Of a DNA stretch of 64,000 nucleotides, positions 1-64,000 are shown one piece after another; position 1 is the stretch's first letter, and each line of letters begins with the position of its first letter. Both the position numbers and the translations under genes were made by a program. Below the pieces are notes generated by a model, which did no database searches, was not told where the DNA came from, and worked only from the letters and a program-made list of their open reading frames with translations. Location of the stretch: assembly GCA_947652325.1 (NCBI GenBank), contig CANTCQ010000001.1:134725-198724 (forward strand). The letters run 5' to 3'. This stretch comes from an uncultured Mycoplasmatota bacterium. GTDB lineage: Bacteria; Bacillota_I; Bacilli_A; RF39; UBA660.

Positions 1-2434
1 TCTAAAAATTATGGCGGAAATTTTAGAAAAAGCACATTGAAAAAGTGTGTACGATTGTTAAACACATTTCAGAAATCCTTTATTTATAAGGGTTTTAGAA
101 AAAGACAAAGTTAACGATTGTATAACAAATCTCTTAAATGTAAACGCTTGTATTTTCTAGAGTACCTTATGAAATAAGGGAAAACTAGCCACTGGCTAGT
201 TCTTTGTAAACAGGTTTATCCTGCTTTTCTTTTGTTTTGATTATTTTGGAAAAAGTGTGTTTTTGATAGCCATAACTTCGGCCATAAGTATGACTATAAT
301 TTTTAATATTTTTGTAATTTTGATAGCTATGATTTAGTTATCTTTTTTTGTTTGGAGAGCTGTATAAAAGAGACAAGCGCGTTATAATTTCTTTAAGATT
401 ATTTTAAGAAAGTTGGTGCGTAACTATGAAATGAATTGTTTAAGAATTTAAAGGGGGTAATAATTAAATGGAAAGAAGTGATAAAAAGTGCGAACATCTA
501 AAAACTTATGTAGCAGAAATTGCTATGCTAGAATTTATCAAAGATAATAATTTAATTGATATTAACGAATTCAAGAAAATCAAAAATAAAATTGAAAATG
601 AATATGCAAAATACAATAGATTAAACAATTCAAAATATAGTTTTGCATAAAATAAAATATTTGAAATATGCTATGATTCAACAATTAGGAAAGGAATAAA
701 TGAATAATAATAAAGTTGAAGTAATAGCACCAACTTCTAAAACAATGTGCTTAAAAGAAAATGTAAAATATAAACTTATTCGTACTTGTGCTTATTGTAG
801 AGTTAGCACAGATAATGAAGATCAGAAAACAAGTTATGACTCACAACGAATCCATTATAAAAATATGATAGAAGAAAATCCTGATTATGAGTTTGTAGGA
901 ATTTATGCTGATGAAGGTATTACAGGAACACAAACAAAAAAGAGAGAACAATTTAATCAAATGATGAGTGATGCTTTAAATGGTAAAATTGATTTGATAC
1001 TAGCAAAGTCTATATCTAGGTTTGCTCGTAATACCGTTGATACTTTAAATTGTGTTAGGTTACTTCGAGAACATAATGTAGATGTTTATTTTGAAAAAGA
1101 AAATATACACACTCTAGGTTTATCAAATGAATTATTTCTGACTTTATATAGTGCTTTTGCTCAAGCGGAAAGTGAGTCTATTTCAGAAAATGTCAAAGCT
1201 GGAGTTCGTATGAAAATGAAACGTGGCGAATTGGTAGGAAAGTATGCTCCATTTGGTTATTTATATGATAAAGAAAAAGATATCATAATACCTGATGAAA
1301 GTAAGAAAGATATCGTTACTTATATTTTTGAAGAATACTCTAAAGGTGTAGGTTTTAGAACAATAGCATTACAACTTAATCAACTTGGTATACCTAGTCC
1401 ATCTAATTTAAAATGGTGTCATGCGTCAGTACGAAGAATCATTGTAAATGAAAAATATGTAGGAGATTTAAAGACTGGTAAATATTATACGGAAAATGTA
1501 CTAACTCATAAAAAGAAAGTCAATTATGGAGAAAAAGAACAATTTTTTACTTCCAATCATCACGAGCCGATTATCTCTCGCGAGTTATGGAATAAGTGTC
1601 AAGAAATACTAACGATTAGAAGTAAAATTATCAAGCCAGATGGAAATAGAGATAAATTCAGTCGTAAATATGCTTTCAGTAGTAAAATCTTTTGTGGAAT
1701 ATGTGGGGAGAGATTTATTAGGCGTTCTTATAAAATTAGGAGTAATGGAAAAGAAGTTGCTTATTGGATATGTCGAAGTCATAGAAATAAAATTGAATGT
1801 TCCAATCTCATTCATTATAAACAAGAAGAATTAGAAGATATATTTGTAATTGCTTATAATAAATTATTTCAAGATAGTGATAAATATATCAACTCATTTA
1901 TGAAAAAAGTAAATGAAGTTATCAATGAAAAACAAGATAATCTTAATCATAAGAAGATACAAGATGAAATATCTAAATTAGAAAATAAGTTATCTAATCT
2001 CATTGATTTACAACTTGATGGCTCTATTTCAAAAGAAATACTAAATCAAAAAAATATTGAAATTTCCAATAAGATTAAAGAGTACGAACAACAACTAAAA
2101 GATACTGAAAATATAGAACTCACTAGAAAACAAAAGTTAGAACAAATTGATAAAATATCCAATACTCTAAAACAATACAAAGGTCTTACTAATTTTAATG
2201 AAGAAGTCTTTAATAGTCTTGTTGATAAGATTATTATTGGCGAAAAGTTAGAAAACGGAGAAGAAGATTTTTACAAGATTAAATTCATTTTAAAAACTGG
2301 AGAGTTAATCAACGAAAACCTTCCAAATGGGAAACTAGATATAGGAACAAGTTTTGGTAAGTATGGTTTTACAATCACAAAACAAGAACTTGAAGAAAAA
2401 GAAAATCAGGTGTCTGCCTATGTATTACAACGGC
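1..2434. mobile_element. probable terminal segment of an integrative element (serine-recombinase module); extends beyond the left window edge
   Basis: Large serine recombinase gene with a small upstream ORF and a repeat-rich non-coding leader. Homology to a second, antisense recombinase N-terminus breaks at ~2434, giving a candidate junction. The boundary is inferred, not proven. Confidence 0.35.
468..650 (+). CDS. small hypothetical protein (60 aa) upstream of the recombinase
   Basis: ORF with a GGGGG Shine-Dalgarno-like run ~10 nt before the ATG. Co-oriented with the recombinase gene and 50 nt from it. No recognisable motif. Confidence 0.45.
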   Translation: MERSDKKCEHLKTYVAEIAMLEFIKDNNLIDINEFKKIKNKIENEYAKYNRLNNSKYSFA

Positions 2435-2550
2435 ACACGAGTATAGATTCCACATATCTTTTTTTCTTCATTCATAAAATCTCATTCCTTTCTTTAAATT
2501 CAAAAAACACAAAAGATTTTTCCTTTGTGTTCAACAAATTGATTATATAA
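700..2550 (+). CDS. large serine recombinase
   Basis: 'AYCRVSTDNEDQ' catalytic-Ser motif and 'LAKSISRFARN'. Central recombinase domain, 'CGICGERF...WICRSH' zinc ribbon, and a long K/E/L-rich coiled coil. The last ~40-75 aa look like read-through across a junction. Confidence 0.9.
   Translation: MNNNKVEVIAPTSKTMCLKENVKYKLIRTCAYCRVSTDNEDQKTSYDSQRIHYKNMIEENPDYEFVGIYADEGITGTQTKKREQFNQMMSDALNGKIDLILAKSISRFARNTVDTLNCVRLLREHNVDVYFEKENIHTLGLSNELFLTLYSAFAQAESESISENVKAGVRMKMKRGELVGKYAPFGYLYDKEKDIIIPDESKKDIVTYIFEEYSKGVGFRTIALQLNQLGIPSPSNLKWCHASVRRIIVNEKYVGDLKTGKYYTENVLTHKKKVNYGEKEQFFTSNHHEPIISRELWNKCQEILTIRSKIIKPDGNRDKFSRKYAFSSKIFCGICGERFIRRSYKIRSNGKEVAYWICRSHRNKIECSNLIHYKQEELEDIFVIAYNKLFQDSDKYINSFMKKVNEVINEKQDNLNHKKIQDEISKLENKLSNLIDLQLDGSISKEILNQKNIEISNKIKEYEQQLKDTENIELTRKQKLEQIDKISNTLKQYKGLTNFNEEVFNSLVDKIIIGEKLENGEEDFYKIKFILKTGELINENLPNGKLDIGTSFGKYGFTITKQELEEKENQVSAYVLQRHTSIDSTYLFFFIHKISFLSLNSKNTKDFSFVFNKLII
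2425..2475 (-). pseudogene. 5' remnant of a second serine recombinase gene (16 codons, then stop)
   Basis: The reverse strand reads ATG-'MNEEKKICGIYTRV'-PL-stop. 'I-x-G-I-Y-x-R-V' is the canonical start of the resolvase catalytic motif (..IYxRVS..). An AGGAA lies upstream. Homology ends exactly where the catalytic Ser codon should be. Confidence 0.35.
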
Positions 2551-2606
2551 AAAGTAAATTTACTTGCTATTAATCCAGTAGCATATACTATTTTACTAGT
2601 ATTACT

Positions 2607-2683
2607 TGCAATGTCTAGGCAAAAATCGTGCAAATTTCCTGCAAAAAAGTTGCAAAATTGTTGCAAAAAACATGCAATTCATT
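2607..2683. repeat. seven tandem 11-bp units beginning (T/G)GCAA
   Basis: TGCAA/GGCAA occurs at 2607, 2618, 2629, 2640, 2651, 2662 and 2673, an exact 11-bp period. Most units carry an A-tract. Confidence 0.85.
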
Positions 2684-2748
2684 ATTGTTGAACACATTAG
2701 AAAATTCTAAATAAATTGTAGGAATGGAATGATTTCTAAATTTCATAC

Positions 2749-3024
2749 TTAATTTAATGACTTAATATATTCTTCTAAATTACTTAATGGAATAGGTTTA
2801 CTTAAGTTTTCAACATAAACGTTTGGCTCATAATTAAATGCTAAATAAGTAATTCCTTTTATTACAATCCTATGTGGTTCTACATAAGAGAGATTTGTAT
2901 GTTCTATCGTTCTAATACTTCCATTATGGATTATTGGGGTAGTATTACAAAAACTACATATAAATTCTATTTTATTTTTTAAAGCAGTTTCCATTTCAAT
3001 TTCTTGTTTAATAATATTAATCAT
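2749..3024 (-). CDS. hypothetical protein (91 aa)
   Basis: ORF with a GAGGAG RBS upstream (reverse complement of ctcctc at 3033-3038). No recognisable domain. Confidence 0.5.
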   Translation of the reverse strand: MINIIKQEIEMETALKNKIEFICSFCNTTPIIHNGSIRTIEHTNLSYVEPHRIVIKGITYLAFNYEPNVYVENLSKPIPLSNLEEYIKSLN

Positions 3025-3053
3025 TAAAGAATCTCCTCACTTTCTTTTACACA

Positions 3054-3083
3054 ACAAAAAATCAATTCCATTTCTAGAATTGA
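3054..3083 (-). terminator. intrinsic terminator ending the minus-strand tRNA operon
   Basis: Stem TCAATTC/GAATTGA (3062-3068 / 3077-3083), followed on the minus strand by TTTTTT. Confidence 0.6.
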
Positions 3084-3130
3084 TATTTATCATTAAGCTC
3101 TAACTATAAAAGTTCGAGCAGATTCTTCTC

Positions 3131-3206
<76 letters not shown>

Positions 3207-3214
3207 AAAAAAAA

Positions 3215-3291
3215 TGGCGGTCCCGAAGGGATTTGAACCCTCGATCTTCTGCGTGACAGGCAGACGTGATAGACCGCTACACTACGGGACC
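3215..3291 (-). tRNA. tRNA-Asp (GTC)
   Basis: Reverse complement is GGTCCCGTAGTGTAGCGGT...CT-GTC-AC...GGTTCAAATCC...GCCA. Confidence 0.95.
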
Positions 3292-3294
3292 ATA

Positions 3295-3371
<77 letters not shown>

Positions 3372-3385
3372 ATATATATAAATAA

Positions 3386-3478
3386 TGGCGGAGGAAAAGG
3401 GATTCGAACCCCTGCGCCGCTTGCGCGACCTATCGGTTTTCAAGACCGGTCCCTTCAGCCAGACTTGGGTATTCCTCC
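3386..3478 (-). tRNA. tRNA-Ser (TGA)
   Basis: Reverse complement is GGAGGAATACCCAAGTCTGGCTGAAGGG...CT-TGA-AA, with a long variable arm, then ...GGTTCGAATCC...GCCA. Confidence 0.95.
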
Positions 3479-3490
3479 AGCGACAAATTG

Positions 3491-3520
3491 ATTATAACAC
3501 AGTACTTTTTTCTATGTCAA
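3491..3520 (-). promoter_or_regulatory. sigmaA-type promoter for the Ser-fMet-Asp-Phe tRNA operon
   Basis: The minus strand reads TTGACA-N18-TATAAT with a TGt extended -10. It ends ~12 nt before the tRNA-Ser 5' end. Confidence 0.6.
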
Positions 3521-3561
3521 CCGCAAAAAATATCATTTTTTTGTATTTTAATAAAAAAGTC

Positions 3562-3590
3562 TTGATTATTTTATTTTTTAATATTATACT
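3562..3590 (+). promoter_or_regulatory. sigmaA-type promoter for tRNA-Leu
   Basis: TTGATT-N17-TATACT, ~33 nt upstream of the tRNA-Leu 5' end. Confidence 0.45.
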
Positions 3591-3623
3591 TAAGAAGTCT
3601 TATGTAATTAAGACAAGTGCCAT

Positions 3624-3712
3624 GCCTAAGTGGCGGAATAGGTAGACGCACAGGACTTAAAATCCTGCGGGTGTTAAAACCCGTGCCGGTTCAAGTCCGG
3701 CCTTGGGCACCA
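3624..3712 (+). tRNA. tRNA-Leu (TAA)
   Basis: GCCTAAGTGGCGGAATAGGTAGACGC...CT-TAA-AA, with a long variable arm, then ...GGTTCAAGTCCGGCCTTGGGCACCA. Confidence 0.95.
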
Positions 3713-3791
3713 TTTATGTCAATAATCCTCGTTTTATGCGAGGTTTTATTTTTGTAAGTATTTTTATTAAAAATTTGAAAGAAGGAAAATA

Positions 3792-5201
3792 ATGAAAAAA
3801 ACAAAAATTATCTGTAGTATAGGCCCCTCTACTCAAACATGGGAAAATTTTAAAGGATTAGTAGAAGCTGGAATGAATGTTGCGCGTATCAATTTTTCTC
3901 ATGCGACATTAGAGGAAAGAGCGTTGGATGAAAATCTAGTAAAAAGAGCAAATGAAGAATTGGATGCTAATATTGCAATTCTTTATGATACAAAAGGACC
4001 AGATTTAAGAACTTGTAGTTTTGATGGGGATACGATTGAATTAGTTGCTGGAGAAAAAATTCGAATAGTAGAAGAAGAAGTTTTAGGAACAAAAGATGTT
4101 ATTTGTTTTAATTATAGAGGAGTAGTAAAAGATTTAAAAGTGGGAATGATGGTTTTACTTGATGATGGTTTTTATAAATTGCTTGTTGAAAGTGAAGACA
4201 ATGATGGAGGAGTTACTTGTAAGATTGTCAATAGTGGTATTATTAAAAGTAGACGTGGAGTTTGTATTCCTGGAATAAAATTAAATGTAAGTTACATAAG
4301 TGAGCAAGATAGAGAAGATATAAAATACGCTTGTGAAAAAGACGGAGATTTTTTAGCTATTTCTTTTGTAAATAGTGCAGATAATATTCGTGAAGTGCGT
4401 GCTTTGTGTAAAGAATATGGAAAGCCAAACATGCCAATTATTTCAAAAGTAGAAACGCAATATGCCATGGATAATTTGGACGAAATAGTAGATGAGACAG
4501 ATTATGTAATGGTAGCTAGAGGCGATTTAGGAATTGAAACGGGTGTTGAAAATTTACCTCTTTACCAACAAATGATGATTTCAAAATGCCGTGAAAAAGG
4601 AAAAGGTGTTATTATGGCTACGCAAATGATGTCTAGTATGAAATCAAATATTAGGCCTACTAATGCTGAAGTTACAGATGTTGCTAATGCAGTCTTAGCT
4701 GGTTGCGATGCTGTTATGACTAGTGATGAAACAACTATTGGAAAATATCCTGTAGAAACGATAAAAAGCATGGCAGAGATTTGTGAAAGTGTTGAAAGTT
4801 ATTATAAATATGATTATCGTTATGATAAAAAAGAAGTTAAAGATGTTACCACTATTATTGCAAGAAGTGTCGTTGCTGCAAGTAATGAAATAGAAGCTAA
4901 GGTAATTGTTACTGCTTCTATGTCTGGATATACAGCGATACAAATTAGTAATTTAAGACCAAATGCTCTTGTTTTAGCAATGGTACCTAATAAGAAAGTG
5001 GAAAAATCATTAAATTTAAGATATGGTGTTTGTCCCGTTGTTACAGGTGTTTATAGTACAACAGATGAATTAGTTCATGATGCTAAAATTTATGCTAAAA
5101 AATTTCTTGAAAATGATGGGAAACATACAATTTTAATTGCAGGAGGATTTCCACATACCGGAGTTCATATGACCAATTTTATGAAAATTGAAGAAATCTA
5201 A
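3792..5201 (+). CDS. pyk: pyruvate kinase
   Basis: 'KTKIICSIGPST', 'MNVARINFSH', 'YDTKGP', 'MVARGDLGIE' and full-length PK architecture. Confidence 0.95.
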   Translation: MKKTKIICSIGPSTQTWENFKGLVEAGMNVARINFSHATLEERALDENLVKRANEELDANIAILYDTKGPDLRTCSFDGDTIELVAGEKIRIVEEEVLGTKDVICFNYRGVVKDLKVGMMVLLDDGFYKLLVESEDNDGGVTCKIVNSGIIKSRRGVCIPGIKLNVSYISEQDREDIKYACEKDGDFLAISFVNSADNIREVRALCKEYGKPNMPIISKVETQYAMDNLDEIVDETDYVMVARGDLGIETGVENLPLYQQMMISKCREKGKGVIMATQMMSSMKSNIRPTNAEVTDVANAVLAGCDAVMTSDETTIGKYPVETIKSMAEICESVESYYKYDYRYDKKEVKDVTTIIARSVVAASNEIEAKVIVTASMSGYTAIQISNLRPNALVLAMVPNKKVEKSLNLRYGVCPVVTGVYSTTDELVHDAKIYAKKFLENDGKHTILIAGGFPHTGVHMTNFMKIEEI

Positions 5202-5227
5202 AGTAAAATTTTAGATTTCTTTTTTTA
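5192..5227. terminator. bidirectional terminator shared by convergent pyk and the helicase gene
   Basis: Perfect 10-bp stem AGAAATCTAA/TTAGATTTCT overlapping both stop codons, with T-runs on both strands. Confidence 0.7.
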
Positions 5228-6707
5228 TTTCTTTTATAAAAGTAGAAGAATTAAAATAGGGAACTAATAAGTAACAGTAATTTTTTGTTCTTGTTAATGC
5301 TACATAAAAAAGTCTTCGTTCTTCTTCAAATAAAAAATTTTCTTCTGCTTGAATTAAGTAAGTTATACAATGATTTTTTCGTTTACAAGGAAGACCTAAT
5401 TCTGTGTTTTCTAAATTAATGATAATCACATTATCGCTTTCGAGTCCTTTTGATTTATGAATGGTTAAATATCTTAAATGATATGGTTTTTTTTCTAATC
5501 TAAAATAACCATTTTCTTGCCAGGTTATTTTTTCTTTTGGAATAAATCGATAAATGTCAAAGTTATTTCTACCTAGAATTAATATTTCTCCTTTATTTAT
5601 ATAAGTTATTAATTTAAGAAGTGTTTTGTATTTATTTCCATATTTTTTGATTTTTATTGGTTTTTTTAAATGTTTTTTTGATTTTAAATCTTTGTGAATT
5701 TGCTCTTTGTTTTTCATCACGAAATCACCTGCTGCTTTTATAAGTTCTTGACTATTTCGGTATGTATTTTCAATTTTAAAAATTTTGGCATTGGAAAAAT
5801 ACTTTTGAAAATGCAAAAAAATATTTAAATCGCATCCCGAAAATTTATAAATAGATTGAAAATCATCTCCGACTACGGTTAGATTGGCATTCGAATTTTT
5901 AACTACTTGCAATATAAATTGCAAGCGTAGTTTTGAAGTGTCTTGAAATTCATCAATAATAATTTCTTTGTAATGGCAAATTTTTTTTTGGCCACATATT
6001 TCAGTGGCTTTTTTTATTAAATCATCAAAATCAAAATATTCTTTTTTTATTTTTTCCGTTTCATAATAATTTAGGATAGCATAGATGATATATAAAATGC
6101 TATTCGTCTTCTTATTGATGAATAATTTCTTGAATTCTTTTTTGCTCCTTCCGTGAGTGCTGTATAATGTAATAAATGTTTTTATTATTTGTTGTAGTTC
6201 TTTTCCTTCTTTTGTATATAAAAATTCGATTGCTTTTCTTTTTGAAATAAAAATCTTTTTGCAAATTTTTTGCCATTGTTTTTTTAAAAATGTATTTTTC
6301 CAAATTTCTTTTTTTAAAAAAGTACTTATGGTTTCTTCTAAAAAGCTTTCAGGAGCAATTTGGTATTCTTTATTTTCTTTATCTAAAATTGTGAGGGCCA
6401 GTTTGTGAAAAGTAAAAACATTTACTTTTTTATTATGAATCTTTTCTTTTAAACTTCTCGTTGCTTCGTTTGTAAAGGAAATACATAAGATTTCTTCTGG
6501 TTTTACATTTTTTATTTCTGTTAAATATTTTATTTTTCCCACTAAAGTTAAAGTTTTTCCGGATCCAGCTCCAGCTACAATTAAGGAATGTTTTTTCGCT
6601 TTTAAAATAGCTTCTTTTTGTTGTTCATCTAAGGCATATCCATTAATGTTATTAAAAAAATTTGTAGTCATATATGCATGATAGTATGAAAATATTATGT
6701 TTGTCAA
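5211..6707 (-). CDS. UvrD/Rep-family superfamily-1 DNA helicase (short form)
   Basis: Walker A 'AGAGSGKT', motif II 'IIDEFQDTS', 'VVGDDFQSIY', 'TIHKSKGLE', 'LFYVALTRTK'. The true start is probably ATG at 6671 ('MTTNFF'), because a TTGACA...TATCAT promoter-like pair lies inside the longer ORF. Confidence 0.85.
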   Translation of the reverse strand: MTNIIFSYYHAYMTTNFFNNINGYALDEQQKEAILKAKKHSLIVAGAGSGKTLTLVGKIKYLTEIKNVKPEEILCISFTNEATRSLKEKIHNKKVNVFTFHKLALTILDKENKEYQIAPESFLEETISTFLKKEIWKNTFLKKQWQKICKKIFISKRKAIEFLYTKEGKELQQIIKTFITLYSTHGRSKKEFKKLFINKKTNSILYIIYAILNYYETEKIKKEYFDFDDLIKKATEICGQKKICHYKEIIIDEFQDTSKLRLQFILQVVKNSNANLTVVGDDFQSIYKFSGCDLNIFLHFQKYFSNAKIFKIENTYRNSQELIKAAGDFVMKNKEQIHKDLKSKKHLKKPIKIKKYGNKYKTLLKLITYINKGEILILGRNNFDIYRFIPKEKITWQENGYFRLEKKPYHLRYLTIHKSKGLESDNVIIINLENTELGLPCKRKNHCITYLIQAEENFLFEEERRLFYVALTRTKNYCYLLVPYFNSSTFIKEIKKEI

Positions 6708-6905
6708 AAGGCAAAATTATATAATTTTGCATTGTAAAACAAGAAATTATTTTTATAAAAATACATTAGTAATTTTGTTTGTAAAAATTTTTAGTTAAAA
6801 GTAGATAATTGTTTTAAAAAACAAGTATTTTTTGTTTCTTAAAAGAAGAAATTAAGTTATAATAAAAAAAGGAAATAACAAGTTTTTTGTAGTAAGGATG
6901 ATTAT

Positions 6906-8087
6906 ATGTATCGAAAAACGTATGCCCGAATAGATGGAAATATTTTAGAGGAGAATACAAAAGAAATCATTAAAGAATACGAAGAGTACAAGTATTATTT
7001 TGGTGTTGTAAAAAACAATGCTTACCATCATGGAATTCGAGTAGTAACCAATTTAATTCGTGGTGGAATTAATTATTTGGCTACCTCTTCACTAGAAGAA
7101 GCCTTAGAAATTCGTAAATATAATTTAGATATACCTATTTTGGTTTTGGAACCTATAGATTTAGCATTTATTGATGATGCCATTAGCCAAAAAATTTCGT
7201 TAACGGTAGATAGTTTAGAATATGCAAAACAACTTCAGAAAATGGATTTGCCTTATGAAGTTATTTTACATATTAAAATAGATTCAGGAATGAACCGTTT
7301 GGGAATAAAAACAAAAAAAGATTTAAATGATACTATGAAATTTCTAAAGAAAAATGAAAAGTTGTATGTGGAAGGAATTTATTCTCATTTGGCTACTTCT
7401 GGGCTTTGCGATTTTTATTATGATAAGCAAATAGCTACTTTTAAAGAAATCGTAAGTGATATCGATTTATCTTCGATTCCTATTGTACATATAGATAGAA
7501 GCTTAACATTTGTTGCTCATGAAAAATTAGATTTTGTAAATGGTGTACGTTTAGGGATTGCTTTATTTGGATTTAGTGGTAGCAGAAAAAGAACAATAGG
7601 TTTTAAATATACATTGCGTGAAATAAAGCGAAATCTTTATTTAAAAAGATATCATCTTAGTAAAACCATTTTAGAAAATGATTTAAAACTTCATACAGCT
7701 TTTTCTTTGTTTACAGAAGTTATTTCGATACGAAAGGTTTTTAAAGGAGAAGTGGTTGGGTATAATGCATCTTATAAAGTTAAAGAAGATGGGTATATTG
7801 CAACACTTCCTATTGGCTTTGCAGATGGTATTACAAAAGATTTTGGATTTGTTGTTATCCATAAAAAAAGATATTCTATTGTAGCAGATTCTATGGACAT
7901 GGTAATGGTTCTTGTAGATAAAAGTGTAAAAATGAAAGATAAAGTGGAGATTTTTGGAGATACTATTAGTATTCCAGAGGTAACAAGTAGGTTAGGAACA
8001 AATGCCTATCATTTGTTTAATCAAATTAGTAATCGTGTTCCTAGAATTCATATAGAAGAGGAAGAAGAATACGAAATAAAATATTAG
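6906..8087 (+). CDS. alr: alanine racemase family (PLP-dependent)
   Basis: 'VVKNNAYHHG' PLP-lysine motif, 'GIYSHLA', and C-terminal beta-domain features ('GYNASY', 'PIGFADG'). Confidence 0.85.
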   Translation: MYRKTYARIDGNILEENTKEIIKEYEEYKYYFGVVKNNAYHHGIRVVTNLIRGGINYLATSSLEEALEIRKYNLDIPILVLEPIDLAFIDDAISQKISLTVDSLEYAKQLQKMDLPYEVILHIKIDSGMNRLGIKTKKDLNDTMKFLKKNEKLYVEGIYSHLATSGLCDFYYDKQIATFKEIVSDIDLSSIPIVHIDRSLTFVAHEKLDFVNGVRLGIALFGFSGSRKRTIGFKYTLREIKRNLYLKRYHLSKTILENDLKLHTAFSLFTEVISIRKVFKGEVVGYNASYKVKEDGYIATLPIGFADGITKDFGFVVIHKKRYSIVADSMDMVMVLVDKSVKMKDKVEIFGDTISIPEVTSRLGTNAYHLFNQISNRVPRIHIEEEEEYEIKY

Positions 8088-8211
8088 CGATGAATAATTT
8101 TGGTTGATTGAATGTTATTGAAAATAAAACTAAAAGTTTGATGAATTTATAAAAAGTTTTTAATGGTAAAGCTAGGAAATGATTTCGTACTTTATAGAAA
8201 GGAAAAATATT

Positions 8212-9420
8212 ATGGATTTTGAAGTATTAATATTAGGAACTGATGCTAATGCTTATTATATGGCAAGATGTTGCTATGAAGCTTATCAAAAAAAATCTTA
8301 TTTAATAGGACCAAGTCGCCTTGCTTTTACAAAATTTTCGAATATTTTACATATTTCTTATCAAAATATTTGGAATGAAGAGACTTTTTTTGAGACACTT
8401 GATATTTTTGCAAAAAAACATGTAAATAAAAAAATCGTGTTAATTAGTACTAATGAAACTTATGCAGAGTTTATTTCTGGAAACAAAGAGAGAATAAATG
8501 AACAATATGTGTATAACTATCCAACGATGGATGTTATAAAAAGTTTGACCAACAAAGAAAATTTTTATAAAACGTATCAAAATTATTGTTTGAAATTTCC
8601 CAAAACAGTTTTTTATGATTGTCAAGAAGATAGTAAAGACTTTACAAATTTCACTTATCCAATTGTTGTAAAGCCTGCTAATGTTGTTTCTTATAATCAT
8701 TTGAATTTTGAAGGGAAACATAAAATTTATAAAGTAAAGAATGAAAAAGAATTAATTGCTATTATTACTACTATTAAAAATGGTGGATATACAGATAAAT
8801 TGATTTTACAAGAATTTATTCCAGGAGATGATTCGTGTCTTTTTGATTCTGTTGTTTATGCCAATCAAAAGGGGCAAGTTGAGTTTATGAGTTTTGCCCA
8901 AATTGGGCTTCAAGAACGAACCAAGTCAATGGTAGGAAATGCAGCAGTATTAATAAATGGATTTAATACAACTAAAGGAAATATACGGACAATGGAAAAA
9001 GATATCAAAAAGTTTATGGAAAGCATTCATTATCAAGGGTTTGCAGAAATTGATATGAAATATGATAAACGTGATAATACATTTAAAGTGCTAGAAATTA
9101 ATGCAAGACAAGGAAGGTGTAGTTATTATGTTGCTGCTCTTGGAAAAAATTTGGTCCGTATTTTAGTGGATGATTTATTGTATGGTATAGAAAATGATTA
9201 TGTCTTTTTAGATAAGAAAGTGCTTTTGTCTTTTGTACCAAAAGGTATTATAAAAAAATATATTCAAAATAAAGCTTTTAAAAAAGAAGTATTGAGCTTA
9301 TGGAAAAAGGTTGTAAAACCAATGGATGCGCCAAGTGACAAAAATTTCAAACGTTTTTTGATGCTTCGAAAGAGATGGTTTCATTACTATAAAGAATATA
9401 AAAATAGTTATTGGAGGTAA
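8212..9420 (+). CDS. ATP-grasp carboxylate-amine ligase (D-aspartate-ligase-like)
   Basis: 'VVKPAN', 'LILQEFIPGDDS', 'FAEIDMKYDKRDNTFKVLEINARQGR'. The ORF opens at 8179, but an AAGGA RBS precedes ATG 8212 ('MDFEVLILG'). Confidence 0.75.
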   Translation: MDFEVLILGTDANAYYMARCCYEAYQKKSYLIGPSRLAFTKFSNILHISYQNIWNEETFFETLDIFAKKHVNKKIVLISTNETYAEFISGNKERINEQYVYNYPTMDVIKSLTNKENFYKTYQNYCLKFPKTVFYDCQEDSKDFTNFTYPIVVKPANVVSYNHLNFEGKHKIYKVKNEKELIAIITTIKNGGYTDKLILQEFIPGDDSCLFDSVVYANQKGQVEFMSFAQIGLQERTKSMVGNAAVLINGFNTTKGNIRTMEKDIKKFMESIHYQGFAEIDMKYDKRDNTFKVLEINARQGRCSYYVAALGKNLVRILVDDLLYGIENDYVFLDKKVLLSFVPKGIIKKYIQNKAFKKEVLSLWKKVVKPMDAPSDKNFKRFLMLRKRWFHYYKEYKNSYWR

Positions 9421-9426
9421 TAGTAC

Positions 9427-11265
9427 ATGTGCGGAATTGTTGGGTTTGTAGATAATAGAAAAACAAAAGAAAAAAAGGAAATTATTAAAAAAATGGCGGA
9501 CCGTATTATTCACCGTGGACCAGATGCAGAAGGATATTATACTGATGCTATTGTTGCTTTAGGGCATCGTAGGCTATCTATATTGGATTTATCGAAAAGT
9601 GGAGCGCAACCAATGTATAACGAAGATAAGAGTCTTGCTGTTGTTTTTAATGGGGAAATTTATAATTATGAAAGTATTCGAGAAGAATTAAAACAAAAGG
9701 GCCATATTTTTAAAACGAAAACAGATACTGAAGTTATCCTTCATGGATATGAAGAATTTAAGGAAAAATTGTTTTCTCAGTTACGAGGTATGTTTTCGTT
9801 TGTTATATATAATAAAAATACCAGTGAATTAGTAGGAGTGCGCGACCATTTTGGAATAAAACCTTTTTATTATTATAAGAAGGATAAAACACTTTTGTTT
9901 GGTTCTGAGATTAAATCTTTTTTGGAACACCCAGACTTTTCTAAAGTTGTGAATACCAATGCTTTAAAAATGTTTTTAATTTTTCAATATTCTGTTCATG
10001 AAGAAACTTTCTTTAAAGATGTGTATAAGTTAAAACCTGGCCACTATTTTAAATATAAAAATGGAAAAATGATAATCAAAGAATATTTTCATGTGGACTA
10101 TGTAAAAAGTGATAAGCCATATGATGTTTATAAAAAAGAGTTAACAAGTATTTTAGAGGATTCTATTAAATATCATCAAACAACCAGTGATGTAGAAGTG
10201 GGTTCTTATTTGTCGGGTGGAGTGGATTCGTCGTATGTGGTCAGTGTTGCAAAACCTGATAAAACGTTTTCAGTAGGATTTGATATGCCTGGTTTTGATG
10301 AAACCGGACTTGCTCATGATTTATCGAAGAAATTAAATATTAAAAATTTTCAAAAGAAAATAACTAGCGATGAATTTTTCAAAATTTTACCAACCATTAT
10401 GTATCATACGGATGAACCACATGCCAATCTTTCCACTGTTCCTTTGTATTTTTTATCTGGTCTTGCTCATGAACAAGTAAAGGTCGTTTTATCAGGAGAA
10501 GGTAGTGATGAGATGTTTGCAGGTTATAATGAATATTATGAACCACTAAGTTTACGACTTTACACGAAATTACCTCTTGGTTTACGAAAAATAATTGCTA
10601 AGTTTGTAAATCCACTTCCACATTTTCCAGGTCAAAATACCTTAAAACTTTATGGGAAACCTTTTTATGAACGATACATTGGTCATGGTTCATATATGTC
10701 TGAAGAGGAAGCAAATGACATATTAGCACCTGATTTAAGAAATAAAGAGACTATTGTTGATGTTATAAAACCTTATTATGAAAACGTAAAAGATTGTGAT
10801 GAAATTACGAAAAAAATGTACATTGATATGCATTTTTGGTTGCCGCAAGATATATTGTTAAAAGCTGATAAAATGACGATGGCTAATTCCATTGAGCTTC
10901 GTGTTCCTCTTTTGGATAGCGTTCTTTATTCTTATGCAAAACAAATTCCAACAAAGTATTTTGTTCGAAATAAAGAAACAAAGTCTATTTTTCGTGATAT
11001 TGCGAAGGAAAAAATACCAGAAGAATGGTCAAAGCGAAGAAAACTTGGATTTCCTGTGCCGTTTTCAAAATGGATAAAGGAAGAAAAATATTATTTTATG
11101 GTAAAGGAAAAATTTGAAAGTGAATATGCCTCTTTATTTTTTGATAAAGAATATATTTGTGATTTATTATATAACCATTATCACAATATTAATAATAATG
11201 GTCGAAAAATTTATAATATTTATGTATTTTTGGTTTGGTATGACATATATTTTAATAAAAATTAG
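9427..11265 (+). CDS. asnB: asparagine synthetase (glutamine-hydrolysing)
   Basis: N-terminal 'MCGIVGF' Ntn-amidotransferase start, 'HRGPD', 'SGGVDSS' PP-loop, 'DKMTMANSIELRVPLLD'. Confidence 0.95.
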   Translation: MCGIVGFVDNRKTKEKKEIIKKMADRIIHRGPDAEGYYTDAIVALGHRRLSILDLSKSGAQPMYNEDKSLAVVFNGEIYNYESIREELKQKGHIFKTKTDTEVILHGYEEFKEKLFSQLRGMFSFVIYNKNTSELVGVRDHFGIKPFYYYKKDKTLLFGSEIKSFLEHPDFSKVVNTNALKMFLIFQYSVHEETFFKDVYKLKPGHYFKYKNGKMIIKEYFHVDYVKSDKPYDVYKKELTSILEDSIKYHQTTSDVEVGSYLSGGVDSSYVVSVAKPDKTFSVGFDMPGFDETGLAHDLSKKLNIKNFQKKITSDEFFKILPTIMYHTDEPHANLSTVPLYFLSGLAHEQVKVVLSGEGSDEMFAGYNEYYEPLSLRLYTKLPLGLRKIIAKFVNPLPHFPGQNTLKLYGKPFYERYIGHGSYMSEEEANDILAPDLRNKETIVDVIKPYYENVKDCDEITKKMYIDMHFWLPQDILLKADKMTMANSIELRVPLLDSVLYSYAKQIPTKYFVRNKETKSIFRDIAKEKIPEEWSKRRKLGFPVPFSKWIKEEKYYFMVKEKFESEYASLFFDKEYICDLLYNHYHNINNNGRKIYNIYVFLVWYDIYFNKN

Positions 11266-11284
11266 ATTTTTTTTCATTCCTATA

Positions 11285-11313
11285 TTGACATAATTTAACT
11301 ATTTTGTTATAGT
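11285..11313 (+). promoter_or_regulatory. sigmaA-type promoter of the five-tRNA operon
   Basis: TTGACA-N17-TATAGT, ending ~18 nt before tRNA-Val. Confidence 0.6.
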
Positions 11314-11331
11314 TGATTATGTCCAGTACAT

Positions 11332-11408
11332 GGGCGCTTAGCTCAGTTGGTTAGAGCACCTGCCTTACAAGCAGGGGGTCATAGGTTCGAGTCCTATAGC
11401 GCCCACCA
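11332..11408 (+). tRNA. tRNA-Val (TAC)
   Basis: GGGCGCTTAGCTCAGTTGGTTAGAGC...CT-TAC-AA...GGTTCGAGTCC...CCCACCA. Confidence 0.95.
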
Positions 11409-11420
11409 TTTATTTTTTTT

Positions 11421-11496
11421 GCCGACATAGCGTAATTGGTAGCGCAACTGACTTGTAATCAGTAGGTTGGGGGTTCGATTCCCTCTGTCGGCACCA
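11421..11496 (+). tRNA. tRNA-Thr (TGT)
   Basis: GCCGACATAGCGTAATTGGTAGCGC...CT-TGT-AA...GGTTCGATTCC...GGCACCA. Confidence 0.95.
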
Positions 11497-11504
11497 CTTA
11501 AATT

Positions 11505-11588
11505 GGAGGGATAGCGAAGTGGTCAAACGCGGCAGACTGTAAATCTGTTCCTTCGGGTTCCATGGTTCAAATCCATGTCCCTCCACCA
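11505..11588 (+). tRNA. tRNA-Tyr (GTA)
   Basis: GGAGGGATAGCGAAGTGGTCAAACGC...CT-GTA-AA, with a long variable arm, then ...GGTTCAAATCC...CCACCA. Confidence 0.95.
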
Positions 11589-11600
11589 TTTCTTAATTAT

Positions 11601-11676
11601 TGCCTCGTAGCCAAGTGGTAAGGCATCAGACTTTGACTCTGACATTCCGGTGGTTCGAACCCACCCGAGGCAGCCA
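11601..11676 (+). tRNA. tRNA-Gln (TTG)
   Basis: TGCCTCGTAGCCAAGTGGTAAGGC...CT-TTG-AC...GGTTCGAACCC...GGCAGCCA. Confidence 0.9.
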
Positions 11677-11687
11677 TTTTTAATTTT

Positions 11688-11763
11688 GATCCGCTAGCTC
11701 AGTTGGTAGAGCATTTGACTTTTAATCAAAGGGTCTTGGGTTCGAATCCCAAGCGGGTCACCA
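11688..11763 (+). tRNA. tRNA-Lys (TTT)
   Basis: GATCCGCTAGCTCAGTTGGTAGAGC...CT-TTT-AA...GGTTCGAATCC...GGTCACCA. Confidence 0.95.
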
Positions 11764-11827
11764 AAATTGATTTATTAATGCGGACTTAAGGTTCGTTTTT
11801 TTAACTAAATATTTAGGAGATTTTTTT

Positions 11828-12277
11828 ATGCAAATAGAGAAAAAGATAAAATTTGATAATTACGTTTATTATGTGCAAATTGATGTAGAGTATAAGCAAG
11901 CTGTTACTTATCATCCTGTCTACGGGTATGAAACGGAAGATTTTCCAGAATTATATCTTAAAAATTTTAAAAATAATTATTGGGATGAAGGAAATTGTTC
12001 TATTTTAATAGAAAAAATAGAACAATCATATACTTTTGAAAAAGCAGAAGTTTATGATGAAAATATACCTTTGATGGCGGATGTGTTATATATCTACGAA
12101 AGAATACCCTTTTTAAGTGGTATAAAAAAAGCTTATTTTTCAGATGATGATACTCTTCCTCGTTCTATCACTTATATTTCCAAAAGTGAAATTGATAAAT
12201 ATATTGAAGATTTTCATATTAAAATGAATCATAATCCTGATTTTACTTTATCGAGTGAATCTACTTGGAGAATATAA
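11828..12277 (+). CDS. hypothetical protein (149 aa)
   Basis: ORF with an AGGAGA RBS ~9 nt upstream. No recognisable motif. Confidence 0.55.
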   Translation: MQIEKKIKFDNYVYYVQIDVEYKQAVTYHPVYGYETEDFPELYLKNFKNNYWDEGNCSILIEKIEQSYTFEKAEVYDENIPLMADVLYIYERIPFLSGIKKAYFSDDDTLPRSITYISKSEIDKYIEDFHIKMNHNPDFTLSSESTWRI

Positions 12278-12331
12278 AAAATATTGGATTTTTACAATGT
12301 AGCTTATAAAATTAATATGAATTTAAAGAAT

Positions 12332-12357
12332 AAACGGTTTGTAAGATAACCGTTTTT
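12332..12357 (+). terminator. intrinsic terminator
   Basis: Stem AAACGGTT/AACCGTTT with an 8-nt loop, followed by a T-run. Confidence 0.7.
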
Positions 12358-12409
12358 ATGTTATTCTGTAGTTGTTTAGAAGAAATAAGCTATTTTTTTA
12401 GGAGGATGA

Positions 12410-13286
12410 ATGGAAAAAATAAAAGAATTATTAGAAACGATAAATTTTTTTAAAAATACTGAGTATGAAATTTTGCCTATTCAAAAATGTAATAAAAATT
12501 ATAAATTTTTATTAACTATGCAGAATAAAAAGTATTTATTAATTTTTGGAGAAAAGAATATTCAAAAATATAAAATTCGGTTTCAAAAACTTGGAAAATA
12601 TTTTGAACAATTGGTAGGTTTGCAATATATGGATGAAGAAAATAATTTTCTTTTACTCGATTATTATGGAAATGGCGAGGGTACTGTATTATCACAGTGT
12701 AAGCTAAATCAAGAAGAAAATGAATTTATTGCAGATAAGTTAAAAAAAATTTTAGATAGTATTCACTATTCACCAACACAAGAGTCCTTTTATTAATTTA
12801 TCCACTCGTTTTAACAATACTAGTTGGTATGAATTTATTATATCTTACATGAAACTTTATGCAGATTATGCTTTAGAACAAAATGATTTAACTAAAGAAG
12901 ATTATGCTTTCATTTTTCAAATTATTGAAAAAAATAAAATTTATTTAGATACAGTTTCTTTACATTATTTACACGGGGATATTAATGAAGATAATGTTTG
13001 CTTTAATAGTACTAAAAAAGAATTATATTTAATTGATTATGATGATTTTTTAGTAGGAGATATTTTATATGAATATGCTAGAATGTTTCAATATAAAGAG
13101 ATTTCCGCATTTCAAATTTTAAAAGATAAGTATTATAAGGACATTGAAAATAATGAAATCTTTTTGATTTATACTTTAAGAAATTGGTTACTTTCTTATT
13201 GCTTTGAACATGTCAATCAATTGAAATGTGAAAATTCATCAAATCATTATCATCAAGTTTTAAATAAATTGAAAACAGTTTGTTAA
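12410..13286 (+). pseudogene. aminoglycoside/choline-kinase-family phosphotransferase split by a frameshift
   Basis: The N-lobe ORF is 12410-12796 and the C-lobe ORF is 12849-13286, with 'LHGDINEDNVCF' (catalytic HxDxxxxN) and 'LIDYDD'. The C-lobe frame stays open back to ~12780, so a single +/-1 shift near 12780-12795 separates the halves. Confidence 0.7.
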
Positions 13287-13325
13287 TTATGCTTTATGAA
13301 AAAAATAATTATGGAGGTTAAACAT

Positions 13326-13412
13326 ATGCTTAAATATCCAAGAGACATGCATAGTGGTGTATTATGGGCAAAACTAGAAGTTTTAGAACAAGTTTTTACT
13401 CCTTTGTTTTAA
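13326..13412 (+). CDS. candidate small protein (28 aa)
   Basis: GGAGG 8 nt before the ATG. Sequence 'MLKYPRDMHSGVLWAKLEVLEQVFTPLF'. Below the ORF-track cutoff and not otherwise supported. Confidence 0.3.
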   Translation: MLKYPRDMHSGVLWAKLEVLEQVFTPLF

Positions 13413-13439
13413 TAAATATAAAAAATGAAGGAGTAAATA

Positions 13440-13868
13440 ATGAAATATGAAGATAAGAAAATTGTAGGTATTATTGCGACTGATGTAGAAGCTTCTGTTG
13501 CTTTAAATGTGATAGGTCATCTTTCTATCGCCGTTGGAAAATATTCTAGTAAAGAAATTATGGGAAAATCTGTATTGATAGATAAATCAAATGGTACACA
13601 TTTAGGAATTAGTCAATTTCCTTTTATTATTACAAAAGTTAGAAAGAGTAAACTAAAAGAAAAGATTCAAAAAGCAAAACAAAATCCTAATTTATTAGTG
13701 GCAGATTATCCTAAAGAAATGTTAGAAACAAGAACAGATGAAGAACTTGTAGATGCTATAGCAAATAGAGAAAATAATGAGCTAGAATATTTAGGAGCGA
13801 TTCTTTATGGAGATATCAAAGATGTAAACGAAATTACAGGAAAATTTCAGTTGTGGAAAATAGAATAA
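13440..13868 (+). CDS. hypothetical protein, DUF2000-like (tentative)
   Basis: 142-aa ORF with an AGGAG RBS. 'KIVGIIATDVEASVALNVIGHLSIAVG' resembles the DUF2000 / Pth2-like fold family. This assignment is from memory only. Confidence 0.5.
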   Translation: MKYEDKKIVGIIATDVEASVALNVIGHLSIAVGKYSSKEIMGKSVLIDKSNGTHLGISQFPFIITKVRKSKLKEKIQKAKQNPNLLVADYPKEMLETRTDEELVDAIANRENNELEYLGAILYGDIKDVNEITGKFQLWKIE

Positions 13869-13881
13869 AAAAAATTAATAG

Positions 13882-13912
13882 ATACATTCAAATATTTTGG
13901 ATGTATTTTTTG
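13882..13912 (+). terminator. intrinsic terminator
   Basis: 11-bp stem ATACATTCAAA/TTTGGATGTAT (one G-U pair), followed by TTTTTT. Confidence 0.65.
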
Positions 13913-14157
13913 TTTTATAAAAGTGCAAAAGTATATGTTTATTTTAGGACTTAAAATGTGCTTTTTTTTGCTCTAATATTAAAATATAAATAATTTAAAA
14001 TTTTTTCGACCTTTTTCGACATTTTTATGGCCTAAACATTATTATACTCTTAGCAAACAAACTATTATTTATTCCAATGTATGGGACTCATTTTAACGAT
14101 GTGTCGTTAATAAGTTTGGGCTTTTAGTTGGTATACTTGAGTCATAAGGTGGTTTAT

Positions 14158-14397
14158 ATGAAATTATCTAGCGCAGTATCTAAAAAAATTTTGAAGATAT
14201 GTCAAGAAAAAGATATCTCTATCAATATGCTTGCATCACAATGTTGCGTTACGCAAAGTACAGCACAAAGTTTAATAGATGGTAAATCCAAAAATCCTAA
14301 ATTATTAACTATTATTCGTGTTTGTCAAGGGTTAGATATTCCGTTAACAGAATTTTTTAATGATAGTTTGTTTGAAAATATAGAGAGGGAAGATTAA
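14158..14397 (+). CDS. XRE-family helix-turn-helix transcriptional regulator
   Basis: 'ISINMLASQCCVTQSTAQSLIDGKSKNPKLLTIIRVCQGLDIPLTEFF' is a classic HTH_XRE. AAGGTGG precedes ATG 14158; the ORF track opens at 14128. Confidence 0.8.
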   Translation: MKLSSAVSKKILKICQEKDISINMLASQCCVTQSTAQSLIDGKSKNPKLLTIIRVCQGLDIPLTEFFNDSLFENIERED

Positions 14398-14625
14398 GTG
14401 AAACAAATTAAAGAAACGGAGAAATTAACAACTATTATTGTAGAAGATGGAGATGTCCTTGAAATTATGTCTTTAAAAAAAAGTACCGAGAAAGTGGTTA
14501 TAAAGTGTTTAAACTCTGTACTGCATATTGATGAAATATTAATAGAAGATATAAAAAAAATGCAAATGGAAAAAGAAGAAATGAAAAAGATGGATGAATA
14601 TTTAAAAGAACATGAAAATGACTAA
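14398..14625 (+). CDS. small acidic hypothetical protein (75 aa)
   Basis: GTG start directly abutting the XRE stop codon, which suggests translational coupling. No recognisable motif. Confidence 0.45.
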   Translation: MKQIKETEKLTTIIVEDGDVLEIMSLKKSTEKVVIKCLNSVLHIDEILIEDIKKMQMEKEEMKKMDEYLKEHEND

Positions 14626-14662
14626 TTGCATTTTAATTCTTTCATAAATTCCATTTAATTAC

Positions 14663-14691
14663 TTGCAATTTTAAAATGTCTATACTATAAT
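14663..14691 (+). promoter_or_regulatory. sigmaA-type promoter of tRNA-Arg
   Basis: TTGCAA-N17-TATAAT, ending ~18 nt before the tRNA. Confidence 0.6.
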
Positions 14692-14709
14692 AATATTGCA
14701 TTTTAATTT

Positions 14710-14786
14710 GCACCCATAGCTCAATTGGATAGAGCGCTAGACTACGGATCTAGAGGTTAGGGGTTCGACTCCCTTTGGGTGCACCA
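14710..14786 (+). tRNA. tRNA-Arg (ACG)
   Basis: GCACCCATAGCTCAATTGGATAGAGC...CT-ACG-GA...GGTTCGACTCC...GTGCACCA. Confidence 0.95.
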
Positions 14787-14799
14787 TTTAAATTTTTTG

Positions 14800-14827
14800 T
14801 AGCAATTTTAAAATTTGATGCTATAAT
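14800..14827 (+). promoter_or_regulatory. promoter of tRNA-Pro (extended -10)
   Basis: TAGCAA-N16-TGcTATAAT. It shares the block GCAATTTTAAAAT with the tRNA-Arg promoter. Confidence 0.5.
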
Positions 14828-14838
14828 ATAGTATGTAT

Positions 14839-14915
14839 CGGGAAGTGGCTCAACTTGGTAGAGCACTTGGTTTGGGACCAAGGGGTTGCAGGTTCAAATC
14901 CTGTCTTCCCGACCA
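14839..14915 (+). tRNA. tRNA-Pro (TGG)
   Basis: CGGGAAGTGGCTCAACTTGGTAGAGC...TT-TGG-GA...GGTTCAAATCC...CCCGACCA. Confidence 0.95.
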
Positions 14916-14929
14916 TTTAAGAATAGTAA

Positions 14930-14957
14930 AAGATATCTGATTAAGATATCTTTTTAT
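14930..14957 (+). terminator. intrinsic terminator after tRNA-Pro
   Basis: Perfect 9-bp stem AAGATATCT/AGATATCTT with a 5-nt loop and a T-run. Confidence 0.75.
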
Positions 14958-15514
14958 TATGTAAATATTTGGTTTTTAAACAAAAAAAGTATTATATTTA
15001 AATTATTATTTGATTAAATTATTTTGCTATCTATTTCTTTTATTTAAATCAAGTGCTTTTATTTTCCCTTGTTATTTACTTTTTGAAAAAATATCTATTG
15101 TAAAGTGATTCTTTATTTGTTCTATTCATTTTAGGAATTTTTGTGCACTTTTTAATTGGTGAAATGAAATGGCATAATATTTATAATATTCAATATATTT
15201 TACCACGCTTTTTTTTAGTTAAAGACCAGTTTACTTTAATGGGTTTAAATTTTCAGTATGTACTTTTTTGTTTTGCATTCAAACTTATAATAATCTGATA
15301 TTTCTAAAAAAAACTTCTGGTTTACCTATTAAATTTTCAAAGTTTTTTTCAAATATTTATGTATTTATTTTTTATTGATTATGTTTTTAAAATCTTTTTG
15401 CTTTTTTTCAGTTTTTTGTTGAAAATAATTGAAATGTCATAAAAATTTTAAAAAAAGTTGTAATATTTTTTTAATTGTTTTATTATAATTGCAAAACAAA
15501 AAGGAGATGGAAAT

Positions 15515-15886
15515 ATGTTAAAAAAAAATAATAATATTGGAGATAAAAATAACACTTTTGTTCCTAGTTTAGATACTGGATTATTGGCAATGGAACATTA
15601 TGATATACGTGGTAGTTTATTTGAAAATGGAAATTATACTTTGTTAAATTTGTCTCAAATTGATGCTTTAATTTGTTCTTATAAAGAAGAACAATTAGAG
15701 GATATTCAAATAGCAAGTCAATTAAATGAAACATTGCAGAAGTTAGGTATTCAAATGGATTATGTAATAGATGAAAAATTTGTTCAATCTAGAATAAAAA
15801 GTATTAAAGAAATGTATGATTCTTTTTGCAAAAGTTATGCATATAGTGCAGCTTATAGGGAAACTCATCCTTATAGAAAAGGTTAA
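15515..15886 (+). CDS. hypothetical protein (123 aa)
   Basis: AAGGAGA RBS 7 nt upstream. Preceded by ~560 bp of very AT-rich non-coding DNA. No recognisable motif. Confidence 0.55.
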   Translation: MLKKNNNIGDKNNTFVPSLDTGLLAMEHYDIRGSLFENGNYTLLNLSQIDALICSYKEEQLEDIQIASQLNETLQKLGIQMDYVIDEKFVQSRIKSIKEMYDSFCKSYAYSAAYRETHPYRKG

Positions 15887-16079
15887 TATTTTTTATTCAT
15901 GAAGGTAAAAAAATTTCTTGTTTTTATGAGAGTTTTTATTATATAGATTTTATATACATTTTTTTGCATTTATCATGAAGGAACGAATAAAAAAACATAT
16001 ACCCAACAATTGGATTTTTTACATATTTTTTATTTTTATCCGCATCTATAAATACTTTTTTTTTTCTTTATCATAAGGT

Positions 16080-16880
16080 ATGGTAGAGGGAGGATTGATT
16101 TTTTTGAGTAGAGTGTTACATAATGCTAGAAATCAAATTATTCGTAGGTATAATTTTCTTACTCATCGTGGTGTGGATGTAGTAAAAGAGGAAAATAAAG
16201 TTTCGGAAATTCTTTCTCACAGTGATGGTGTTGTTTTTTTTGTTGGAAATGAAAAAAATTTTTCTAAAAAAAAAGAAAGTTATGGAAATTTTGTTATTTT
16301 AGAACATGAAAATGGTTATTTTACTTTGTATGCGCATTTGGAAAAAATTTTTGTTGTAGTAGGTGAATGTTTAAAACAAGGGGATATTATTGGTATTATG
16401 GGAGCAAGTGGAACAAAGCGTAGTCATTTGCATTTTGAAGTTCGGAATGCAAAAAATAAGCGTGTTAATCCAACGAAATATTTAGATGCTGAGTTACCTA
16501 AAGATAGGGAAAAAACAGCAATTCGTTATCAAATATATGATAATAAAGAAAAAAAATGGTTGCCTCTTGTAAGAGATAATGAAAGTTATGCTGGTATCTT
16601 TGGAAATCCTATTGGAGCTATTCTTATTCAGAGTTCTTTTCCTATAAAGTATAAAGTGTATCAACAAAAAAAGTGGCGTAGTTTTGATGCTAATAAAGAA
16701 CAAGATATGAATTATATTCCTATTTACGGATTTAAAATCATTTGTTTCAAAAATTTAGTATATCGTGTACATTTTGTGGGAACTCAGTGGTCAAATTGGA
16801 TATGTGCCGAAGAAGAAAATAAAATTTTAAATAAAAAAAGAGCAATTGATGCAATTCAAATACGATTAAAAGAGGATTAA
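16080..16880 (+). CDS. M23 (LytM-type) metallopeptidase with C-terminal ChW-like repeats
   Basis: 'HRGVD' and 'SHLHFEV' zinc motifs. Three ChW-like units ('IRYQIYDNKEKKWLPLV..AGIFGNPIGAILIQ', 'YRVHFVGTQWSNWI...AIDAIQIRL'). No signal peptide. GGGAGG inside the ORF suggests a TTG start at 16104. Confidence 0.8.
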   Translation: MVEGGLIFLSRVLHNARNQIIRRYNFLTHRGVDVVKEENKVSEILSHSDGVVFFVGNEKNFSKKKESYGNFVILEHENGYFTLYAHLEKIFVVVGECLKQGDIIGIMGASGTKRSHLHFEVRNAKNKRVNPTKYLDAELPKDREKTAIRYQIYDNKEKKWLPLVRDNESYAGIFGNPIGAILIQSSFPIKYKVYQQKKWRSFDANKEQDMNYIPIYGFKIICFKNLVYRVHFVGTQWSNWICAEEENKILNKKRAIDAIQIRLKED

Positions 16881-16979
16881 GTTCCTTTTTTGTTTGTTAG
16901 TAGAAAGAAAAATGTCTTTTTCTTTGTTTTGCTATTTTTTTGTTCCTATAGTATACTAATTAAAGATAGGGTTGATAGT

Positions 16980-19352
16980 ATGCAAGGGAAAACATTAACA
17001 AATGTCATGTTAGAGAAAATGGATGCTTATTTTCGAGCTGCTAATTATTTAAGTGTTGCTCAGCTTTATTTGAAAGATAATCCTCTTTTGGAACGAAAGC
17101 TCTCTTTTGATGATATTAAATCTAAATTAGTAGGGCACTGGGGAACTGTTCCTGGACAAAATTTTTGTTATGTACATTTAAATCGTGTCATTAAAAAATA
17201 TGATTTAAATATGATTTACATTTGTGGGCCAGGGCATGGAGGTCAAGCGGTTGTATCCAATACGTATTTAGAAGGAAGCTATACAGAGTTTTATCCTGAA
17301 ATAACTGAAGATATTAAAGGTCTTACAAAATTATGTAAACAATTTAGTTTCCCTGGCGGAATTGGGTCTCATGCTACTCCTGAAACACCTGGTTCTATTA
17401 ACGAGGGTGGAGAGCTTGGCTATAGTCTTTTGCATGCGTTTGGAGCTGTTTTTGATAATCCAAGCTTAATTGCAGCTTGTGTAATTGGAGATGGAGAAGC
17501 AGAAACGGGACCACTTGCTACTAGTTGGCATTCCAATAAATTTTTAAATCCGATTACAGATGGTGCGGTTTTACCCATACTTCATTTAAACGGCTATAAA
17601 ATTGCCAATCCTACTGTTCTTTCCAGAATAAGTAATGTGGAATTGGATGCTTATTTACGTGGATGTGGTTGGGAGCCGTTTTATGTAAGTGGAGATATAT
17701 CATCAAAAATGCATGAAGATATGGCTACTGTTATGGACTTATGTATTGAAAAAATTAAAGAAATTCAAAATCATGCACGAAAGAAAAGTGACGCTACAAG
17801 ACCGATTTGGCCAATGATTGTACTACGTACTCCAAAAGGCTGGACTGGTCCAAAAGAAATTGATGGTAAGAAGATAGAAGGAAGTTTTAGAGCACATCAA
17901 ATTCCGATTGAAGTAACAAAAGAGCATCCTGAAAGTTTAGAGAGGTTAGAGGCTTGGTTAAAAAGTTATCATCCAGAAGAGTTATTTACTAAAGAAGGAA
18001 AATTAAAAAAAGAATTAAAAGCTTTAGCACCTGTTAGTTTTCAAAGAATGGGAGCAAATCCTAATGCTAATGGTGGTTCTTTATTAATACCTCTTTTTAT
18101 TCCTGATTTTAAAAAGTTTGGTGTACGTGTTACTGCTCCAGGAAATATAGTTGTACAAGATATGAAAGAATTAGGAAATTTTATAAAAGATATTATTGAA
18201 AACAATCGTGAAAAACATAATTTTCGGATTTTTGGTCCGGATGAAGCTCTTTCTAACCGTTTACATTCATTGTTTGAAGTAACAGACCGTCAGTGGAATG
18301 CTTCTATTTTAAATCAAGATGAGTATTTGAAAGAAGAAGGGGTTGTTCTTGATTCTTTTTTATCTGAGCATGCCTGTGAAGGTTGGTTAGAAGGATATTT
18401 GTTAACGGGAAGACATGGTTTTATACATAGTTATGAAGCTTTTATTCGAGTTATTGATTCGATGGTAAGTCAACACGCTAAATGGTTAAAGATGGCTCGT
18501 GATGTTTCTTGGCGGCGTGATATAGCGTCTTTAAATATTATTTTAACTAGTCATGTATGGCAACAAGACCATAATGGCTATACACACCAAGACCCAGGTT
18601 TTTTAAATCATATTATGACTAAAAAAGCAAGTATAGTAAGAGCTTATTTACCACCAGATGCGAATACTTTACTTTCTTGTTTTGCCCATGTTTTACAAAC
18701 CAAAAACTATATAAATGTAATTGTTGCTAGTAAGCATCCAACTCCTCAATGGTTAACTTTGGAAGAAGCAGAAATGCATTGTACTAAAGGGATAGGAATT
18801 TGGGGATTTGCAAGTAACGATAGAGGAGTCGAGCCAGATATTGTAATCGCTACTTGTGGAAATATGCCAACACTTGAAGGACTTGCAGCGGTAAGTATTT
18901 TAAGAGAATATATTCCAAATATAAAAATACGATTTGTAAACGTTGTTGATTTAATGAAATTACAATCAGATTCTTTACACTCCCATGGTTTAAGTGATTT
19001 GGATTATGATAGAATCTTTACAAAAGATAAACCCATTATTTTTGCTTTTCATGGATATCCTAATTTAATTCATGAACTTACTTATCGAAGAGTTAACAAA
19101 AATTTACATGTGCGTGGGTATAATGAAGAAGGAAGTATTACTACTCCATTTGATATGCGAGTTTTAAATGAAGTAGACCGTTATCACTTGGTTTTATTAG
19201 CACTTAATTATTTACCTCAATATGAAAGTAGTAGTGTTTATTGTGCAGAGTATTGTAAAGACAAGTTAATTAAACATCGTGAATATATAAAAGAGTATGG
19301 AGTAGATATGCCAGAAGTATTAAATTGGACTTGGAAAAGTAGTTGCAAGTAA
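16980..19352 (+). CDS. xfp: xylulose-5-phosphate/fructose-6-phosphate phosphoketolase
   Basis: '[12 protein letters not shown]', '[11 protein letters not shown]', 'GPGHGG', 'EGGELGY', 'GDGEAETGP'. The ORF opens at 16890 (TTG), but homology starts at ATG 16980. Confidence 0.95.
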
Positions 19353-19405
19353 AATAAGTACAATGAAGTACTTTTGATAAAAAAAATAAACCAATTTTCT
19401 GTGAA

Positions 19406-19615
19406 TCATTGGTCTATTTTTTTTGTATTTATCGCTTGGTATCCTTTAGGTGTTTCAATCAATTCAAATTCTACCTCATCATCTTTTTTTAAAGTTTTAT
19501 ATCCATTTTGAATGATAGAGGAATAGTGTACAAAAATATCTTCATTGTCTGTATATTTAATAAAACCATAACCTTTTTCATCTTTAAACCACTTAACACG
19601 ACTTCTCAAACTCAT
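19406..19615 (-). CDS. cold-shock domain protein
   Basis: 'VKWFKDEKGYGFI' and 'DIFVHYSSI' (RNP1/RNP2). GAGGTG RBS before ATG 19615. The longer ORF to 19714 overlaps the kinase gene. Confidence 0.9.
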   Translation of the reverse strand: MSLRSRVKWFKDEKGYGFIKYTDNEDIFVHYSSIIQNGYKTLKKDDEVEFELIETPKGYQAINTKKIDQ

Positions 19616-19704
19616 ACACCTCGCTTTCGCATTTTTATGATAACATAAATAAAAGTCAAAAAAAGACCCTTGAAGATAATGTGTTAAATATAGGGTATAA
19701 TTTG

Positions 19705-20976
19705 CTATTTGCATTTTTTTATTAAAATTTTTTGAACAAAAAAGTTATCAATAACACTCGTTTCTTTTGAAAATGTATCACTATATTTTATGATATTTTG
19801 GAATATATAAAGACCCATTCCTCTATTATCTCCTTTACTACTAAAGCCTTTTTCTTCCATTCTATCTAAAGCGATATGTTTAAAAGTGTTGGCAAGTAGA
19901 AACACAATTGTTTCTTTTTCTTTATAAAAATGCAAACTTATCATTTTTTCGTTACTTTCTAAACTCGCTTCAATTGCATTGTCTAAAATAATGCCTAAAA
20001 GGGTGTATAAATCGTTTTTTTCTTTGCTCGTTAGAAAATCATCTTTTATTTTGGCGATTTCTTCTGAGATATAAATCTCTACATCAATTTTTAATTCTTT
20101 CATTTGTAATAATTTAAAATTAATTAGTCCTTTTGCTCCAGCAATTGGAATATTTTTAAGTTCAGATAACCACCTGTAATGATTTACTACTTTTTCTTCT
20201 AAAAGAGTGTCGATATATTTTTGTAGTTCTTTATTTTTTTTATCTGTAAGACTTTTTATAATAAGTAATTTATTTTTATATTCATGAACAAAGCTTTTGT
20301 ATTCTGTTAAAAGACCTTCCGTGAATTCGGAATATTCTACCATTTTGTTATAATTTTTTTCTAAATCGTTATTTTTCTCTTTTTCATGAAACAAAATAAA
20401 AACTAAATTAATAATAATAATAAATAAAAATAAATTCATATATAAGTGTAAATTTGAATGAATTTGGTAATGTGTTAGTCGAATTGATGTCACTAAAAAA
20501 AGTCCTATGTTGTTTAAAATTATTTTTGAGAGTAAACTTTTATTTTTATAAATATAGTGGATATTGATAATTTCTTTAATATAATTTTGAAAGATAAGTA
20601 CTGCCAAAAAACTAAGAATGGTTGTACATTTATTTAAAAAAAATAAAGAAGGGATAGGGATATGTAAAATTGTTAGGGTGATGTAAAAAAGAAGTTCAAA
20701 AATAAAACGAATCAAATATATCGTAATGATAATGGGAAGAATGGGTTGATTGTTTTTTCTAAACTCAAAAAAAACAAAAAGAAAACTTAATAAAATATAA
20801 ATAGCAAAAGATGTGAGTGGCTCTGAGTAGGTAAAGTTTATCATATATAAAAAAGCAAAAATGAAGATTCTAATAAAGGATATTCCATATTTTTTCTTAT
20901 GTTTTATTAGTAGGTGTGTCGTTAGAAAAATATAGGAAAAAATCCATAATCCCATACTATAACTATTCCAGTTCAT
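19705..20976 (-). CDS. AgrC/ComD-type (HPK10) membrane sensor histidine kinase
   Basis: N-terminal ~200 aa holds six to seven hydrophobic helices. C-terminal GHKL ATPase has N-box 'LGIILDNAIEA' and G-box 'SSKGDNRGMGL'. It overlaps the LytTR regulator gene by 14 nt. Confidence 0.85.
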   Translation of the reverse strand: MNWNSYSMGLWIFSYIFLTTHLLIKHKKKYGISFIRIFIFAFLYMINFTYSEPLTSFAIYILLSFLFVFFEFRKNNQPILPIIITIYLIRFIFELLFYITLTILHIPIPSLFFLNKCTTILSFLAVLIFQNYIKEIINIHYIYKNKSLLSKIILNNIGLFLVTSIRLTHYQIHSNLHLYMNLFLFIIIINLVFILFHEKEKNNDLEKNYNKMVEYSEFTEGLLTEYKSFVHEYKNKLLIIKSLTDKKNKELQKYIDTLLEEKVVNHYRWLSELKNIPIAGAKGLINFKLLQMKELKIDVEIYISEEIAKIKDDFLTSKEKNDLYTLLGIILDNAIEASLESNEKMISLHFYKEKETIVFLLANTFKHIALDRMEEKGFSSKGDNRGMGLYIFQNIIKYSDTFSKETSVIDNFFVQKILIKKCK

Positions 20977-21706
20977 AATTATTTTCCTTTTTTAATTTTT
21001 CTTTTAAGTCTTTTTTCTTATTTCTGGAAAGTAAGTCAGTTTTATAATTTTGAAAATAAATGCAATTGTTTGTGAAGTCTACTTTTTCAATATTTTTAAG
21101 ATTTACAATACAACTTTGATGTGTTTTAAAAAAATCAGGATTTGATAATAGTTCTGTTTCAATTTTTGTAATACTTTGTTTGAGTTTATATGCTTTTTTA
21201 GGGGTGATAATCGAAGTATAATTATGATTTAGGTCTTTTTCAAAAAACAGAATATCATGATAGGGGATTTGATAAAGTTCATTATTATAAATAAATTTAA
21301 AGGATTTATGTCGCGAATGAATTCGTAAAGCAACTACAATAGCTTCTTCAATTTTATCTTCTACATAATCTTTTTTTGTAATAAAATCAAGCATTAAAAT
21401 TTTACTTGTAAATCCTTCTTCTTTAAAACATTCATGAGAAGTTATCATTATCATTTGACTTTCCCAGTCACCAGCATCTCTTATTTCTCTTGCTAAATCT
21501 AATCCAGATTTTCCCGGGACTTCCATATCCAAAAGAAATATATTTTTTCCTAGTAAATCATCTAATTTCTTTTTGGCTTCTTTGGTGTATTTGTCAATGA
21601 TTAGGATTTGGTATTTATCTTCTTTGTGGCCTATTATATTTAATATGGCGTGTTTATAGTGTTCTTGCCATTTTTTATCATCTTCATAAATTATAAAATT
21701 AATCAT
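20963..21706 (-). CDS. LytTR-family response regulator (AgrA-like)
   Basis: Receiver domain ('IFLLDMEVPGKSGLDLAREIR') plus a C-terminal LytTR DNA-binding domain ('ILFFEKD...HQSCIVNLKNIEKVD'). Confidence 0.9.
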   Translation of the reverse strand: MINFIIYEDDKKWQEHYKHAILNIIGHKEDKYQILIIDKYTKEAKKKLDDLLGKNIFLLDMEVPGKSGLDLAREIRDAGDWESQMIMITSHECFKEEGFTSKILMLDFITKKDYVEDKIEEAIVVALRIHSRHKSFKFIYNNELYQIPYHDILFFEKDLNHNYTSIITPKKAYKLKQSITKIETELLSNPDFFKTHQSCIVNLKNIEKVDFTNNCIYFQNYKTDLLSRNKKKDLKEKLKKENNYELE

Positions 21707-21876
21707 ATTGTTTCACCTGATTTTTATACAGTACTATGAAAGTGTATCATAAAAATAAAAAAATTTTTTCGATTTTTTATAAATAATATATTTTTTTGTC
21801 TAAATTTGTTTTTAAATGTTAAAAATGAAGTTGAATGAAGAATGTTTTATGATTAAAATATTAGTAGGTGATTTAA

Positions 21877-22182
21877 ATGATTTGCAAACGTTGTGGGGCT
21901 TCTCTTCCAAGTATAGGTTTTTTGTGTACAAATTGTGGATTTATGATGGATGCAGAGCAAATAAAAAAACAAAAAGAACTTATGAAATTGAATAAGCAAA
22001 GTAAAAATATAGAAATGCTTAGTACAAGATATGGGTATCGAGATAATTTATATGAAAATAGAGAAAAAGAAAAACGAAATTTTCCGAAGGTTTTATTGTT
22101 ATTATTTTTGTTCCTGTTCTTTCTTGTTTGTTTTGCATTGTTTATTTTTAACTTTTTGGGGAAGAATAGTGTTAGGTGGTAA
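21877..22182 (+). CDS. zinc-ribbon protein with C-terminal transmembrane anchor
   Basis: 'CKRCG...CTNCG' N-terminal zinc ribbon. Hydrophobic 'VLLLLFLFLFFLVCFALFIF' near the C-terminus. AGGTGA RBS. Confidence 0.65.
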   Translation: MICKRCGASLPSIGFLCTNCGFMMDAEQIKKQKELMKLNKQSKNIEMLSTRYGYRDNLYENREKEKRNFPKVLLLLFLFLFFLVCFALFIFNFLGKNSVRW

Positions 22183-22186
22183 AAAT

Positions 22187-22702
22187 ATGGAGTTATTCTT
22201 TTTGTGTATTAAAATTTTTTTTGCTCGTATATTAGATGTTTCTATAGGAACAGTTAGAACTATGCTTATGGTAAAGGGACGTACCGTTATTATGGTAGTT
22301 CTTGCTTTTTTAGAAGTATTTATTTGGTTTTTGGTTGCAAGAGAAGCTCTTATTACTGATGTAAAAAGTATTTTGATACCGATTGCTTATTCTTTAGGAT
22401 ATGCAACGGGAACATTTATTGGAGCGTATCTTTCTAATACTTTTATTAAAGGAATTGTTGGGGTACAAGTTGTCATCGAAAAAGGTAACAAGGCTCTTTT
22501 GGGAGCTATAAGAAAGCATGGATATGCTGTTTCAGTTATCGATTTAAAAGATGACTTTCAAGGGAATAAACGGGATATGTTGTTTTTTCAAATTAACAAT
22601 CGAAATTTAAAAGGACTTATTCATCTTATAAAGAAATATGATGAAAGAGCGTTTATTGTTGTTAATGATACTAAGGCAGTTCAAAATGGTTTTATTAAAT
22701 AA
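22187..22702 (+). CDS. UPF0316/DUF2179-family membrane protein
   Basis: 'FFARILDVSIGTVRTMLMVKGR' start typical of UPF0316 (YebE-like), three TM helices, and a C-terminal DUF2179-like domain. ATG 22187 is chosen because the upstream extension overlaps the preceding gene. Confidence 0.7.
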   Translation: MELFFLCIKIFFARILDVSIGTVRTMLMVKGRTVIMVVLAFLEVFIWFLVAREALITDVKSILIPIAYSLGYATGTFIGAYLSNTFIKGIVGVQVVIEKGNKALLGAIRKHGYAVSVIDLKDDFQGNKRDMLFFQINNRNLKGLIHLIKKYDERAFIVVNDTKAVQNGFIK

Positions 22703-22895
22703 TCAAATGTTTGTAAACTCTTCTAATTGAAGTGTTTTTTTGTTTCAAAAATATGTTATAATTTTTTTAGAAAAAATAGTTAAATATTTCTATATACTTT
22801 TTGGTAATTTTTAGTAGAAAAAAAATATTTGACTTTTTTTAATGACTATGATAACATAGGTGCCAATTTAAATGAATTTTATGTATTTTGGTATT

Positions 22896-22930
22896 TTGTA
22901 TAAAAATAAGATACTGATATTTTTATACAA
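22896..22930. promoter_or_regulatory. perfect 12-bp inverted repeat (candidate operator or 5'-UTR hairpin)
   Basis: TTGTATAAAAAT-N11-ATTTTTATACAA, directly upstream of the repeat-lipoprotein gene. Confidence 0.6.
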
Positions 22931-22959
22931 TGAAGGAAAAAGGAGATAGATTTTTAAAT

Positions 22960-25230
22960 ATGAAACAAGTAAAACATAAAAAAACTTTAAAGAATATATT
23001 GGGACAAGCTAAAGTGATGCTTGCTACAGTAGGACTTACTGGTTCTTTGGTAATGTCTGGTTGTGGATGTGGTGAAAAAAGAACTGAAGATATTTTTGCT
23101 CCAAGTTTAGAAGATTTAATTGATAAAGAAAATGCAAAACCTTTAGTAGAAAATGAAAAACTAATAGAAGAACAACAAACGAACAAAGAAAAAAAACAAC
23201 AAGATTTAAAAGAAGATATCAAAAGTAACAATACCATAGATTTATCAAATTATACGGGATATAGTTTAGATGAAGCTTTAGAGTCTATTGGATTAAAGCC
23301 TACACCAGAGCTTAAAGCAGAATTAGCAGCTTCTCTTGGAATTGATCCATACCTTAAAACAGCAGAACAAAATCTACTTATTTTACAAAGTTTAGGTGCT
23401 ACCATAAATGTTGGTGGTGTTGAACAACAAGTTATTATTAATGAAAATGGAGAGTTTATAGTTGTTCCAGTTGGGGAAGAAAAAAAGAAACAAGAAGAAA
23501 ATGAAATTGCTTCTAATAAAATCGAAACTCCAGAACGTCAAGACCCAGAAAAACTAGAAGATGACGTAAAACCTGTTATTGGTGGTAATGATAACAACGA
23601 TTCTGAAAATCAAAAACCAGGTAATAATGAAGATAAAGATAAAAATGATTCTGAAAATCAAAAACCAGGTAACAATGAAGATAAAGATAAAAATGATTCT
23701 GAAAATCAAAAACCAGGTAATGATGATACGAAACCGAACCCTGAAGACCATGAACATAAATATACCGAAGAAGTTCCAGGTACAAGAATAGCAAAGGCAA
23801 ATGGAGATGGAACACACAACGTATATGCTGATATGAAATGCCCAGAAGATGGAAGTATTCAAAAACAAGTATTAATAGAAAAAAATGTAGTGTGTAAACC
23901 TGGAACAGAAACGTTTACTGAAATAGTAAATGGAGTTGAATACGAATTTGAAATATGTGTAGATGGATGTGGAACAAAAGTTAATTATCGTGTAAAGAAA
24001 CCAGTTCATGACCATAAATATACTGAAGAAGTTCCAGGTACAAGAATAGTAAAGGCAAATGGAGATGGAACACACAACGTATATGCTGATATGAAATGCC
24101 CAGAAGATGGAAGTATTCAAAAACAAGTATTAATAGAAAAAAATGTAGTGTGTAAACCTGGAACAGAAACGTTTACTGAAATAGTAAATGGAGTTGAATA
24201 CGAATTTGAAATATGTGTAGATGGATGTGGAACAAAAGTTAATTATCGTGTAAAGAAACCAGACCATAACCATAAATATACTGAAGAAGTTCCAGGTACA
24301 AGAATAGCAAAGGCAAATGGAGATGGAACACACAACGTATATGCTGATATGAAATGCCCAGAAGATGGAAGTATTCAAAAACAAGTATTAATAGAAAAAA
24401 ATGTAGTGTGTAAACCTGGAACAGAAACGTTTACTGAAATAGTAAATGGAGTTGAATACGAATTTGAAATATGTGTAGATGGATGTGGAACAAAAGTTAA
24501 TTATCGTGTAAAGAAACCAGTTCATGACCATAAATATACTGAAGAAGTTCCAGGTACAAGAATAGTAAAGGCAAATGGAGATGGAACACACAACGTATAT
24601 GCTGATATGAAATGTCCAGAAGATGGAGATATTCAAAAACAAGTTGTTATTATTGAATCAGAACTTTGCGTATCTGATGGTAACATACATACAGTAACTA
24701 TAGGAGATGAAGTGTGGGAACAGGAGTTTTGTCCTCACTGTGGGTATTTAATTAGTTCTAAATTAGTACATAAACATGATTTTGTTTCTCAACCAATTGA
24801 AGGATGTATTGGTTCTTCCAAATTTTCATGCGGTTGTGGGGCAGAAAAAGATATAAATGTTGTTCCTCATGTTCCAGGTGCAGAAGAAATCACACAAATT
24901 GGAGATATGCTTGCTTATAGAATTGTTTGTATTAATTGTGGTTGGACGATTGAATCTGGTGTACGTCCAATTGATACAAATGATGAATTAGAAGCAAAAT
25001 GTGAGGCAATTATTCAACAATATAAAGATACTGAAGATAGCCAAACGAATACGATTGAGTCAAGTGATGGAAATGGGGACTCAATTCCAACAGGTGAAGT
25101 AATACAGATAGACGATGGTCAAGTGAATATGGAAGAAACAAGTAGTGGTAGTGAAGGTGGAGAGCCAGATGCTGAAGATTTAGAAGAAAGTGCTACTCTA
25201 TCTCGTATACTTTCTAGACCTAGGATTTAA
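22960..25230 (+). CDS. repeat-containing Cys/His-rich lipoprotein
   Basis: Signal peptide plus lipobox 'LTGSLVMSG-C'. Contains 3 x 16-aa 'NDSENQKPGNNEDKDK' and ~3.5 x 86-aa units with four Cys and an HxH motif each. The C-terminal part has 'CPHCG', 'SCGCG' and 'CINCG', then an acidic tail. GGAGA precedes ATG 22960; the ORF opens at 22930. Confidence 0.8.
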   Translation: MKQVKHKKTLKNILGQAKVMLATVGLTGSLVMSGCGCGEKRTEDIFAPSLEDLIDKENAKPLVENEKLIEEQQTNKEKKQQDLKEDIKSNNTIDLSNYTGYSLDEALESIGLKPTPELKAELAASLGIDPYLKTAEQNLLILQSLGATINVGGVEQQVIINENGEFIVVPVGEEKKKQEENEIASNKIETPERQDPEKLEDDVKPVIGGNDNNDSENQKPGNNEDKDKNDSENQKPGNNEDKDKNDSENQKPGNDDTKPNPEDHEHKYTEEVPGTRIAKANGDGTHNVYADMKCPEDGSIQKQVLIEKNVVCKPGTETFTEIVNGVEYEFEICVDGCGTKVNYRVKKPVHDHKYTEEVPGTRIVKANGDGTHNVYADMKCPEDGSIQKQVLIEKNVVCKPGTETFTEIVNGVEYEFEICVDGCGTKVNYRVKKPDHNHKYTEEVPGTRIAKANGDGTHNVYADMKCPEDGSIQKQVLIEKNVVCKPGTETFTEIVNGVEYEFEICVDGCGTKVNYRVKKPVHDHKYTEEVPGTRIVKANGDGTHNVYADMKCPEDGDIQKQVVIIESELCVSDGNIHTVTIGDEVWEQEFCPHCGYLISSKLVHKHDFVSQPIEGCIGSSKFSCGCGAEKDINVVPHVPGAEEITQIGDMLAYRIVCINCGWTIESGVRPIDTNDELEAKCEAIIQQYKDTEDSQTNTIESSDGNGDSIPTGEVIQIDDGQVNMEETSSGSEGGEPDAEDLEESATLSRILSRPRI
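23596..23727 (+). repeat. 48-bp in-frame tandem repeat (2.7 copies)
   Basis: Units start at 23596, 23644 and 23692 and differ by 1-2 nt. Confidence 0.9.
23749..24645 (+). repeat. 258-bp in-frame tandem repeat (~3.5 near-identical copies)
   Basis: The landmark CATAAATAT recurs at 23755, 24013, 24271 and 24529, an exact 258-bp period. Only a handful of substitutions separate the units. Confidence 0.95.
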
Positions 25231-25261
25231 TCGGGATTTATCGTGCTTAACCATATAATAA

Positions 25262-25900
25262 ATGAAAGTGGTGAAAGAAATGAAAAAGGGAAATAAATGG
25301 TATCATTCATTTAGTAATTGGCTTATCATTATTGCCTGTGTAATACTAGTTCCTATGTTGGTAATGAATTTAAGTATTATGTTTCAAGCTAAAACAAAAA
25401 AAGATGTTGTTCCAAGTATATTTGGAATAAAACCTTTCATCGTTTTATCTGGTTCAATGGAAACAGAAATACATAAAGGAGATATGATATTAACCAAAAT
25501 AGTTGACCCTGCATCGTTAGGAGTAGATGATGTTATTGCTTTTCGAGATGCAGAAGGAACTGTTACTACGCACCGGGTTATTGATGTTGTGGTAGAAAAT
25601 GGAGAAACATTTTTTATTACAAAAGGTGATAACAATAGTACCCAAGATAAAAATTTGGTAGAACTTAGTGACGTAGAAGGTTTATATATAGGTAGAATTC
25701 CAGGAATTGGTTCTATGATGGATAGCTTATCAGAACCAACAACAATTATTATTGTTGTTTTAGGAATTACCATGATATTTGTAATTGGTTTCTCTATTTC
25801 TAATAAGAAACAAAGAGAAATTGAAAGAAAAGAATTCTTAGAATACAAAAAAAGAAAAGAATTGGAAGAAAAGAATTCTGAAAATAAAAGTAAGTCTTAG
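25262..25900 (+). CDS. sipW: SipW-type (archaeal/ER-type, S26B) signal peptidase I, copy 1
   Basis: N-terminal TM, 'LSGSMETEIHKGD' (catalytic Ser), 'TTHRVID' (catalytic His), 'ITKGDNNSTQD', a second TM and a basic tail. Confidence 0.85.
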   Translation: MKVVKEMKKGNKWYHSFSNWLIIIACVILVPMLVMNLSIMFQAKTKKDVVPSIFGIKPFIVLSGSMETEIHKGDMILTKIVDPASLGVDDVIAFRDAEGTVTTHRVIDVVVENGETFFITKGDNNSTQDKNLVELSDVEGLYIGRIPGIGSMMDSLSEPTTIIIVVLGITMIFVIGFSISNKKQREIERKEFLEYKKRKELEEKNSENKSKS

Positions 25901-26030
25901 AAAGACTTAAATGAATATGCGTAAACTGCCCTTTGGGCGTTTACATAGATTTGGAAGTACATAACTTCCTGTCGCATAACAGAAAAGTTATGCATTATAA
26001 AGAAGAAATTTCGAGGGGAGGTGAAAAAGA

Positions 26031-26720
26031 ATGAAAAAGAAAATGATGGTACTAGGTGGTTTATTAATGGCTGTTGCAATTACAGGTTATTCAGTAAGTG
26101 GAACTTATGCTAAATATATCTCAGCTTTAGATACTATTACTGATAGTGCTAGAGTTGCTAAATTTAGTTTTAAGTTACAAGATAAAGACGGTGCTGATTG
26201 GACAGATACTACAACAGTTGATTTATTTAAAACTGCTTATAATAATAATGCAATTCAAAGTGCTGATACTGATAAAGTTATAGGTCCAGGAGCAACTGGT
26301 GAATATACTTTTACTATTAATGGTACAGCAGAAACTGCTTATACAGTAAAAATTGCAGCAGAAGCTACAGACAAAGATGGAAATGCTATTAATTCAGATT
26401 TAGCAGACCAAATTAAGTTTACTTTAACTAAAAATGGTACAGCTGTTAGCGGTGTAGAAAAAGTTTCTTTAGCTACTTTAGTTGCTGAATTAAATAAAAC
26501 TGATGGAAGTGCAATCGTTGCTGCCAATACAGCATTAAATGACACTTACAAAATTAATTGGGAGTGGGCATTTGATGATGCATCTGCTACAAAAGATGAA
26601 GTAACTAATGCTAATAACCAAAAAGATACAGGATTAGGTTCAAAAGAAACATTAGATACAATTAAATTAACTATCGATGTTACAGTTGCACAATCTGCAA
26701 CTGCTCCAACAATGCCTTAA
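26031..26720 (+). CDS. TasA/camelysin-like secreted protein, putative major fibre subunit
   Basis: Strong GGGGAGGTG RBS. Signal 'MKKKMMVLGGLLMAVAITGYSVSGTYAKYIS' resembles the SipW-cognate class. 'IGPGATGEYTFTI', 'WEWAFD', and a C-terminal 'LTIDVTVAQ'. Confidence 0.65.
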   Translation: MKKKMMVLGGLLMAVAITGYSVSGTYAKYISALDTITDSARVAKFSFKLQDKDGADWTDTTTVDLFKTAYNNNAIQSADTDKVIGPGATGEYTFTINGTAETAYTVKIAAEATDKDGNAINSDLADQIKFTLTKNGTAVSGVEKVSLATLVAELNKTDGSAIVAANTALNDTYKINWEWAFDDASATKDEVTNANNQKDTGLGSKETLDTIKLTIDVTVAQSATAPTMP

Positions 26721-26735
26721 TCAGTATTAAAAAGA

Positions 26736-26788
26736 GGAAGTTAATTTAACTTCCAAATAAGCCTATGAAAATAGTCGTAGGTTTATTT
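26736..26788 (+). terminator. two consecutive hairpins after the subunit gene (partial terminator or attenuator)
   Basis: GGAAGTT-AATTT-AACTTCC, then AAATAAGCCTA-N12-TAGGTTTATTT followed by T-rich sequence. Confidence 0.45.
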
Positions 26789-26846
26789 GAAAATTAAATT
26801 GATTTGTAAAAATAAATTATCCAATAGTAAAAGGAGGGGTACAGAG

Positions 26847-29800
26847 ATGAAGAATTTTTTGAATGAGTTTGCTAGTAAAAAAGATGTTACTTCTGATGAG
26901 AAAAGAAAAAGAAGAATTATTCTTTATATTATCATTATCATCATTATTCTTTTATTAATTACGAGTTGTAGCTGTACATCTAAGTTTTTTGGGAAAATTG
27001 GAGATTTATTTCGCGGAGAAAGCAATTATACAATTGACAATACACAAGATAATCAAGAAATAATAAAAAATAAAGAATTGCAATTTGATACAGATAATAC
27101 TGAGATGTCTCTTAGTGATTCAAGTACTAAAATTAGTTTTTCTTATAAAAATATTAATCCTGGAGGATTTACTTGTTCTACTAGTGATGCTGAAGTTGCT
27201 ACTTGTTATGTTGCCAATAATTATGTAGTGGTAATTCCCAAAAAAATTGGAGATATTACAGTTTATTTACAAACGACTACGAATGGTAAAACATATGAAG
27301 CAAGTACAAAAGTTAGTATTAAAGATATAAATAGAGCAATTGAGTTAGAAAGCAATAGTGGTACATTTAATTTAAAGAAAATGCAAGAATTAAACGTAGT
27401 TTATCGACTTGTTGGATTAGTAGGAAATGTTACTGTGTCTTCTAGTGATGAAAAAATAGCGATTGCTACTGCAAATGATGGTATTTTAAGTATAAAAGGA
27501 CTAAAAGTAGGAGAAGTAATTTTTACATTATCCCTTACTTATAATGACCGAGTTTATACTAATACATACACTGTAAAAGTAATAAACGGTATAAATACAG
27601 GAAATTCTACTAATACAAAACCAGGAGATAGTTCAAATAATATAGAAAAACCAAGTGAAATACCAAATCCAGGAGAAGATAAACCGCCAGTTGTTTTAGA
27701 TGGTGATAGTACTTTAAGAAGTTTAACAACTAATAAAGGAACACTTTTATTTGATAAAAATACTTATTCTTATTATATTGGACTTAGTGCTTGGAACTGG
27801 AAAATTTCTTTAAAAGCACAACCTACAAGTACAAAGGCAAAACTTTCTTATACTTATAATGGTGTAACCGTTTCTTCCTTAGAAAAACTAAAATTAAATA
27901 CGGGAGATAATAAAGTAGTAATTACAGTAACAGCTGAGAATGGTTCTACAAGTATATATGAAGTGGTTGTAAATAAGGCAAAGTCTAGTCAAAATTATTT
28001 GAAAAGTCTTACTACTTCTTTAGGAACTTTGGAACCAAAGTTTAATAAAAATATACTTAGTTATGATATTCGTGTAGGGTATGACAAAGAAAGTTTAGAT
28101 TTAATAGCTAAACCAAAAAGTAAAAAAGCTGCAATTACTTATATTTATAATGGAAAAATTGTAGCAGATTTAAATCATCTTTCTTTAAATACAGGTGATA
28201 ATTTTGTTCAAATTATTGTAACGGCTGAGAATGGAGTTTCTAGAACATATTCAGTTGTTATTAATCGTGAAGTAGCCCCTGGTGTCAAAGATAGTAATAG
28301 TTTATTAAAAAATTTAACAATTTCTAATGGAACTTTAGCATTTGATCCTTATGTGAATCGTTATATGATAGGTGTTTCTACTAATACTTCTGTTGTTTCT
28401 CTAAAAGCAATACCAAGTAGTAAAAAAGCAAGTGTAACTTATACTTTTAATAATATGCCAGTAGAGAATTTAGATAATTTAAATCTACGAATTGGAGATA
28501 ATACAGTTGTTGTTACAGTTATAGCAGAAGATGGAAGTAAAACCGATTATACAGTAGTTATTAATCGGGCAACACCAAGTAAAGAGAATTCCTTGAAAGA
28601 ATTAACAACAAATAAAGGAATACTTACTCCAATATTTGATGAAAATACGCTGGCTTATGAAATTTATGTTGATAGAAAAGAAGAAAACATTACTTTAACA
28701 GCAAGTCTGGCCAATCAAAATGCTTCTATGTTTTATACTTTAGATGGAACAAGTGTAAATAGTTTAACCAATCTTCCTTTAAAACCTGGTAAAAATGTGG
28801 TTAACATTCATGTTGTAAGCGAAGAGGGCATAACTAGAACATATGAAGTTGTAATTTATAGAGAAGTAGACACTTCAAAAAGTAAAGATAGTGCATTATC
28901 AAAAATAGAGGTTTTAAATAATGTAGGTTTACTATCTCCACAATTTAATAAAGATATAACAGAATATGTAGTTGATGTAAAAGCAGACATAGAAAAAATT
29001 TCTTTCGAAGCAGCGCTAAATGATGAAAAAGCAAGTGGAATGCAATTTATGTATAATGGAAAAAAAGTAACTTCTATTTTAGATTTGCCTCTTGTTACAG
29101 GAAATCAAAATGTACTTGTAATTACAGGTATAGCAGAAGATGGTGTTACACAAACTGATTATAAAATCATTATTAATAAAGCGTCTGATCCAGATAAGTC
29201 TAATAATAATCTTTTATCTAATTTAGAAATTAGCAATGTGAATAAGGGAATACTTACCCCAGCATTTTCTCCAAAAATAGATGAGTATAAAGTTTTAGTT
29301 TCAGCAAGTGATAATAAAATAGATCTAAAAGGAACACCTGCAAATAATAAAGCAGAGTTATCTTATACTTATACAAATAAAGATGGAGAAGAAGTAACAG
29401 TAGAAAATGGAACAAATATTTTCTTAAGGCCTGGTGACAATAAAATCGTAATTACGGTTGTAGCGGAAGATGGAACTCCAAAAAATTATACAGTGACAGT
29501 TTACAAACCTGTATACACTGTTGTTGTAAATGTTTTAGATACTTATTATGTAGAAGAAGCACCATTTCAAGTTTCTTATATAGTAAAAGATGAAATGGGT
29601 CAAGCGACAACAGATTATAAAATAGAAGATATTACAACAAATTTATCTTTATTTAATGACCTATTTAGTTTAGACACAACAGTTAAAGGAATTATTACTT
29701 TAACTCCAAAAACAGATAGATTACAAGAATTAGTGGATCAAAATGTTGATATAACGGTTACGTATAATCAAGACAGAAAAGATACCAAAACATTACATTT

Positions 29801-31037
29801 TGCTACACGTCCTGGCTATTATTTAAAAACACAAAATGAAATATATACAGTTACTTTGAATAAAGATAAACATTCTTTTTGGGATATTGTTTTAAATACC
29901 AACTTTTTTGTCAAAGATGTTAAATCAGTACCAGTTGCAAATGGAATACATTTATATACAGAAGGAAATGAAAATGTTTCCATTGATATCGTGGATATTA
30001 CGGAAGGTACTAAAATTATAGATTTAGTTTCAGGAGATTTATCATCTGTTAATTCTTTAACCATTCGTGCTAATTTAAAAAATGTAGGAACGGCTAAAGT
30101 ACATGTTAAAGGAATATATTATGGAAAAATAATTGAATTTGATATTTTAATTGCGATTACAGAAAAATATTCAGTTACGATTTCTGCAGGAGAAGGTTTC
30201 TTTGATGCGTTACTAACAGAATATAAATATGAATATGAACGTGGTACAAAAATAGATTTGGCAAATTATATTCCTTATAAAGTAGATGAAACAGAAAATT
30301 GTAAATACTTTACTCTAGATTATTATCAAGATAAAGAAGGAAACAAATACCAACAAACGGATGTTGTAGAAGTAACAAAAGAACTTGTTTTAACGGCTGT
30401 TTACAAACAAACTTCTGAAATTGTAGATATAAAAGATAAAGGAAAATATTATTTAGAAAATTTAGATATATTTAATAATGAAAGATTTTTAAATAATGAA
30501 AAAGTTATTCATCCTGGAGTAAGTGGAGAACATAGAATAACACTTACAAATAATTTGGCAAGTAAAATCATAATTACTGGAATGACGTTAGAAGAGGATA
30601 CTATTTGTATTCAAGAAGGAAATATTAAGGGTTGTATTAATATGGAATATGCTCTTAAAAGAACGGATTTAAGTACTACTGATATTTATTATTATCCAGG
30701 AAGTGATAAAAGTGGATATACTATTTTAAATCGAGATGCCAATCGAAATGAAGTGAACAATTATCGTGATTTAGATAAACAATATACCCTTCGAACTTTA
30801 AAATTTAAAGATGAAGGTAAAGAAAATATTGAGTTATCTAAAGGAGAAACAGTTGAATTATTTCTACTATGGAGATGGTCTTTTGAAGGTGTCGATGATC
30901 AGTTAGATACAAAGATTGGTGAATATGTTGAAAAACAATTTGCAGAAAAAAAGATTAATGAAATGTATCATTTGTTGATTGGTTTTGATTATGAAATAGA
31001 AAATACATATTGTAAAAAACAAGTAGATACGAATTAA
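26847..31037 (+). CDS. giant surface protein: N-terminal TM/signal, 2 Big_2-like domains, 6 cadherin-like beta-sandwich repeats, C-terminal TasA-like domain
   Basis: AGGAGGGG RBS before ATG 26847. 'ILYIIIIIIILLLITSCSCTSKFF' anchor. Six ~100-aa repeats of the type 'L+sLttn.GtL.P.F..n...Y.i.V......i.l.a.p....a......g.......l.l..G.N.v.I.V.AEdG....Y.v.I'. The C-terminal ~200 aa has 'IHPGVSGEHRITL' and 'WRWSFEG'. Confidence 0.85.
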   Translation: MKNFLNEFASKKDVTSDEKRKRRIILYIIIIIIILLLITSCSCTSKFFGKIGDLFRGESNYTIDNTQDNQEIIKNKELQFDTDNTEMSLSDSSTKISFSYKNINPGGFTCSTSDAEVATCYVANNYVVVIPKKIGDITVYLQTTTNGKTYEASTKVSIKDINRAIELESNSGTFNLKKMQELNVVYRLVGLVGNVTVSSSDEKIAIATANDGILSIKGLKVGEVIFTLSLTYNDRVYTNTYTVKVINGINTGNSTNTKPGDSSNNIEKPSEIPNPGEDKPPVVLDGDSTLRSLTTNKGTLLFDKNTYSYYIGLSAWNWKISLKAQPTSTKAKLSYTYNGVTVSSLEKLKLNTGDNKVVITVTAENGSTSIYEVVVNKAKSSQNYLKSLTTSLGTLEPKFNKNILSYDIRVGYDKESLDLIAKPKSKKAAITYIYNGKIVADLNHLSLNTGDNFVQIIVTAENGVSRTYSVVINREVAPGVKDSNSLLKNLTISNGTLAFDPYVNRYMIGVSTNTSVVSLKAIPSSKKASVTYTFNNMPVENLDNLNLRIGDNTVVVTVIAEDGSKTDYTVVINRATPSKENSLKELTTNKGILTPIFDENTLAYEIYVDRKEENITLTASLANQNASMFYTLDGTSVNSLTNLPLKPGKNVVNIHVVSEEGITRTYEVVIYREVDTSKSKDSALSKIEVLNNVGLLSPQFNKDITEYVVDVKADIEKISFEAALNDEKASGMQFMYNGKKVTSILDLPLVTGNQNVLVITGIAEDGVTQTDYKIIINKASDPDKSNNNLLSNLEISNVNKGILTPAFSPKIDEYKVLVSASDNKIDLKGTPANNKAELSYTYTNKDGEEVTVENGTNIFLRPGDNKIVITVVAEDGTPKNYTVTVYKPVYTVVVNVLDTYYVEEAPFQVSYIVKDEMGQATTDYKIEDITTNLSLFNDLFSLDTTVKGIITLTPKTDRLQELVDQNVDITVTYNQDRKDTKTLHFATRPGYYLKTQNEIYTVTLNKDKHSFWDIVLNTNFFVKDVKSVPVANGIHLYTEGNENVSIDIVDITEGTKIIDLVSGDLSSVNSLTIRANLKNVGTAKVHVKGIYYGKIIEFDILIAITEKYSVTISAGEGFFDALLTEYKYEYERGTKIDLANYIPYKVDETENCKYFTLDYYQDKEGNKYQQTDVVEVTKELVLTAVYKQTSEIVDIKDKGKYYLENLDIFNNERFLNNEKVIHPGVSGEHRITLTNNLASKIIITGMTLEEDTICIQEGNIKGCINMEYALKRTDLSTTDIYYYPGSDKSGYTILNRDANRNEVNNYRDLDKQYTLRTLKFKDEGKENIELSKGETVELFLLWRWSFEGVDDQLDTKIGEYVEKQFAEKKINEMYHLLIGFDYEIENTYCKKQVDTN

Positions 31038-31049
31038 AGGGGTTAAAAA

Positions 31050-31793
31050 ATGAAGGTTATAAAAAGGATATTTTTTATCATTGCAACAGTAGTATTGTTC
31101 TTTCTTTTCTTATTTAACTTTTATACATTTTTTTGTATAAAAATAGCAAAACAAGACTTAGCTACCATTAATGGATATGCTTTATTAGAAGTTGTATCGG
31201 GGTCAATGGAACCTATTATTCATATCGGAGATATGATTGTAATTGATACAAAAACTACTCATTATCAAGAAAACGATATTGTTACATTTTATGATGTGAA
31301 TGGCTCTTTTGTAACTCACAGAATTCTTTCTATAAAAGGGGAAGACATGATTACAAAAGGAGATAATAACAATAGTGAAGATGAATCCATTCCACTAAAA
31401 AATATAGTTGGAAAATATGTTTTTAAAGTAAATGGCCTTGGAAAAATACTTGCTTCTTTTAAAAGTCCCTTCGTGATGATTATGATTTTAATAATTGGTT
31501 TTATGGTTTGTTTCTTAATTAGCACAGATAAAGAGGGAAAACCCATTTTAACACAAGAAGAAAAAGAGTTTCAAGAATTTATAAAAAATAAAGAAAAGAA
31601 ATTAAACGAAAGTAAAAATGATGTAAAAATAAAACAGACTAATGTGAAAAATGTAGATGAAGAAGATAAAAGAGTTGCGAAAAAAGTACAAGAATCAAAA
31701 ACAAGTCTTAAGACAAAAAGTTTTGTACCAAAAAAGAAACTAAATAAAATGTCTACTAAAAAAAGAAAAAATAATAAAAAGAAAAGTAGGTGA
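31050..31793 (+). CDS. sipW: SipW-type signal peptidase I, copy 2, with long Lys-rich tail
   Basis: 'VVSGSMEPIIHIGD', 'VTHRILS', 'ITKGDNNNSED', a second TM, and a ~90-aa highly basic C-terminal extension. Confidence 0.85.
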   Translation: MKVIKRIFFIIATVVLFFLFLFNFYTFFCIKIAKQDLATINGYALLEVVSGSMEPIIHIGDMIVIDTKTTHYQENDIVTFYDVNGSFVTHRILSIKGEDMITKGDNNNSEDESIPLKNIVGKYVFKVNGLGKILASFKSPFVMIMILIIGFMVCFLISTDKEGKPILTQEEKEFQEFIKNKEKKLNESKNDVKIKQTNVKNVDEEDKRVAKKVQESKTSLKTKSFVPKKKLNKMSTKKRKNNKKKSR

Positions 31794-32428
31794 ATATCGT
31801 GAATGAATTATTACATAGTAAAAGATTTAGGGCAAATTTATATAAATGGCTGTGTATGTATGTAGGGGTTATGTTATTACTTACTACTGTAATAACTTAT
31901 TCAAGATATATGACCAAATTGCAAATTTCTGATGATGTAAGAACTGCTAAATTTGATGTAAAAGTAAAAGGAATAGAACAAATGTGTCCAGGGACTTCTT
32001 CTACTTGTAATAGTGGTGCGTATTTGGTAGGTAATCAAATGAATTATTATTTTACAGTTGACCCTAAAGAATTGGAAGTACGTGCAGAAGTTTCTAGATT
32101 GATTATTCAAATAAAAAATAATTTTCGAATTCAAAAAATTGAAAATGTAAAAATAAGTACCAATGTGGATGGTGTTCCAATTGAAGAAATAACAAAAACA
32201 ATTTGTGATTCTACTACATCTAATACTTGTTTAGGTACAGAAAGTAAAGCTACGGGAACCTATACTTATTCATTAAAAGAACCAGTTTTATTAGACCTTT
32301 CGAATAAAGAGGCCATAAATTATAAAATAACCCTCTTATATGTTGGAGATGCAATAACAAATCCCGAAGGAATCTATATTGATAAAATGATAACCGTTGA
32401 TTATACAGTACAACAAAAAACAAAATAA
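31790..32428 (+). CDS. TasA-like minor secreted protein (212 aa)
   Basis: GTG start overlapping the sipW-2 stop (GTGA). N-terminus 'VGVMLLLTTVITYSRYMTKLQISDDVRTAKFDVKV' aligns with the 26031 protein ('GTYAKYISALDTITDSARVAKFSFKL'). Ends 'ITVDYTVQQ'. Confidence 0.65.
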   Translation: MNIVNELLHSKRFRANLYKWLCMYVGVMLLLTTVITYSRYMTKLQISDDVRTAKFDVKVKGIEQMCPGTSSTCNSGAYLVGNQMNYYFTVDPKELEVRAEVSRLIIQIKNNFRIQKIENVKISTNVDGVPIEEITKTICDSTTSNTCLGTESKATGTYTYSLKEPVLLDLSNKEAINYKITLLYVGDAITNPEGIYIDKMITVDYTVQQKTK

Positions 32429-32443
32429 GAAAGGAGGAGTTCC

Positions 32444-34594
32444 ATGAAAAAAGAAAAAAAATTCTACAAAAAAGTAGAATATCATCGAAAAATTGGTCAA
32501 GCTATTGCAAGCACATTATTCGTACTCGGAATAGCAGCGATGTCGGTTTTTCCAGAGTCTCACTCTAAATATATTACGAGTGGTCAGGTGGAGTTGGGAA
32601 GTGCTACTTTGTATCCAAAAGAACAAGGTACATTGACAAAAGATAATTTTAAATTATTAGGTTCCAAAGATACCGCACCGCCACCGGGTACGAATTATAA
32701 TTCAGATGAAACATATGCATTTATAAAAGTTTCTTTTACTAAAAATTCTGTAGATGAAATTATTGGAGATAGTCATGATTATGTGGTAAAAACTCCAACT
32801 TGTAATATAGTATATGTGAATGGTACAAAGATAAGTGGAAGTGTTAAAGAATATACAATTCCTTCTATAGGAAAAGAAAATCAAGTAATAATGAAGTGTA
32901 GTGTTAAAAACAATACACAAGGAAATAATTTAAAAGCTTCCATTCAAATTGAGGAAACTATTAAGGATACTACTTTTACTTATAAGACGGGTGAATTTAT
33001 AGAATCAATTGATTCCTATAAAGATAAATATTCATCGGATATTCCAGTACCAGAGCCCGAAATAGTAAAAACTAAAGAATATATTAGTATTCCAACTGTT
33101 TTTATAAATGAAGATTCTACATATAGTACAGAATTTGTTAGTTGGTTGGATATGATAGTAGATGATGCGAGTTATGATGAAACCGTAAAACAAAATATTA
33201 AAAGTTATATTCGAAATTCTTATAGTAATTTGGCTTCTCTTAAGAGTGACCAAAGTTTACCAAGTATCAAGTTTTATCATCCAAATACAGAAGGAAATAA
33301 AGAAGATGTATATAAACTAGAAATTATTAGAGAAAATTTAGTAGGATATGCTAAAACATATCAAAATCATATGGCAAATCCAAATCTCATGTATTTTTCG
33401 AGTATGGATTCAAAAATCGTTCAAGATGCTTTTATTTATTATTTAACACATTATAAATATCCAATAAAAGATGATGCTCAATTAGTTTTAGATTATGTAG
33501 ATTTAATGAGCGAACATAAAGGGCTATCTTATTTAATGGAAACGGATGAGCTTGGAAATTTAAAATATGAAATTCCAGGAATAAAATATGAGCCTGAGGG
33601 ACAGAAAGTTACATTAGAAGATACTTTATTGATTTTTGCTTATACTAAAATTAATTCAATTATAAAGTTATCTTATGATAATCCTTATGTAGCACTTACA
33701 GGATATGATGAAATGTTGAGAAAAATTTTCAAATTTGAAAAGTATGAAATTGATATTCTTGAAGGTAATGATATCTTAAATCTTATTCTTATGAAACCTA
33801 CAGAAAAATTTAATAAATTCTTTGTTTATAATGCTGTTGATACAGAAAATTCAAATAGTAGTTATTTGCTTGTTCATATGTATTCTGATGATTTGTCTTC
33901 CTTATTTATTGAAGTTACTAAGGTACCATTTGAGAAGACAACGAATACCTTAACTCTTACAGTAGATATTACAAATTACAAAACAACAGAGATTACAGAT
34001 TTAACTTCTGCTGTAGAAAGTTTATTTAATGATAAAAAAGTTGAATTTACAATACAAGATGAAAGTGATAAAAAGACCATTGTTTATACAGTTACAGATA
34101 AGGTAACTGGTGATGAGATAGTTGATAATACAGATTCTATTTTAGATTTGAATGAAAATGTTTTATCTAACACAAATGTTCAACCACCAAAGGTTTTGGA
34201 TGGAGCTAATACAAATAAAAATGATAGCAATGGTACAAATACTACTAAAAAAGTGGATAAGAGTGAAGAAAATTTCCAAACTGTAAATTCTGATAATAAA
34301 ACAGAACAAGAAGATAAAAAAGTAAAAGAAGAAAATTCTGTTAAAATTTCAAATAGTGAAACAGATAATGTAGTTAATGCGAATGTTTCTAATAAAATGA
34401 ATGTATCTAATGATAATCAAGAAGAAACTTTAGATTTAGATACCAAAGTAGAAAATGTAAATACTGTTAATACAACTTCTCAAATAAATATTGGAGCTCC
34501 TCCAGTGATAGGGGATAATGTAACTCCTGATATAGGAATAGAAGAGGTTGCTAGCGGATTTATAAATTTCATTGAACCTGTAGCAACAGGATAA
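32444..34594 (+). CDS. large secreted protein (716 aa) with the same signal motif and an N/T-rich low-complexity tail
   Basis: AGGAGG RBS. 'LFVLGIAAMSVFPESHSKYITSG' signal-like N-terminus. No LPXTG sorting signal. Confidence 0.7.
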   Translation: MKKEKKFYKKVEYHRKIGQAIASTLFVLGIAAMSVFPESHSKYITSGQVELGSATLYPKEQGTLTKDNFKLLGSKDTAPPPGTNYNSDETYAFIKVSFTKNSVDEIIGDSHDYVVKTPTCNIVYVNGTKISGSVKEYTIPSIGKENQVIMKCSVKNNTQGNNLKASIQIEETIKDTTFTYKTGEFIESIDSYKDKYSSDIPVPEPEIVKTKEYISIPTVFINEDSTYSTEFVSWLDMIVDDASYDETVKQNIKSYIRNSYSNLASLKSDQSLPSIKFYHPNTEGNKEDVYKLEIIRENLVGYAKTYQNHMANPNLMYFSSMDSKIVQDAFIYYLTHYKYPIKDDAQLVLDYVDLMSEHKGLSYLMETDELGNLKYEIPGIKYEPEGQKVTLEDTLLIFAYTKINSIIKLSYDNPYVALTGYDEMLRKIFKFEKYEIDILEGNDILNLILMKPTEKFNKFFVYNAVDTENSNSSYLLVHMYSDDLSSLFIEVTKVPFEKTTNTLTLTVDITNYKTTEITDLTSAVESLFNDKKVEFTIQDESDKKTIVYTVTDKVTGDEIVDNTDSILDLNENVLSNTNVQPPKVLDGANTNKNDSNGTNTTKKVDKSEENFQTVNSDNKTEQEDKKVKEENSVKISNSETDNVVNANVSNKMNVSNDNQEETLDLDTKVENVNTVNTTSQINIGAPPVIGDNVTPDIGIEEVASGFINFIEPVATG

Positions 34595-34793
34595 AATTTA
34601 TTTTGAGTTTCAGTATTTTTAAAAATTTATTTTAGTACCGGTTAAAATAAATAGTTATGAGCTCGGTTTGAAAGATATAAGAAACTTAGAATTTTTAAAT
34701 ATAATTGTTATGATGCATTTAACAAAAATAAGAGTAGGTAGGAACAACCTACTTTTATTTTTGTTTAAATACAAAAAAATACTTGTTTTTTAT

Positions 34794-34822
34794 TTGACAA
34801 TTTGTAAACTATTGAGTAGAAT
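34794..34822 (+). promoter_or_regulatory. sigmaA-type promoter
   Basis: TTGACA-N17-TAGAAT, ~30 nt upstream of the GAGGGGG RBS of the next gene. Confidence 0.55.
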
Positions 34823-34853
34823 AATAAACGTTTTTATAGAGGGGGTGTTTTTT

Positions 34854-35417
34854 ATGAAAATTAAAAATATTCGGAAAATAGACGCAAAAGGTGCTAAAAA
34901 TAATTTACGATTTAAAAAAAGACGTTTGGAGATTTTTAAAGCAGGACAGAAAAGTAGTTTTATATTATTTTTAGCTACATTTAGTGCTACTACTATTCAA
35001 ATTATTGGAAAAAATTATCTTGATGGTATTTTATTAAGTGGTTTATCTGGTTTTTCTTTTTACTCATTAGCTAATTTTTCTCGAAAACTAGTAAATGTTA
35101 TTTTGGAAAACATACAAGAATATCCAGAATTACAAAATAAACTGAAAAGGATATTAAAACATCGTGATAGAAGTTTTATTACTTTTTTAATTGCTTATCC
35201 TAGTTTTTTAGGTAAATTTTTAGAAGGAAATTATTCGACAACTGAGAATGTGTGGATTGGTTTACTTGGAGGAATATCTATTTTGACTTGTCTTTCTTCT
35301 AGTGTTTTGACTGTTCTTTTTGATGAATATGGAAAAGAACAAAATAACATCTTGAAATCAGAATTAGATATTATTGATTTAGATACGGAAGAAGGAGAAT
35401 TAAAGTTATTACGTTAA
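34854..35417 (+). CDS. hypothetical membrane protein (187 aa)
   Basis: GAGGGGG RBS before ATG 34854; the ORF track opens at TTG 34668, upstream of the promoter. Several hydrophobic helices and no recognisable motif. Confidence 0.55.
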   Translation: MKIKNIRKIDAKGAKNNLRFKKRRLEIFKAGQKSSFILFLATFSATTIQIIGKNYLDGILLSGLSGFSFYSLANFSRKLVNVILENIQEYPELQNKLKRILKHRDRSFITFLIAYPSFLGKFLEGNYSTTENVWIGLLGGISILTCLSSSVLTVLFDEYGKEQNNILKSELDIIDLDTEEGELKLLR

Positions 35418-35471
35418 CTTTTTCTTTTCTTTTAAACATAGATATGGTAAAATATTTTGTAACAGATATTT

Positions 35472-35500
35472 AAGTGGGCAGAAATTCCCACTTTTATTAT
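35472..35500 (+). terminator. leader hairpin/attenuator upstream of rimP-nusA
   Basis: Stem AAGTGGG/CCCACTT followed by TTATTATT. It lies between a TGgTAAAAT -10-like element and the rimP RBS. Confidence 0.45.
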
Positions 35501-35517
35501 TGATATAGAGGTGATTT

Positions 35518-35775
35518 ATGGAAAATATTTTAAAAACAATTCGTGAGAAAATTGAGGTTGTTTTAAAAAAAGAAGATATATATGTTGATAGTATACATTA
35601 TGAAACAGAAGGTAAATATCATTTTTTACGAATTGTCTTAGATAAAATGGGTGGAATTGATTTGGATACTATTGTGATGGCAACAAATTTAATTAACCCT
35701 ATTTTGGATAAGTTGGATTTGATTGAAGAAGAATATATTTTAGACGTTTTAAGTAAAGAAAGAGGTAATGAATAA
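35518..35775 (+). CDS. rimP: ribosome maturation factor RimP, N-terminal domain only (85 aa)
   Basis: 'DIYVDSIHYETEGKYHFLRIVLDK..GIDLDT' matches the RimP N-domain. Its position directly before nusA (TAATG overlap) fits. The usual C-terminal Sm-like domain is absent. Confidence 0.7.
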   Translation: MENILKTIREKIEVVLKKEDIYVDSIHYETEGKYHFLRIVLDKMGGIDLDTIVMATNLINPILDKLDLIEEEYILDVLSKERGNE

Positions 35776-36893
35776 TGGATGCAAAAGCATTTTTAAAGGC
35801 GCTTGACCATATAATAGAAGAAAAAAATATAAGTCGAGATGTGGTAATTGAAGCCATGGAGTTAGCTCTTGCCACTGCTTATAAGAAAAATTTTGACTCA
35901 AAGACAAATGTCCGAGTAGATATTAACAGCGATACTGGAGAAATAAAAGTAATTTCTTATCTAGTAGTAGTGGATGATTACGATGATGGGACAGAAGAAG
36001 TGGATGAAGAAGGAAACATAACCAGAATTCCTCCTGCTATTAATGAGGATGCTCAAATTTTACTTGAAGATGCGAGAGAAATTGTTCCAGGCATAAAGGT
36101 AGGAGAAACTATAGAAAAAGAAGTAACTCCAAAAGATTTTGGTCGTGTTGCAACTTCTACTGCTAAGCAAGTGATTAATCAAAAAATAAGAGAAGCTGAA
36201 AGAAATAGCATTATTGAGGAGTTTTCCGATAAAGAAGGCGAAATGATGGTCGGAATGCTTGCCATGGAAGATAGTAAAAATTATTATGTAGACCTGGGAA
36301 GAACAAGAGGAATTTTACCAAAGGGTGAGATGATACCTGATGAAATTGTTACAATGGGTTCTAGTATTAAAGTATATATAAGCAAAGTAGAAGCAACTAC
36401 AAAAGGTCCTCTTATTTTATTAAGTCGAAAACATTATGGCTTTGTTAGAAGATTATTTGAAACAGAAATACCAGAACTTGTGGATGGAAGTATCATGTTA
36501 TATCAAGTGGTGCGCGAAGCAGGTATTCGTAGTAAAGTCGCTGTTTATTCTACTAATGAAAAAATAGACCCAATTGGTGCTTGTATTGGTGAGCGAGGAA
36601 GTCGTATTGGAAGTATTTTAAAAGAATTAAATGGGGAACGTGTTGATTTGGTTTTGTATAGTGAAGATGCAGCAGAGTTTATTAAAAATGCTTTAAGCCC
36701 AGCGAAAGATGTTATCGTAAATATCATAGACCCAATGAAAAAAGAAGCACTTGCTATTGTAAATGATGAAAATTTAAGTTTAGCTATTGGTAAAAAGGGA
36801 AGTAATGTAAAGTTAGCTAGTCGTTTAACAAAATATAAAATTGAAGTAAAAACATTATCTCAAATTAATGCAGAAGGAAATAAAGTGGAATAA
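35775..36893 (+). CDS. nusA: transcription termination/antitermination factor NusA
   Basis: N-terminal domain, S1 domain ('GEMMVGML') and two KH domains ('DPIGACIGERGSRI', 'LAIGKKGSNVKLASRLT'). Confidence 0.95.
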   Translation: MDAKAFLKALDHIIEEKNISRDVVIEAMELALATAYKKNFDSKTNVRVDINSDTGEIKVISYLVVVDDYDDGTEEVDEEGNITRIPPAINEDAQILLEDAREIVPGIKVGETIEKEVTPKDFGRVATSTAKQVINQKIREAERNSIIEEFSDKEGEMMVGMLAMEDSKNYYVDLGRTRGILPKGEMIPDEIVTMGSSIKVYISKVEATTKGPLILLSRKHYGFVRRLFETEIPELVDGSIMLYQVVREAGIRSKVAVYSTNEKIDPIGACIGERGSRIGSILKELNGERVDLVLYSEDAAEFIKNALSPAKDVIVNIIDPMKKEALAIVNDENLSLAIGKKGSNVKLASRLTKYKIEVKTLSQINAEGNKVE

Positions 36894-36894
36894 T

Positions 36895-37281
36895 ATGAGA
36901 ATAGAAAATATAAATCCAGATGGTTATGTTTATACACCTGCTAAAAAAATAGATTTAGGTGATTCTTATTTAATATTTGTATCTGGAGTGCAAGCACCAA
37001 AGGGAAACATAAATGAAGTTGTAACAGAAGATATAAAGGAACAAACAAAATTAGTGTTTGAAGAAATAAATACTATTTTAAAACAAGCGGGTGCTACTTT
37101 AGATAATGTTGTGAAAGCTGTTATATATTTAAAAGACATGAACGATTTTGAAGTAGTCTCTTCAATTCGAACTGAATATTTTAAAAATGCAATGCCAGTT
37201 TCTACAATGGTAGAAGTTGGAGGATTTGTAAGAAGTGGCTCTAGAATTGAAATTGAAGTTACTGCTGTTTTAGAAAAATAA
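36895..37281 (+). CDS. ridA: RidA/YjgF-family enamine/imine deaminase
   Basis: 'LIFVSGVQA', 'TEDIKEQTKLVFEEINTILKQAGATLDNVVKAVIYLKDMNDF', 'RIEIEVTAVL'. Confidence 0.85.
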   Translation: MRIENINPDGYVYTPAKKIDLGDSYLIFVSGVQAPKGNINEVVTEDIKEQTKLVFEEINTILKQAGATLDNVVKAVIYLKDMNDFEVVSSIRTEYFKNAMPVSTMVEVGGFVRSGSRIEIEVTAVLEK

Positions 37282-37731
37282 AGATAAAAGGAGAATATTG
37301 CAAGTAAAACTATTTTCTCATAAAAGTGACCCAAATGGTCGGGGAAGTGGAATTCTTGTCTCTTTTGTTTACGGAGGGTAGTTAGTATAACTCTTTGTAA
37401 AGGAATAGATAAGTTAGATAATAATTAAAACTTTTTAGAAGAAAAAGAACATGAACTATTTTAACAAATAATAATAAGGCATTAAAAAATAAAGTTTTAA
37501 TTTTTGACCATGTGGTACAAGTTTGTTTTATGAATATTTGGTAAAGCAAAGTTTTGGCTAAAGAAACGATAAAATATTTGTAAGCGTACAAGACTTTATG
37601 ATACCTATGAACGGAAAACAGAAAATAATGTAATTATAATAGAAAAAGAAAGATGCAGCGGGAGGAGAGTTAAATCAAAAAACTTTGCGAAAAATATTAA
37701 AATTTTTTAAACTAAGAAAGGAGTGATTTTT

Positions 37732-38010
37732 TTGAAACAAAAAAAAATACCTTTACGAATGTGTGTAGTAACACGAGAAAGATTTGAAAAAAGAGAATTG
37801 TTACGTATTGTAAGAACTCCTGAGGGTGAAATAAAAATAGATATATCGGGTAAAATGAATGGCAAAGGAGCTTATTTAAAAAAGACAAAAGAAGTTATAA
37901 ATAAAGCACGTAAAAATAAAATATTAGATAGAACTTTGGAAATAGTTGTACCAGATAGTTTATATGAAGAGATAATAAGTTGTATAGAAAAGGAAGGTGA
38001 GGCCTTATGA
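37732..38010 (+). CDS. ylxR: YlxR (DUF448) RNA-binding protein
   Basis: 'PLRMCVVTRERFEKRELLRIV' and 'GKGAYL'. AAAGGAG RBS before TTG 37732; the ORF track opens at 37723. The stop overlaps the infB start (ATGA). Confidence 0.85.
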   Translation: MKQKKIPLRMCVVTRERFEKRELLRIVRTPEGEIKIDISGKMNGKGAYLKKTKEVINKARKNKILDRTLEIVVPDSLYEEIISCIEKEGEAL

Positions 38011-40118
38011 TGAGCGTTAGTGAATATGCAAGTAGTGTGGATTTATCCGTAGCTGAGGTACTTAAAAAGGCTGGGGAGTTAGGAATAGAAGTTAAATATG
38101 CGAATGATGAGCTAAGTGATGAAGATGTTATTATTTTAGATAATGCGATTAGTTTAATTAGTACTGATACAGAAGCTACTTTAGAAGATAACGATTCCAT
38201 TGATGAAGTTGTTGAGGATATCATGGCAAGTAGTCATATTGCTGCAATTAATGACACCGAGAAAAAACAAAAACTAAAGAAGAAGAGTCAAATTGCCAGT
38301 AGTAAAGAAGAATACATGAATAAACGTAAAGAAATGTATAAGCATAAAGAAAAGTTAATGACAAATAGTGCAGATGAAAGTGTTATTCTTTACAAAGAAA
38401 ATATGACTGTAAAAGAACTTGCAGAATCTTTAAATATAAATGCAAATGATATTATTAAAAAGCTTATGGGTCTTGGTGTAATGGTAAGTTTAAATCAAGC
38501 TATTGATTATGATAATGCTTCTTTAATTGCCATGGAGTATGATAAAAACTTAAAAAAAGAAGAAACACAAAATGTAGCTAATTTTGAAGAATATGAAATT
38601 ACAGATAATGAAGCTGATTTAATAGAAAGACCTCCTGTTGTAACGATTATGGGACATGTTGACCATGGAAAGACCAGTTTACTAGATTATATTCGCCATT
38701 CTAAGGTAACAGAATCTGAATTTGGAGGAATTACGCAACATATTGGGGCTTATCAAGTAGAGCATAATGGGAGCAAAATTACCTTTATTGACACTCCAGG
38801 ACATGCTGCATTTACAGAAATGCGTGCAAGAGGTGCTAGTGTAACGGATATCGTTATTATTATAGTGGCTGCAGATGATGGAGTAATGCCGCAAACCAAA
38901 GAGGCAATCGATCATGCAAAAGCTGCAGGTGTTCCTATTGTGGTTGCTGTAAATAAAATTGATAAACCAGAAGCGAATAAGGAACGTATTCGCCAAGAGA
39001 TGAGTGAGGCTGGAATAACACCTGAAGAGTGGAGTGGAGAATATCCTTTTGTAGATATCTCTGCAGTAACTGGTGAAGGCATCGACTTACTTTTAGAAAC
39101 GATTCAAACGATTAGTGAAGTGGAAAACTTTAAAGCGAATCCAAATCGTTATGCGGTTGGTTCTGTTATTGAAAGTCGTGTTGATAAAAATATTGGAGGA
39201 GTTGCATCTTTACTTATTCAAAATGGAACACTTCGTTTAGGAGATCCTTTGGTTGTTGGTACATGTTTTGGAAAGGTACGTACAATGAAAAATGATTTAG
39301 GAGAATCAATTGTAAGTGCTGGGCCTTCTACTCCAGTTGAAGTTACAGGATTATCAGATAATCCAAGTGCTGGAGATAAATTTATGGCTTTTGAAACAGA
39401 GAGTGAAGCAAAAAGCGTTGCTAGTAAAAGAACTTCTTTAGCAAGAGAAGCAAAATTAACGAGTACTACTATGTCGTTAGATGATTTATTTAACAAAATT
39501 AGTGCTGGTCAAAAAGAAATTAACGTGGTTTTAAAAACAGATGTCCGTGGAAGTGAAGAAGCGGTTCGTAATGCCTTAGAAAAAATTGATGTGGAAGGCG
39601 TTAAAGTAAAAGTAATACGTAGTGGAATTGGAACGATTACGGAAAGTGATGTTGTGCTTGCGAATGCTAGCAATGCTATTATCATTGGATTTAATGTAAG
39701 TCCTTCTAGTATTACTAAAGAGGTGGCAAAAGAATATAATATCGAGATTCGCCTTTATACTATTATTTATAAAGTAGTAGAAGACATGGAGCTTGCCATG
39801 AAAGGTATGCTTGACCCAGAATTTGAGGAAAGTTCCTTAGGAACTGCTACTATTCGTAAAATTTTTAAATTTTCAAAAGTGGGCAATATTGCAGGTTCTT
39901 ATGTAACAGAAGGAATTATTAAAAATAACGCTCAAGCGAGATTAATTCGCGATGGTATAGTTTTGTATGATGGTAAAATTGCGAGTGTTCAAAGAGAAAA
40001 AGATGTTGTAAAAGAAGTGAAAAAAGGTTTTGAATGTGGTATTACTTTAGAAAACTTTATTGATATTAAAGAAGGAGATATTATAGAAGTTTATGAAATG
40101 GTTGAGGTGAAGAGGTAA
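38007..40118 (+). CDS. infB: translation initiation factor IF-2
   Basis: GTPase motifs '[12 protein letters not shown]', 'DTPGH', 'NKID', and IF-2 C-terminal domains. Confidence 0.97.
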
Positions 40119-40459
40119 TGAGTGTAAAAACAAAACGTATTGCTTCCGAACTTGTAAAAACCATAAGTGAAATTTTAATGGAAGAAGCAAGAGATTCACT
40201 TTTAAAAACGATTACCATTACAGCGGCAGAAGTAACATCTGATTTGTCTTTTGCAAAAGTGTATTTTACAAGTTTAATGGAAATGGACCATAAAAAATTA
40301 GAATCAGAAATGGAAGAAGCATCTTCTTTTATAAGAATACAAGTTGCAGAAAAAATGGATATGCGTAATACTCCTAAATTAAAATTTGTGTATGATGAAT
40401 CTATTTCGTATGGAGAAAAGATAGAAAGTATTATTAAAGAAATACATGATAGTGAATAA
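40118..40459 (+). CDS. rbfA: ribosome-binding factor A
   Basis: 'KRIASELVKTISEIL', 'ITITAAEVTSDLSFAKVYF', 'MRNTPKLKFVYDES'. Confidence 0.9.
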   Translation: MSVKTKRIASELVKTISEILMEEARDSLLKTITITAAEVTSDLSFAKVYFTSLMEMDHKKLESEMEEASSFIRIQVAEKMDMRNTPKLKFVYDESISYGEKIESIIKEIHDSE

Positions 40460-40462
40460 AAA

Positions 40463-41302
40463 ATGAATGGAATAGTTGTTATTAACAAAGAAAAAGATTT
40501 TACCAGTCGAGATGTTATTAACATTTTAAATAAAAAATTTAATACAAAGAAAATCGGTCACACTGGAACACTTGACCCAATGGCAACAGGTGTTTTGGTA
40601 GTATGCATTGGGCGTTATACTAAATTAGTAGACAAAATTACAAGTTATGATAAAGAATATATTGCTTCTATTAAATTTGGTGTAAAAACTGATACATTGG
40701 ATATTACTGGAAAAATATTGGAAAAACAAGAAAATGTAGTTGTGGATAAATGTCTACTTATTAACATTTTAGATTCGTTTTTAGGATATAGTATTCAGGA
40801 AGTTCCTAAATATGCTGCCGTCAAATTAAATGGTAAAAAATTATATGAATATGCTCGAAATAATGAAGAAATTAAGCTTCCAAAAAGAGAGATTGAAGTA
40901 AAGGAAATTGAGTTACTTTCTATGATAAATGATGAAGTTACGTTTCGAGTTGTAGTATCGAAAGGCACGTATATTCGTAGTTTAATCCGAGATATTTGTG
41001 AAAAGCTTGGAGTTATTGGAACTATGTCATCTTTGCATCGTACAAGACAAGGGAACTTTTCCATTGATAAATCTTATTATTTACAAGATATAGAAAACAA
41101 GAATTATCAGTTATTGACGATGGAAGACTTATTTTCTTATCCTTATTATATTTTAAATGAAGAAGAATATAAAAAAGTAAAGAATGGTGCTTTTTTAGAA
41201 TTGAAGGAAGATTATGCTTTTGTTTTTATGCAATACAAGAAAGAAGTCATTGCTATTTATAAATTAGAAGAAAAAAAATACAAACCGTTTTTTATGGTAT
41301 AA
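40463..41302 (+). CDS. truB: tRNA pseudouridine-55 synthase TruB
   Basis: 'GIVVINKEKDFTSRDV', 'KIGHTGTLDPMATGVL' (catalytic Asp), 'GTYIRSL'. Confidence 0.95.
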   Translation: MNGIVVINKEKDFTSRDVINILNKKFNTKKIGHTGTLDPMATGVLVVCIGRYTKLVDKITSYDKEYIASIKFGVKTDTLDITGKILEKQENVVVDKCLLINILDSFLGYSIQEVPKYAAVKLNGKKLYEYARNNEEIKLPKREIEVKEIELLSMINDEVTFRVVVSKGTYIRSLIRDICEKLGVIGTMSSLHRTRQGNFSIDKSYYLQDIENKNYQLLTMEDLFSYPYYILNEEEYKKVKNGAFLELKEDYAFVFMQYKKEVIAIYKLEEKKYKPFFMV

Positions 41303-41303
41303 A

Positions 41304-41340
41304 AAATCAACTTGAAAAGATACTAATAAGTTGATTTTTG
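41304..41340 (+). terminator. intrinsic terminator after truB
   Basis: 10-bp stem AAATCAACTT/AAGTTGATTT followed by TTT. Confidence 0.6.
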
Positions 41341-41440
41341 TAATTAATTATAATATAATGAATAAGAAGTTTATTCTTGGTTAAAACTTTCCTCATGTTT
41401 TAACTCAGATTAAACCAATTATAAAAAAGGAGGAAAAAAT

Positions 41441-41710
41441 ATGTCAATTACAAAAGAAGAAAAGCAAGAAATTATTAAAGAGTTTGGAAAGAATGAACGT
41501 GATTGTGGCTCAACAGAAGTTCAAGTTGCTATTTTAACAAAAAAGATTAATAGTTTAACAGAACATTTAAAAGTTCATATTCATGATTTTCATTCAAAAA
41601 GAGGACTTTTAATGATGGTTGGGAAAAGAAGAAAATTACTTGATTATTTAAAAGAAAACGATGTAGTTTCTTATCGAAACTTAATCGAAAAATTAAATAT
41701 AAGAAAATAA
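41441..41710 (+). CDS. rpsO: 30S ribosomal protein S15
   Basis: '[22 protein letters not shown]+RGLL.MVG+RR.LL.YL' is the S15 signature. AGGAGG RBS. Confidence 0.97.
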
Positions 41711-41711
41711 A

Positions 41712-41745
41712 GGCACTTTCTTTTTAAAGTGTCTTTTTTTATTTT
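41712..41745 (+). terminator. hairpin plus T-run between rpsO and pnp
   Basis: Stem GGCACTTT/AAAGTGTC (one G-U pair) followed by TTTTTTTATTTT. Confidence 0.6.
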
Positions 41746-41756
41746 GTGGAGGTATT

Positions 41757-43925
41757 ATGAAAAAAGTATATGAGCTTGATTTTTTAGGAAGAAAATTAGT
41801 AGTGGAAACTGGTGAACTTGCAAAGCAAGCAAATGGTTCTGTTTTGGTAAGATATGGGGATACCGTTATTTTATCCGTATGCGTTATGGGAAAAAATACG
41901 ATTACAGCAGATTTTTTTCCTTTAACTGTTTTGTATCAAGAAAAATTATATTCTGTTGGAAAAATTCCAGGAGGTTTTATAAAAAGGGAAGGAAGGCCTA
42001 CGGATGAGGCAACTCTTGCTGCTCGAATTATTGATAGACCTATAAGACCTATGTTTGATGAGAATTTGCGAAATGAAATTCAAGTTATTAATACTGTTTT
42101 ATCGGTGGACCAAGATAATTCTCCTATTATGGCGGCTTTATTTGGTTCTAGTTTATGTTTAGGAATCAGCGATATTCCTTTTGATGGGCCAGTATCAGGA
42201 GTTGTTGTTGGAAAAATAGGAAAAGAATTTATTATCAATCCAACGAGTGAAGAATTAGAAAGCAGTAGTCTTAATTTAACAGTTGCAGGAACAAAAGATG
42301 CAATTTGTATGGTAGAAGCAGGAGCACAAGAGTTAAGCGAGAAAGATATGTTAGAAGCTATCCTTTTTGGGCATGAACATATCAAAATGTTGTGTACATT
42401 TCAAGAAAAGATTATAAAAGAAGTTGGAGCCGTTAAAAAAGAATTAGCAGTTGTAAAAATTGAGGAAGAATTAGAAACATCTGTTCGAGAGTATGCTACA
42501 AAAGATATGCTTGCGGCAATTCAAATTAAAGATAAGTTAGAAAGTTATGAACATATCGAAGAAGTAAAGACGGCTACTTTAGAAAATTTTGCAGAGATTT
42601 ATGCGGATGATGAAAACATTGAGCAAATCTTAAAAGATGTTAAAAAGATAGTGGATACTATTGAAGGGGAGGAAGTAAGGCGTTTAATTACGGATAAAAA
42701 AATCAGACCTGATGGAAGGAAAATGGATGAAATAAGGCATTTGGATGCTCAAATTGATTTACTTCCAAGACCGCATGGTAGTGCTTTATTTACACGTGGA
42801 GAAACCCAAGCGCTTGCGACAACAACACTTGGTGCAATCGGTGAACATCAAATTTTAGATGGTTTAGGGATTGAAGATACAAAACGTTTTATGCTTCATT
42901 ATAATTTTCCTCAGTTTTCAGTAGGAGAAACAGGAAGATATGGAAGTCCTGGAAGGCGTGAAATAGGTCATGGTGCTTTAGGAGAAAGAGCGCTTGCTCA
43001 AGTTCTTCCTACTGAAGAAGAATTTCCCTATACAATACGTGTCGTAAGTGAAATATTAGAAAGCAATGGTTCAAGTAGCCAAGCAACGATTTGTGCTGGT
43101 TGTCTTTCTTTAATGGCAGCTGGTGTACCTATTAAAAATCCTGTTGCTGGTATTGCCATGGGACTAATTCAAAATGGCAAAAAATACACAATACTTACAG
43201 ATATTGCAGGACTTGAAGACCACATGGGGGATATGGACTTTAAAGTAGCGGGAACACGTGATGGCATTTGTGCTCTCCAAATGGATATTAAAATCAAAGG
43301 TGTTACGAAAGCCATTTTAAAAGAAGCTTTAGCGCAAGCCAAAAAAGCAAGACTTGAAATTTTAGATGTTATGCAAGATTGTATTAAAGAACCAAGGTGT
43401 GAATTATCGCCATATGCCCCTAAAATTGAAACATTTAAGATAGAACCGGAAAAAATTAAAGATGTTATTGGTCGTGGTGGGGAAATGATTACGAAAATTA
43501 TTTTAGAGGCGAGTCATGTTTCGACTGTCAATGATAAAGATGCAGTTAAAGTGGATTTAGAAGATGATGGACGTGTCATTATTTACCATACCGACTTTGA
43601 TATTATTGCCAAAACAAAGGAAATGATTTTAGATGTTGTTCGAGAAGTTGTAGAAGGAGAAATCTATACAGGAACCATTACGAAAGTAGAAGATTTTGGT
43701 TGTTTTGTAGAATTATGGAGTGGTTGTGAAGGATTGGTACACGTTTCGCAACTTGCGCATGAAAGAGTGGAAAAACCAAGTGATGCCTTTAAAGTAGGAG
43801 ACCAAATTGTTGTAAAATCTTTAGGGTATGATAATAGAGGAAGATTAAATCTTTCTCGTAAAGAAGCTCTCCCAAAACCGAAAAAGAGTGAAAAAGAAAA
43901 GAAGGAAAAGAAAAAACATGAATAA
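41757..43925 (+). CDS. pnp: polyribonucleotide nucleotidyltransferase (PNPase)
   Basis: Two RNase PH domains, a KH domain ('IGRGGEMI') and an S1 domain ('YTGTITKVEDFGCFVEL'). Confidence 0.97.
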   Translation: MKKVYELDFLGRKLVVETGELAKQANGSVLVRYGDTVILSVCVMGKNTITADFFPLTVLYQEKLYSVGKIPGGFIKREGRPTDEATLAARIIDRPIRPMFDENLRNEIQVINTVLSVDQDNSPIMAALFGSSLCLGISDIPFDGPVSGVVVGKIGKEFIINPTSEELESSSLNLTVAGTKDAICMVEAGAQELSEKDMLEAILFGHEHIKMLCTFQEKIIKEVGAVKKELAVVKIEEELETSVREYATKDMLAAIQIKDKLESYEHIEEVKTATLENFAEIYADDENIEQILKDVKKIVDTIEGEEVRRLITDKKIRPDGRKMDEIRHLDAQIDLLPRPHGSALFTRGETQALATTTLGAIGEHQILDGLGIEDTKRFMLHYNFPQFSVGETGRYGSPGRREIGHGALGERALAQVLPTEEEFPYTIRVVSEILESNGSSSQATICAGCLSLMAAGVPIKNPVAGIAMGLIQNGKKYTILTDIAGLEDHMGDMDFKVAGTRDGICALQMDIKIKGVTKAILKEALAQAKKARLEILDVMQDCIKEPRCELSPYAPKIETFKIEPEKIKDVIGRGGEMITKIILEASHVSTVNDKDAVKVDLEDDGRVIIYHTDFDIIAKTKEMILDVVREVVEGEIYTGTITKVEDFGCFVELWSGCEGLVHVSQLAHERVEKPSDAFKVGDQIVVKSLGYDNRGRLNLSRKEALPKPKKSEKEKKEKKKHE

Positions 43926-44081
43926 GCCAGTTGCAGGATAGAAGTATCGTCACTTTAAAGGGATGACTGTTACGATATATTAGCTTTTACAGAGCATGCG
44001 TTTTGAATTAATAGAAGAGGCTTAATTGACTTCTTTTTTTTATGCATTAAATAAAAAAAGAAATTTTTTACAATTTCCTTT

Positions 44082-45680
44082 TTATTTTGCTTTTTCAATT
44101 TTATATACAAAAGTAGTATTGGTAGTATTGTTTGAACTAAAACCATTGTATTCTTTGCTTAAATTTACGAGTGTTTTGGTTTTATTGCTATAGCTTTTTA
44201 TAGTACTTCCGTATTTTGTAAGAGGAGTAATGCCTTCTTTATTCAATTTTGAAATTCCGCTTGATAAGGTAGTTACACCTTTTTGTAAAGTGTTCGCTCC
44301 ATTTGTAAGGTTTTTACTTCCATCGTATAATTTTGTAAGACCATTTTTTACTTGGTTAAGTCCACCATTTAATTCGTTTACTCCTTTTTGTAATTCATTT
44401 ATTTTTGTTAAATAACTAGTTAAGCTTTCTACTTGCTTTAGAAGTGGAGTAAGTTTATTTATTAAAGTTTCATAAGTGGTTTCATTAGCATCTAATAGAA
44501 GAATAAGTTCACAATTTATTTTTAAATAAATCGTATTTTCTTCTGTTCCGTTGTAATTTATAAGTGTTGTTTTGTAATAATTCATTAGAGTTTGGTAATC
44601 CATATTTGTCTTAGTAGTTAACGTGTTGATTAAAGCATTTTTAGCCTTTTTGTTTTTTTCTTTTAAGGAATTTAGTCCTGCTAAAGAGTTGTTTATATTC
44701 GCATTTTTTATACTTTCTGCTGCTTTATTAAGCGAAGAAACTGCCGTATCAATGGAACTTTTTAATTCTTTAGAACCTGCTTCTAATTTTTTTACGGCAT
44801 CCAAGGCTATTTTTAGATTTGTGGTAATTTCATTGTTTCCATTTGCAAGAGTTTTGCTACCACTTTCTAATTCTTTTATACCTTTTTCAATGGTATCTAT
44901 ACTTGTTTTTAATGTATCTAAATTTTTAGATAGATTATTCATTTTATCAAATATTTTGAAATCAGTATTTTCAAGCATTTTTGGAGTTGCTACCATATAA
45001 ATATCTGTTGTTTCAAAATTTGTTGTTTTATAAGTGATGATAATGTCTTCTAAACTTTTAAGTTCTTCTACTCCAAAATTTTCATACATTCCAGGGCTTG
45101 CAATGCCAACTACAATATTTTTTGTACCACTGTCTACTATTTTTCCGTTGTTAATTTCTAAGTCTTGGTTGTTTTCACTATTTAAAATCATTCCTAAGGT
45201 TACGACAAATGGAGTATACATTGTTGTGTTTTTTCCATTTACACGAACTGTATTTTTTTCATTGTTTTGAAAATGAATTTTTATTTTAATGTCTCCACTT
45301 TTTCCTAAAATATCTTTGGCGTCTACCATTTTATCATTTAGGAAGTATTCTAGTGTTACTTTGATTGGCAAATCTTTTTCTAATGTTCCACGGTAAAATA
45401 TATCCTTGTTATTTCCTTTCCAAATGATTTGATTTTTATGCAATGTATAGGTTTCTTTTCCATTTATATTTAAAATATTTTTTAGTTCTGTTTCATCTTC
45501 TATTTCATCTGAACTGTTTATAAACAGATGATTGGATACAGAGCTTTTTAGTAAATTACCTGTATATTCTAAATTGGTATAAACTGTTTCCTTTTTAATA
45601 AGGGCATTTGCAGAAAATGCAGGAGTCAAAAGTAGTCCACTAATAATTAAGGGATAAATCCATTTCTTTGTTTTTTTCAT
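44082..45680 (-). CDS. secreted YhgE/Pip-like heptad-repeat protein
   Basis: Signal peptide 'LLLTPAFSANA'. Repeated 'L..G...L..G...L' units ('LESGSKTLANGNNEI', 'LNGGLNQVKNGLTKLYDGSKNLTNGANTLQKGV'). Separated by 1 nt from the MMPL gene. Confidence 0.7.
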   Translation of the reverse strand: MKKTKKWIYPLIISGLLLTPAFSANALIKKETVYTNLEYTGNLLKSSVSNHLFINSSDEIEDETELKNILNINGKETYTLHKNQIIWKGNNKDIFYRGTLEKDLPIKVTLEYFLNDKMVDAKDILGKSGDIKIKIHFQNNEKNTVRVNGKNTTMYTPFVVTLGMILNSENNQDLEINNGKIVDSGTKNIVVGIASPGMYENFGVEELKSLEDIIITYKTTNFETTDIYMVATPKMLENTDFKIFDKMNNLSKNLDTLKTSIDTIEKGIKELESGSKTLANGNNEITTNLKIALDAVKKLEAGSKELKSSIDTAVSSLNKAAESIKNANINNSLAGLNSLKEKNKKAKNALINTLTTKTNMDYQTLMNYYKTTLINYNGTEENTIYLKINCELILLLDANETTYETLINKLTPLLKQVESLTSYLTKINELQKGVNELNGGLNQVKNGLTKLYDGSKNLTNGANTLQKGVTTLSSGISKLNKEGITPLTKYGSTIKSYSNKTKTLVNLSKEYNGFSSNNTTNTTFVYKIEKAK

Positions 45681-45681
45681 T

Positions 45682-47748
45682 TTATAAACCTTCTTTCTTA
45701 GTTTTTGTTGTTTTTATAATTATGGTATCAAATATTTGAAAAAGAGCTGGAAGTAAGAATAAAACGACAATCATACTAATAATAGACCCTCGAGCCAGTA
45801 GTTTGCAAATAGCTCCAATCATGTCTATTTTTGAGTAGATGGCAACTCCAAAGGTAGCTGCAAAGAAACATAGAGCAGATGTAATAATAGATGGTGTCGT
45901 TTTTGTAAGCGTATTTTTTAATGCCTCTTTTTTGTCTTTTGTTTTACTTCTTTCTTCTAGGTATTTGGTTGACATTAAAATGGCATAGTCAATGGTTGCT
46001 CCTAGTTGGATAGTACCTACGACAATCGATGCGATAAAGGGAAGCGTTGTTCCTGTAAAGTACGCAATCGCCATATTGGATAGAATGGCAAATTCAATTG
46101 TACATATTAAGATAAAGGGTAAACTTATTGATTTTAAAACAAATAACATTAGGATAAATATAACTCCGATGGATGCATAGTTTACCATTTTAAAATCGTG
46201 GTCAGCAATGGTGGTTAAATCGTTCATTAGAGGTCCTTCTCCTGCAATGATAGCATTGTTATCATATTTTTTAACTAAGTTATTTACTATGCCAATTTGT
46301 TCATTTAATTCATTCGATGCAATTTCATAAGATGAGTTTAGAATAATGAGTTGGTATGAATTATTATCTAAAAGTTTTTTAATGCTTTCTGGTAACATAG
46401 AAGGGGGTAGTCCTAAGTCTAATATTTGAACTGGCGATAATACTAAATCGATTCCTTCTATTTCTTTTAGTTTTTCGATTAACTCTTGTCTTTCACTTGC
46501 TTTCATTTCTTTCTTTACTAGAATCATTTCGGGAGAAACAATATTAAAGTTTTTTGCTAGTTTTTTGTTGGCAATCGAACTTGGTAGAGTATCTGGTAGC
46601 GATTCATCTAATTTGTAATAAACTTTTGTGTGATTGTTTCCATATATAGCTGGTATTAATAAAAATAAGAAAACAATGATGCTAAGAGGATAGTATTTTC
46701 TAGCAAAGTTTTGAATACCTGTAAATTTTGGAAATCTATTTTTGTGTTTTACTTTTTCTACATTTTTTTCAAATACAAGTAAAAGAGCTGGGAATAGGGT
46801 GAGTACACAGACAAGTCCACAAAGAACTCCTTTTGCCATAACAATACCAATATCTGCACCTAGTGTTAAATCCATAAAACATAAAGCTAAAAATCCGGCA
46901 ATAGTTGTTAGGGAAGAACCCACAACCGATACAAAAGTTTCATGGATGGCTTTTTGCATTGCTTTTTTGGAATCTTTGTTTTCTTGTTTTTCATTTTCAT
47001 ACTTGTGGTATAAGAATATTGAAAAGTCCATTGTAACACCTAGTTGTAAAACAGCAGTAATCGCTTTTGTAATGTAGGATATTTCTCCTAAGAAAATATT
47101 AGAGCCTAAATTATAAAGTATAGCAACACCGATATTTCCGAGCAAAAATAAAGGTACGATATACGAGTCAGTTGCTAGTGTTAAAACAATGACGCAAAAT
47201 AGTATGGCGATAGCAATGTAAGCGTATATTTCGCGTTCCGAAAGTTCCATGGTATCTAACACCATAGCTGTCATACCACTCACACTACTTGCCTCTTTAA
47301 CGGTACTACGAAGATTTTTTATGGCATCCATTGTACTTTGTTCTGATGTTCTACCTTGGAATGTTACTAAAATGGCTGTTTTATTTTCTATGTATACTTT
47401 TTCTAAAATGCTACTTGGGAGTATTTCAAGTGGAAAAACAGTATCTGTTACATCGGCAATACTGGCCACCATATTGACATTTGGAATTTCTTTTATTTGT
47501 CTTTCTAAATTAAGTATGTCTTTGTTTGCCATATTTTCAATCGTTACAAAAGAGAATGCGCCAATGCCAAAATCATTTGTTAGAATATCTTGTCCTTTAA
47601 TAGTTTCAATATCTTTAGGTAAATATACTAAGATGTCGTAATTAATTTTGGTTTTGTAATAACCAATTATAGATGGTATTAGTAAAAAAAATGCTATTAC
47701 TAAAACCCAGATGCTATGTTGTGTTATCCAATTTGTAATTTTTTTCAT
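45682..47748 (-). CDS. MMPL/RND-superfamily membrane transporter
   Basis: 688 aa with two blocks of ~6 TM helices, each preceded by a soluble loop. N-terminus typical of YdfJ/MmpL-like proteins. Confidence 0.8.
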   Translation of the reverse strand: MKKITNWITQHSIWVLVIAFFLLIPSIIGYYKTKINYDILVYLPKDIETIKGQDILTNDFGIGAFSFVTIENMANKDILNLERQIKEIPNVNMVASIADVTDTVFPLEILPSSILEKVYIENKTAILVTFQGRTSEQSTMDAIKNLRSTVKEASSVSGMTAMVLDTMELSEREIYAYIAIAILFCVIVLTLATDSYIVPLFLLGNIGVAILYNLGSNIFLGEISYITKAITAVLQLGVTMDFSIFLYHKYENEKQENKDSKKAMQKAIHETFVSVVGSSLTTIAGFLALCFMDLTLGADIGIVMAKGVLCGLVCVLTLFPALLLVFEKNVEKVKHKNRFPKFTGIQNFARKYYPLSIIVFLFLLIPAIYGNNHTKVYYKLDESLPDTLPSSIANKKLAKNFNIVSPEMILVKKEMKASERQELIEKLKEIEGIDLVLSPVQILDLGLPPSMLPESIKKLLDNNSYQLIILNSSYEIASNELNEQIGIVNNLVKKYDNNAIIAGEGPLMNDLTTIADHDFKMVNYASIGVIFILMLFVLKSISLPFILICTIEFAILSNMAIAYFTGTTLPFIASIVVGTIQLGATIDYAILMSTKYLEERSKTKDKKEALKNTLTKTTPSIITSALCFFAATFGVAIYSKIDMIGAICKLLARGSIISMIVVLFLLPALFQIFDTIIIKTTKTKKEGL

Positions 47749-47909
47749 AAATCCTCCATTTCGCTATGTATTTTATGATACTGTTTTGTAAACATGAACA
47801 ACATAAACGTATACATGTTGGATAATAGACAAATATTCAAATAGTGTATCGTTAAATAAAAGAATTTTGTCGTATATATGGACAGTTGCTTAAAAAATAG
47901 TATAATGAA

Positions 47910-48488
47910 ATGGGTGATTTTATGCGAGAAGTAAAAAAAGATTTGCGAATTATACGAACGAAAAAATTTTTATATGAAGCTTTAATTGGACTTTTAAAAG
48001 AGAAACCTTTTGAAGAAATTAAAGTATCTGATATTTGTGAAAAAGCATTGATTAATCGCTCTACTTTTTATGCTCATTATAGTGATAAATATGAATTATT
48101 AGACAGTTTTATAAAAGATGTTAAGCTTTCTTTAAAAGAGGAGTTAAAGAAAAATACAAATATTACCAATACAAAAGAGTATTATTTGGAAATGCTTCGT
48201 ATCTTTTTTTTACATGTGAACGAAAGGAAATTGTTTTATTCCGCCATTCTTGTAAATAATCAAAATAGTATTGTAACAGATATGATTTTTAGTGCGTTAA
48301 ATGAAGATATAAAAAAAAGAATAGAAGAAAATAATCAATTAAAATCAAAAATTCCTAGTGATATTGTAACTTCCTTTTATTTAGGAGCTGTCTTTAATAT
48401 AGGGATTGATTGGTTAAAAAATCCAAGTAAATATACAACAGAGGAATTAATTTCTTATTTGGAGGAATTGTTACCAGAAGTTTTGTAA
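47910..48488 (+). CDS. TetR/AcrR-family transcriptional regulator
   Basis: 'FEEIKVSDICEKALINRSTFYAHYSDKYELL' HTH. Divergent from the MMPL operon. Confidence 0.9.
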   Translation: MGDFMREVKKDLRIIRTKKFLYEALIGLLKEKPFEEIKVSDICEKALINRSTFYAHYSDKYELLDSFIKDVKLSLKEELKKNTNITNTKEYYLEMLRIFFLHVNERKLFYSAILVNNQNSIVTDMIFSALNEDIKKRIEENNQLKSKIPSDIVTSFYLGAVFNIGIDWLKNPSKYTTEELISYLEELLPEVL

Positions 48489-48517
48489 AAAAAAATCGAC
48501 TTTAGCGATTTTTTTTA
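48487..48517. terminator. bidirectional terminator between the TetR and VanY-like genes
   Basis: A-run + ATCG / CGAT + T-run palindrome around the loop ACTTTAG. Confidence 0.55.
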
Positions 48518-49102
48518 TTATTTTATATATAATTCATAGTATTCATCATAAGATAAGTTTTTGTTTGTAACATCTTTGGCAATCTTTTGTCCTACATAAC
48601 GTAAATGCCAGGGTTCTGCTATATAACCAGTTATCGCTTGCTTCTCTTTGGTATAACGAATGATAAATCCATATTTATTGGCATTTTCTGCTAACCATTT
48701 GGCATCTTTTTCTAAAATATTTTCATGTCCTTCTGTCCAAACGTCAACAGCAAGTCCTGTTTGATGCTCTGAATGTCCAGGTCTTGCTGAATATGTATCT
48801 GCTTTATCTTGTCCATCTTTTTTTACATAGGCATTGTAAACTTTTGTTTGGTATTTGAAGGAACGGTAGGCGCTGTAAGGTCTTATAAAAACATGGTCTT
48901 TTTTTGCAATATTTACCAATTTTTCAAAGGCAATGGCTGCTTTTTCTCTTAATTGGTATTTTTTGTTAAAAGATAAACTTTGTAAGTCATTTGGTGCATA
49001 TTTTCCTAAAGAACGATATTTGTTTACTAAAACGGTGTAAGTATCTGGATTTTTTATGGTTTCTATATTTGTATAAAAGTTTTTTTTTCTTTTCTTGTCC
49101 AT
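48518..49102 (-). CDS. M15B (VanY-type) D-Ala-D-Ala carboxypeptidase
   Basis: 'SAYRS', 'SEHQTGLAVD', 'EPWHLRYVG' zinc-binding motifs. Confidence 0.85.
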   Translation of the reverse strand: MDKKRKKNFYTNIETIKNPDTYTVLVNKYRSLGKYAPNDLQSLSFNKKYQLREKAAIAFEKLVNIAKKDHVFIRPYSAYRSFKYQTKVYNAYVKKDGQDKADTYSARPGHSEHQTGLAVDVWTEGHENILEKDAKWLAENANKYGFIIRYTKEKQAITGYIAEPWHLRYVGQKIAKDVTNKNLSYDEYYELYIK

Positions 49103-49215
49103 TTTTTATTTCTCCCTTTGGTAAAGTTTATTTTTATTTTAGAAAAAGTATGAGAGTAAGAATAGATTCATAATTTAAGCCAGTACTCATACTTTTTTAA
49201 TAGAGGTGATGAAAA

Positions 49216-50358
49216 TTGAAAAAACTTGTAGTATTTCTATTTCTGTTTCTTTTTGGAACAATTGGTGTGAAGGCTGAGGATTTAACTCCAAACTCTGAAA
49301 GTGCAATTCTGCTTGAGGTTTCAACAGGTAAAGTAATTTATGAGAAAAATGCAAATCAAAAACTTGCACCAGCATCCATGACAAAAGTAATGAGTATGCT
49401 TCTTATTATGGAAGCGGTGGATAGTGGAAAGTTAAGTTTCGAAGATGAGGTAGTGATTAGTGATAATGCATCCAGTATGGGTGGTAGTCAAATATTTTTG
49501 CAAACGGGTGAAAAATATAAAGTACAAGAACTATTAAAGGGGATTGCTATTGCTTCTGGTAATGATGCAGTGGTTGCAATGGCGGAAAAGGTGAGTGGTA
49601 GTGTTTCTTCGTTTGTTGATGCTATGAATGAAAAAGCAACTTCTTTAGGACTTACGAATACTCATTTTGACAATCCCCATGGACTTGAGAGTGAAAATCA
49701 TTATACAACAGCAAGAGATATGTCTGTTATGGCGCTTGAACTTTTAAAGCATGAGAAAATATTAGAGTTTACAAGTATTTATGAAGATTATTTAAAAAAA
49801 CCAGATGGTTCTAGTGTGTGGCTTGTAAATACAAATCGATTGGTAAGATTTTATGAAGGGGTTGATGGATTAAAAACAGGATTTACGAACCAAGCTGGAT
49901 ATTGTATTACTACCACGGCAAGACGTGGAGATATGCGACTTTTATCGGTTGTTATGAAAGCGGAAACGAGTGATTTACGTAGTAAAGATACTGTTTCTAT
50001 GTTAAATTATGGATTTAATACTTATAAATTGGATGTTTTATTAAAAAAAGAAGAAAAGATTGGAGAAGTGACCATTGAAAAAGGAAAAAAAGAAAAAGTA
50101 GATGTTTATTTAGAACAAGATGTAACGATTTTATCAAAAGTGAGTGATAACAAAGAAGTATTTGATTATAATTTAGTTGTGGAAAATATAATGGCTCCTT
50201 TAAAAAATAATTCAAAAGTTGGCTATTTAGAAGTAATGGATAAAGAAGGAAATATTGTAAAGGAAGTAGATGTTGTGGTGACAGAAGATATAGAATCGGC
50301 AAATGTATTTGGATTATTTGGAAGAGTTTTAAAAATATTTACAGGTGGTATTTTTTAG
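49216..50358 (+). CDS. serine-type D-Ala-D-Ala carboxypeptidase (PBP5/DacF-like, S11)
   Basis: TTG start, signal peptide, 'ASMTK' (SxxK), 'SGND', 'KTGFT', and a C-terminal beta-sandwich domain. Confidence 0.9.
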   Translation: MKKLVVFLFLFLFGTIGVKAEDLTPNSESAILLEVSTGKVIYEKNANQKLAPASMTKVMSMLLIMEAVDSGKLSFEDEVVISDNASSMGGSQIFLQTGEKYKVQELLKGIAIASGNDAVVAMAEKVSGSVSSFVDAMNEKATSLGLTNTHFDNPHGLESENHYTTARDMSVMALELLKHEKILEFTSIYEDYLKKPDGSSVWLVNTNRLVRFYEGVDGLKTGFTNQAGYCITTTARRGDMRLLSVVMKAETSDLRSKDTVSMLNYGFNTYKLDVLLKKEEKIGEVTIEKGKKEKVDVYLEQDVTILSKVSDNKEVFDYNLVVENIMAPLKNNSKVGYLEVMDKEGNIVKEVDVVVTEDIESANVFGLFGRVLKIFTGGIF

Positions 50359-50453
50359 AACGTATAAAACATGTAAATATAATTGTTAAGTATTGTTAAG
50401 CAGAATGATAGCGTTTATAATGATATAGAATATATATAGTAAGGTGAAGCATC

Positions 50454-51932
50454 ATGGACATAGAAAATAAATTACATAAAAAAAAGAAATCTCGAAAAGC
50501 TTTTTTTCGAAATATAGTACTTTTGTTATTCATTATCAGTTTTTTATCTTTAGGAATTCTTTATTTTTTTAATATGATTCCTCTTCTTTATTTTTTTGGA
50601 ATTCTTCTTTTTCTTTTCAGTTTTGATTTTTTCATGGGATATTTGTTACTTGGTAAAGGATGGAAAAAACGATTTTTTGGGACCATATTAACTGTTTTAA
50701 TGATAATTCTTTTGTTAATTTTAGATATTTTTTCTCTTAAAACAATGGATTTTTTAGGAAAAATTAATACTGATGGAAATTACAATACAGAAAATTACAG
50801 TGTCATTGTATTAAAAAGTAGTTCTTATGATAAATTAAAAGAATTAAAAAATAAAGAATTGGGTATTGTAAATCTAGGAGAAGATAAAGGATTAATTGAA
50901 GCTAAAAAGGTGTTGGATAAAAAAATTGAAGTGTCTTATAAAATGGAAGAAGATTTAACTGTTTTGTATAATCGTTTACAAAAAGGGGAAATTGCAGGTC
51001 TTTTAATAGAAGAAGCAGAAAAAGGAATTTTAGAAGAAGAACATCCAGAATTTTTAGAACAAGCAAAAATATTGTATCGTTTTTCTATTGATATTCCTCT
51101 TGAAGATAATCTTGCTAAAAATGTAGATATTACCAACAGTCCTTTTACTATTTTTATTTCAGGTATTGATAGTTATGGGAAAATTACAAGTGTTTCTAGA
51201 AGTGATGTAAATATGGTAATTTCTATCAATCCGAGTACCCATAAAGTTTTAGTGACTAGTATTCCAAGAGATTATTATATAAAACTTCATGGAATTTCAA
51301 CGCCATATAAGGATAAATTGACGCATGCAGGAACCCATGGTATTGATATGTCTGTTAAAACAGTAGAAGATTTATTAGCTATTGATATTAATTATTACGC
51401 TAAAGTAAATTTTACATCTTTAGTGAATTTAGTGGATGAATTAGGTGGCATTGATGTAGAGTTAGATAAACCATTTCGAGCTTATTACAATGAGGATGGA
51501 AAAATTACGAATTATTCTTTTAAAAAAGGAACAAATCACTTGAATGGTAAACAAGCACTTGCTTTTTCAAGAGAACGGAAAAGTTTACCTTTGGGAGATG
51601 TAACTCGTGTTAAACACCAACAAATGGTTATAGAGGGAATTTTTAATAAAATTCTGTCTAAAAGTATTATTACAAAATATACAGATATTCTAAATGCGTT
51701 AGAAGGAAAATTTGTAACAAATTTTGGTACCCAAAATATAAGTAAATTGGTAAAAAAACAAATAAAAGATAATCCTTCTTGGACTTTGTCTACTTATACT
51801 TTAACAGGTGTAGATGCACACGAATATACTTATTCTTATAAATCCACAAAATCTTATGTGATGAAACCGAATGAAGAATCCATTGAAGAGTCAAAGCGTT
51901 TGATTCAATCTGTTTTGGAAAAAGAAGAGTAA
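50454..51932 (+). CDS. LytR-CpsA-Psr (LCP) family phosphotransferase
   Basis: N-terminal TM helices. 'RSDVNMVISINPSTHKVLVTSIPRDYY', 'LNGKQALAFSRER'. Confidence 0.85.
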   Translation: MDIENKLHKKKKSRKAFFRNIVLLLFIISFLSLGILYFFNMIPLLYFFGILLFLFSFDFFMGYLLLGKGWKKRFFGTILTVLMIILLLILDIFSLKTMDFLGKINTDGNYNTENYSVIVLKSSSYDKLKELKNKELGIVNLGEDKGLIEAKKVLDKKIEVSYKMEEDLTVLYNRLQKGEIAGLLIEEAEKGILEEEHPEFLEQAKILYRFSIDIPLEDNLAKNVDITNSPFTIFISGIDSYGKITSVSRSDVNMVISINPSTHKVLVTSIPRDYYIKLHGISTPYKDKLTHAGTHGIDMSVKTVEDLLAIDINYYAKVNFTSLVNLVDELGGIDVELDKPFRAYYNEDGKITNYSFKKGTNHLNGKQALAFSRERKSLPLGDVTRVKHQQMVIEGIFNKILSKSIITKYTDILNALEGKFVTNFGTQNISKLVKKQIKDNPSWTLSTYTLTGVDAHEYTYSYKSTKSYVMKPNEESIEESKRLIQSVLEKEE

Positions 51933-52000
51933 CTTTTAAATCAAAAAATTTTGTAAAATATGTTTTTGTGGTATTCTTTATTTAGGAAGGTGATAGTATT

Positions 52001-53080
52001 ATGATAAAACCAAAACCTTTACAAAAAGGAGATAAAGTGGCTATTGTTAGTTTATCAAGAGGTTTACTAGGAATGCCTTTTTGTAAACATGAACTTGATT
52101 TGGGAATCAAAAGATTAAAAGAATGGGGGCTTGTTCCAGTGATTATGCCAAATGCTTTAAAAGATATAAAGTATTTGGAAGAACATCCAGAAGCTCGAGC
52201 AAGTGATTTGAAAGAAGCTTTTTTAGATGATAGTATAAAAGGAATTATTAATGCAATTGGAGGAGAGGATACCTATAAATTAATTCCTTATTTAATGGAA
52301 GATGAAGAATTTAAACAATCTGTTTTCAAACACCCTAAAATATTTACTGGCTTTTCAGATACTACGAATAATCATTTATTATTGAATCGTTTAGGCCTTG
52401 TTACATTTTATGGACCTTGTTTTTTAGTTGATTTGGCAGAATTAGATAAAGAAATGCTCCCTTATACAAAAGAATATTTTAAAAAGTTTTTTTTAAAAGA
52501 AAATTATTTTGAAATTAAAGCTAGTCCTATATGGTACATGGAAAGAGAAAGCTATGGAGAAGAAAATATGGGTATACCTAGAATAGAAAGAAGAGAAGAA
52601 CATGGTTTTGAAGTAATTAAAGGAAGTGGAGTGAGGAAAGGGGTATTATACGGCGGATGCATTGAGAGTTTATACAATGCTCTTGTTGGAAATCGTTTTG
52701 TTGATGCTCCTAGTTTATATGAAAAGTATGGAATTCTTCCTACCAAAGAAGAATGGAAAGAAAAAATCTTGTTTTTGGAGACTTCTGAAGCATGCATTTC
52801 GCCAGAAATTTTAGAAAAGATGTTGCTGGCATTTAAAAAAAGAGAAATATTTTCTTGTGTAAAAGGTGTAATTGTCGGGAAACCGCAAGATGAAAAATAT
52901 TACGAAGAGTATAAAGATATTTATAAAAAGGTGTTTAAAGATTTAGATACACCTCTTTTGTATAATGTGAATTTTGGACATTCTTTTCCAAGATGTATTC
53001 TTCCTTATGGAGTAGTGACAAGTGTAGATTTTGATAATCGGACAATAAAAGTTGAAGAACCTATTTTTGATTTATCTTGA
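52001..53080 (+). CDS. S66-family LD-carboxypeptidase (LdcA/MccF-like)
   Basis: 'LQKGDKVAIVSLS' and 'FTGFSDTTN' (nucleophile Ser). Size and layout fit peptidase S66. Confidence 0.8.
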   Translation: MIKPKPLQKGDKVAIVSLSRGLLGMPFCKHELDLGIKRLKEWGLVPVIMPNALKDIKYLEEHPEARASDLKEAFLDDSIKGIINAIGGEDTYKLIPYLMEDEEFKQSVFKHPKIFTGFSDTTNNHLLLNRLGLVTFYGPCFLVDLAELDKEMLPYTKEYFKKFFLKENYFEIKASPIWYMERESYGEENMGIPRIERREEHGFEVIKGSGVRKGVLYGGCIESLYNALVGNRFVDAPSLYEKYGILPTKEEWKEKILFLETSEACISPEILEKMLLAFKKREIFSCVKGVIVGKPQDEKYYEEYKDIYKKVFKDLDTPLLYNVNFGHSFPRCILPYGVVTSVDFDNRTIKVEEPIFDLS

Positions 53081-53148
53081 TAGGTCTTTTTTTGAGAAAT
53101 AAAGAATAGAATATATTGTCATACTTTGTATAATTTGGTATACTTTTT

Positions 53149-54171
53149 ATGGAAAGAGGAGTTTATATGGGAAATAAAGAAGAATTTGAAAAAAATATTA
53201 AAACTGGCAAATTGTTATTATTTTTTGGTATATTTGTTATTATTTCTGCTTTAGTTGGCGTTTTAACTGTTTATTTTTCTAAAAAGAAAATAATGGATAG
53301 TCCGGTTGCACTAGTAGATGCAAAAGTTGGCGATTATGCTTCGGTAGATGTTAAAATTATGGATAATTATTTTGCTACAAATGATTACACAGGTGTTGAG
53401 CATAAAACTTACTTTGTGTCTGACGGAGAATATATCTATATTGTAGATCTTAATGATAAAACTCGTAGTGAACTAAATGCAATTTATGATTATTCTTTTA
53501 GTGAAGATGAAAATAAAGAAGAACCAGAAATGGTGAAAATATATGGTATGGCAAAATCTATTCCTTCGGATTTAAAGAAAATTGCGATTGATGCGTACAA
53601 TGAGATTATGGGAGAAAAAAAATTAAATAGTACCAATTTTAAAGATTATCTTGGGACAGTTTATTTAGATACTTTTGAAACGCCACTAAATACCATGTGG
53701 GCAGAAGCATCTGTTAGCATTATCTTTTTTGTGATTGGTGGAATCTTATTGTTTGCTTTTTACCGTGTTAGAAGTACTACGAAAAAAAGTATTAATCGGT
53801 TTGGAGACAAATGGGATACTGTATTACAGGAAATTGATTCATCTGACTGTTTTTATTATAAAAAAGCTAAACTTTATTTAACGAAAAGTTATTTAATTAG
53901 TTATCAAAGTGGATTAGAAATATTTGATTATAAAGATATTGTTTGGATTTATCCTCATGAATATCGTTACAACGGAAGTGTAAGTCAAAAAAGTATTTTT
54001 GTTGTCATGAAAAATGGAAAAGCGCGTAAACTTGCTACAGTAAGTGCAAGTAAGAAAAATTTGGTATTATTTGATGAAATGTACAACACCTTCTTAAATA
54101 GGATGCCAGATGTATTGAGTGGATATACCAAAGAAAATAAAGATAAAGCAAAAGAATTATACCAAAAATAG
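53149..54171 (+). CDS. hypothetical membrane protein (340 aa)
   Basis: Two predicted TM segments ('LLLFFGIFVIISALVGVLTVYF', 'VSIIFFVIGGILLFAFY'). AGAGGAG before ATG 53167 suggests that start instead. Confidence 0.55.
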   Translation: MERGVYMGNKEEFEKNIKTGKLLLFFGIFVIISALVGVLTVYFSKKKIMDSPVALVDAKVGDYASVDVKIMDNYFATNDYTGVEHKTYFVSDGEYIYIVDLNDKTRSELNAIYDYSFSEDENKEEPEMVKIYGMAKSIPSDLKKIAIDAYNEIMGEKKLNSTNFKDYLGTVYLDTFETPLNTMWAEASVSIIFFVIGGILLFAFYRVRSTTKKSINRFGDKWDTVLQEIDSSDCFYYKKAKLYLTKSYLISYQSGLEIFDYKDIVWIYPHEYRYNGSVSQKSIFVVMKNGKARKLATVSASKKNLVLFDEMYNTFLNRMPDVLSGYTKENKDKAKELYQK

Positions 54172-54197
54172 AAGTTCAATTTTTGAACTTTTTTTAT
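54172..54197 (+). terminator. intrinsic terminator
   Basis: Stem AAGTTCAA/TTGAACTT followed by TTTTTT. Confidence 0.7.
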
Positions 54198-54249
54198 TGC
54201 ATAAATCCTAATTTATGGTAAACTAGTTGAAGTCAAAAGGGAGGGAAAG

Positions 54250-54792
54250 ATGAAAAAATTCTTTATTTCTAATGGGGTATATGAAAATAAAAACGAAAGT
54301 ATTGATATAACTTATATTAGCAAATCTTTTATGAATGGAGAATATTATAGAAATTTGGATGACACATTAAAAAAATGTTTTGAAAGAATGGATAGTTTTA
54401 CAGATATGATGCGAAATGTTTGGTTGGTGCGAAAAGTTTTTGAAAATACAGAAGAGTATAAATTATGTATAAAAATAAAAAATGAAGAAATGGTTTCGAC
54501 ACTTGTATATGAGAGACAAAGGCTTACTTATTACTATTGTGAATATTTTCAAGAAGAATGTAACTTTAAATTTTTAGCAAATAGATTTTTAAAATTTCCA
54601 TTTTCCTTTTCTTTTTATTCTAAAGGGTATATTTTGCAAGATGTAGTACAAAATTATTTTCATTTTTTATGGAGAGAAATTAAAAATTTTTATTTGTTCA
54701 GTCATTATTCTTCTAAGTCTATTCCTTTTTCTGCAGAAGAATTAATAGAAAAGTCTCCAAATTTTAATATACGTAAAAGAAAAAAGAAATAA
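54250..54792 (+). CDS. hypothetical protein (180 aa)
   Basis: GGGAGGGAAAG RBS. No recognisable motif. Confidence 0.55.
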   Translation: MKKFFISNGVYENKNESIDITYISKSFMNGEYYRNLDDTLKKCFERMDSFTDMMRNVWLVRKVFENTEEYKLCIKIKNEEMVSTLVYERQRLTYYYCEYFQEECNFKFLANRFLKFPFSFSFYSKGYILQDVVQNYFHFLWREIKNFYLFSHYSSKSIPFSAEELIEKSPNFNIRKRKKK

Positions 54793-54813
54793 ACGCAGAT
54801 TGCGTTTTTTTTT
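54792..54813 (+). terminator. intrinsic terminator
   Basis: Stem AACGCA/TGCGTT with loop GAT, followed by a run of nine T. Confidence 0.7.
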
Positions 54814-54844
54814 AATGGTTATTCCTAGAAGTTTTGACAACATT

Positions 54845-54851
54845 TGTCGAA
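54845..54851 (+). promoter_or_regulatory. candidate Spo0A box
   Basis: TGTCGAA (0A-box consensus TGNCGAA) ~50 nt upstream of the spoIIAA-like gene. A 7-mer like this occurs by chance several times in a window this size. Confidence 0.25.
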
Positions 54852-54896
54852 TCTGTTTAAAAATGGTTTTGTTTCCTCTATATTGAAGTAGCAAGG

Positions 54897-55238
54897 GTGA
54901 TAAAAATGTTTCATGTTGATTTGGAATACAACAAAGGAATTTTATTTGCAAGACTTAGAGGAAACTTAACAAGAAAAAGTTCTTATAAATTAAATAATTA
55001 TTTGGTTCCTGTTATTTTGAAACATAAGATTAAGTTTTTAGTTTACAATCTATTTGAACTTACAGGAATTGATGAAAGTGGTTGTGATGCATTAATGAAT
55101 ACAAAATGCGCTATTCGTACTAACAAAGGAAAAATATATTTATGTGAAGTACCAAAGGAATTTAATCAAAGAATAAAAAAACTTCGAATTAAAGAAACAG
55201 CGAGTGAGTTGTCCGCTTTAGATTTATTAGAAGTCTAA
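54897..55238 (+). CDS. STAS-domain anti-sigma-factor antagonist (SpoIIAA-like)
   Basis: 'LFARLRGNLT', 'VYNLFELTGIDESGCDALMN', 'IYLCEVPKEFNQRIKKL'. Lies directly before a sigma-factor gene. Confidence 0.75.
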   Translation: MIKMFHVDLEYNKGILFARLRGNLTRKSSYKLNNYLVPVILKHKIKFLVYNLFELTGIDESGCDALMNTKCAIRTNKGKIYLCEVPKEFNQRIKKLRIKETASELSALDLLEV

Positions 55239-55249
55239 GGAGATAGAAA

Positions 55250-55903
55250 ATGACTACGAGTGATATCATTCAGGCAAATGCCGGTTTAATATATAAAATT
55301 ATGAATCAGTATTTTTATGGAGTAGAGCGAGAAGATTTATTTCAAGCAGGTGCAGTAGGAGTAATAGAGGCTTATAAAAATTATAAAAAAAATGGCAATA
55401 CTAAATTTTCGACTTATGCTTTTTCTTTTATTTTTGGTGAAATGTATAAACTTGCTTCTCAAAAACAAATTAAAATAAGTAGAGATTATTTGAAATTATA
55501 CAAAAGTATTGAACAAGTAAGATATGCTTTAGCTCAAAAATGGGGATATATTCCTTCAAATGAAGAGTTAGCTTCTTATTTAGAAAAAGATATTCAGGAA
55601 ATTGAACAAGCTATTCTTGCTGCAACGGTTACGATAAGCAGTTTGGATAAAGCAAAAGAAAGTGACCGAAGTATTTATGAAACTGTTCCAATAGAAGAGT
55701 CTATGTCTTTAGATGATAAAATTGCGATTACTCAAGGATTAGAACAACTTTCTGAAGAAGAAAGAATGATTTTAATTTATCGTTATTATGAAGATTTAAC
55801 ACAAAGTGAAGTGGCTCGGAAACTTAATAAAACGCAAGTTATGATTTCTAGGTATGAGAAAAAAGGACTTGATAAAATGCGTGCCTTTTATGCACAAAAT
55901 TAA
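55250..55903 (+). CDS. group-3 sigma-70 family sigma factor (SigF/SigG-like)
   Basis: Region 2 'DLFQAGAVGVIEAYKNYK...KFSTYAFSFIFGEM'. Region 4.2 'LTQSEVARKLNKTQVMISRYEKKGLDKMR'. AAGGAGA RBS. Confidence 0.85.
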   Translation: MTTSDIIQANAGLIYKIMNQYFYGVEREDLFQAGAVGVIEAYKNYKKNGNTKFSTYAFSFIFGEMYKLASQKQIKISRDYLKLYKSIEQVRYALAQKWGYIPSNEELASYLEKDIQEIEQAILAATVTISSLDKAKESDRSIYETVPIEESMSLDDKIAITQGLEQLSEEERMILIYRYYEDLTQSEVARKLNKTQVMISRYEKKGLDKMRAFYAQN

Positions 55904-55928
55904 GAAGAAAAAATTTTCTTCTTTTTTT
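55902..55928 (+). terminator. intrinsic terminator after the sigma gene
   Basis: AAGAAGAAAA/TTTTCTTCTT stem followed by TTTT. Confidence 0.55.
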
Positions 55929-56034
55929 AGTTATATGAAAAATGAATTGTTTTGGTCATTTTTTTTATTAGTTTTTTTACCTATCTATTAAAACTTATGG
56001 TACAATAAAAATAATAGAAATAGTGGTGGTGCAT

Positions 56035-57747
56035 ATGTCTAGAACTACTTTTATTTTAATAGGAATCACTTATTATATTATAACCATTATTGTTATAGTA
56101 GTTGTATTAAATTTCATGAGTAAAAAAGAAAGTAAAAAATATGCAACTGAAATAAAGAACTTAGAGCGAGATAAAAATTTAATTATTTCTGCAAGTATTT
56201 TGTCGGAGTTAAATAAAGTAGAACCATTAATTAATAATTCAGATTCAAAAGAAGTTTTTGAAGAATGGCAACGGCGATTTAAAGAAATTAAAGATGTAGA
56301 AGTTCCTAAAATAACAGATGCTCTTTTAGAAATAGAAGAGTTATTTGCAGAAAGAAAATATAAAGAATTAAAACGAAAAATTTCTGAGATAGAATTAGAT
56401 ATTTGCTTTGTTAAAACCAAATCGAATTTTTTATTAGAAGAAATACGTGGTATTACTTTAAGCGAAGAAAGAAATAGAGATACTATAACAAAATTAAAAG
56501 CAAATTACAGAGAAATATTAGCAAAATACAATAATAGCAAAGAAGAATATGCTTTAATTGCTTCTCCAATAGAGTTACAATTTGAAAACGTAGACAAATT
56601 GTTTAGTGCTTTTGAAAATGCTATGGAAAAAAATGCTTATCAAGAAGTAGGTAAAATAGTAAAAGCTATTGATGATATAGTTGGAAATTTAAAGATTGTT
56701 ACAGAAGAAGCGCCCAGTATTATTTTAATGGGAAAAAAATTAGTTCCCAACAAAATCAATGCGATTTTAAAATCAAAAGAAAAAATGGAAAAAGACGGTT
56801 TTAATTTAGAGTATTTGAATTTAGAATACAATATTGCTGAGGCTAATAAAAAAATAGCAGATATATTTCAAAGATTAAATGTTTTGAATTTAGAAGACTC
56901 TATTTTTGAATTAAAGACTATATTGGATTATTTTGAATCTACAGATAATGATTTTGATAAAGAACGAATTGCAAGGAAGATATTTGATGAGTATTCGCGT
57001 TCTATTCTGATTAAAGTAACAAAACTAAATAAAATAAATAATGATTTATATAAAAAAATGGATGATATTAAATATAGCTATGATTTAACAAATGAAGATG
57101 TTTTCGTGATTGAAGAAATTCATAATGAATTAAAAGAAATTCGTGAAAAATACGATGCAATTATAGAAGTACATCGGAGTAAAAAGTCTTATTTTACCAA
57201 ACTTGGTAAAGACATGGAAAATTTAAATGTGAAACTTACAAAAACGGAAGAAAAATTAGAAAGAGCTTTAAGAACGATTGGTAGTTTAAAAGAAGATGAG
57301 TTAAGAGCAAGAGAACAACTTGATGAAATAAAAGATATTTTAATGAAATCAAAAAAACAAATCAGAGATTATAAATTACCTGTTATTCCAGAAAATTATT
57401 TTGTGGAGCTATCAGAAGCAACGGAAGCCATTGATGAAATTATAAAAGAATTAGAACACACACCCATTTCGATTAAAATTTTAAATACTCGTGTTGATAC
57501 AGCAAGAGATTTAGTGTTTAAAGTCTTTAATACGGCAAAAGAAATTATAAAAACTGCCAAAATGGCCGAAACAGCAATTGTGTATGGAAATCGTTATCGT
57601 GTAAATAAAGAAGTGGATATGGGGTTAACGAAAGCTGAAATTTCTTTTTATAAAGGGAATTTTAAAAATGCATTGGAAAATGCAATTATAGCGATTAACA
57701 TTGTGGAACCAGGAATTCATAAACGTTTAATAGAAGAATATCAATAG
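56035..57747 (+). CDS. ezrA: septation ring formation regulator EzrA
   Basis: Single N-terminal TM helix, ~560 aa of coiled coil, and a C-terminal 'YGNRYR' patch typical of EzrA. Confidence 0.85.
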   Translation: MSRTTFILIGITYYIITIIVIVVVLNFMSKKESKKYATEIKNLERDKNLIISASILSELNKVEPLINNSDSKEVFEEWQRRFKEIKDVEVPKITDALLEIEELFAERKYKELKRKISEIELDICFVKTKSNFLLEEIRGITLSEERNRDTITKLKANYREILAKYNNSKEEYALIASPIELQFENVDKLFSAFENAMEKNAYQEVGKIVKAIDDIVGNLKIVTEEAPSIILMGKKLVPNKINAILKSKEKMEKDGFNLEYLNLEYNIAEANKKIADIFQRLNVLNLEDSIFELKTILDYFESTDNDFDKERIARKIFDEYSRSILIKVTKLNKINNDLYKKMDDIKYSYDLTNEDVFVIEEIHNELKEIREKYDAIIEVHRSKKSYFTKLGKDMENLNVKLTKTEEKLERALRTIGSLKEDELRAREQLDEIKDILMKSKKQIRDYKLPVIPENYFVELSEATEAIDEIIKELEHTPISIKILNTRVDTARDLVFKVFNTAKEIIKTAKMAETAIVYGNRYRVNKEVDMGLTKAEISFYKGNFKNALENAIIAINIVEPGIHKRLIEEYQ

Positions 57748-57756
57748 GGGCAAAAT

Positions 57757-58245
57757 ATGATTTTAAAAATAGGAGATTTTGAAATATATGGATATGATAC
57801 AAGTGATAAAGACCAAAGACATTTAAGATATGTTTTAGAAAATGATGTCAATTTTCGAAAATACGTAACCAAACAATTAGAAAAAAGATTAAGAGCAATT
57901 GAAATAAATGATAGGGAAAGTTTACAATTTAATTCTTCTTATTTGGTTAAATATAAAGAAGAATTTGTAGGATATATTCGTTTAGGGAATGTAAAATGGG
58001 ATGGAACATTGGATATAGAGTAGGCAGTATCTCCTGAATTTCGAAATCAAAAATTAGGAAGGAGAATAGTATCTTCTTTAAGTAACTATATTTTTGAAAA
58101 TTTCGAAGAAGTAAAAAAATTAAGAGGAGTTATTGATAAAAGCAATTATGCAAGTAAAAAAATGGCAAGTTCTATTGGTTTTATAGAAGAAAAGGTAGAT
58201 AGTGAATACGATTATGATTATATATACGTAACAAAAACAAGATAA
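57757..58245 (+). pseudogene. GNAT-family N-acetyltransferase interrupted by an in-frame TAG
   Basis: The frame reads '...GTLDIE-TAG(58021-58023)-AVSPEFRNQKLGRRIV...SNYASKKMASSIGF', ending TAA at 58243-58245. The acetyl-CoA motif A lies downstream of the stop. Confidence 0.7.
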
Positions 58246-58304
58246 GGCTATAAAAGTAGTAAATAATTAACTATAATAGAAAACAAAGAAAGTGAAGTGG
58301 TAGT

Positions 58305-59438
58305 ATGATTTATTTGGATTATAGTGCAACGACTCCAATCTCATTTGATGTATTAGATTCTTATAATAAAGTGAGTAAAGAGTTTATAGGAAATCCCAAT
58401 TCTTTACACAGTTTAGGGAGTAAAGCAAAAGATTTAATTTCAAATGCAACTAAACAAATTAGTGAACTTTTAAATGTATTAGAGCAAGAGATTATTTATA
58501 CAAGTGGTGCAACTGAATCTAATAATATGGCATTAATAGGGGTAGCAAAAGCATACAAACGGTATGGGAATCATATTATTGTTTCTAAATTAGAACATCC
58601 TTCCATATATAAAATTTGTGAATACTTAGAAAGTGTAGGCTTTAAAATTAGTTATGTAGATTGTGACCAAGAAGGTTTAATAGACTTTGAAGACTTAAAG
58701 CGAAAAGTAAAACCAGAAACCATTTTAGTGAGTATTTGTGCTGTGAATAGTGAAATGGGGATACGGCAACCTCTTAAAATGATTCGTCAAATTATAAAAA
58801 AAGAGAATAATAATATTATTTTTCACAGTGATATGACTCAAGGGTTAGGAAAAATTCCATTAAATGTACATGATACTGATTTAGCAAGTTTTTCTATTCA
58901 TAAAGTGTATGGACCAAAGGGAATAGGATTGTTATACAAAAGTAGTAAAATAAAATTAGAACCTATTATATATGGAAGTAGTAAAGAAAACGATATTAGG
59001 CCAGGAACGCCAGCTGTTGCTCTTATTGCAGCTGCTTCTAAAGCTATTCGCTTAAATATTCATGATTTAGACCGCAAAGAAACTTTTATTCGTAAATTAA
59101 ATGAAAAAATTGTAAAAGAACTTGCTCATTTTGAGGGAGTAAAAATTAATCAAACGAAGTATTCTATTCCTCATATTTTAAATATGAGTTTACCACATAT
59201 CAAACCGGAAACTTTTTTGCATGCTATGGAAGAATATGAAATTTATTTAGGAACCAATACAGCTTGTTCTAGTGGTGAAATATCAAACAGTATAATGGCT
59301 GTTTATAAAGACAAAGAAAGAGCAGCAACTAGTATTCGTATTAGTTTATCTTATTTAACAACAATAGATGAAATTAATCGTTTTTTAAACTGTTTTGAAC
59401 TTATATACAAACGATTAAGTGCTCTTACTTATGAATAA
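58305..59438 (+). CDS. cysteine desulfurase (class V aminotransferase, NifS/NifZ-like)
   Basis: 'IYLDYSATTP', 'IYTSGATESNN', 'SIHKVYGPKGIG' (PLP-Lys), 'ACSSG' (catalytic Cys). Adjacent to thiI. Confidence 0.9.
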   Translation: MIYLDYSATTPISFDVLDSYNKVSKEFIGNPNSLHSLGSKAKDLISNATKQISELLNVLEQEIIYTSGATESNNMALIGVAKAYKRYGNHIIVSKLEHPSIYKICEYLESVGFKISYVDCDQEGLIDFEDLKRKVKPETILVSICAVNSEMGIRQPLKMIRQIIKKENNNIIFHSDMTQGLGKIPLNVHDTDLASFSIHKVYGPKGIGLLYKSSKIKLEPIIYGSSKENDIRPGTPAVALIAAASKAIRLNIHDLDRKETFIRKLNEKIVKELAHFEGVKINQTKYSIPHILNMSLPHIKPETFLHAMEEYEIYLGTNTACSSGEISNSIMAVYKDKERAATSIRISLSYLTTIDEINRFLNCFELIYKRLSALTYE

Positions 59439-59496
59439 TGCTTGTTATAAATATTCCTAAAAGAATTTTAAAATGTAGCTATGAAAAGGTGAAAAA

Positions 59497-60687
59497 ATGG
59501 AAAAATTAATTATAATAAAATATGGAGAATTAACCACTAAAAAAGAAAATATTAATTTATTTATCAATACTTTAAATAAAAATATTAAGGAGAAATTAAA
59601 AGAATTTTCGGTAAAAATAGAGTATGATAAAGGAAGAATGTTTATTCGAGTCTTAGACAACGCATTTGCGAATGTTATTGAAACATTAAAAGAAGTTTTC
59701 GGTATTCATGAAATTATCATTGGATATGAAATTAATACGTTAGATTTAGAAGAAATTAAAAAAAATATACAATTCTTAGTAAAAGAAAAAAAATTTACTA
59801 CTTTTAAAATCGAAACTAAAAGAAGTAATAAAAAAATAAAAAAAACAAGCATTGAAATTAGTAGTGAAATCGGTGCTTTTTTATTAAAAGAAAATCAAAA
59901 TATTAAGGTAGATATTCATAATCCAGAAATAAAAATACATTTGGAACTTAGAAACAAAGAAAGTTATATTTATTTTGAAACAATAAAAGGCTTAGGTGGA
60001 TATCCAGTAGGTACGCTTGGAAAAGGAATTTTAATGCTTAGTGGAGGTATTGATTCTCCTGTTGCAGGTTTTTTATCTATTAAAAGAGGAGTAAAAGTAG
60101 AAGGTATTTATTTCGAAAGTCCTCCACATACAAGTATTGAAGCAAAGAAAAAAGTGGAAGAATTAGCCCGTATTTTAAGTAAATATAATGGAGAAACAAA
60201 GTTGCATATCATAAACTTTACAGCAATTCAAGAAGCCATTTATAAAAATATTCCGCATGAATATTTAATTACTATAATGCGCAGAATGATGTATCGTATT
60301 TCTTCTATTATTGCCTCTAGAAGCAATGCCAAAATTTTGGTGAATGGGGAGTCTATCGGTCAAGTAGCCAGTCAGACACTTACTAGTATGAAAGCAATTA
60401 ATGAGGTTGTAAAGTTACCAGTTATAAGACCAGTTGCTTGTTTTGATAAATTAGAAATTATAGATTTCGCTAAAAAAATAGGAACTTATGGTACGAGTAT
60501 TTTACCATTTGAGGATTGTTGTACAATATTTGTTCCAGAACATCCTGTTATTAATCCTGATTCAAAAGTTTGTGAAAATTATGAAACATTGATTCCTTAT
60601 CAAGAATTAATATATAAAGCTATTAAAAATCATGAAATCATAAAAATTAGTGAACAAGAAAAAAATGATTATGAGGATATTCTCTAA
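59497..60687 (+). CDS. thiI: tRNA 4-thiouridine synthase ThiI
   Basis: 'IIKYGELTTKKEN', THUMP domain, 'MLSGGIDSPVA' PP-loop. Confidence 0.95.
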   Translation: MEKLIIIKYGELTTKKENINLFINTLNKNIKEKLKEFSVKIEYDKGRMFIRVLDNAFANVIETLKEVFGIHEIIIGYEINTLDLEEIKKNIQFLVKEKKFTTFKIETKRSNKKIKKTSIEISSEIGAFLLKENQNIKVDIHNPEIKIHLELRNKESYIYFETIKGLGGYPVGTLGKGILMLSGGIDSPVAGFLSIKRGVKVEGIYFESPPHTSIEAKKKVEELARILSKYNGETKLHIINFTAIQEAIYKNIPHEYLITIMRRMMYRISSIIASRSNAKILVNGESIGQVASQTLTSMKAINEVVKLPVIRPVACFDKLEIIDFAKKIGTYGTSILPFEDCCTIFVPEHPVINPDSKVCENYETLIPYQELIYKAIKNHEIIKISEQEKNDYEDIL

Positions 60688-60833
60688 TCATTTTTTTTAA
60701 AGCTGGCACAATTGGTTCCTTTTTTATCGTTAGAAACCAAAATTTTACCTAAAGTACAATAATTTTCTTTATTATGAAATTTACATGTTTTAACTGTACA
60801 AGCTATGCATTGATTAAAATAGATTTCGTCCAT
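60684..60833 (-). CDS. DUF1540-like small Cys-rich protein (49 aa)
   Basis: The reverse strand encodes 'MDEIYFNQCIACTVKTCKFHNKENYCTLGKILVSNDKKGTNCASFKKND' (C-x2-C...C...C...C pattern). AGGTGA RBS. The 3' end overlaps the thiI stop by 4 nt. Below the ORF-track cutoff. Confidence 0.6.
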   Translation of the reverse strand: MDEIYFNQCIACTVKTCKFHNKENYCTLGKILVSNDKKGTNCASFKKND

Positions 60834-60848
60834 ATTATCACCTATTTT

Positions 60849-60884
60849 TAGTATGAATAAGTTTTGAATGTTTTATACATACTA
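60849..60884. promoter_or_regulatory. overlapping divergent forespore (sigmaG/sigmaF-type) promoters
   Basis: The minus strand reads GTATA-N18-CATACTA (-35 at 60874-78, -10 at 60849-55). The plus strand reads GAATA-N18-CATACTA (-35 at 60855-59, -10 at 60878-84). Both fit GHATR-N18-CATXHTA. Confidence 0.5.
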
Positions 60885-60900
60885 GTAATAGGTGAAGAAT

Positions 60901-61101
60901 ATGAGAAAGCATATTGATTATTTTTATAAATGTTATGATAAAAAAGATACTAATGAAATGGAAAGAATTGTAAATGAACGTTTTAATGAATATGGATACA
61001 ATTTTGATAGCAATAGCAAAAAAAATATTGATTATGATGCTTTAGCAAGTAAAACAAATTACACGAATTGTAAGAAAAAAATAAGTGAAAATAAAGAATA
61101 G
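60901..61101 (+). CDS. small hypothetical protein (66 aa)
   Basis: AGGTGA RBS before ATG 60901; the ORF track opens at GTG 60892. Hydrophilic, with no recognisable motif. Confidence 0.5.
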   Translation: MRKHIDYFYKCYDKKDTNEMERIVNERFNEYGYNFDSNSKKNIDYDALASKTNYTNCKKKISENKE

Positions 61102-61415
61102 TTAAAAAACAAAAGTGATAAATAATTTTTTGTTTTTAAGTAAAAAAAACAAGAAGTTTTTAGGATAATGAGATAATAACAAGGAAGAATAACTTCTCAA
61201 ATAGAGAGAGTCTAGAGGCAAAAGGACTATATTCCTAAAATGTAAAAAATAACTAATAATAGTAATGTATTCAAGCTTTTGTTCATAAGAACTTTTTTAA
61301 TAAGATTTTGTTTTTTAGTAGTGCATTTCCCACATTTATTATAATTAAAAATTAAAATTTTTTTACAAAATATGAGTTTAAATTTTGGATTATTTCATCT
61401 TATGAAAATAAAAAC

Positions 61416-61444
61416 TTGACAAAATATCTATTTTGGTGTAAAAT
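61416..61444 (+). promoter_or_regulatory. sigmaA-type promoter with extended -10
   Basis: TTGACA-N17-TAAAAT, with TG immediately upstream of the -10. Confidence 0.6.
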
Positions 61445-61477
61445 TATAGACATTATTTAAACAAAGGGGGAAAAATA

Positions 61478-61669
61478 ATGTTAAATAATGAAGAAACTAT
61501 AAAAAAACAAGAGGATACAAGTGTTGAAACTAAAATACAAGTGAAAAGTGTTACATCAGAAAGAGAAAAATTGGAAGAACAACTATTATACTTATGTTCA
61601 TGTAAATGTCCATTTTGTGAATCTTTCGACATTGCTAAATTTAATGAAGAACGATCATTAAAAAGATAA
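61478..61669 (+). CDS. small protein (63 aa) with C-terminal Cys cluster
   Basis: AAGGGGG RBS. 'LLYLCSCKCPFCESFD' follows an acidic/Lys-rich N-terminal half. It has its own promoter and terminator. Confidence 0.6.
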   Translation: MLNNEETIKKQEDTSVETKIQVKSVTSEREKLEEQLLYLCSCKCPFCESFDIAKFNEERSLKR

Positions 61670-61698
61670 ACGCTATTTTTTAAACTTTCACACAAATT

Positions 61699-61722
61699 AG
61701 TCGCAGAAATGCGATTTTTTTT
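61699..61722 (+). terminator. intrinsic terminator
   Basis: Stem (AG)TCGCA/TGCGA(TT) with loop GAAA, followed by a T-run. Confidence 0.65.
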
Positions 61723-62013
61723 GTTTTGGTTTCTGATATACCTTTGGGGAGGGAGTAAAGAAAGACCTAGGCAAAATAGAAAGATTTAGTAAAAACAAAG
61801 AATAAAAAAATAGTAGTGAGTTCCTTAATAGGAAATCATTTATTACAAAGTTTAATTGTTTTTTTTGAACTAATAAAGGTTTAGAATTATTTGTACTTAT
61901 GCTTAATTTCAGTTTTTTTCGTTTTTCCTGTTCTTGATAAGTCGTTTTTTACTTTTTCAAAAATATTTTAACATAGAAAAAATAAGGTGTAATTTAGTTG
62001 TACGTTATTTTTC

Positions 62014-62043
62014 GTATAAAAATTTCTGTTTTTCTTCATACTA
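62014..62043 (+). promoter_or_regulatory. sigmaG-type promoter of the spoVA operon
   Basis: GTATA-N18-CATACTA, ending 18 nt before the spoVAC ATG with GGAGG in between. Same hexamers as at 60849-60878. Confidence 0.5.
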
Positions 62044-62060
62044 AAAGTGGAGGTTTCTTT

Positions 62061-62498
62061 ATGGATAAAGAGGAATATAAAAAGTTAGTTGATAAACTAA
62101 CACCAAAAGAAAATAAGAAAAAAAATGCATTAGTTGCTTTTTTAGTAGGAGGACTTGTTGGAGTTTTGGCAGAAATAGTAGTAGTTATTTTTGTTCATTT
62201 TTTTTCCGTATCGCGAACAGATGCTTGTTTGTGGACATGTTTGCTTGTTATTTTTATAGCTAGTTTATTTACTGCTTTGGGATTTTTTGATAACTGGGTT
62301 ACAAAAGCCAAGGCTGGTCTTATTTTACCAACAACTGGATTTGCTCATTCTGTTACAAGTGCAGCTTTGGATTATAAAAGAGATGGGTTTATTACGGGAA
62401 TCGGCGCTAATGTGTTTAAACTTGCAGGTAGCGTTATTTTATATGGAATAATAAGTGCATTTTTCTTCGCTATTTTAGGGGTGATTATTTATGGCTAG
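62061..62498 (+). CDS. spoVAC: stage V sporulation protein AC
   Basis: 'AFLVGGLVG', four TM helices, 'GFAHSVTSAALDYKRDGFITGIGANVFKLAG'. GGAGG RBS before ATG 62061. Confidence 0.9.
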   Translation: MDKEEYKKLVDKLTPKENKKKNALVAFLVGGLVGVLAEIVVVIFVHFFSVSRTDACLWTCLLVIFIASLFTALGFFDNWVTKAKAGLILPTTGFAHSVTSAALDYKRDGFITGIGANVFKLAGSVILYGIISAFFFAILGVIIYG

Positions 62499-63465
62499 TT
62501 TAAAGTTTAATAATGTATATATTAAAGATTCTTTTACAGTAGCTGGTCCTTTAGAAAGTGAAGGACAAATTGGAAAATTTGATATTATGATGGAAGATTA
62601 TTATTATAAAGAAAAAACATTTATTGATGCTGAAATACGCATGCAAAAAGTAGTTATTGATAATTTATTATATCGTAATAAAGCAGCAGGCACGATTGAT
62701 TTGCTTTTAGGAGGAGACTTATCGAATCAACTTACAATAACGAATTTTAGTGCCAAACATTTTGCTATTCCTTTTTTAGGAGTATACAGTGCATGTGCTA
62801 GTTTTGCTGAGAGTTTAATTATAGCTTCTGAATTTATAGAAAGTGGAAATATAAAAAATGCGATTGCAATTACGAGTAGTCATAATTTAAATGCAGAAAG
62901 ACAATTTCGTTTTCCAATTGAATATGGAGCACCAAGAGCCAAAACGACAACATTTACAGCAACAGGAGCAGTTGGCACTTTGCTTACACAGGAAAAAAAC
63001 AAAATAAAAGTAGAGTCTGCTACCCTTGGAAATGTTTTAGATTATGACCAAAAGGATGCTACTCATATGGGAGCTGTTATGACACCTGCTGCTGTGGAAG
63101 TTTTAATGAAACATTTAGAAGATTTAAAACGAGACGTTTCTTATTATGATGTTATCTTAACGGGAGATTTAGGAAAAATTGGTACAAAAATTTTTAGAGA
63201 ATTCTTAAATCAAAATTATGGAATCAAAATAAAAAATCATATGGATGCAGGATGCGAAATTTTTTTGCCAAGCCAAGAAGTTTATTCCGGCTCTAGTGGG
63301 CCTGTAACGTTACCTTTAGTCTTGTTTAACAAAGTACTTAAAAATACTAAATTTAAAAAAATATTATTTATTGCTACTGGTTCTTTGCATTCTAAAGATA
63401 CAACAAATCAAAAAAAGTCTATACCAAGCATTGCACATGCGGTTAGTTTGGAGGTATTATCATGA
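62491..63465 (+). CDS. spoVAD: stage V sporulation protein AD
   Basis: Thiolase-like fold ('GGDLSNQ', 'VYSACASFAESL', 'ATGSLHS'). Positioned between spoVAC and spoVAE. Confidence 0.9.
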   Translation: MASLKFNNVYIKDSFTVAGPLESEGQIGKFDIMMEDYYYKEKTFIDAEIRMQKVVIDNLLYRNKAAGTIDLLLGGDLSNQLTITNFSAKHFAIPFLGVYSACASFAESLIIASEFIESGNIKNAIAITSSHNLNAERQFRFPIEYGAPRAKTTTFTATGAVGTLLTQEKNKIKVESATLGNVLDYDQKDATHMGAVMTPAAVEVLMKHLEDLKRDVSYYDVILTGDLGKIGTKIFREFLNQNYGIKIKNHMDAGCEIFLPSQEVYSGSSGPVTLPLVLFNKVLKNTKFKKILFIATGSLHSKDTTNQKKSIPSIAHAVSLEVLS

Positions 63466-63812
63466 ATTATTTAGCTGCCTTTTTATTTGCAGGAATCGCT
63501 TGTTTTTTAGCGCAACTTTTACTTGATAATACCAAATTAACTCCTGGACATGTCACTAGCATTTTTACCGTTTTAGGAGCATTCTTTGGATTTCTTGGAC
63601 TTTATGATAAATTTATTGCTTTTGCTGGGGGCGGAGCTTCCACTATTATTTCCAATTTTGGATATGTCTTATATAAGGGAGCCTATTTAGGATATCAAGA
63701 ACAAGGAATACTTGGTTTATTTACAGGGCTTTTAAAAAATGGTTCTTGTGCTATTGTTGGAGCCGTATTATTTTCTTTTATCTTAGTATTGCTATTTAAA
63801 CCAAAAGACTAA
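63462..63812 (+). CDS. spoVAE: stage V sporulation protein AE (AEb)
   Basis: 116-aa polytopic membrane protein. 'TPGHVTSIFTVLGAFFG' and 'GGGASTIISNFGY'. Confidence 0.85.
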   Translation: MNYLAAFLFAGIACFLAQLLLDNTKLTPGHVTSIFTVLGAFFGFLGLYDKFIAFAGGGASTIISNFGYVLYKGAYLGYQEQGILGLFTGLLKNGSCAIVGAVLFSFILVLLFKPKD

Positions 63813-63827
63813 AAGTCTTTTTTTTAT
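63804..63827 (+). terminator. intrinsic terminator after spoVAE
   Basis: Stem AAAGAC/GTCTTT overlapping the stop codon, followed by a run of seven T. Confidence 0.6.
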
Positions 63828-63878
63828 CTTTATTTTTTGTTATAATGAAGCTGGTAAGAATGAAGGGATTTGTATTTT

Positions 63879-64000
63879 ATGGCAAAAAAAAGAGAAAAAT
63901 TTGATTCTAAAAAAGTAAGAGTAAATGAAGAAGAATTAGCAATTACAAAAATAGGAGAGTTAATAACAGCAGAACAAAATCCCTTCTTTATTTTTCTTGT
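63879..64000 (+). CDS. 5' part of an unidentified ORF running off the window
   Basis: TGTTATAAT extended -10 at 63838-63846, AAGGGA RBS, ATG 63879. Begins 'MAKKREKFDSKKVRVNEEELAITKIGELITAEQNPFF...'. Confidence 0.3.
   Translation, partial: MAKKREKFDSKKVRVNEEELAITKIGELITAEQNPFFIFL

Follow-up and report, generated by a model that had tools for sequence, protein, structure and literature searches.

In Bacillus subtilis, the donor strand of the fibre protein TasA is its mature N-terminus (28-38, with F29; PMC9674648), and TapA promotes the assembly of TasA through strand complementation (PMC9674648; PMC10151520). An aromatic clamp at position 2 (W2) has been described for AbpX, and AbpX loci encode LPXTG and SLH anchors that, according to AF3, are joined to the fibre by strand complementation (bioRxiv 10.64898/2026.01.04.697558). 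LPXTG-bearing BsaB homologues of Clostridium perfringens have also been described, and their role as anchors was put forward as a speculation (PMC11580942). The haloarchaeal tafi consist of a tip protein TafC that carries a donor strand and an adhesin, an adaptor TafE, a shaft protein TafA and a membrane protein TafF, with a signal peptidase encoded in the same cluster; a subunit-like domain of TafF was proposed to take up the last donor strand, in a model that is largely AlphaFold-based (PMC11821415).

Here we describe a gene cassette found in a window of 64,000 nucleotides (the whole stretch of DNA that was analysed), in which the last 208 residues of a giant protein of 1396 aa form a diverged copy of the 229-aa small subunit encoded next to it, without the linking strand of the subunit.

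The cassette and its distribution

The features of the locus are as follows:

22930..25230, + strand: 766-aa repeat protein with a lipobox-like N-terminus; homologues upstream of sipW1 in 22 of 80 related loci
25262..25900, + strand: sipW1, a signal peptidase I of SipW/archaeal type and first gene of the cassette; TIGR02228, 91 bits
26031..26720, + strand: small subunit, 229 aa; signal peptide, then jelly-roll core
26112..26162, + strand: segment K28-K44 of the small subunit (KYISALDTITDSARVAK), a putative donor strand and the best-conserved part of the family
26847 (ATG) to 31037, + strand: giant gene, 1396 aa; the open reading frame opens at TTG 26787
26847..27011, + strand: N-terminus of the giant, putative anchor region; common to 83 of 86 long homologues
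27717..29510, + strand: six cadherin-like beta-sandwich repeats of the giant, aa 291-888 (PF12733)
30411..31037, + strand: module at the C-terminus of the giant, a subunit-like jelly roll (aa 1189-1396, with the stop codon); reciprocal profile matches
31050..31793, + strand: sipW2, second SipW-type signal peptidase; TIGR02228, 82.6 bits
31790..32428, + strand: 212-aa paralogue of the small subunit, by family-level hhalign to the small-subunit family
32444..34594, + strand: 716-aa protein, last conserved gene of the cassette; homologues downstream in 54 of 80 loci

Both SipW copies exceed the TIGR02228 cut-off of 51.85 bits (sipW1 reaches E 5e-30 against the SipW model) and both are kept in related loci, where the order sipW, small subunit, giant, sipW2, 212-aa paralogue and 716-aa protein recurs. 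sipW1 lies directly 5′ of the small subunit in nearly all of these loci, and the position of sipW2 directly 3′ of the giant gene is likewise a conserved arrangement. The cassette is widespread in the guts of mouse, rabbit and human, and all related sequences come from metagenome-assembled genomes. Among its structural proteins the sole Pfam match is to the cadherin-like repeats of the giant, and source-given names are absent where they were looked up. Scans with Pfam and NCBIfam, at relaxed thresholds too, gave no match for the 229-aa, 212-aa and 716-aa proteins or the C-terminal module of the giant, and returned no chaperone or usher family among the genes of the cluster. A split giant gene in one ENA contig (L081) was discarded as an assembly error, since the contig, with a coverage of about 5x, shows 99.55% identity to the window and four gap openings.

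The small subunit and its relation to TasA

The small subunit is predicted to begin with a signal peptide (residues 1-27) that ends in SGTYA and to have its mature start at K28-Y29. Its 114 homologues are all unnamed, and none of them has a Pfam domain. Within this family T25, A27, Y29 and A40 are invariant, K28, R41, V42 and A43 are conserved in at least 90%, and the core is marked by the invariant motifs PG..G, W.W and D..DT.G. The segment K28-K44 is at once the most conserved and the least structured part of the protein; in the AlphaFold2 (AF2) monomer model, with a pLDDT of 76.6, residues 21-40 are low at 42-52. By analogy with TasA, K28-K44 may be the donor strand, and at the level of motifs the aromatic residue at mature position 2 is present after the cleavage site (GTYA/KY, with the slash marking the cut and Y29 invariant). 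We also considered an isopeptide lock of the BsaA type and set it aside: although both K28 and D199 are conserved, the invariant E62 of the module has no counterpart in subunit residue E101 in the alignment.

The original prediction had placed this protein in a TasA-type system, a label that holds at superfamily level at most and falls at family level. When the model of the 229-aa protein was searched with Foldseek against the PDB, the TasA fibre 8AUR was the top match and the sole one below 1e-3 (E 1.1e-5, probability 1.00, with a TM-score of only 0.38), and the adjoining SipW-type peptidases agree with this kinship. At family level, PF12389 (TasA/camelysin, Peptidase_M73) matched neither the 229-aa protein nor the module of the giant at E values up to 10, and hhalign against 111 TasA/CalY sequences was not significant (probability 0.6% for the subunit family, 0.07% for the module), although the cleavage site, the PG motif and the terminal ATQ strand fall in order. 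The 212-aa family, aligned in the same way against TasA/CalY, gave no significant result, and a sequence profile search of the PDB with the subunit family did not find TasA, the only matches being chance ones to ryanodine receptors. TLP-1a/b, found among the weak Foldseek matches of the subunit, are fibrils from pond water (Tsinghua Lotus Pond) and not “TasA-like proteins”. The description that holds is that of a SipW-associated jelly-roll protein, TasA-like at the level of the superfamily at most.

The C-terminal module of the giant protein

The last 208 codons of the giant gene (30411-31034) encode a homologue of the core of the 229-aa protein. When these two regions were compared by BLASTP, the program returned only a 24-residue stretch around KVIxPGxxGE (E 0.002 as a single comparison), which alone is too weak as evidence. 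An HMM built from the 114 small-subunit homologues matched residues 1206-1370 of the giant (27.8 bits, E 8e-10, HMM positions 74-215), the reverse profile from 96 C-terminal domains matched the 229-aa protein with E 7e-10, and the isolated module scored 34.9 bits against a best value of 10.6 among 2000 shuffles. With matches in both directions and the shuffle control, the homology that had been proposed from the letters of the sequence is borne out; the HMM-HMM alignment suggested as its check, performed with hhalign between the module and subunit families, gave a probability of 96.8% and E 2.4e-10, and at relaxed mact module residues 6-204 align with subunit residues 46-229. Of the three pairings of motifs originally drawn, those of DIF..KVIHPGVSGE with DLF..KVIGPGATGE and of WRWSF..DDQLDTKIG with WEWAF..QKDTGLG are reproduced, while the third, which concerns the last beta-strand, agrees with a collinear order of secondary structure in two AlphaFold2 models but comes into register only at low alignment confidence.

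The match is also specific: when the small-subunit HMM was run over the 3567 open reading frames of 80 related loci, matches were confined to the subunits, the C-termini of giants, the equivalents encoded by gene 2 and the 212-aa paralogues. A word-indexed homologue search with the module found the module itself only. A search that scores every protein of the representative library found 104 representatives with the module, nearly all of them 650-1700 aa long, and in about 100 representative proteins the module lies at the extreme C-terminus.

The module keeps the core motifs and has neither the signal peptide nor the conserved N-terminal segment K28-K44. The aromatic donor motif of mature position 2 is absent from it, and an HMM of the N-terminal segment of the subunit found no match on the whole giant even at E 100, making copolymerisation within the fibre, one of the two roles first imagined for the giant, unlikely. 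The module could receive a strand but has none to offer in turn, and so fits a terminal position.

Probable anchor, presumed stalk and alternative anchors

The N-terminus of the giant consists of a K/R-rich stretch, a poly-Ile/Leu helix, L37-I38-T39-S40-C41 and then KFFGKIGDLF. Judged by sequence, this is a signal peptide that ends in a lipobox-like motif (pattern [LVI][ASTVI][GAS]C), and the same pattern is found in 80 of the 83 homologues that share the N-terminal region. The giant may hence be lipidated at its N-terminal Cys; alternatively, this conserved Cys could be part of a plain membrane anchor or of a SipW2 cleavage site. In the motif F[FW]G[KR]IG both glycines are invariant in 83 of 83 homologues; we have no explanation for the invariant FFGKIG of the giant and count it against the anchor model below.

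PF12733 matches the giant in six stretches with E 8.7e-59, the repeat borders having been taken from jackhmmer on the protein itself. Of the earlier description as Ig-like and cadherin-like repeats, the cadherin-like part stands (aa 291-888), but the remaining parts of the protein contain no Pfam Ig family. The cadherin-like repeats presumably form a stalk, and the length of the stalk across giant homologues ranges from 0 to about 1500 residues. The source organism is a walled member of the Bacillota, and a wall-crossing spacer makes sense because its peptidoglycan genes were found. A sortase-type C-terminal signal is absent from the giant, whose sequence closes with YCKKQVDTN and whose module extends up to the final residues.

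The gene directly after the small subunit was compared among 76 related loci. In 54 it encodes a giant of the lipobox type with the C-terminal module, and in six a short subunit-like protein without donor motif that carries PxTGD, a hydrophobic helix and a basic tail. Such proteins with a sortase-type anchor occupy the gene slot of the giant in Clostridia-type loci; in the six gene-2 proteins of this type the signal is a pattern match, with only E 0.11 to Pfam Gram_pos_anchor, and no sortase gene (TLxTC motif) was found in 80 loci. Lipobox-type and sortase-type anchors never occur on one protein among the related loci. A minimal form, encoded in one locus, has 203 aa that consist of a helix, RIGKIG and the module, with no adhesin part.

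A module so remote from the subunit might have nothing to do with a fibre: the giant could be an independent adhesin with a module paralogous to the subunit fold and recruited as a ligand- or Ca-binding jelly roll. Module and subunit share only about 18% identity, the module has a hairpin insertion and three invariant cysteines that are missing from the subunit, and Foldseek with the module model finds generic jelly rolls only, including lectin-like and capsid folds, at E 1e-3 or worse and with TasA absent, the link to the subunit coming from sequence profiles and not from the fold search. However, the residues that module and subunit have in common are precisely the invariant motifs of the subunit family, and in 54 loci the gene invariably has the subunit gene on one side and sipW2 on the other. 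The specific loss of the donor segment alone would otherwise be hard to explain, as would the sortase-anchored subunit-like replacements in other lineages, and we regard an independent adhesin as unlikely.

A model of fibre attachment

We consider it modestly probable that the giant both terminates and anchors a TasA-superfamily fibre, as an acceptor of strands only, with the 229-aa protein as shaft subunit. The 229-aa protein would be exported and cleaved behind GTYA by a peptidase of the SipW type, and the N-terminus exposed in this way (K28-K44) would enter the jelly-roll core of the subunit that follows, as its donor strand. The giant would be kept in the membrane by its N-terminal lipoprotein-type anchor, with the long stalk. 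Its module would bind the donor strand left free at one fibre end, which would stop elongation and hold the fibre on the cell, outside the wall. Candidates for an adaptor and a tip or nucleator at the opposite end would be the 212-aa and 716-aa proteins. Strand complementation and the polarity of the fibre are inferences of ours, as are the functions given to both peptidases, to the 212-aa protein and to the 716-aa protein. A point against the anchor model comes from the AF2 model of the module (pLDDT 82), in which the groove could be occupied in cis by the long strand that residues 2-14 form at the N-terminus.

By hhalign, the 212-aa family aligns with the small-subunit family at 96.3% and E 1.6e-9, and the N-terminal sub-HMM of the small subunit matches the 212-aa paralogue with E 2.6e-5. 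The paralogue keeps the cleavage-site and donor-strand motif TYSRYMTKLQISDDVRTAKF, has lost the core motifs PG..G, W.W and D..DT.G, and is present in related loci; it is a candidate for a minor or adaptor subunit. The 716-aa protein shares with the subunit only the cleavage-site motif SHSKY, and a role as tip or nucleator protein is speculative. A relation of its family to the subunit profiles was rejected, the S.SKY site alone being common and not significant and the hhalign probability for the core being 4%. The 766-aa protein contains 3.5 tandem repeats of 258 nt, and its membership of the system is uncertain.

The original prediction also held that the giant may cap the fibre as an adhesin. 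A subunit-like module on a large repeat protein does fit a role at a fibre end, but the evidence speaks for an anchor instead of a distal adhesin. Were the giant released, its module would cap the outer end of the fibre and the cadherin-like repeats would be the adhesin. FimH and PapG are located at the tip of chaperone-usher pili, and the acceptor-only module resembles their pilin domain; PF12733 repeats are common in adhesins, and SCTS/KFFG could in principle be a signal-peptidase site, with a second SipW encoded next door. Against such a tip adhesin, 80 of 83 homologues have a lipobox-like sequence around the Cys that follows the helix, the corresponding gene slot of Clostridia encodes a wall-anchored protein of the sortase type, the minimal 203-aa form is devoid of any adhesin part, and the donor-type N-terminus of the 716-aa protein makes this protein the stronger candidate for the tip. 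We hold a distal position to be as improbable as an independent adhesin, and the cell-proximal end of the fibre is the more likely place of the giant. More doubtful still is an assembly factor, a chaperone or nucleator like TapA or CapP whose membrane-held module would transiently bind the donor strand of new subunits and be no stable part of the fibre: TapA sets a precedent for strand complementation that promotes assembly, and in the minimal 203-aa forms, though only in these, the module would be near the exit of the subunits, but TapA gives a strand while the module of the giant can only accept one, a stalk of ~1150 residues places the module far from the membrane exit, and a stalk that varies from 0 to about 1500 residues suits a spacer better than catalytic geometry.

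Beyond the single locus, the anchor model can be widened to a cassette family of two SipW peptidases, a shaft, a donor-only adaptor, a tip and a lipoprotein stalk with an acceptor-only module, present in uncultured gut Bacilli and in shorter form in Clostridia, in which the stalk (0 to about 1500 residues) would set the distance of the fibre from the membrane and replace the sortase anchor of its relatives. We offer this combined reading tentatively and are less than half persuaded of it. If the anchor model is true, it provides a testable account of how a fibre may be fastened to a Gram-positive cell independently of sortase. It would also provide a natural series of anchors on one acceptor module, from a sortase signal through a bare membrane helix to a long-stalked lipoprotein, and a sequence signature, the subunit core minus the donor strand, by which terminal subunits could be found in other TasA-like systems. 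The TasA superfamily would in addition be extended to a family that current profile libraries miss.

Comparison with known systems

The cassette resembles the TasA/TapA/SipW system of Bacillus subtilis in a jelly-roll subunit that adjoins a SipW-type peptidase and, on the anchor model, in an accessory protein at one fibre end. The cleavage motif GTWA/AF of TasA is near-identical to GTYA/KY here, with an aromatic residue at mature position 2 in both. The TasA system differs in that TapA donates the first strand, whereas the module of the giant has no such strand and could only accept one; the present locus also encodes a second SipW, further paralogues of the subunit and a proposed anchor of 1396 aa. 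FimH and PapG, the adhesins of chaperone-usher pili, have a pilin domain of the Ig-like CU fold, require a periplasmic chaperone and an outer-membrane usher and sit at the distal tip. The giant is like them in joining to a functional extension a strandless subunit-fold domain that could occupy one fibre end only, and unlike them in that the sequences are unrelated and the evidence points to the cell-proximal end.

Each member of the line-up proposed for the tafi (TafC, TafE, TafA and TafF) has one counterpart in the cassette, namely the 716-aa, 212-aa and 229-aa proteins and the giant, a likeness of layout. The tafi differ in being archaeal and Tat-secreted, and TafF has its subunit-like region at the N-terminus and a membrane span at the C-terminus, with no repeat stalk. 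The AbpX and BsaB loci share with the present one a probable place in the TasA superfamily, a signal peptidase of their own and putative minor subunits, tip protein and anchor, the anchor being predicted to join by strand complementation, and the clostridial relatives of our cassette carry sortase-type anchors such as those of the AbpX and BsaB loci. In the giant, by contrast, the anchor is N-terminal and of the lipobox type, has no sortase signal and is up to about 1500 residues away from the C-terminal module. The view that this arrangement had not been described is accordingly to be narrowed: TafF, the anchors of AbpX loci and the speculation on BsaB are partial precedents, comparable anchors having been proposed for archaeal tafi and AbpX loci, and what is new is its stalked lipobox-type variant in uncultured gut bacteria.

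A Seven-Gene Cluster in a Walled Host

Seven plus-strand genes lie between 22.9 and 34.6 kb of the window, with rimP, nusA and infB as the next genes downstream.

Genes of the cluster, by gene calling unless a model is named
22930-25230, +, 766-aa repeat protein
25262-25900, +, sipW1, above the cut-off of TIGR02228 (archaeal/SipW-type signal peptidase I model)
26031-26720, +, 229-aa protein (small subunit)
26847 (ATG) to 31037, +, giant, 1396 aa; the ORF opens at TTG 26787
31050-31793, +, sipW2, above the TIGR02228 cut-off
31790-32428, +, 212-aa protein
32444-34594, +, 716-aa protein

Six PF12733 “cadherin-like” repeats occupy aa 291-888 of the giant; apart from these and the SipW peptidases, Pfam and NCBIfam gave no match in the cluster proteins or their segments. 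A lipobox-like sequence, “VMSGC”, marks the N-terminus of the 766-aa protein, and its gene holds 3.5 tandem Cys/His-rich repeats of 258 nt (86 aa, 97% identical) as well as 48-nt repeats (23586-23726 and 23749-24644). Among the products of the window (G+C ~28%) are alanine racemase, an M23 peptidase, a DacA-like carboxypeptidase, an LCP transferase and EzrA, so the host belongs to the Bacillota and has a cell wall. A histidine kinase resembling AgrC and a response regulator resembling AgrA, encoded immediately upstream of the cluster (19705-21706, minus strand), are possible regulators; two-component systems have been reported near other TasA-superfamily loci. Close to the window start, a gene for a large serine recombinase resembling Ccr/XisF (E 1e-42; 700-2550, plus strand) may mark a mobile element boundary.

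The 229-aa Protein as a Probable Shaft Subunit

The 229-aa protein has 114 homologues, all unnamed and without Pfam domains. It did not match PF12389 (TasA/camelysin), and hhalign of its family against 111 TasA/CalY sequences, gathered with a TasA query checked against 8AUR, was not significant; judged by sequence, it lies outside the TasA/camelysin family. Its AlphaFold2 monomer model gave one significant Foldseek match in the PDB, the cryo-EM TasA fibre 8AUR (E 1.1e-5, probability 1.00, TM 0.38), and the end of its signal peptide, “SGTYA↓KY”, closely mirrors “GGTWA↓AF” of TasA. Conservation in the family peaks over the following segment, K28-K44: T25, A27, Y29 and A40 never vary, K28, R41, V42 and A43 are each at least 90% conserved, and model confidence over residues 21-40 is only 42-52. 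In TasA the mature N-terminus (residues 28-38, including F29) acts as donor strand and completes the neighbouring subunit (PMC9674648), and in AbpX the strand is clamped by an aromatic at mature position 2 (bioRxiv 10.64898/2026.01.04.697558). Because of the TasA-like model, the cleavage site and conserved K28-K44, we read the 229-aa protein as the shaft subunit of a separate family in the TasA superfamily, and by analogy we infer strand exchange between its copies.

A Subunit-Like Module at the C-Terminus of the Giant

The original prediction, made from sequence alone, was that the last ~200 residues of the giant are homologous to the core of the 229-aa protein, and family profiles confirmed it for the last 208 residues (aa 1189-1396, window 30411-31037), here called the module. 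BLASTP of the two regions gave a single 24-residue match near “KVIxPGxxGE” (E 0.002), and a word-indexed search with the module found only itself. An HMM of the 114 subunit homologues matched giant residues 1206-1370 (HMM positions 74-215, 27.8 bits, E 8e-10); the isolated module scored 34.9 bits, the best of 2000 shuffles 10.6. When every protein among 1.84 billion representatives was scored, 104 carried the module, 70 of these at E <= 1e-10, and a reverse profile of 96 module domains matched the 229-aa protein (E 7e-10). The HMM-HMM comparison that the prediction had proposed was run with hhalign and joined the two families at a probability of 96.8% (E 2.4e-10), its relaxed-mact alignment pairing domain residues 6-204 with subunit residues 46-229. 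The residues common to both, the F of “DLF”, P-G..G, W.W and D..DT.(I/L)G, are invariant in both families, and the monomer models (pLDDT 76.6 for the subunit, 82.0 for the module) hold strands and helices in the same order. Across 3567 ORFs of 80 related loci, the subunit HMM matched the C-termini of 17 of 56 giants at E < 1e-3, always ending 7-25 residues ahead of the stop, and found nothing beyond subunits, giants' C-termini, gene-2 equivalents and 212-aa paralogues. Foldseek with the module model returned generic jelly rolls only.

C66, C75 and C201 of the module (window 30606-30608, 30633-30635 and 31011-31013) are invariant throughout its family, and the small subunit lacks all three; C66 and C75 flank a hairpin insertion, “TIC...GC(L/I)NMGY”.

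A Missing Donor Segment and a Putative Anchor

An HMM of subunit residues 22-52 scored 50.6 bits on the 229-aa protein, reached E 2.6e-5 on the 212-aa protein, was marginal on the 716-aa protein (E 0.11) and gave no hit on the giant at thresholds up to E 100. Since, in addition, the module-subunit alignment begins at subunit residue 46, the module is a core without the donor segment. Its first strand (domain residues 2-14) might, in the model, fill its own groove; residues 48-61 of the TasA monomer self-complement the groove in this way (PMC9674648).

In nearly all of the 104 representatives the module sits at the extreme C-terminus of a protein of 650-1700 aa. A common N-terminus recurs in 83 of 86 long homologues, with a K/R-rich stretch, ~14 Ile/Leu, “L-(L/I)-T-S-C” and “F-(F/W)-G-(K/R)-I-G”, and 80 of these N-termini conform to a lipobox-like pattern (I38-T39-S40-C41 in the window giant). 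Instead of a lipobox, this stretch could be a simple anchor or a cleavage site for SipW2. At 3-5 residues past the conserved Cys lies the motif “F-(F/W)-G-(K/R)-I-G-x-(L/I/F)-F” (giant aa 46-55, window 26982-27011), and both of its “G-(K/R)-I-G” glycines are invariant in 83/83 homologues (P0116-P0218).

The Cassette in Other Genomes

Of the 80 loci, which came from searching a single genome for each species, most belong to mouse, rabbit and human gut MAGs of uncultured “Bacilli”, “Tenericutes” or “Mollicutes”, and some to Oscillospiraceae and Ruminococcus. The recurring order is sipW1, one or two small subunits, giant, sipW2 and the 212-aa paralogue, with the 716-aa protein next in 54/80; in 22/80 a homologue of the 766-aa protein lies upstream of sipW1. 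The SipW paralogues are kept as a pair in nearly all loci, one ahead of the subunit and giant, the other ahead of the 212-aa and 716-aa genes.

The gene directly 3′ of the subunit, classified in 76 loci, encodes a lipobox-type protein with the C-terminal module in 54; in 5 more the lipobox-type N-terminus is present and the module undetected, each ORF lying at or near a contig end. Six loci (L058, L059, L072, L074, L076, L078), from Ruminococcus, Oscillospiraceae and Acutalibacteraceae MAGs and one labelled Porphyromonadaceae, have instead a 270-350-aa protein with a SipW-type signal and a subunit-like core, to which the subunit HMM aligns only from position ~50 onwards (<= 60 bits); after the core come “PxTGD”, a hydrophobic helix and a basic tail, a sortase-type signal with weak Pfam support (E 0.11). 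A minimal 203-aa form at L071 (10640-11248) has only a helix, “RIGKIG” and the module. From these three forms it follows that the slot always holds a subunit core lacking the donor motif plus some cell anchor, and the giant's repeats look like a variable-length insert between anchor and module. In L081 (2561-6750), an ENA contig 99.55% identical to the window at ~5x coverage, gene calling splits the giant into two ORFs (1057 and 259 aa), likely through assembly indels, because its alignment to the window has four gap openings.

A Proposed Anchor and Terminator

In the TasA model, a subunit frees its own donor strand only once its groove is filled, the first strand coming from TapA (PMC9674648). 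In the present cassette, the groove of the first shaft subunit would be filled by a starter that carries a donor strand (the 716-aa protein, the 212-aa protein or both), further subunits would join at the fibre end bearing the free donor strand, and the last strand would be taken by the acceptor-only module of the giant, so that growth stops and the fibre is fastened; the long stalk may set the attachment point outside the cell wall. The 212-aa family joins the subunit family in hhalign (96.3%, E 1.6e-9), mainly via the N-terminal motif, and is by sequence a true paralogue, although it lacks the PG..G, W.W and D..DT.G motifs. The 716-aa family has only “S.SKY” in common with the subunit, which makes its assigned role the least secure element of the model.

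Alternatively, the giant might be a distal cap or adhesin on the fibre, an adhesin independent of it, or an assembly factor. We lean, with modest confidence, towards the giant as anchor and terminator of the fibre.

Comparison with Known Systems

The same scheme has been proposed for haloarchaeal tafi, with TafC as tip, TafE as adaptor, TafA as shaft, TafF as anchor and TafD as peptidase (PMC11821415). In bacteria, operon content has led to the suggestion that TasA-family fibres can be heteropolymeric, and it has been speculated that BsaB homologues with an LPXTG motif serve as anchors for BsaA (PMC11580942). Bacterial AbpX loci are reported to encode minor subunits, tip proteins and SLH or LPXTG anchors; AF3 predicts that strand complementation links these anchors to the fibre (bioRxiv 10.64898/2026.01.04.697558, a 2026 preprint). 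Given these operon-based, BsaB and AbpX proposals, the anchoring principle is not new. A full-text literature search found no paper on the lipobox-stalk-module arrangement. What is new is an unannotated family missed by current profile libraries, a putative anchor of opposite topology, whose lipobox lies at the start of the protein and whose module lies at the very end, and a predicted stalk of up to ~1500 residues between the two, accompanied by a fixed pair of SipW paralogues.
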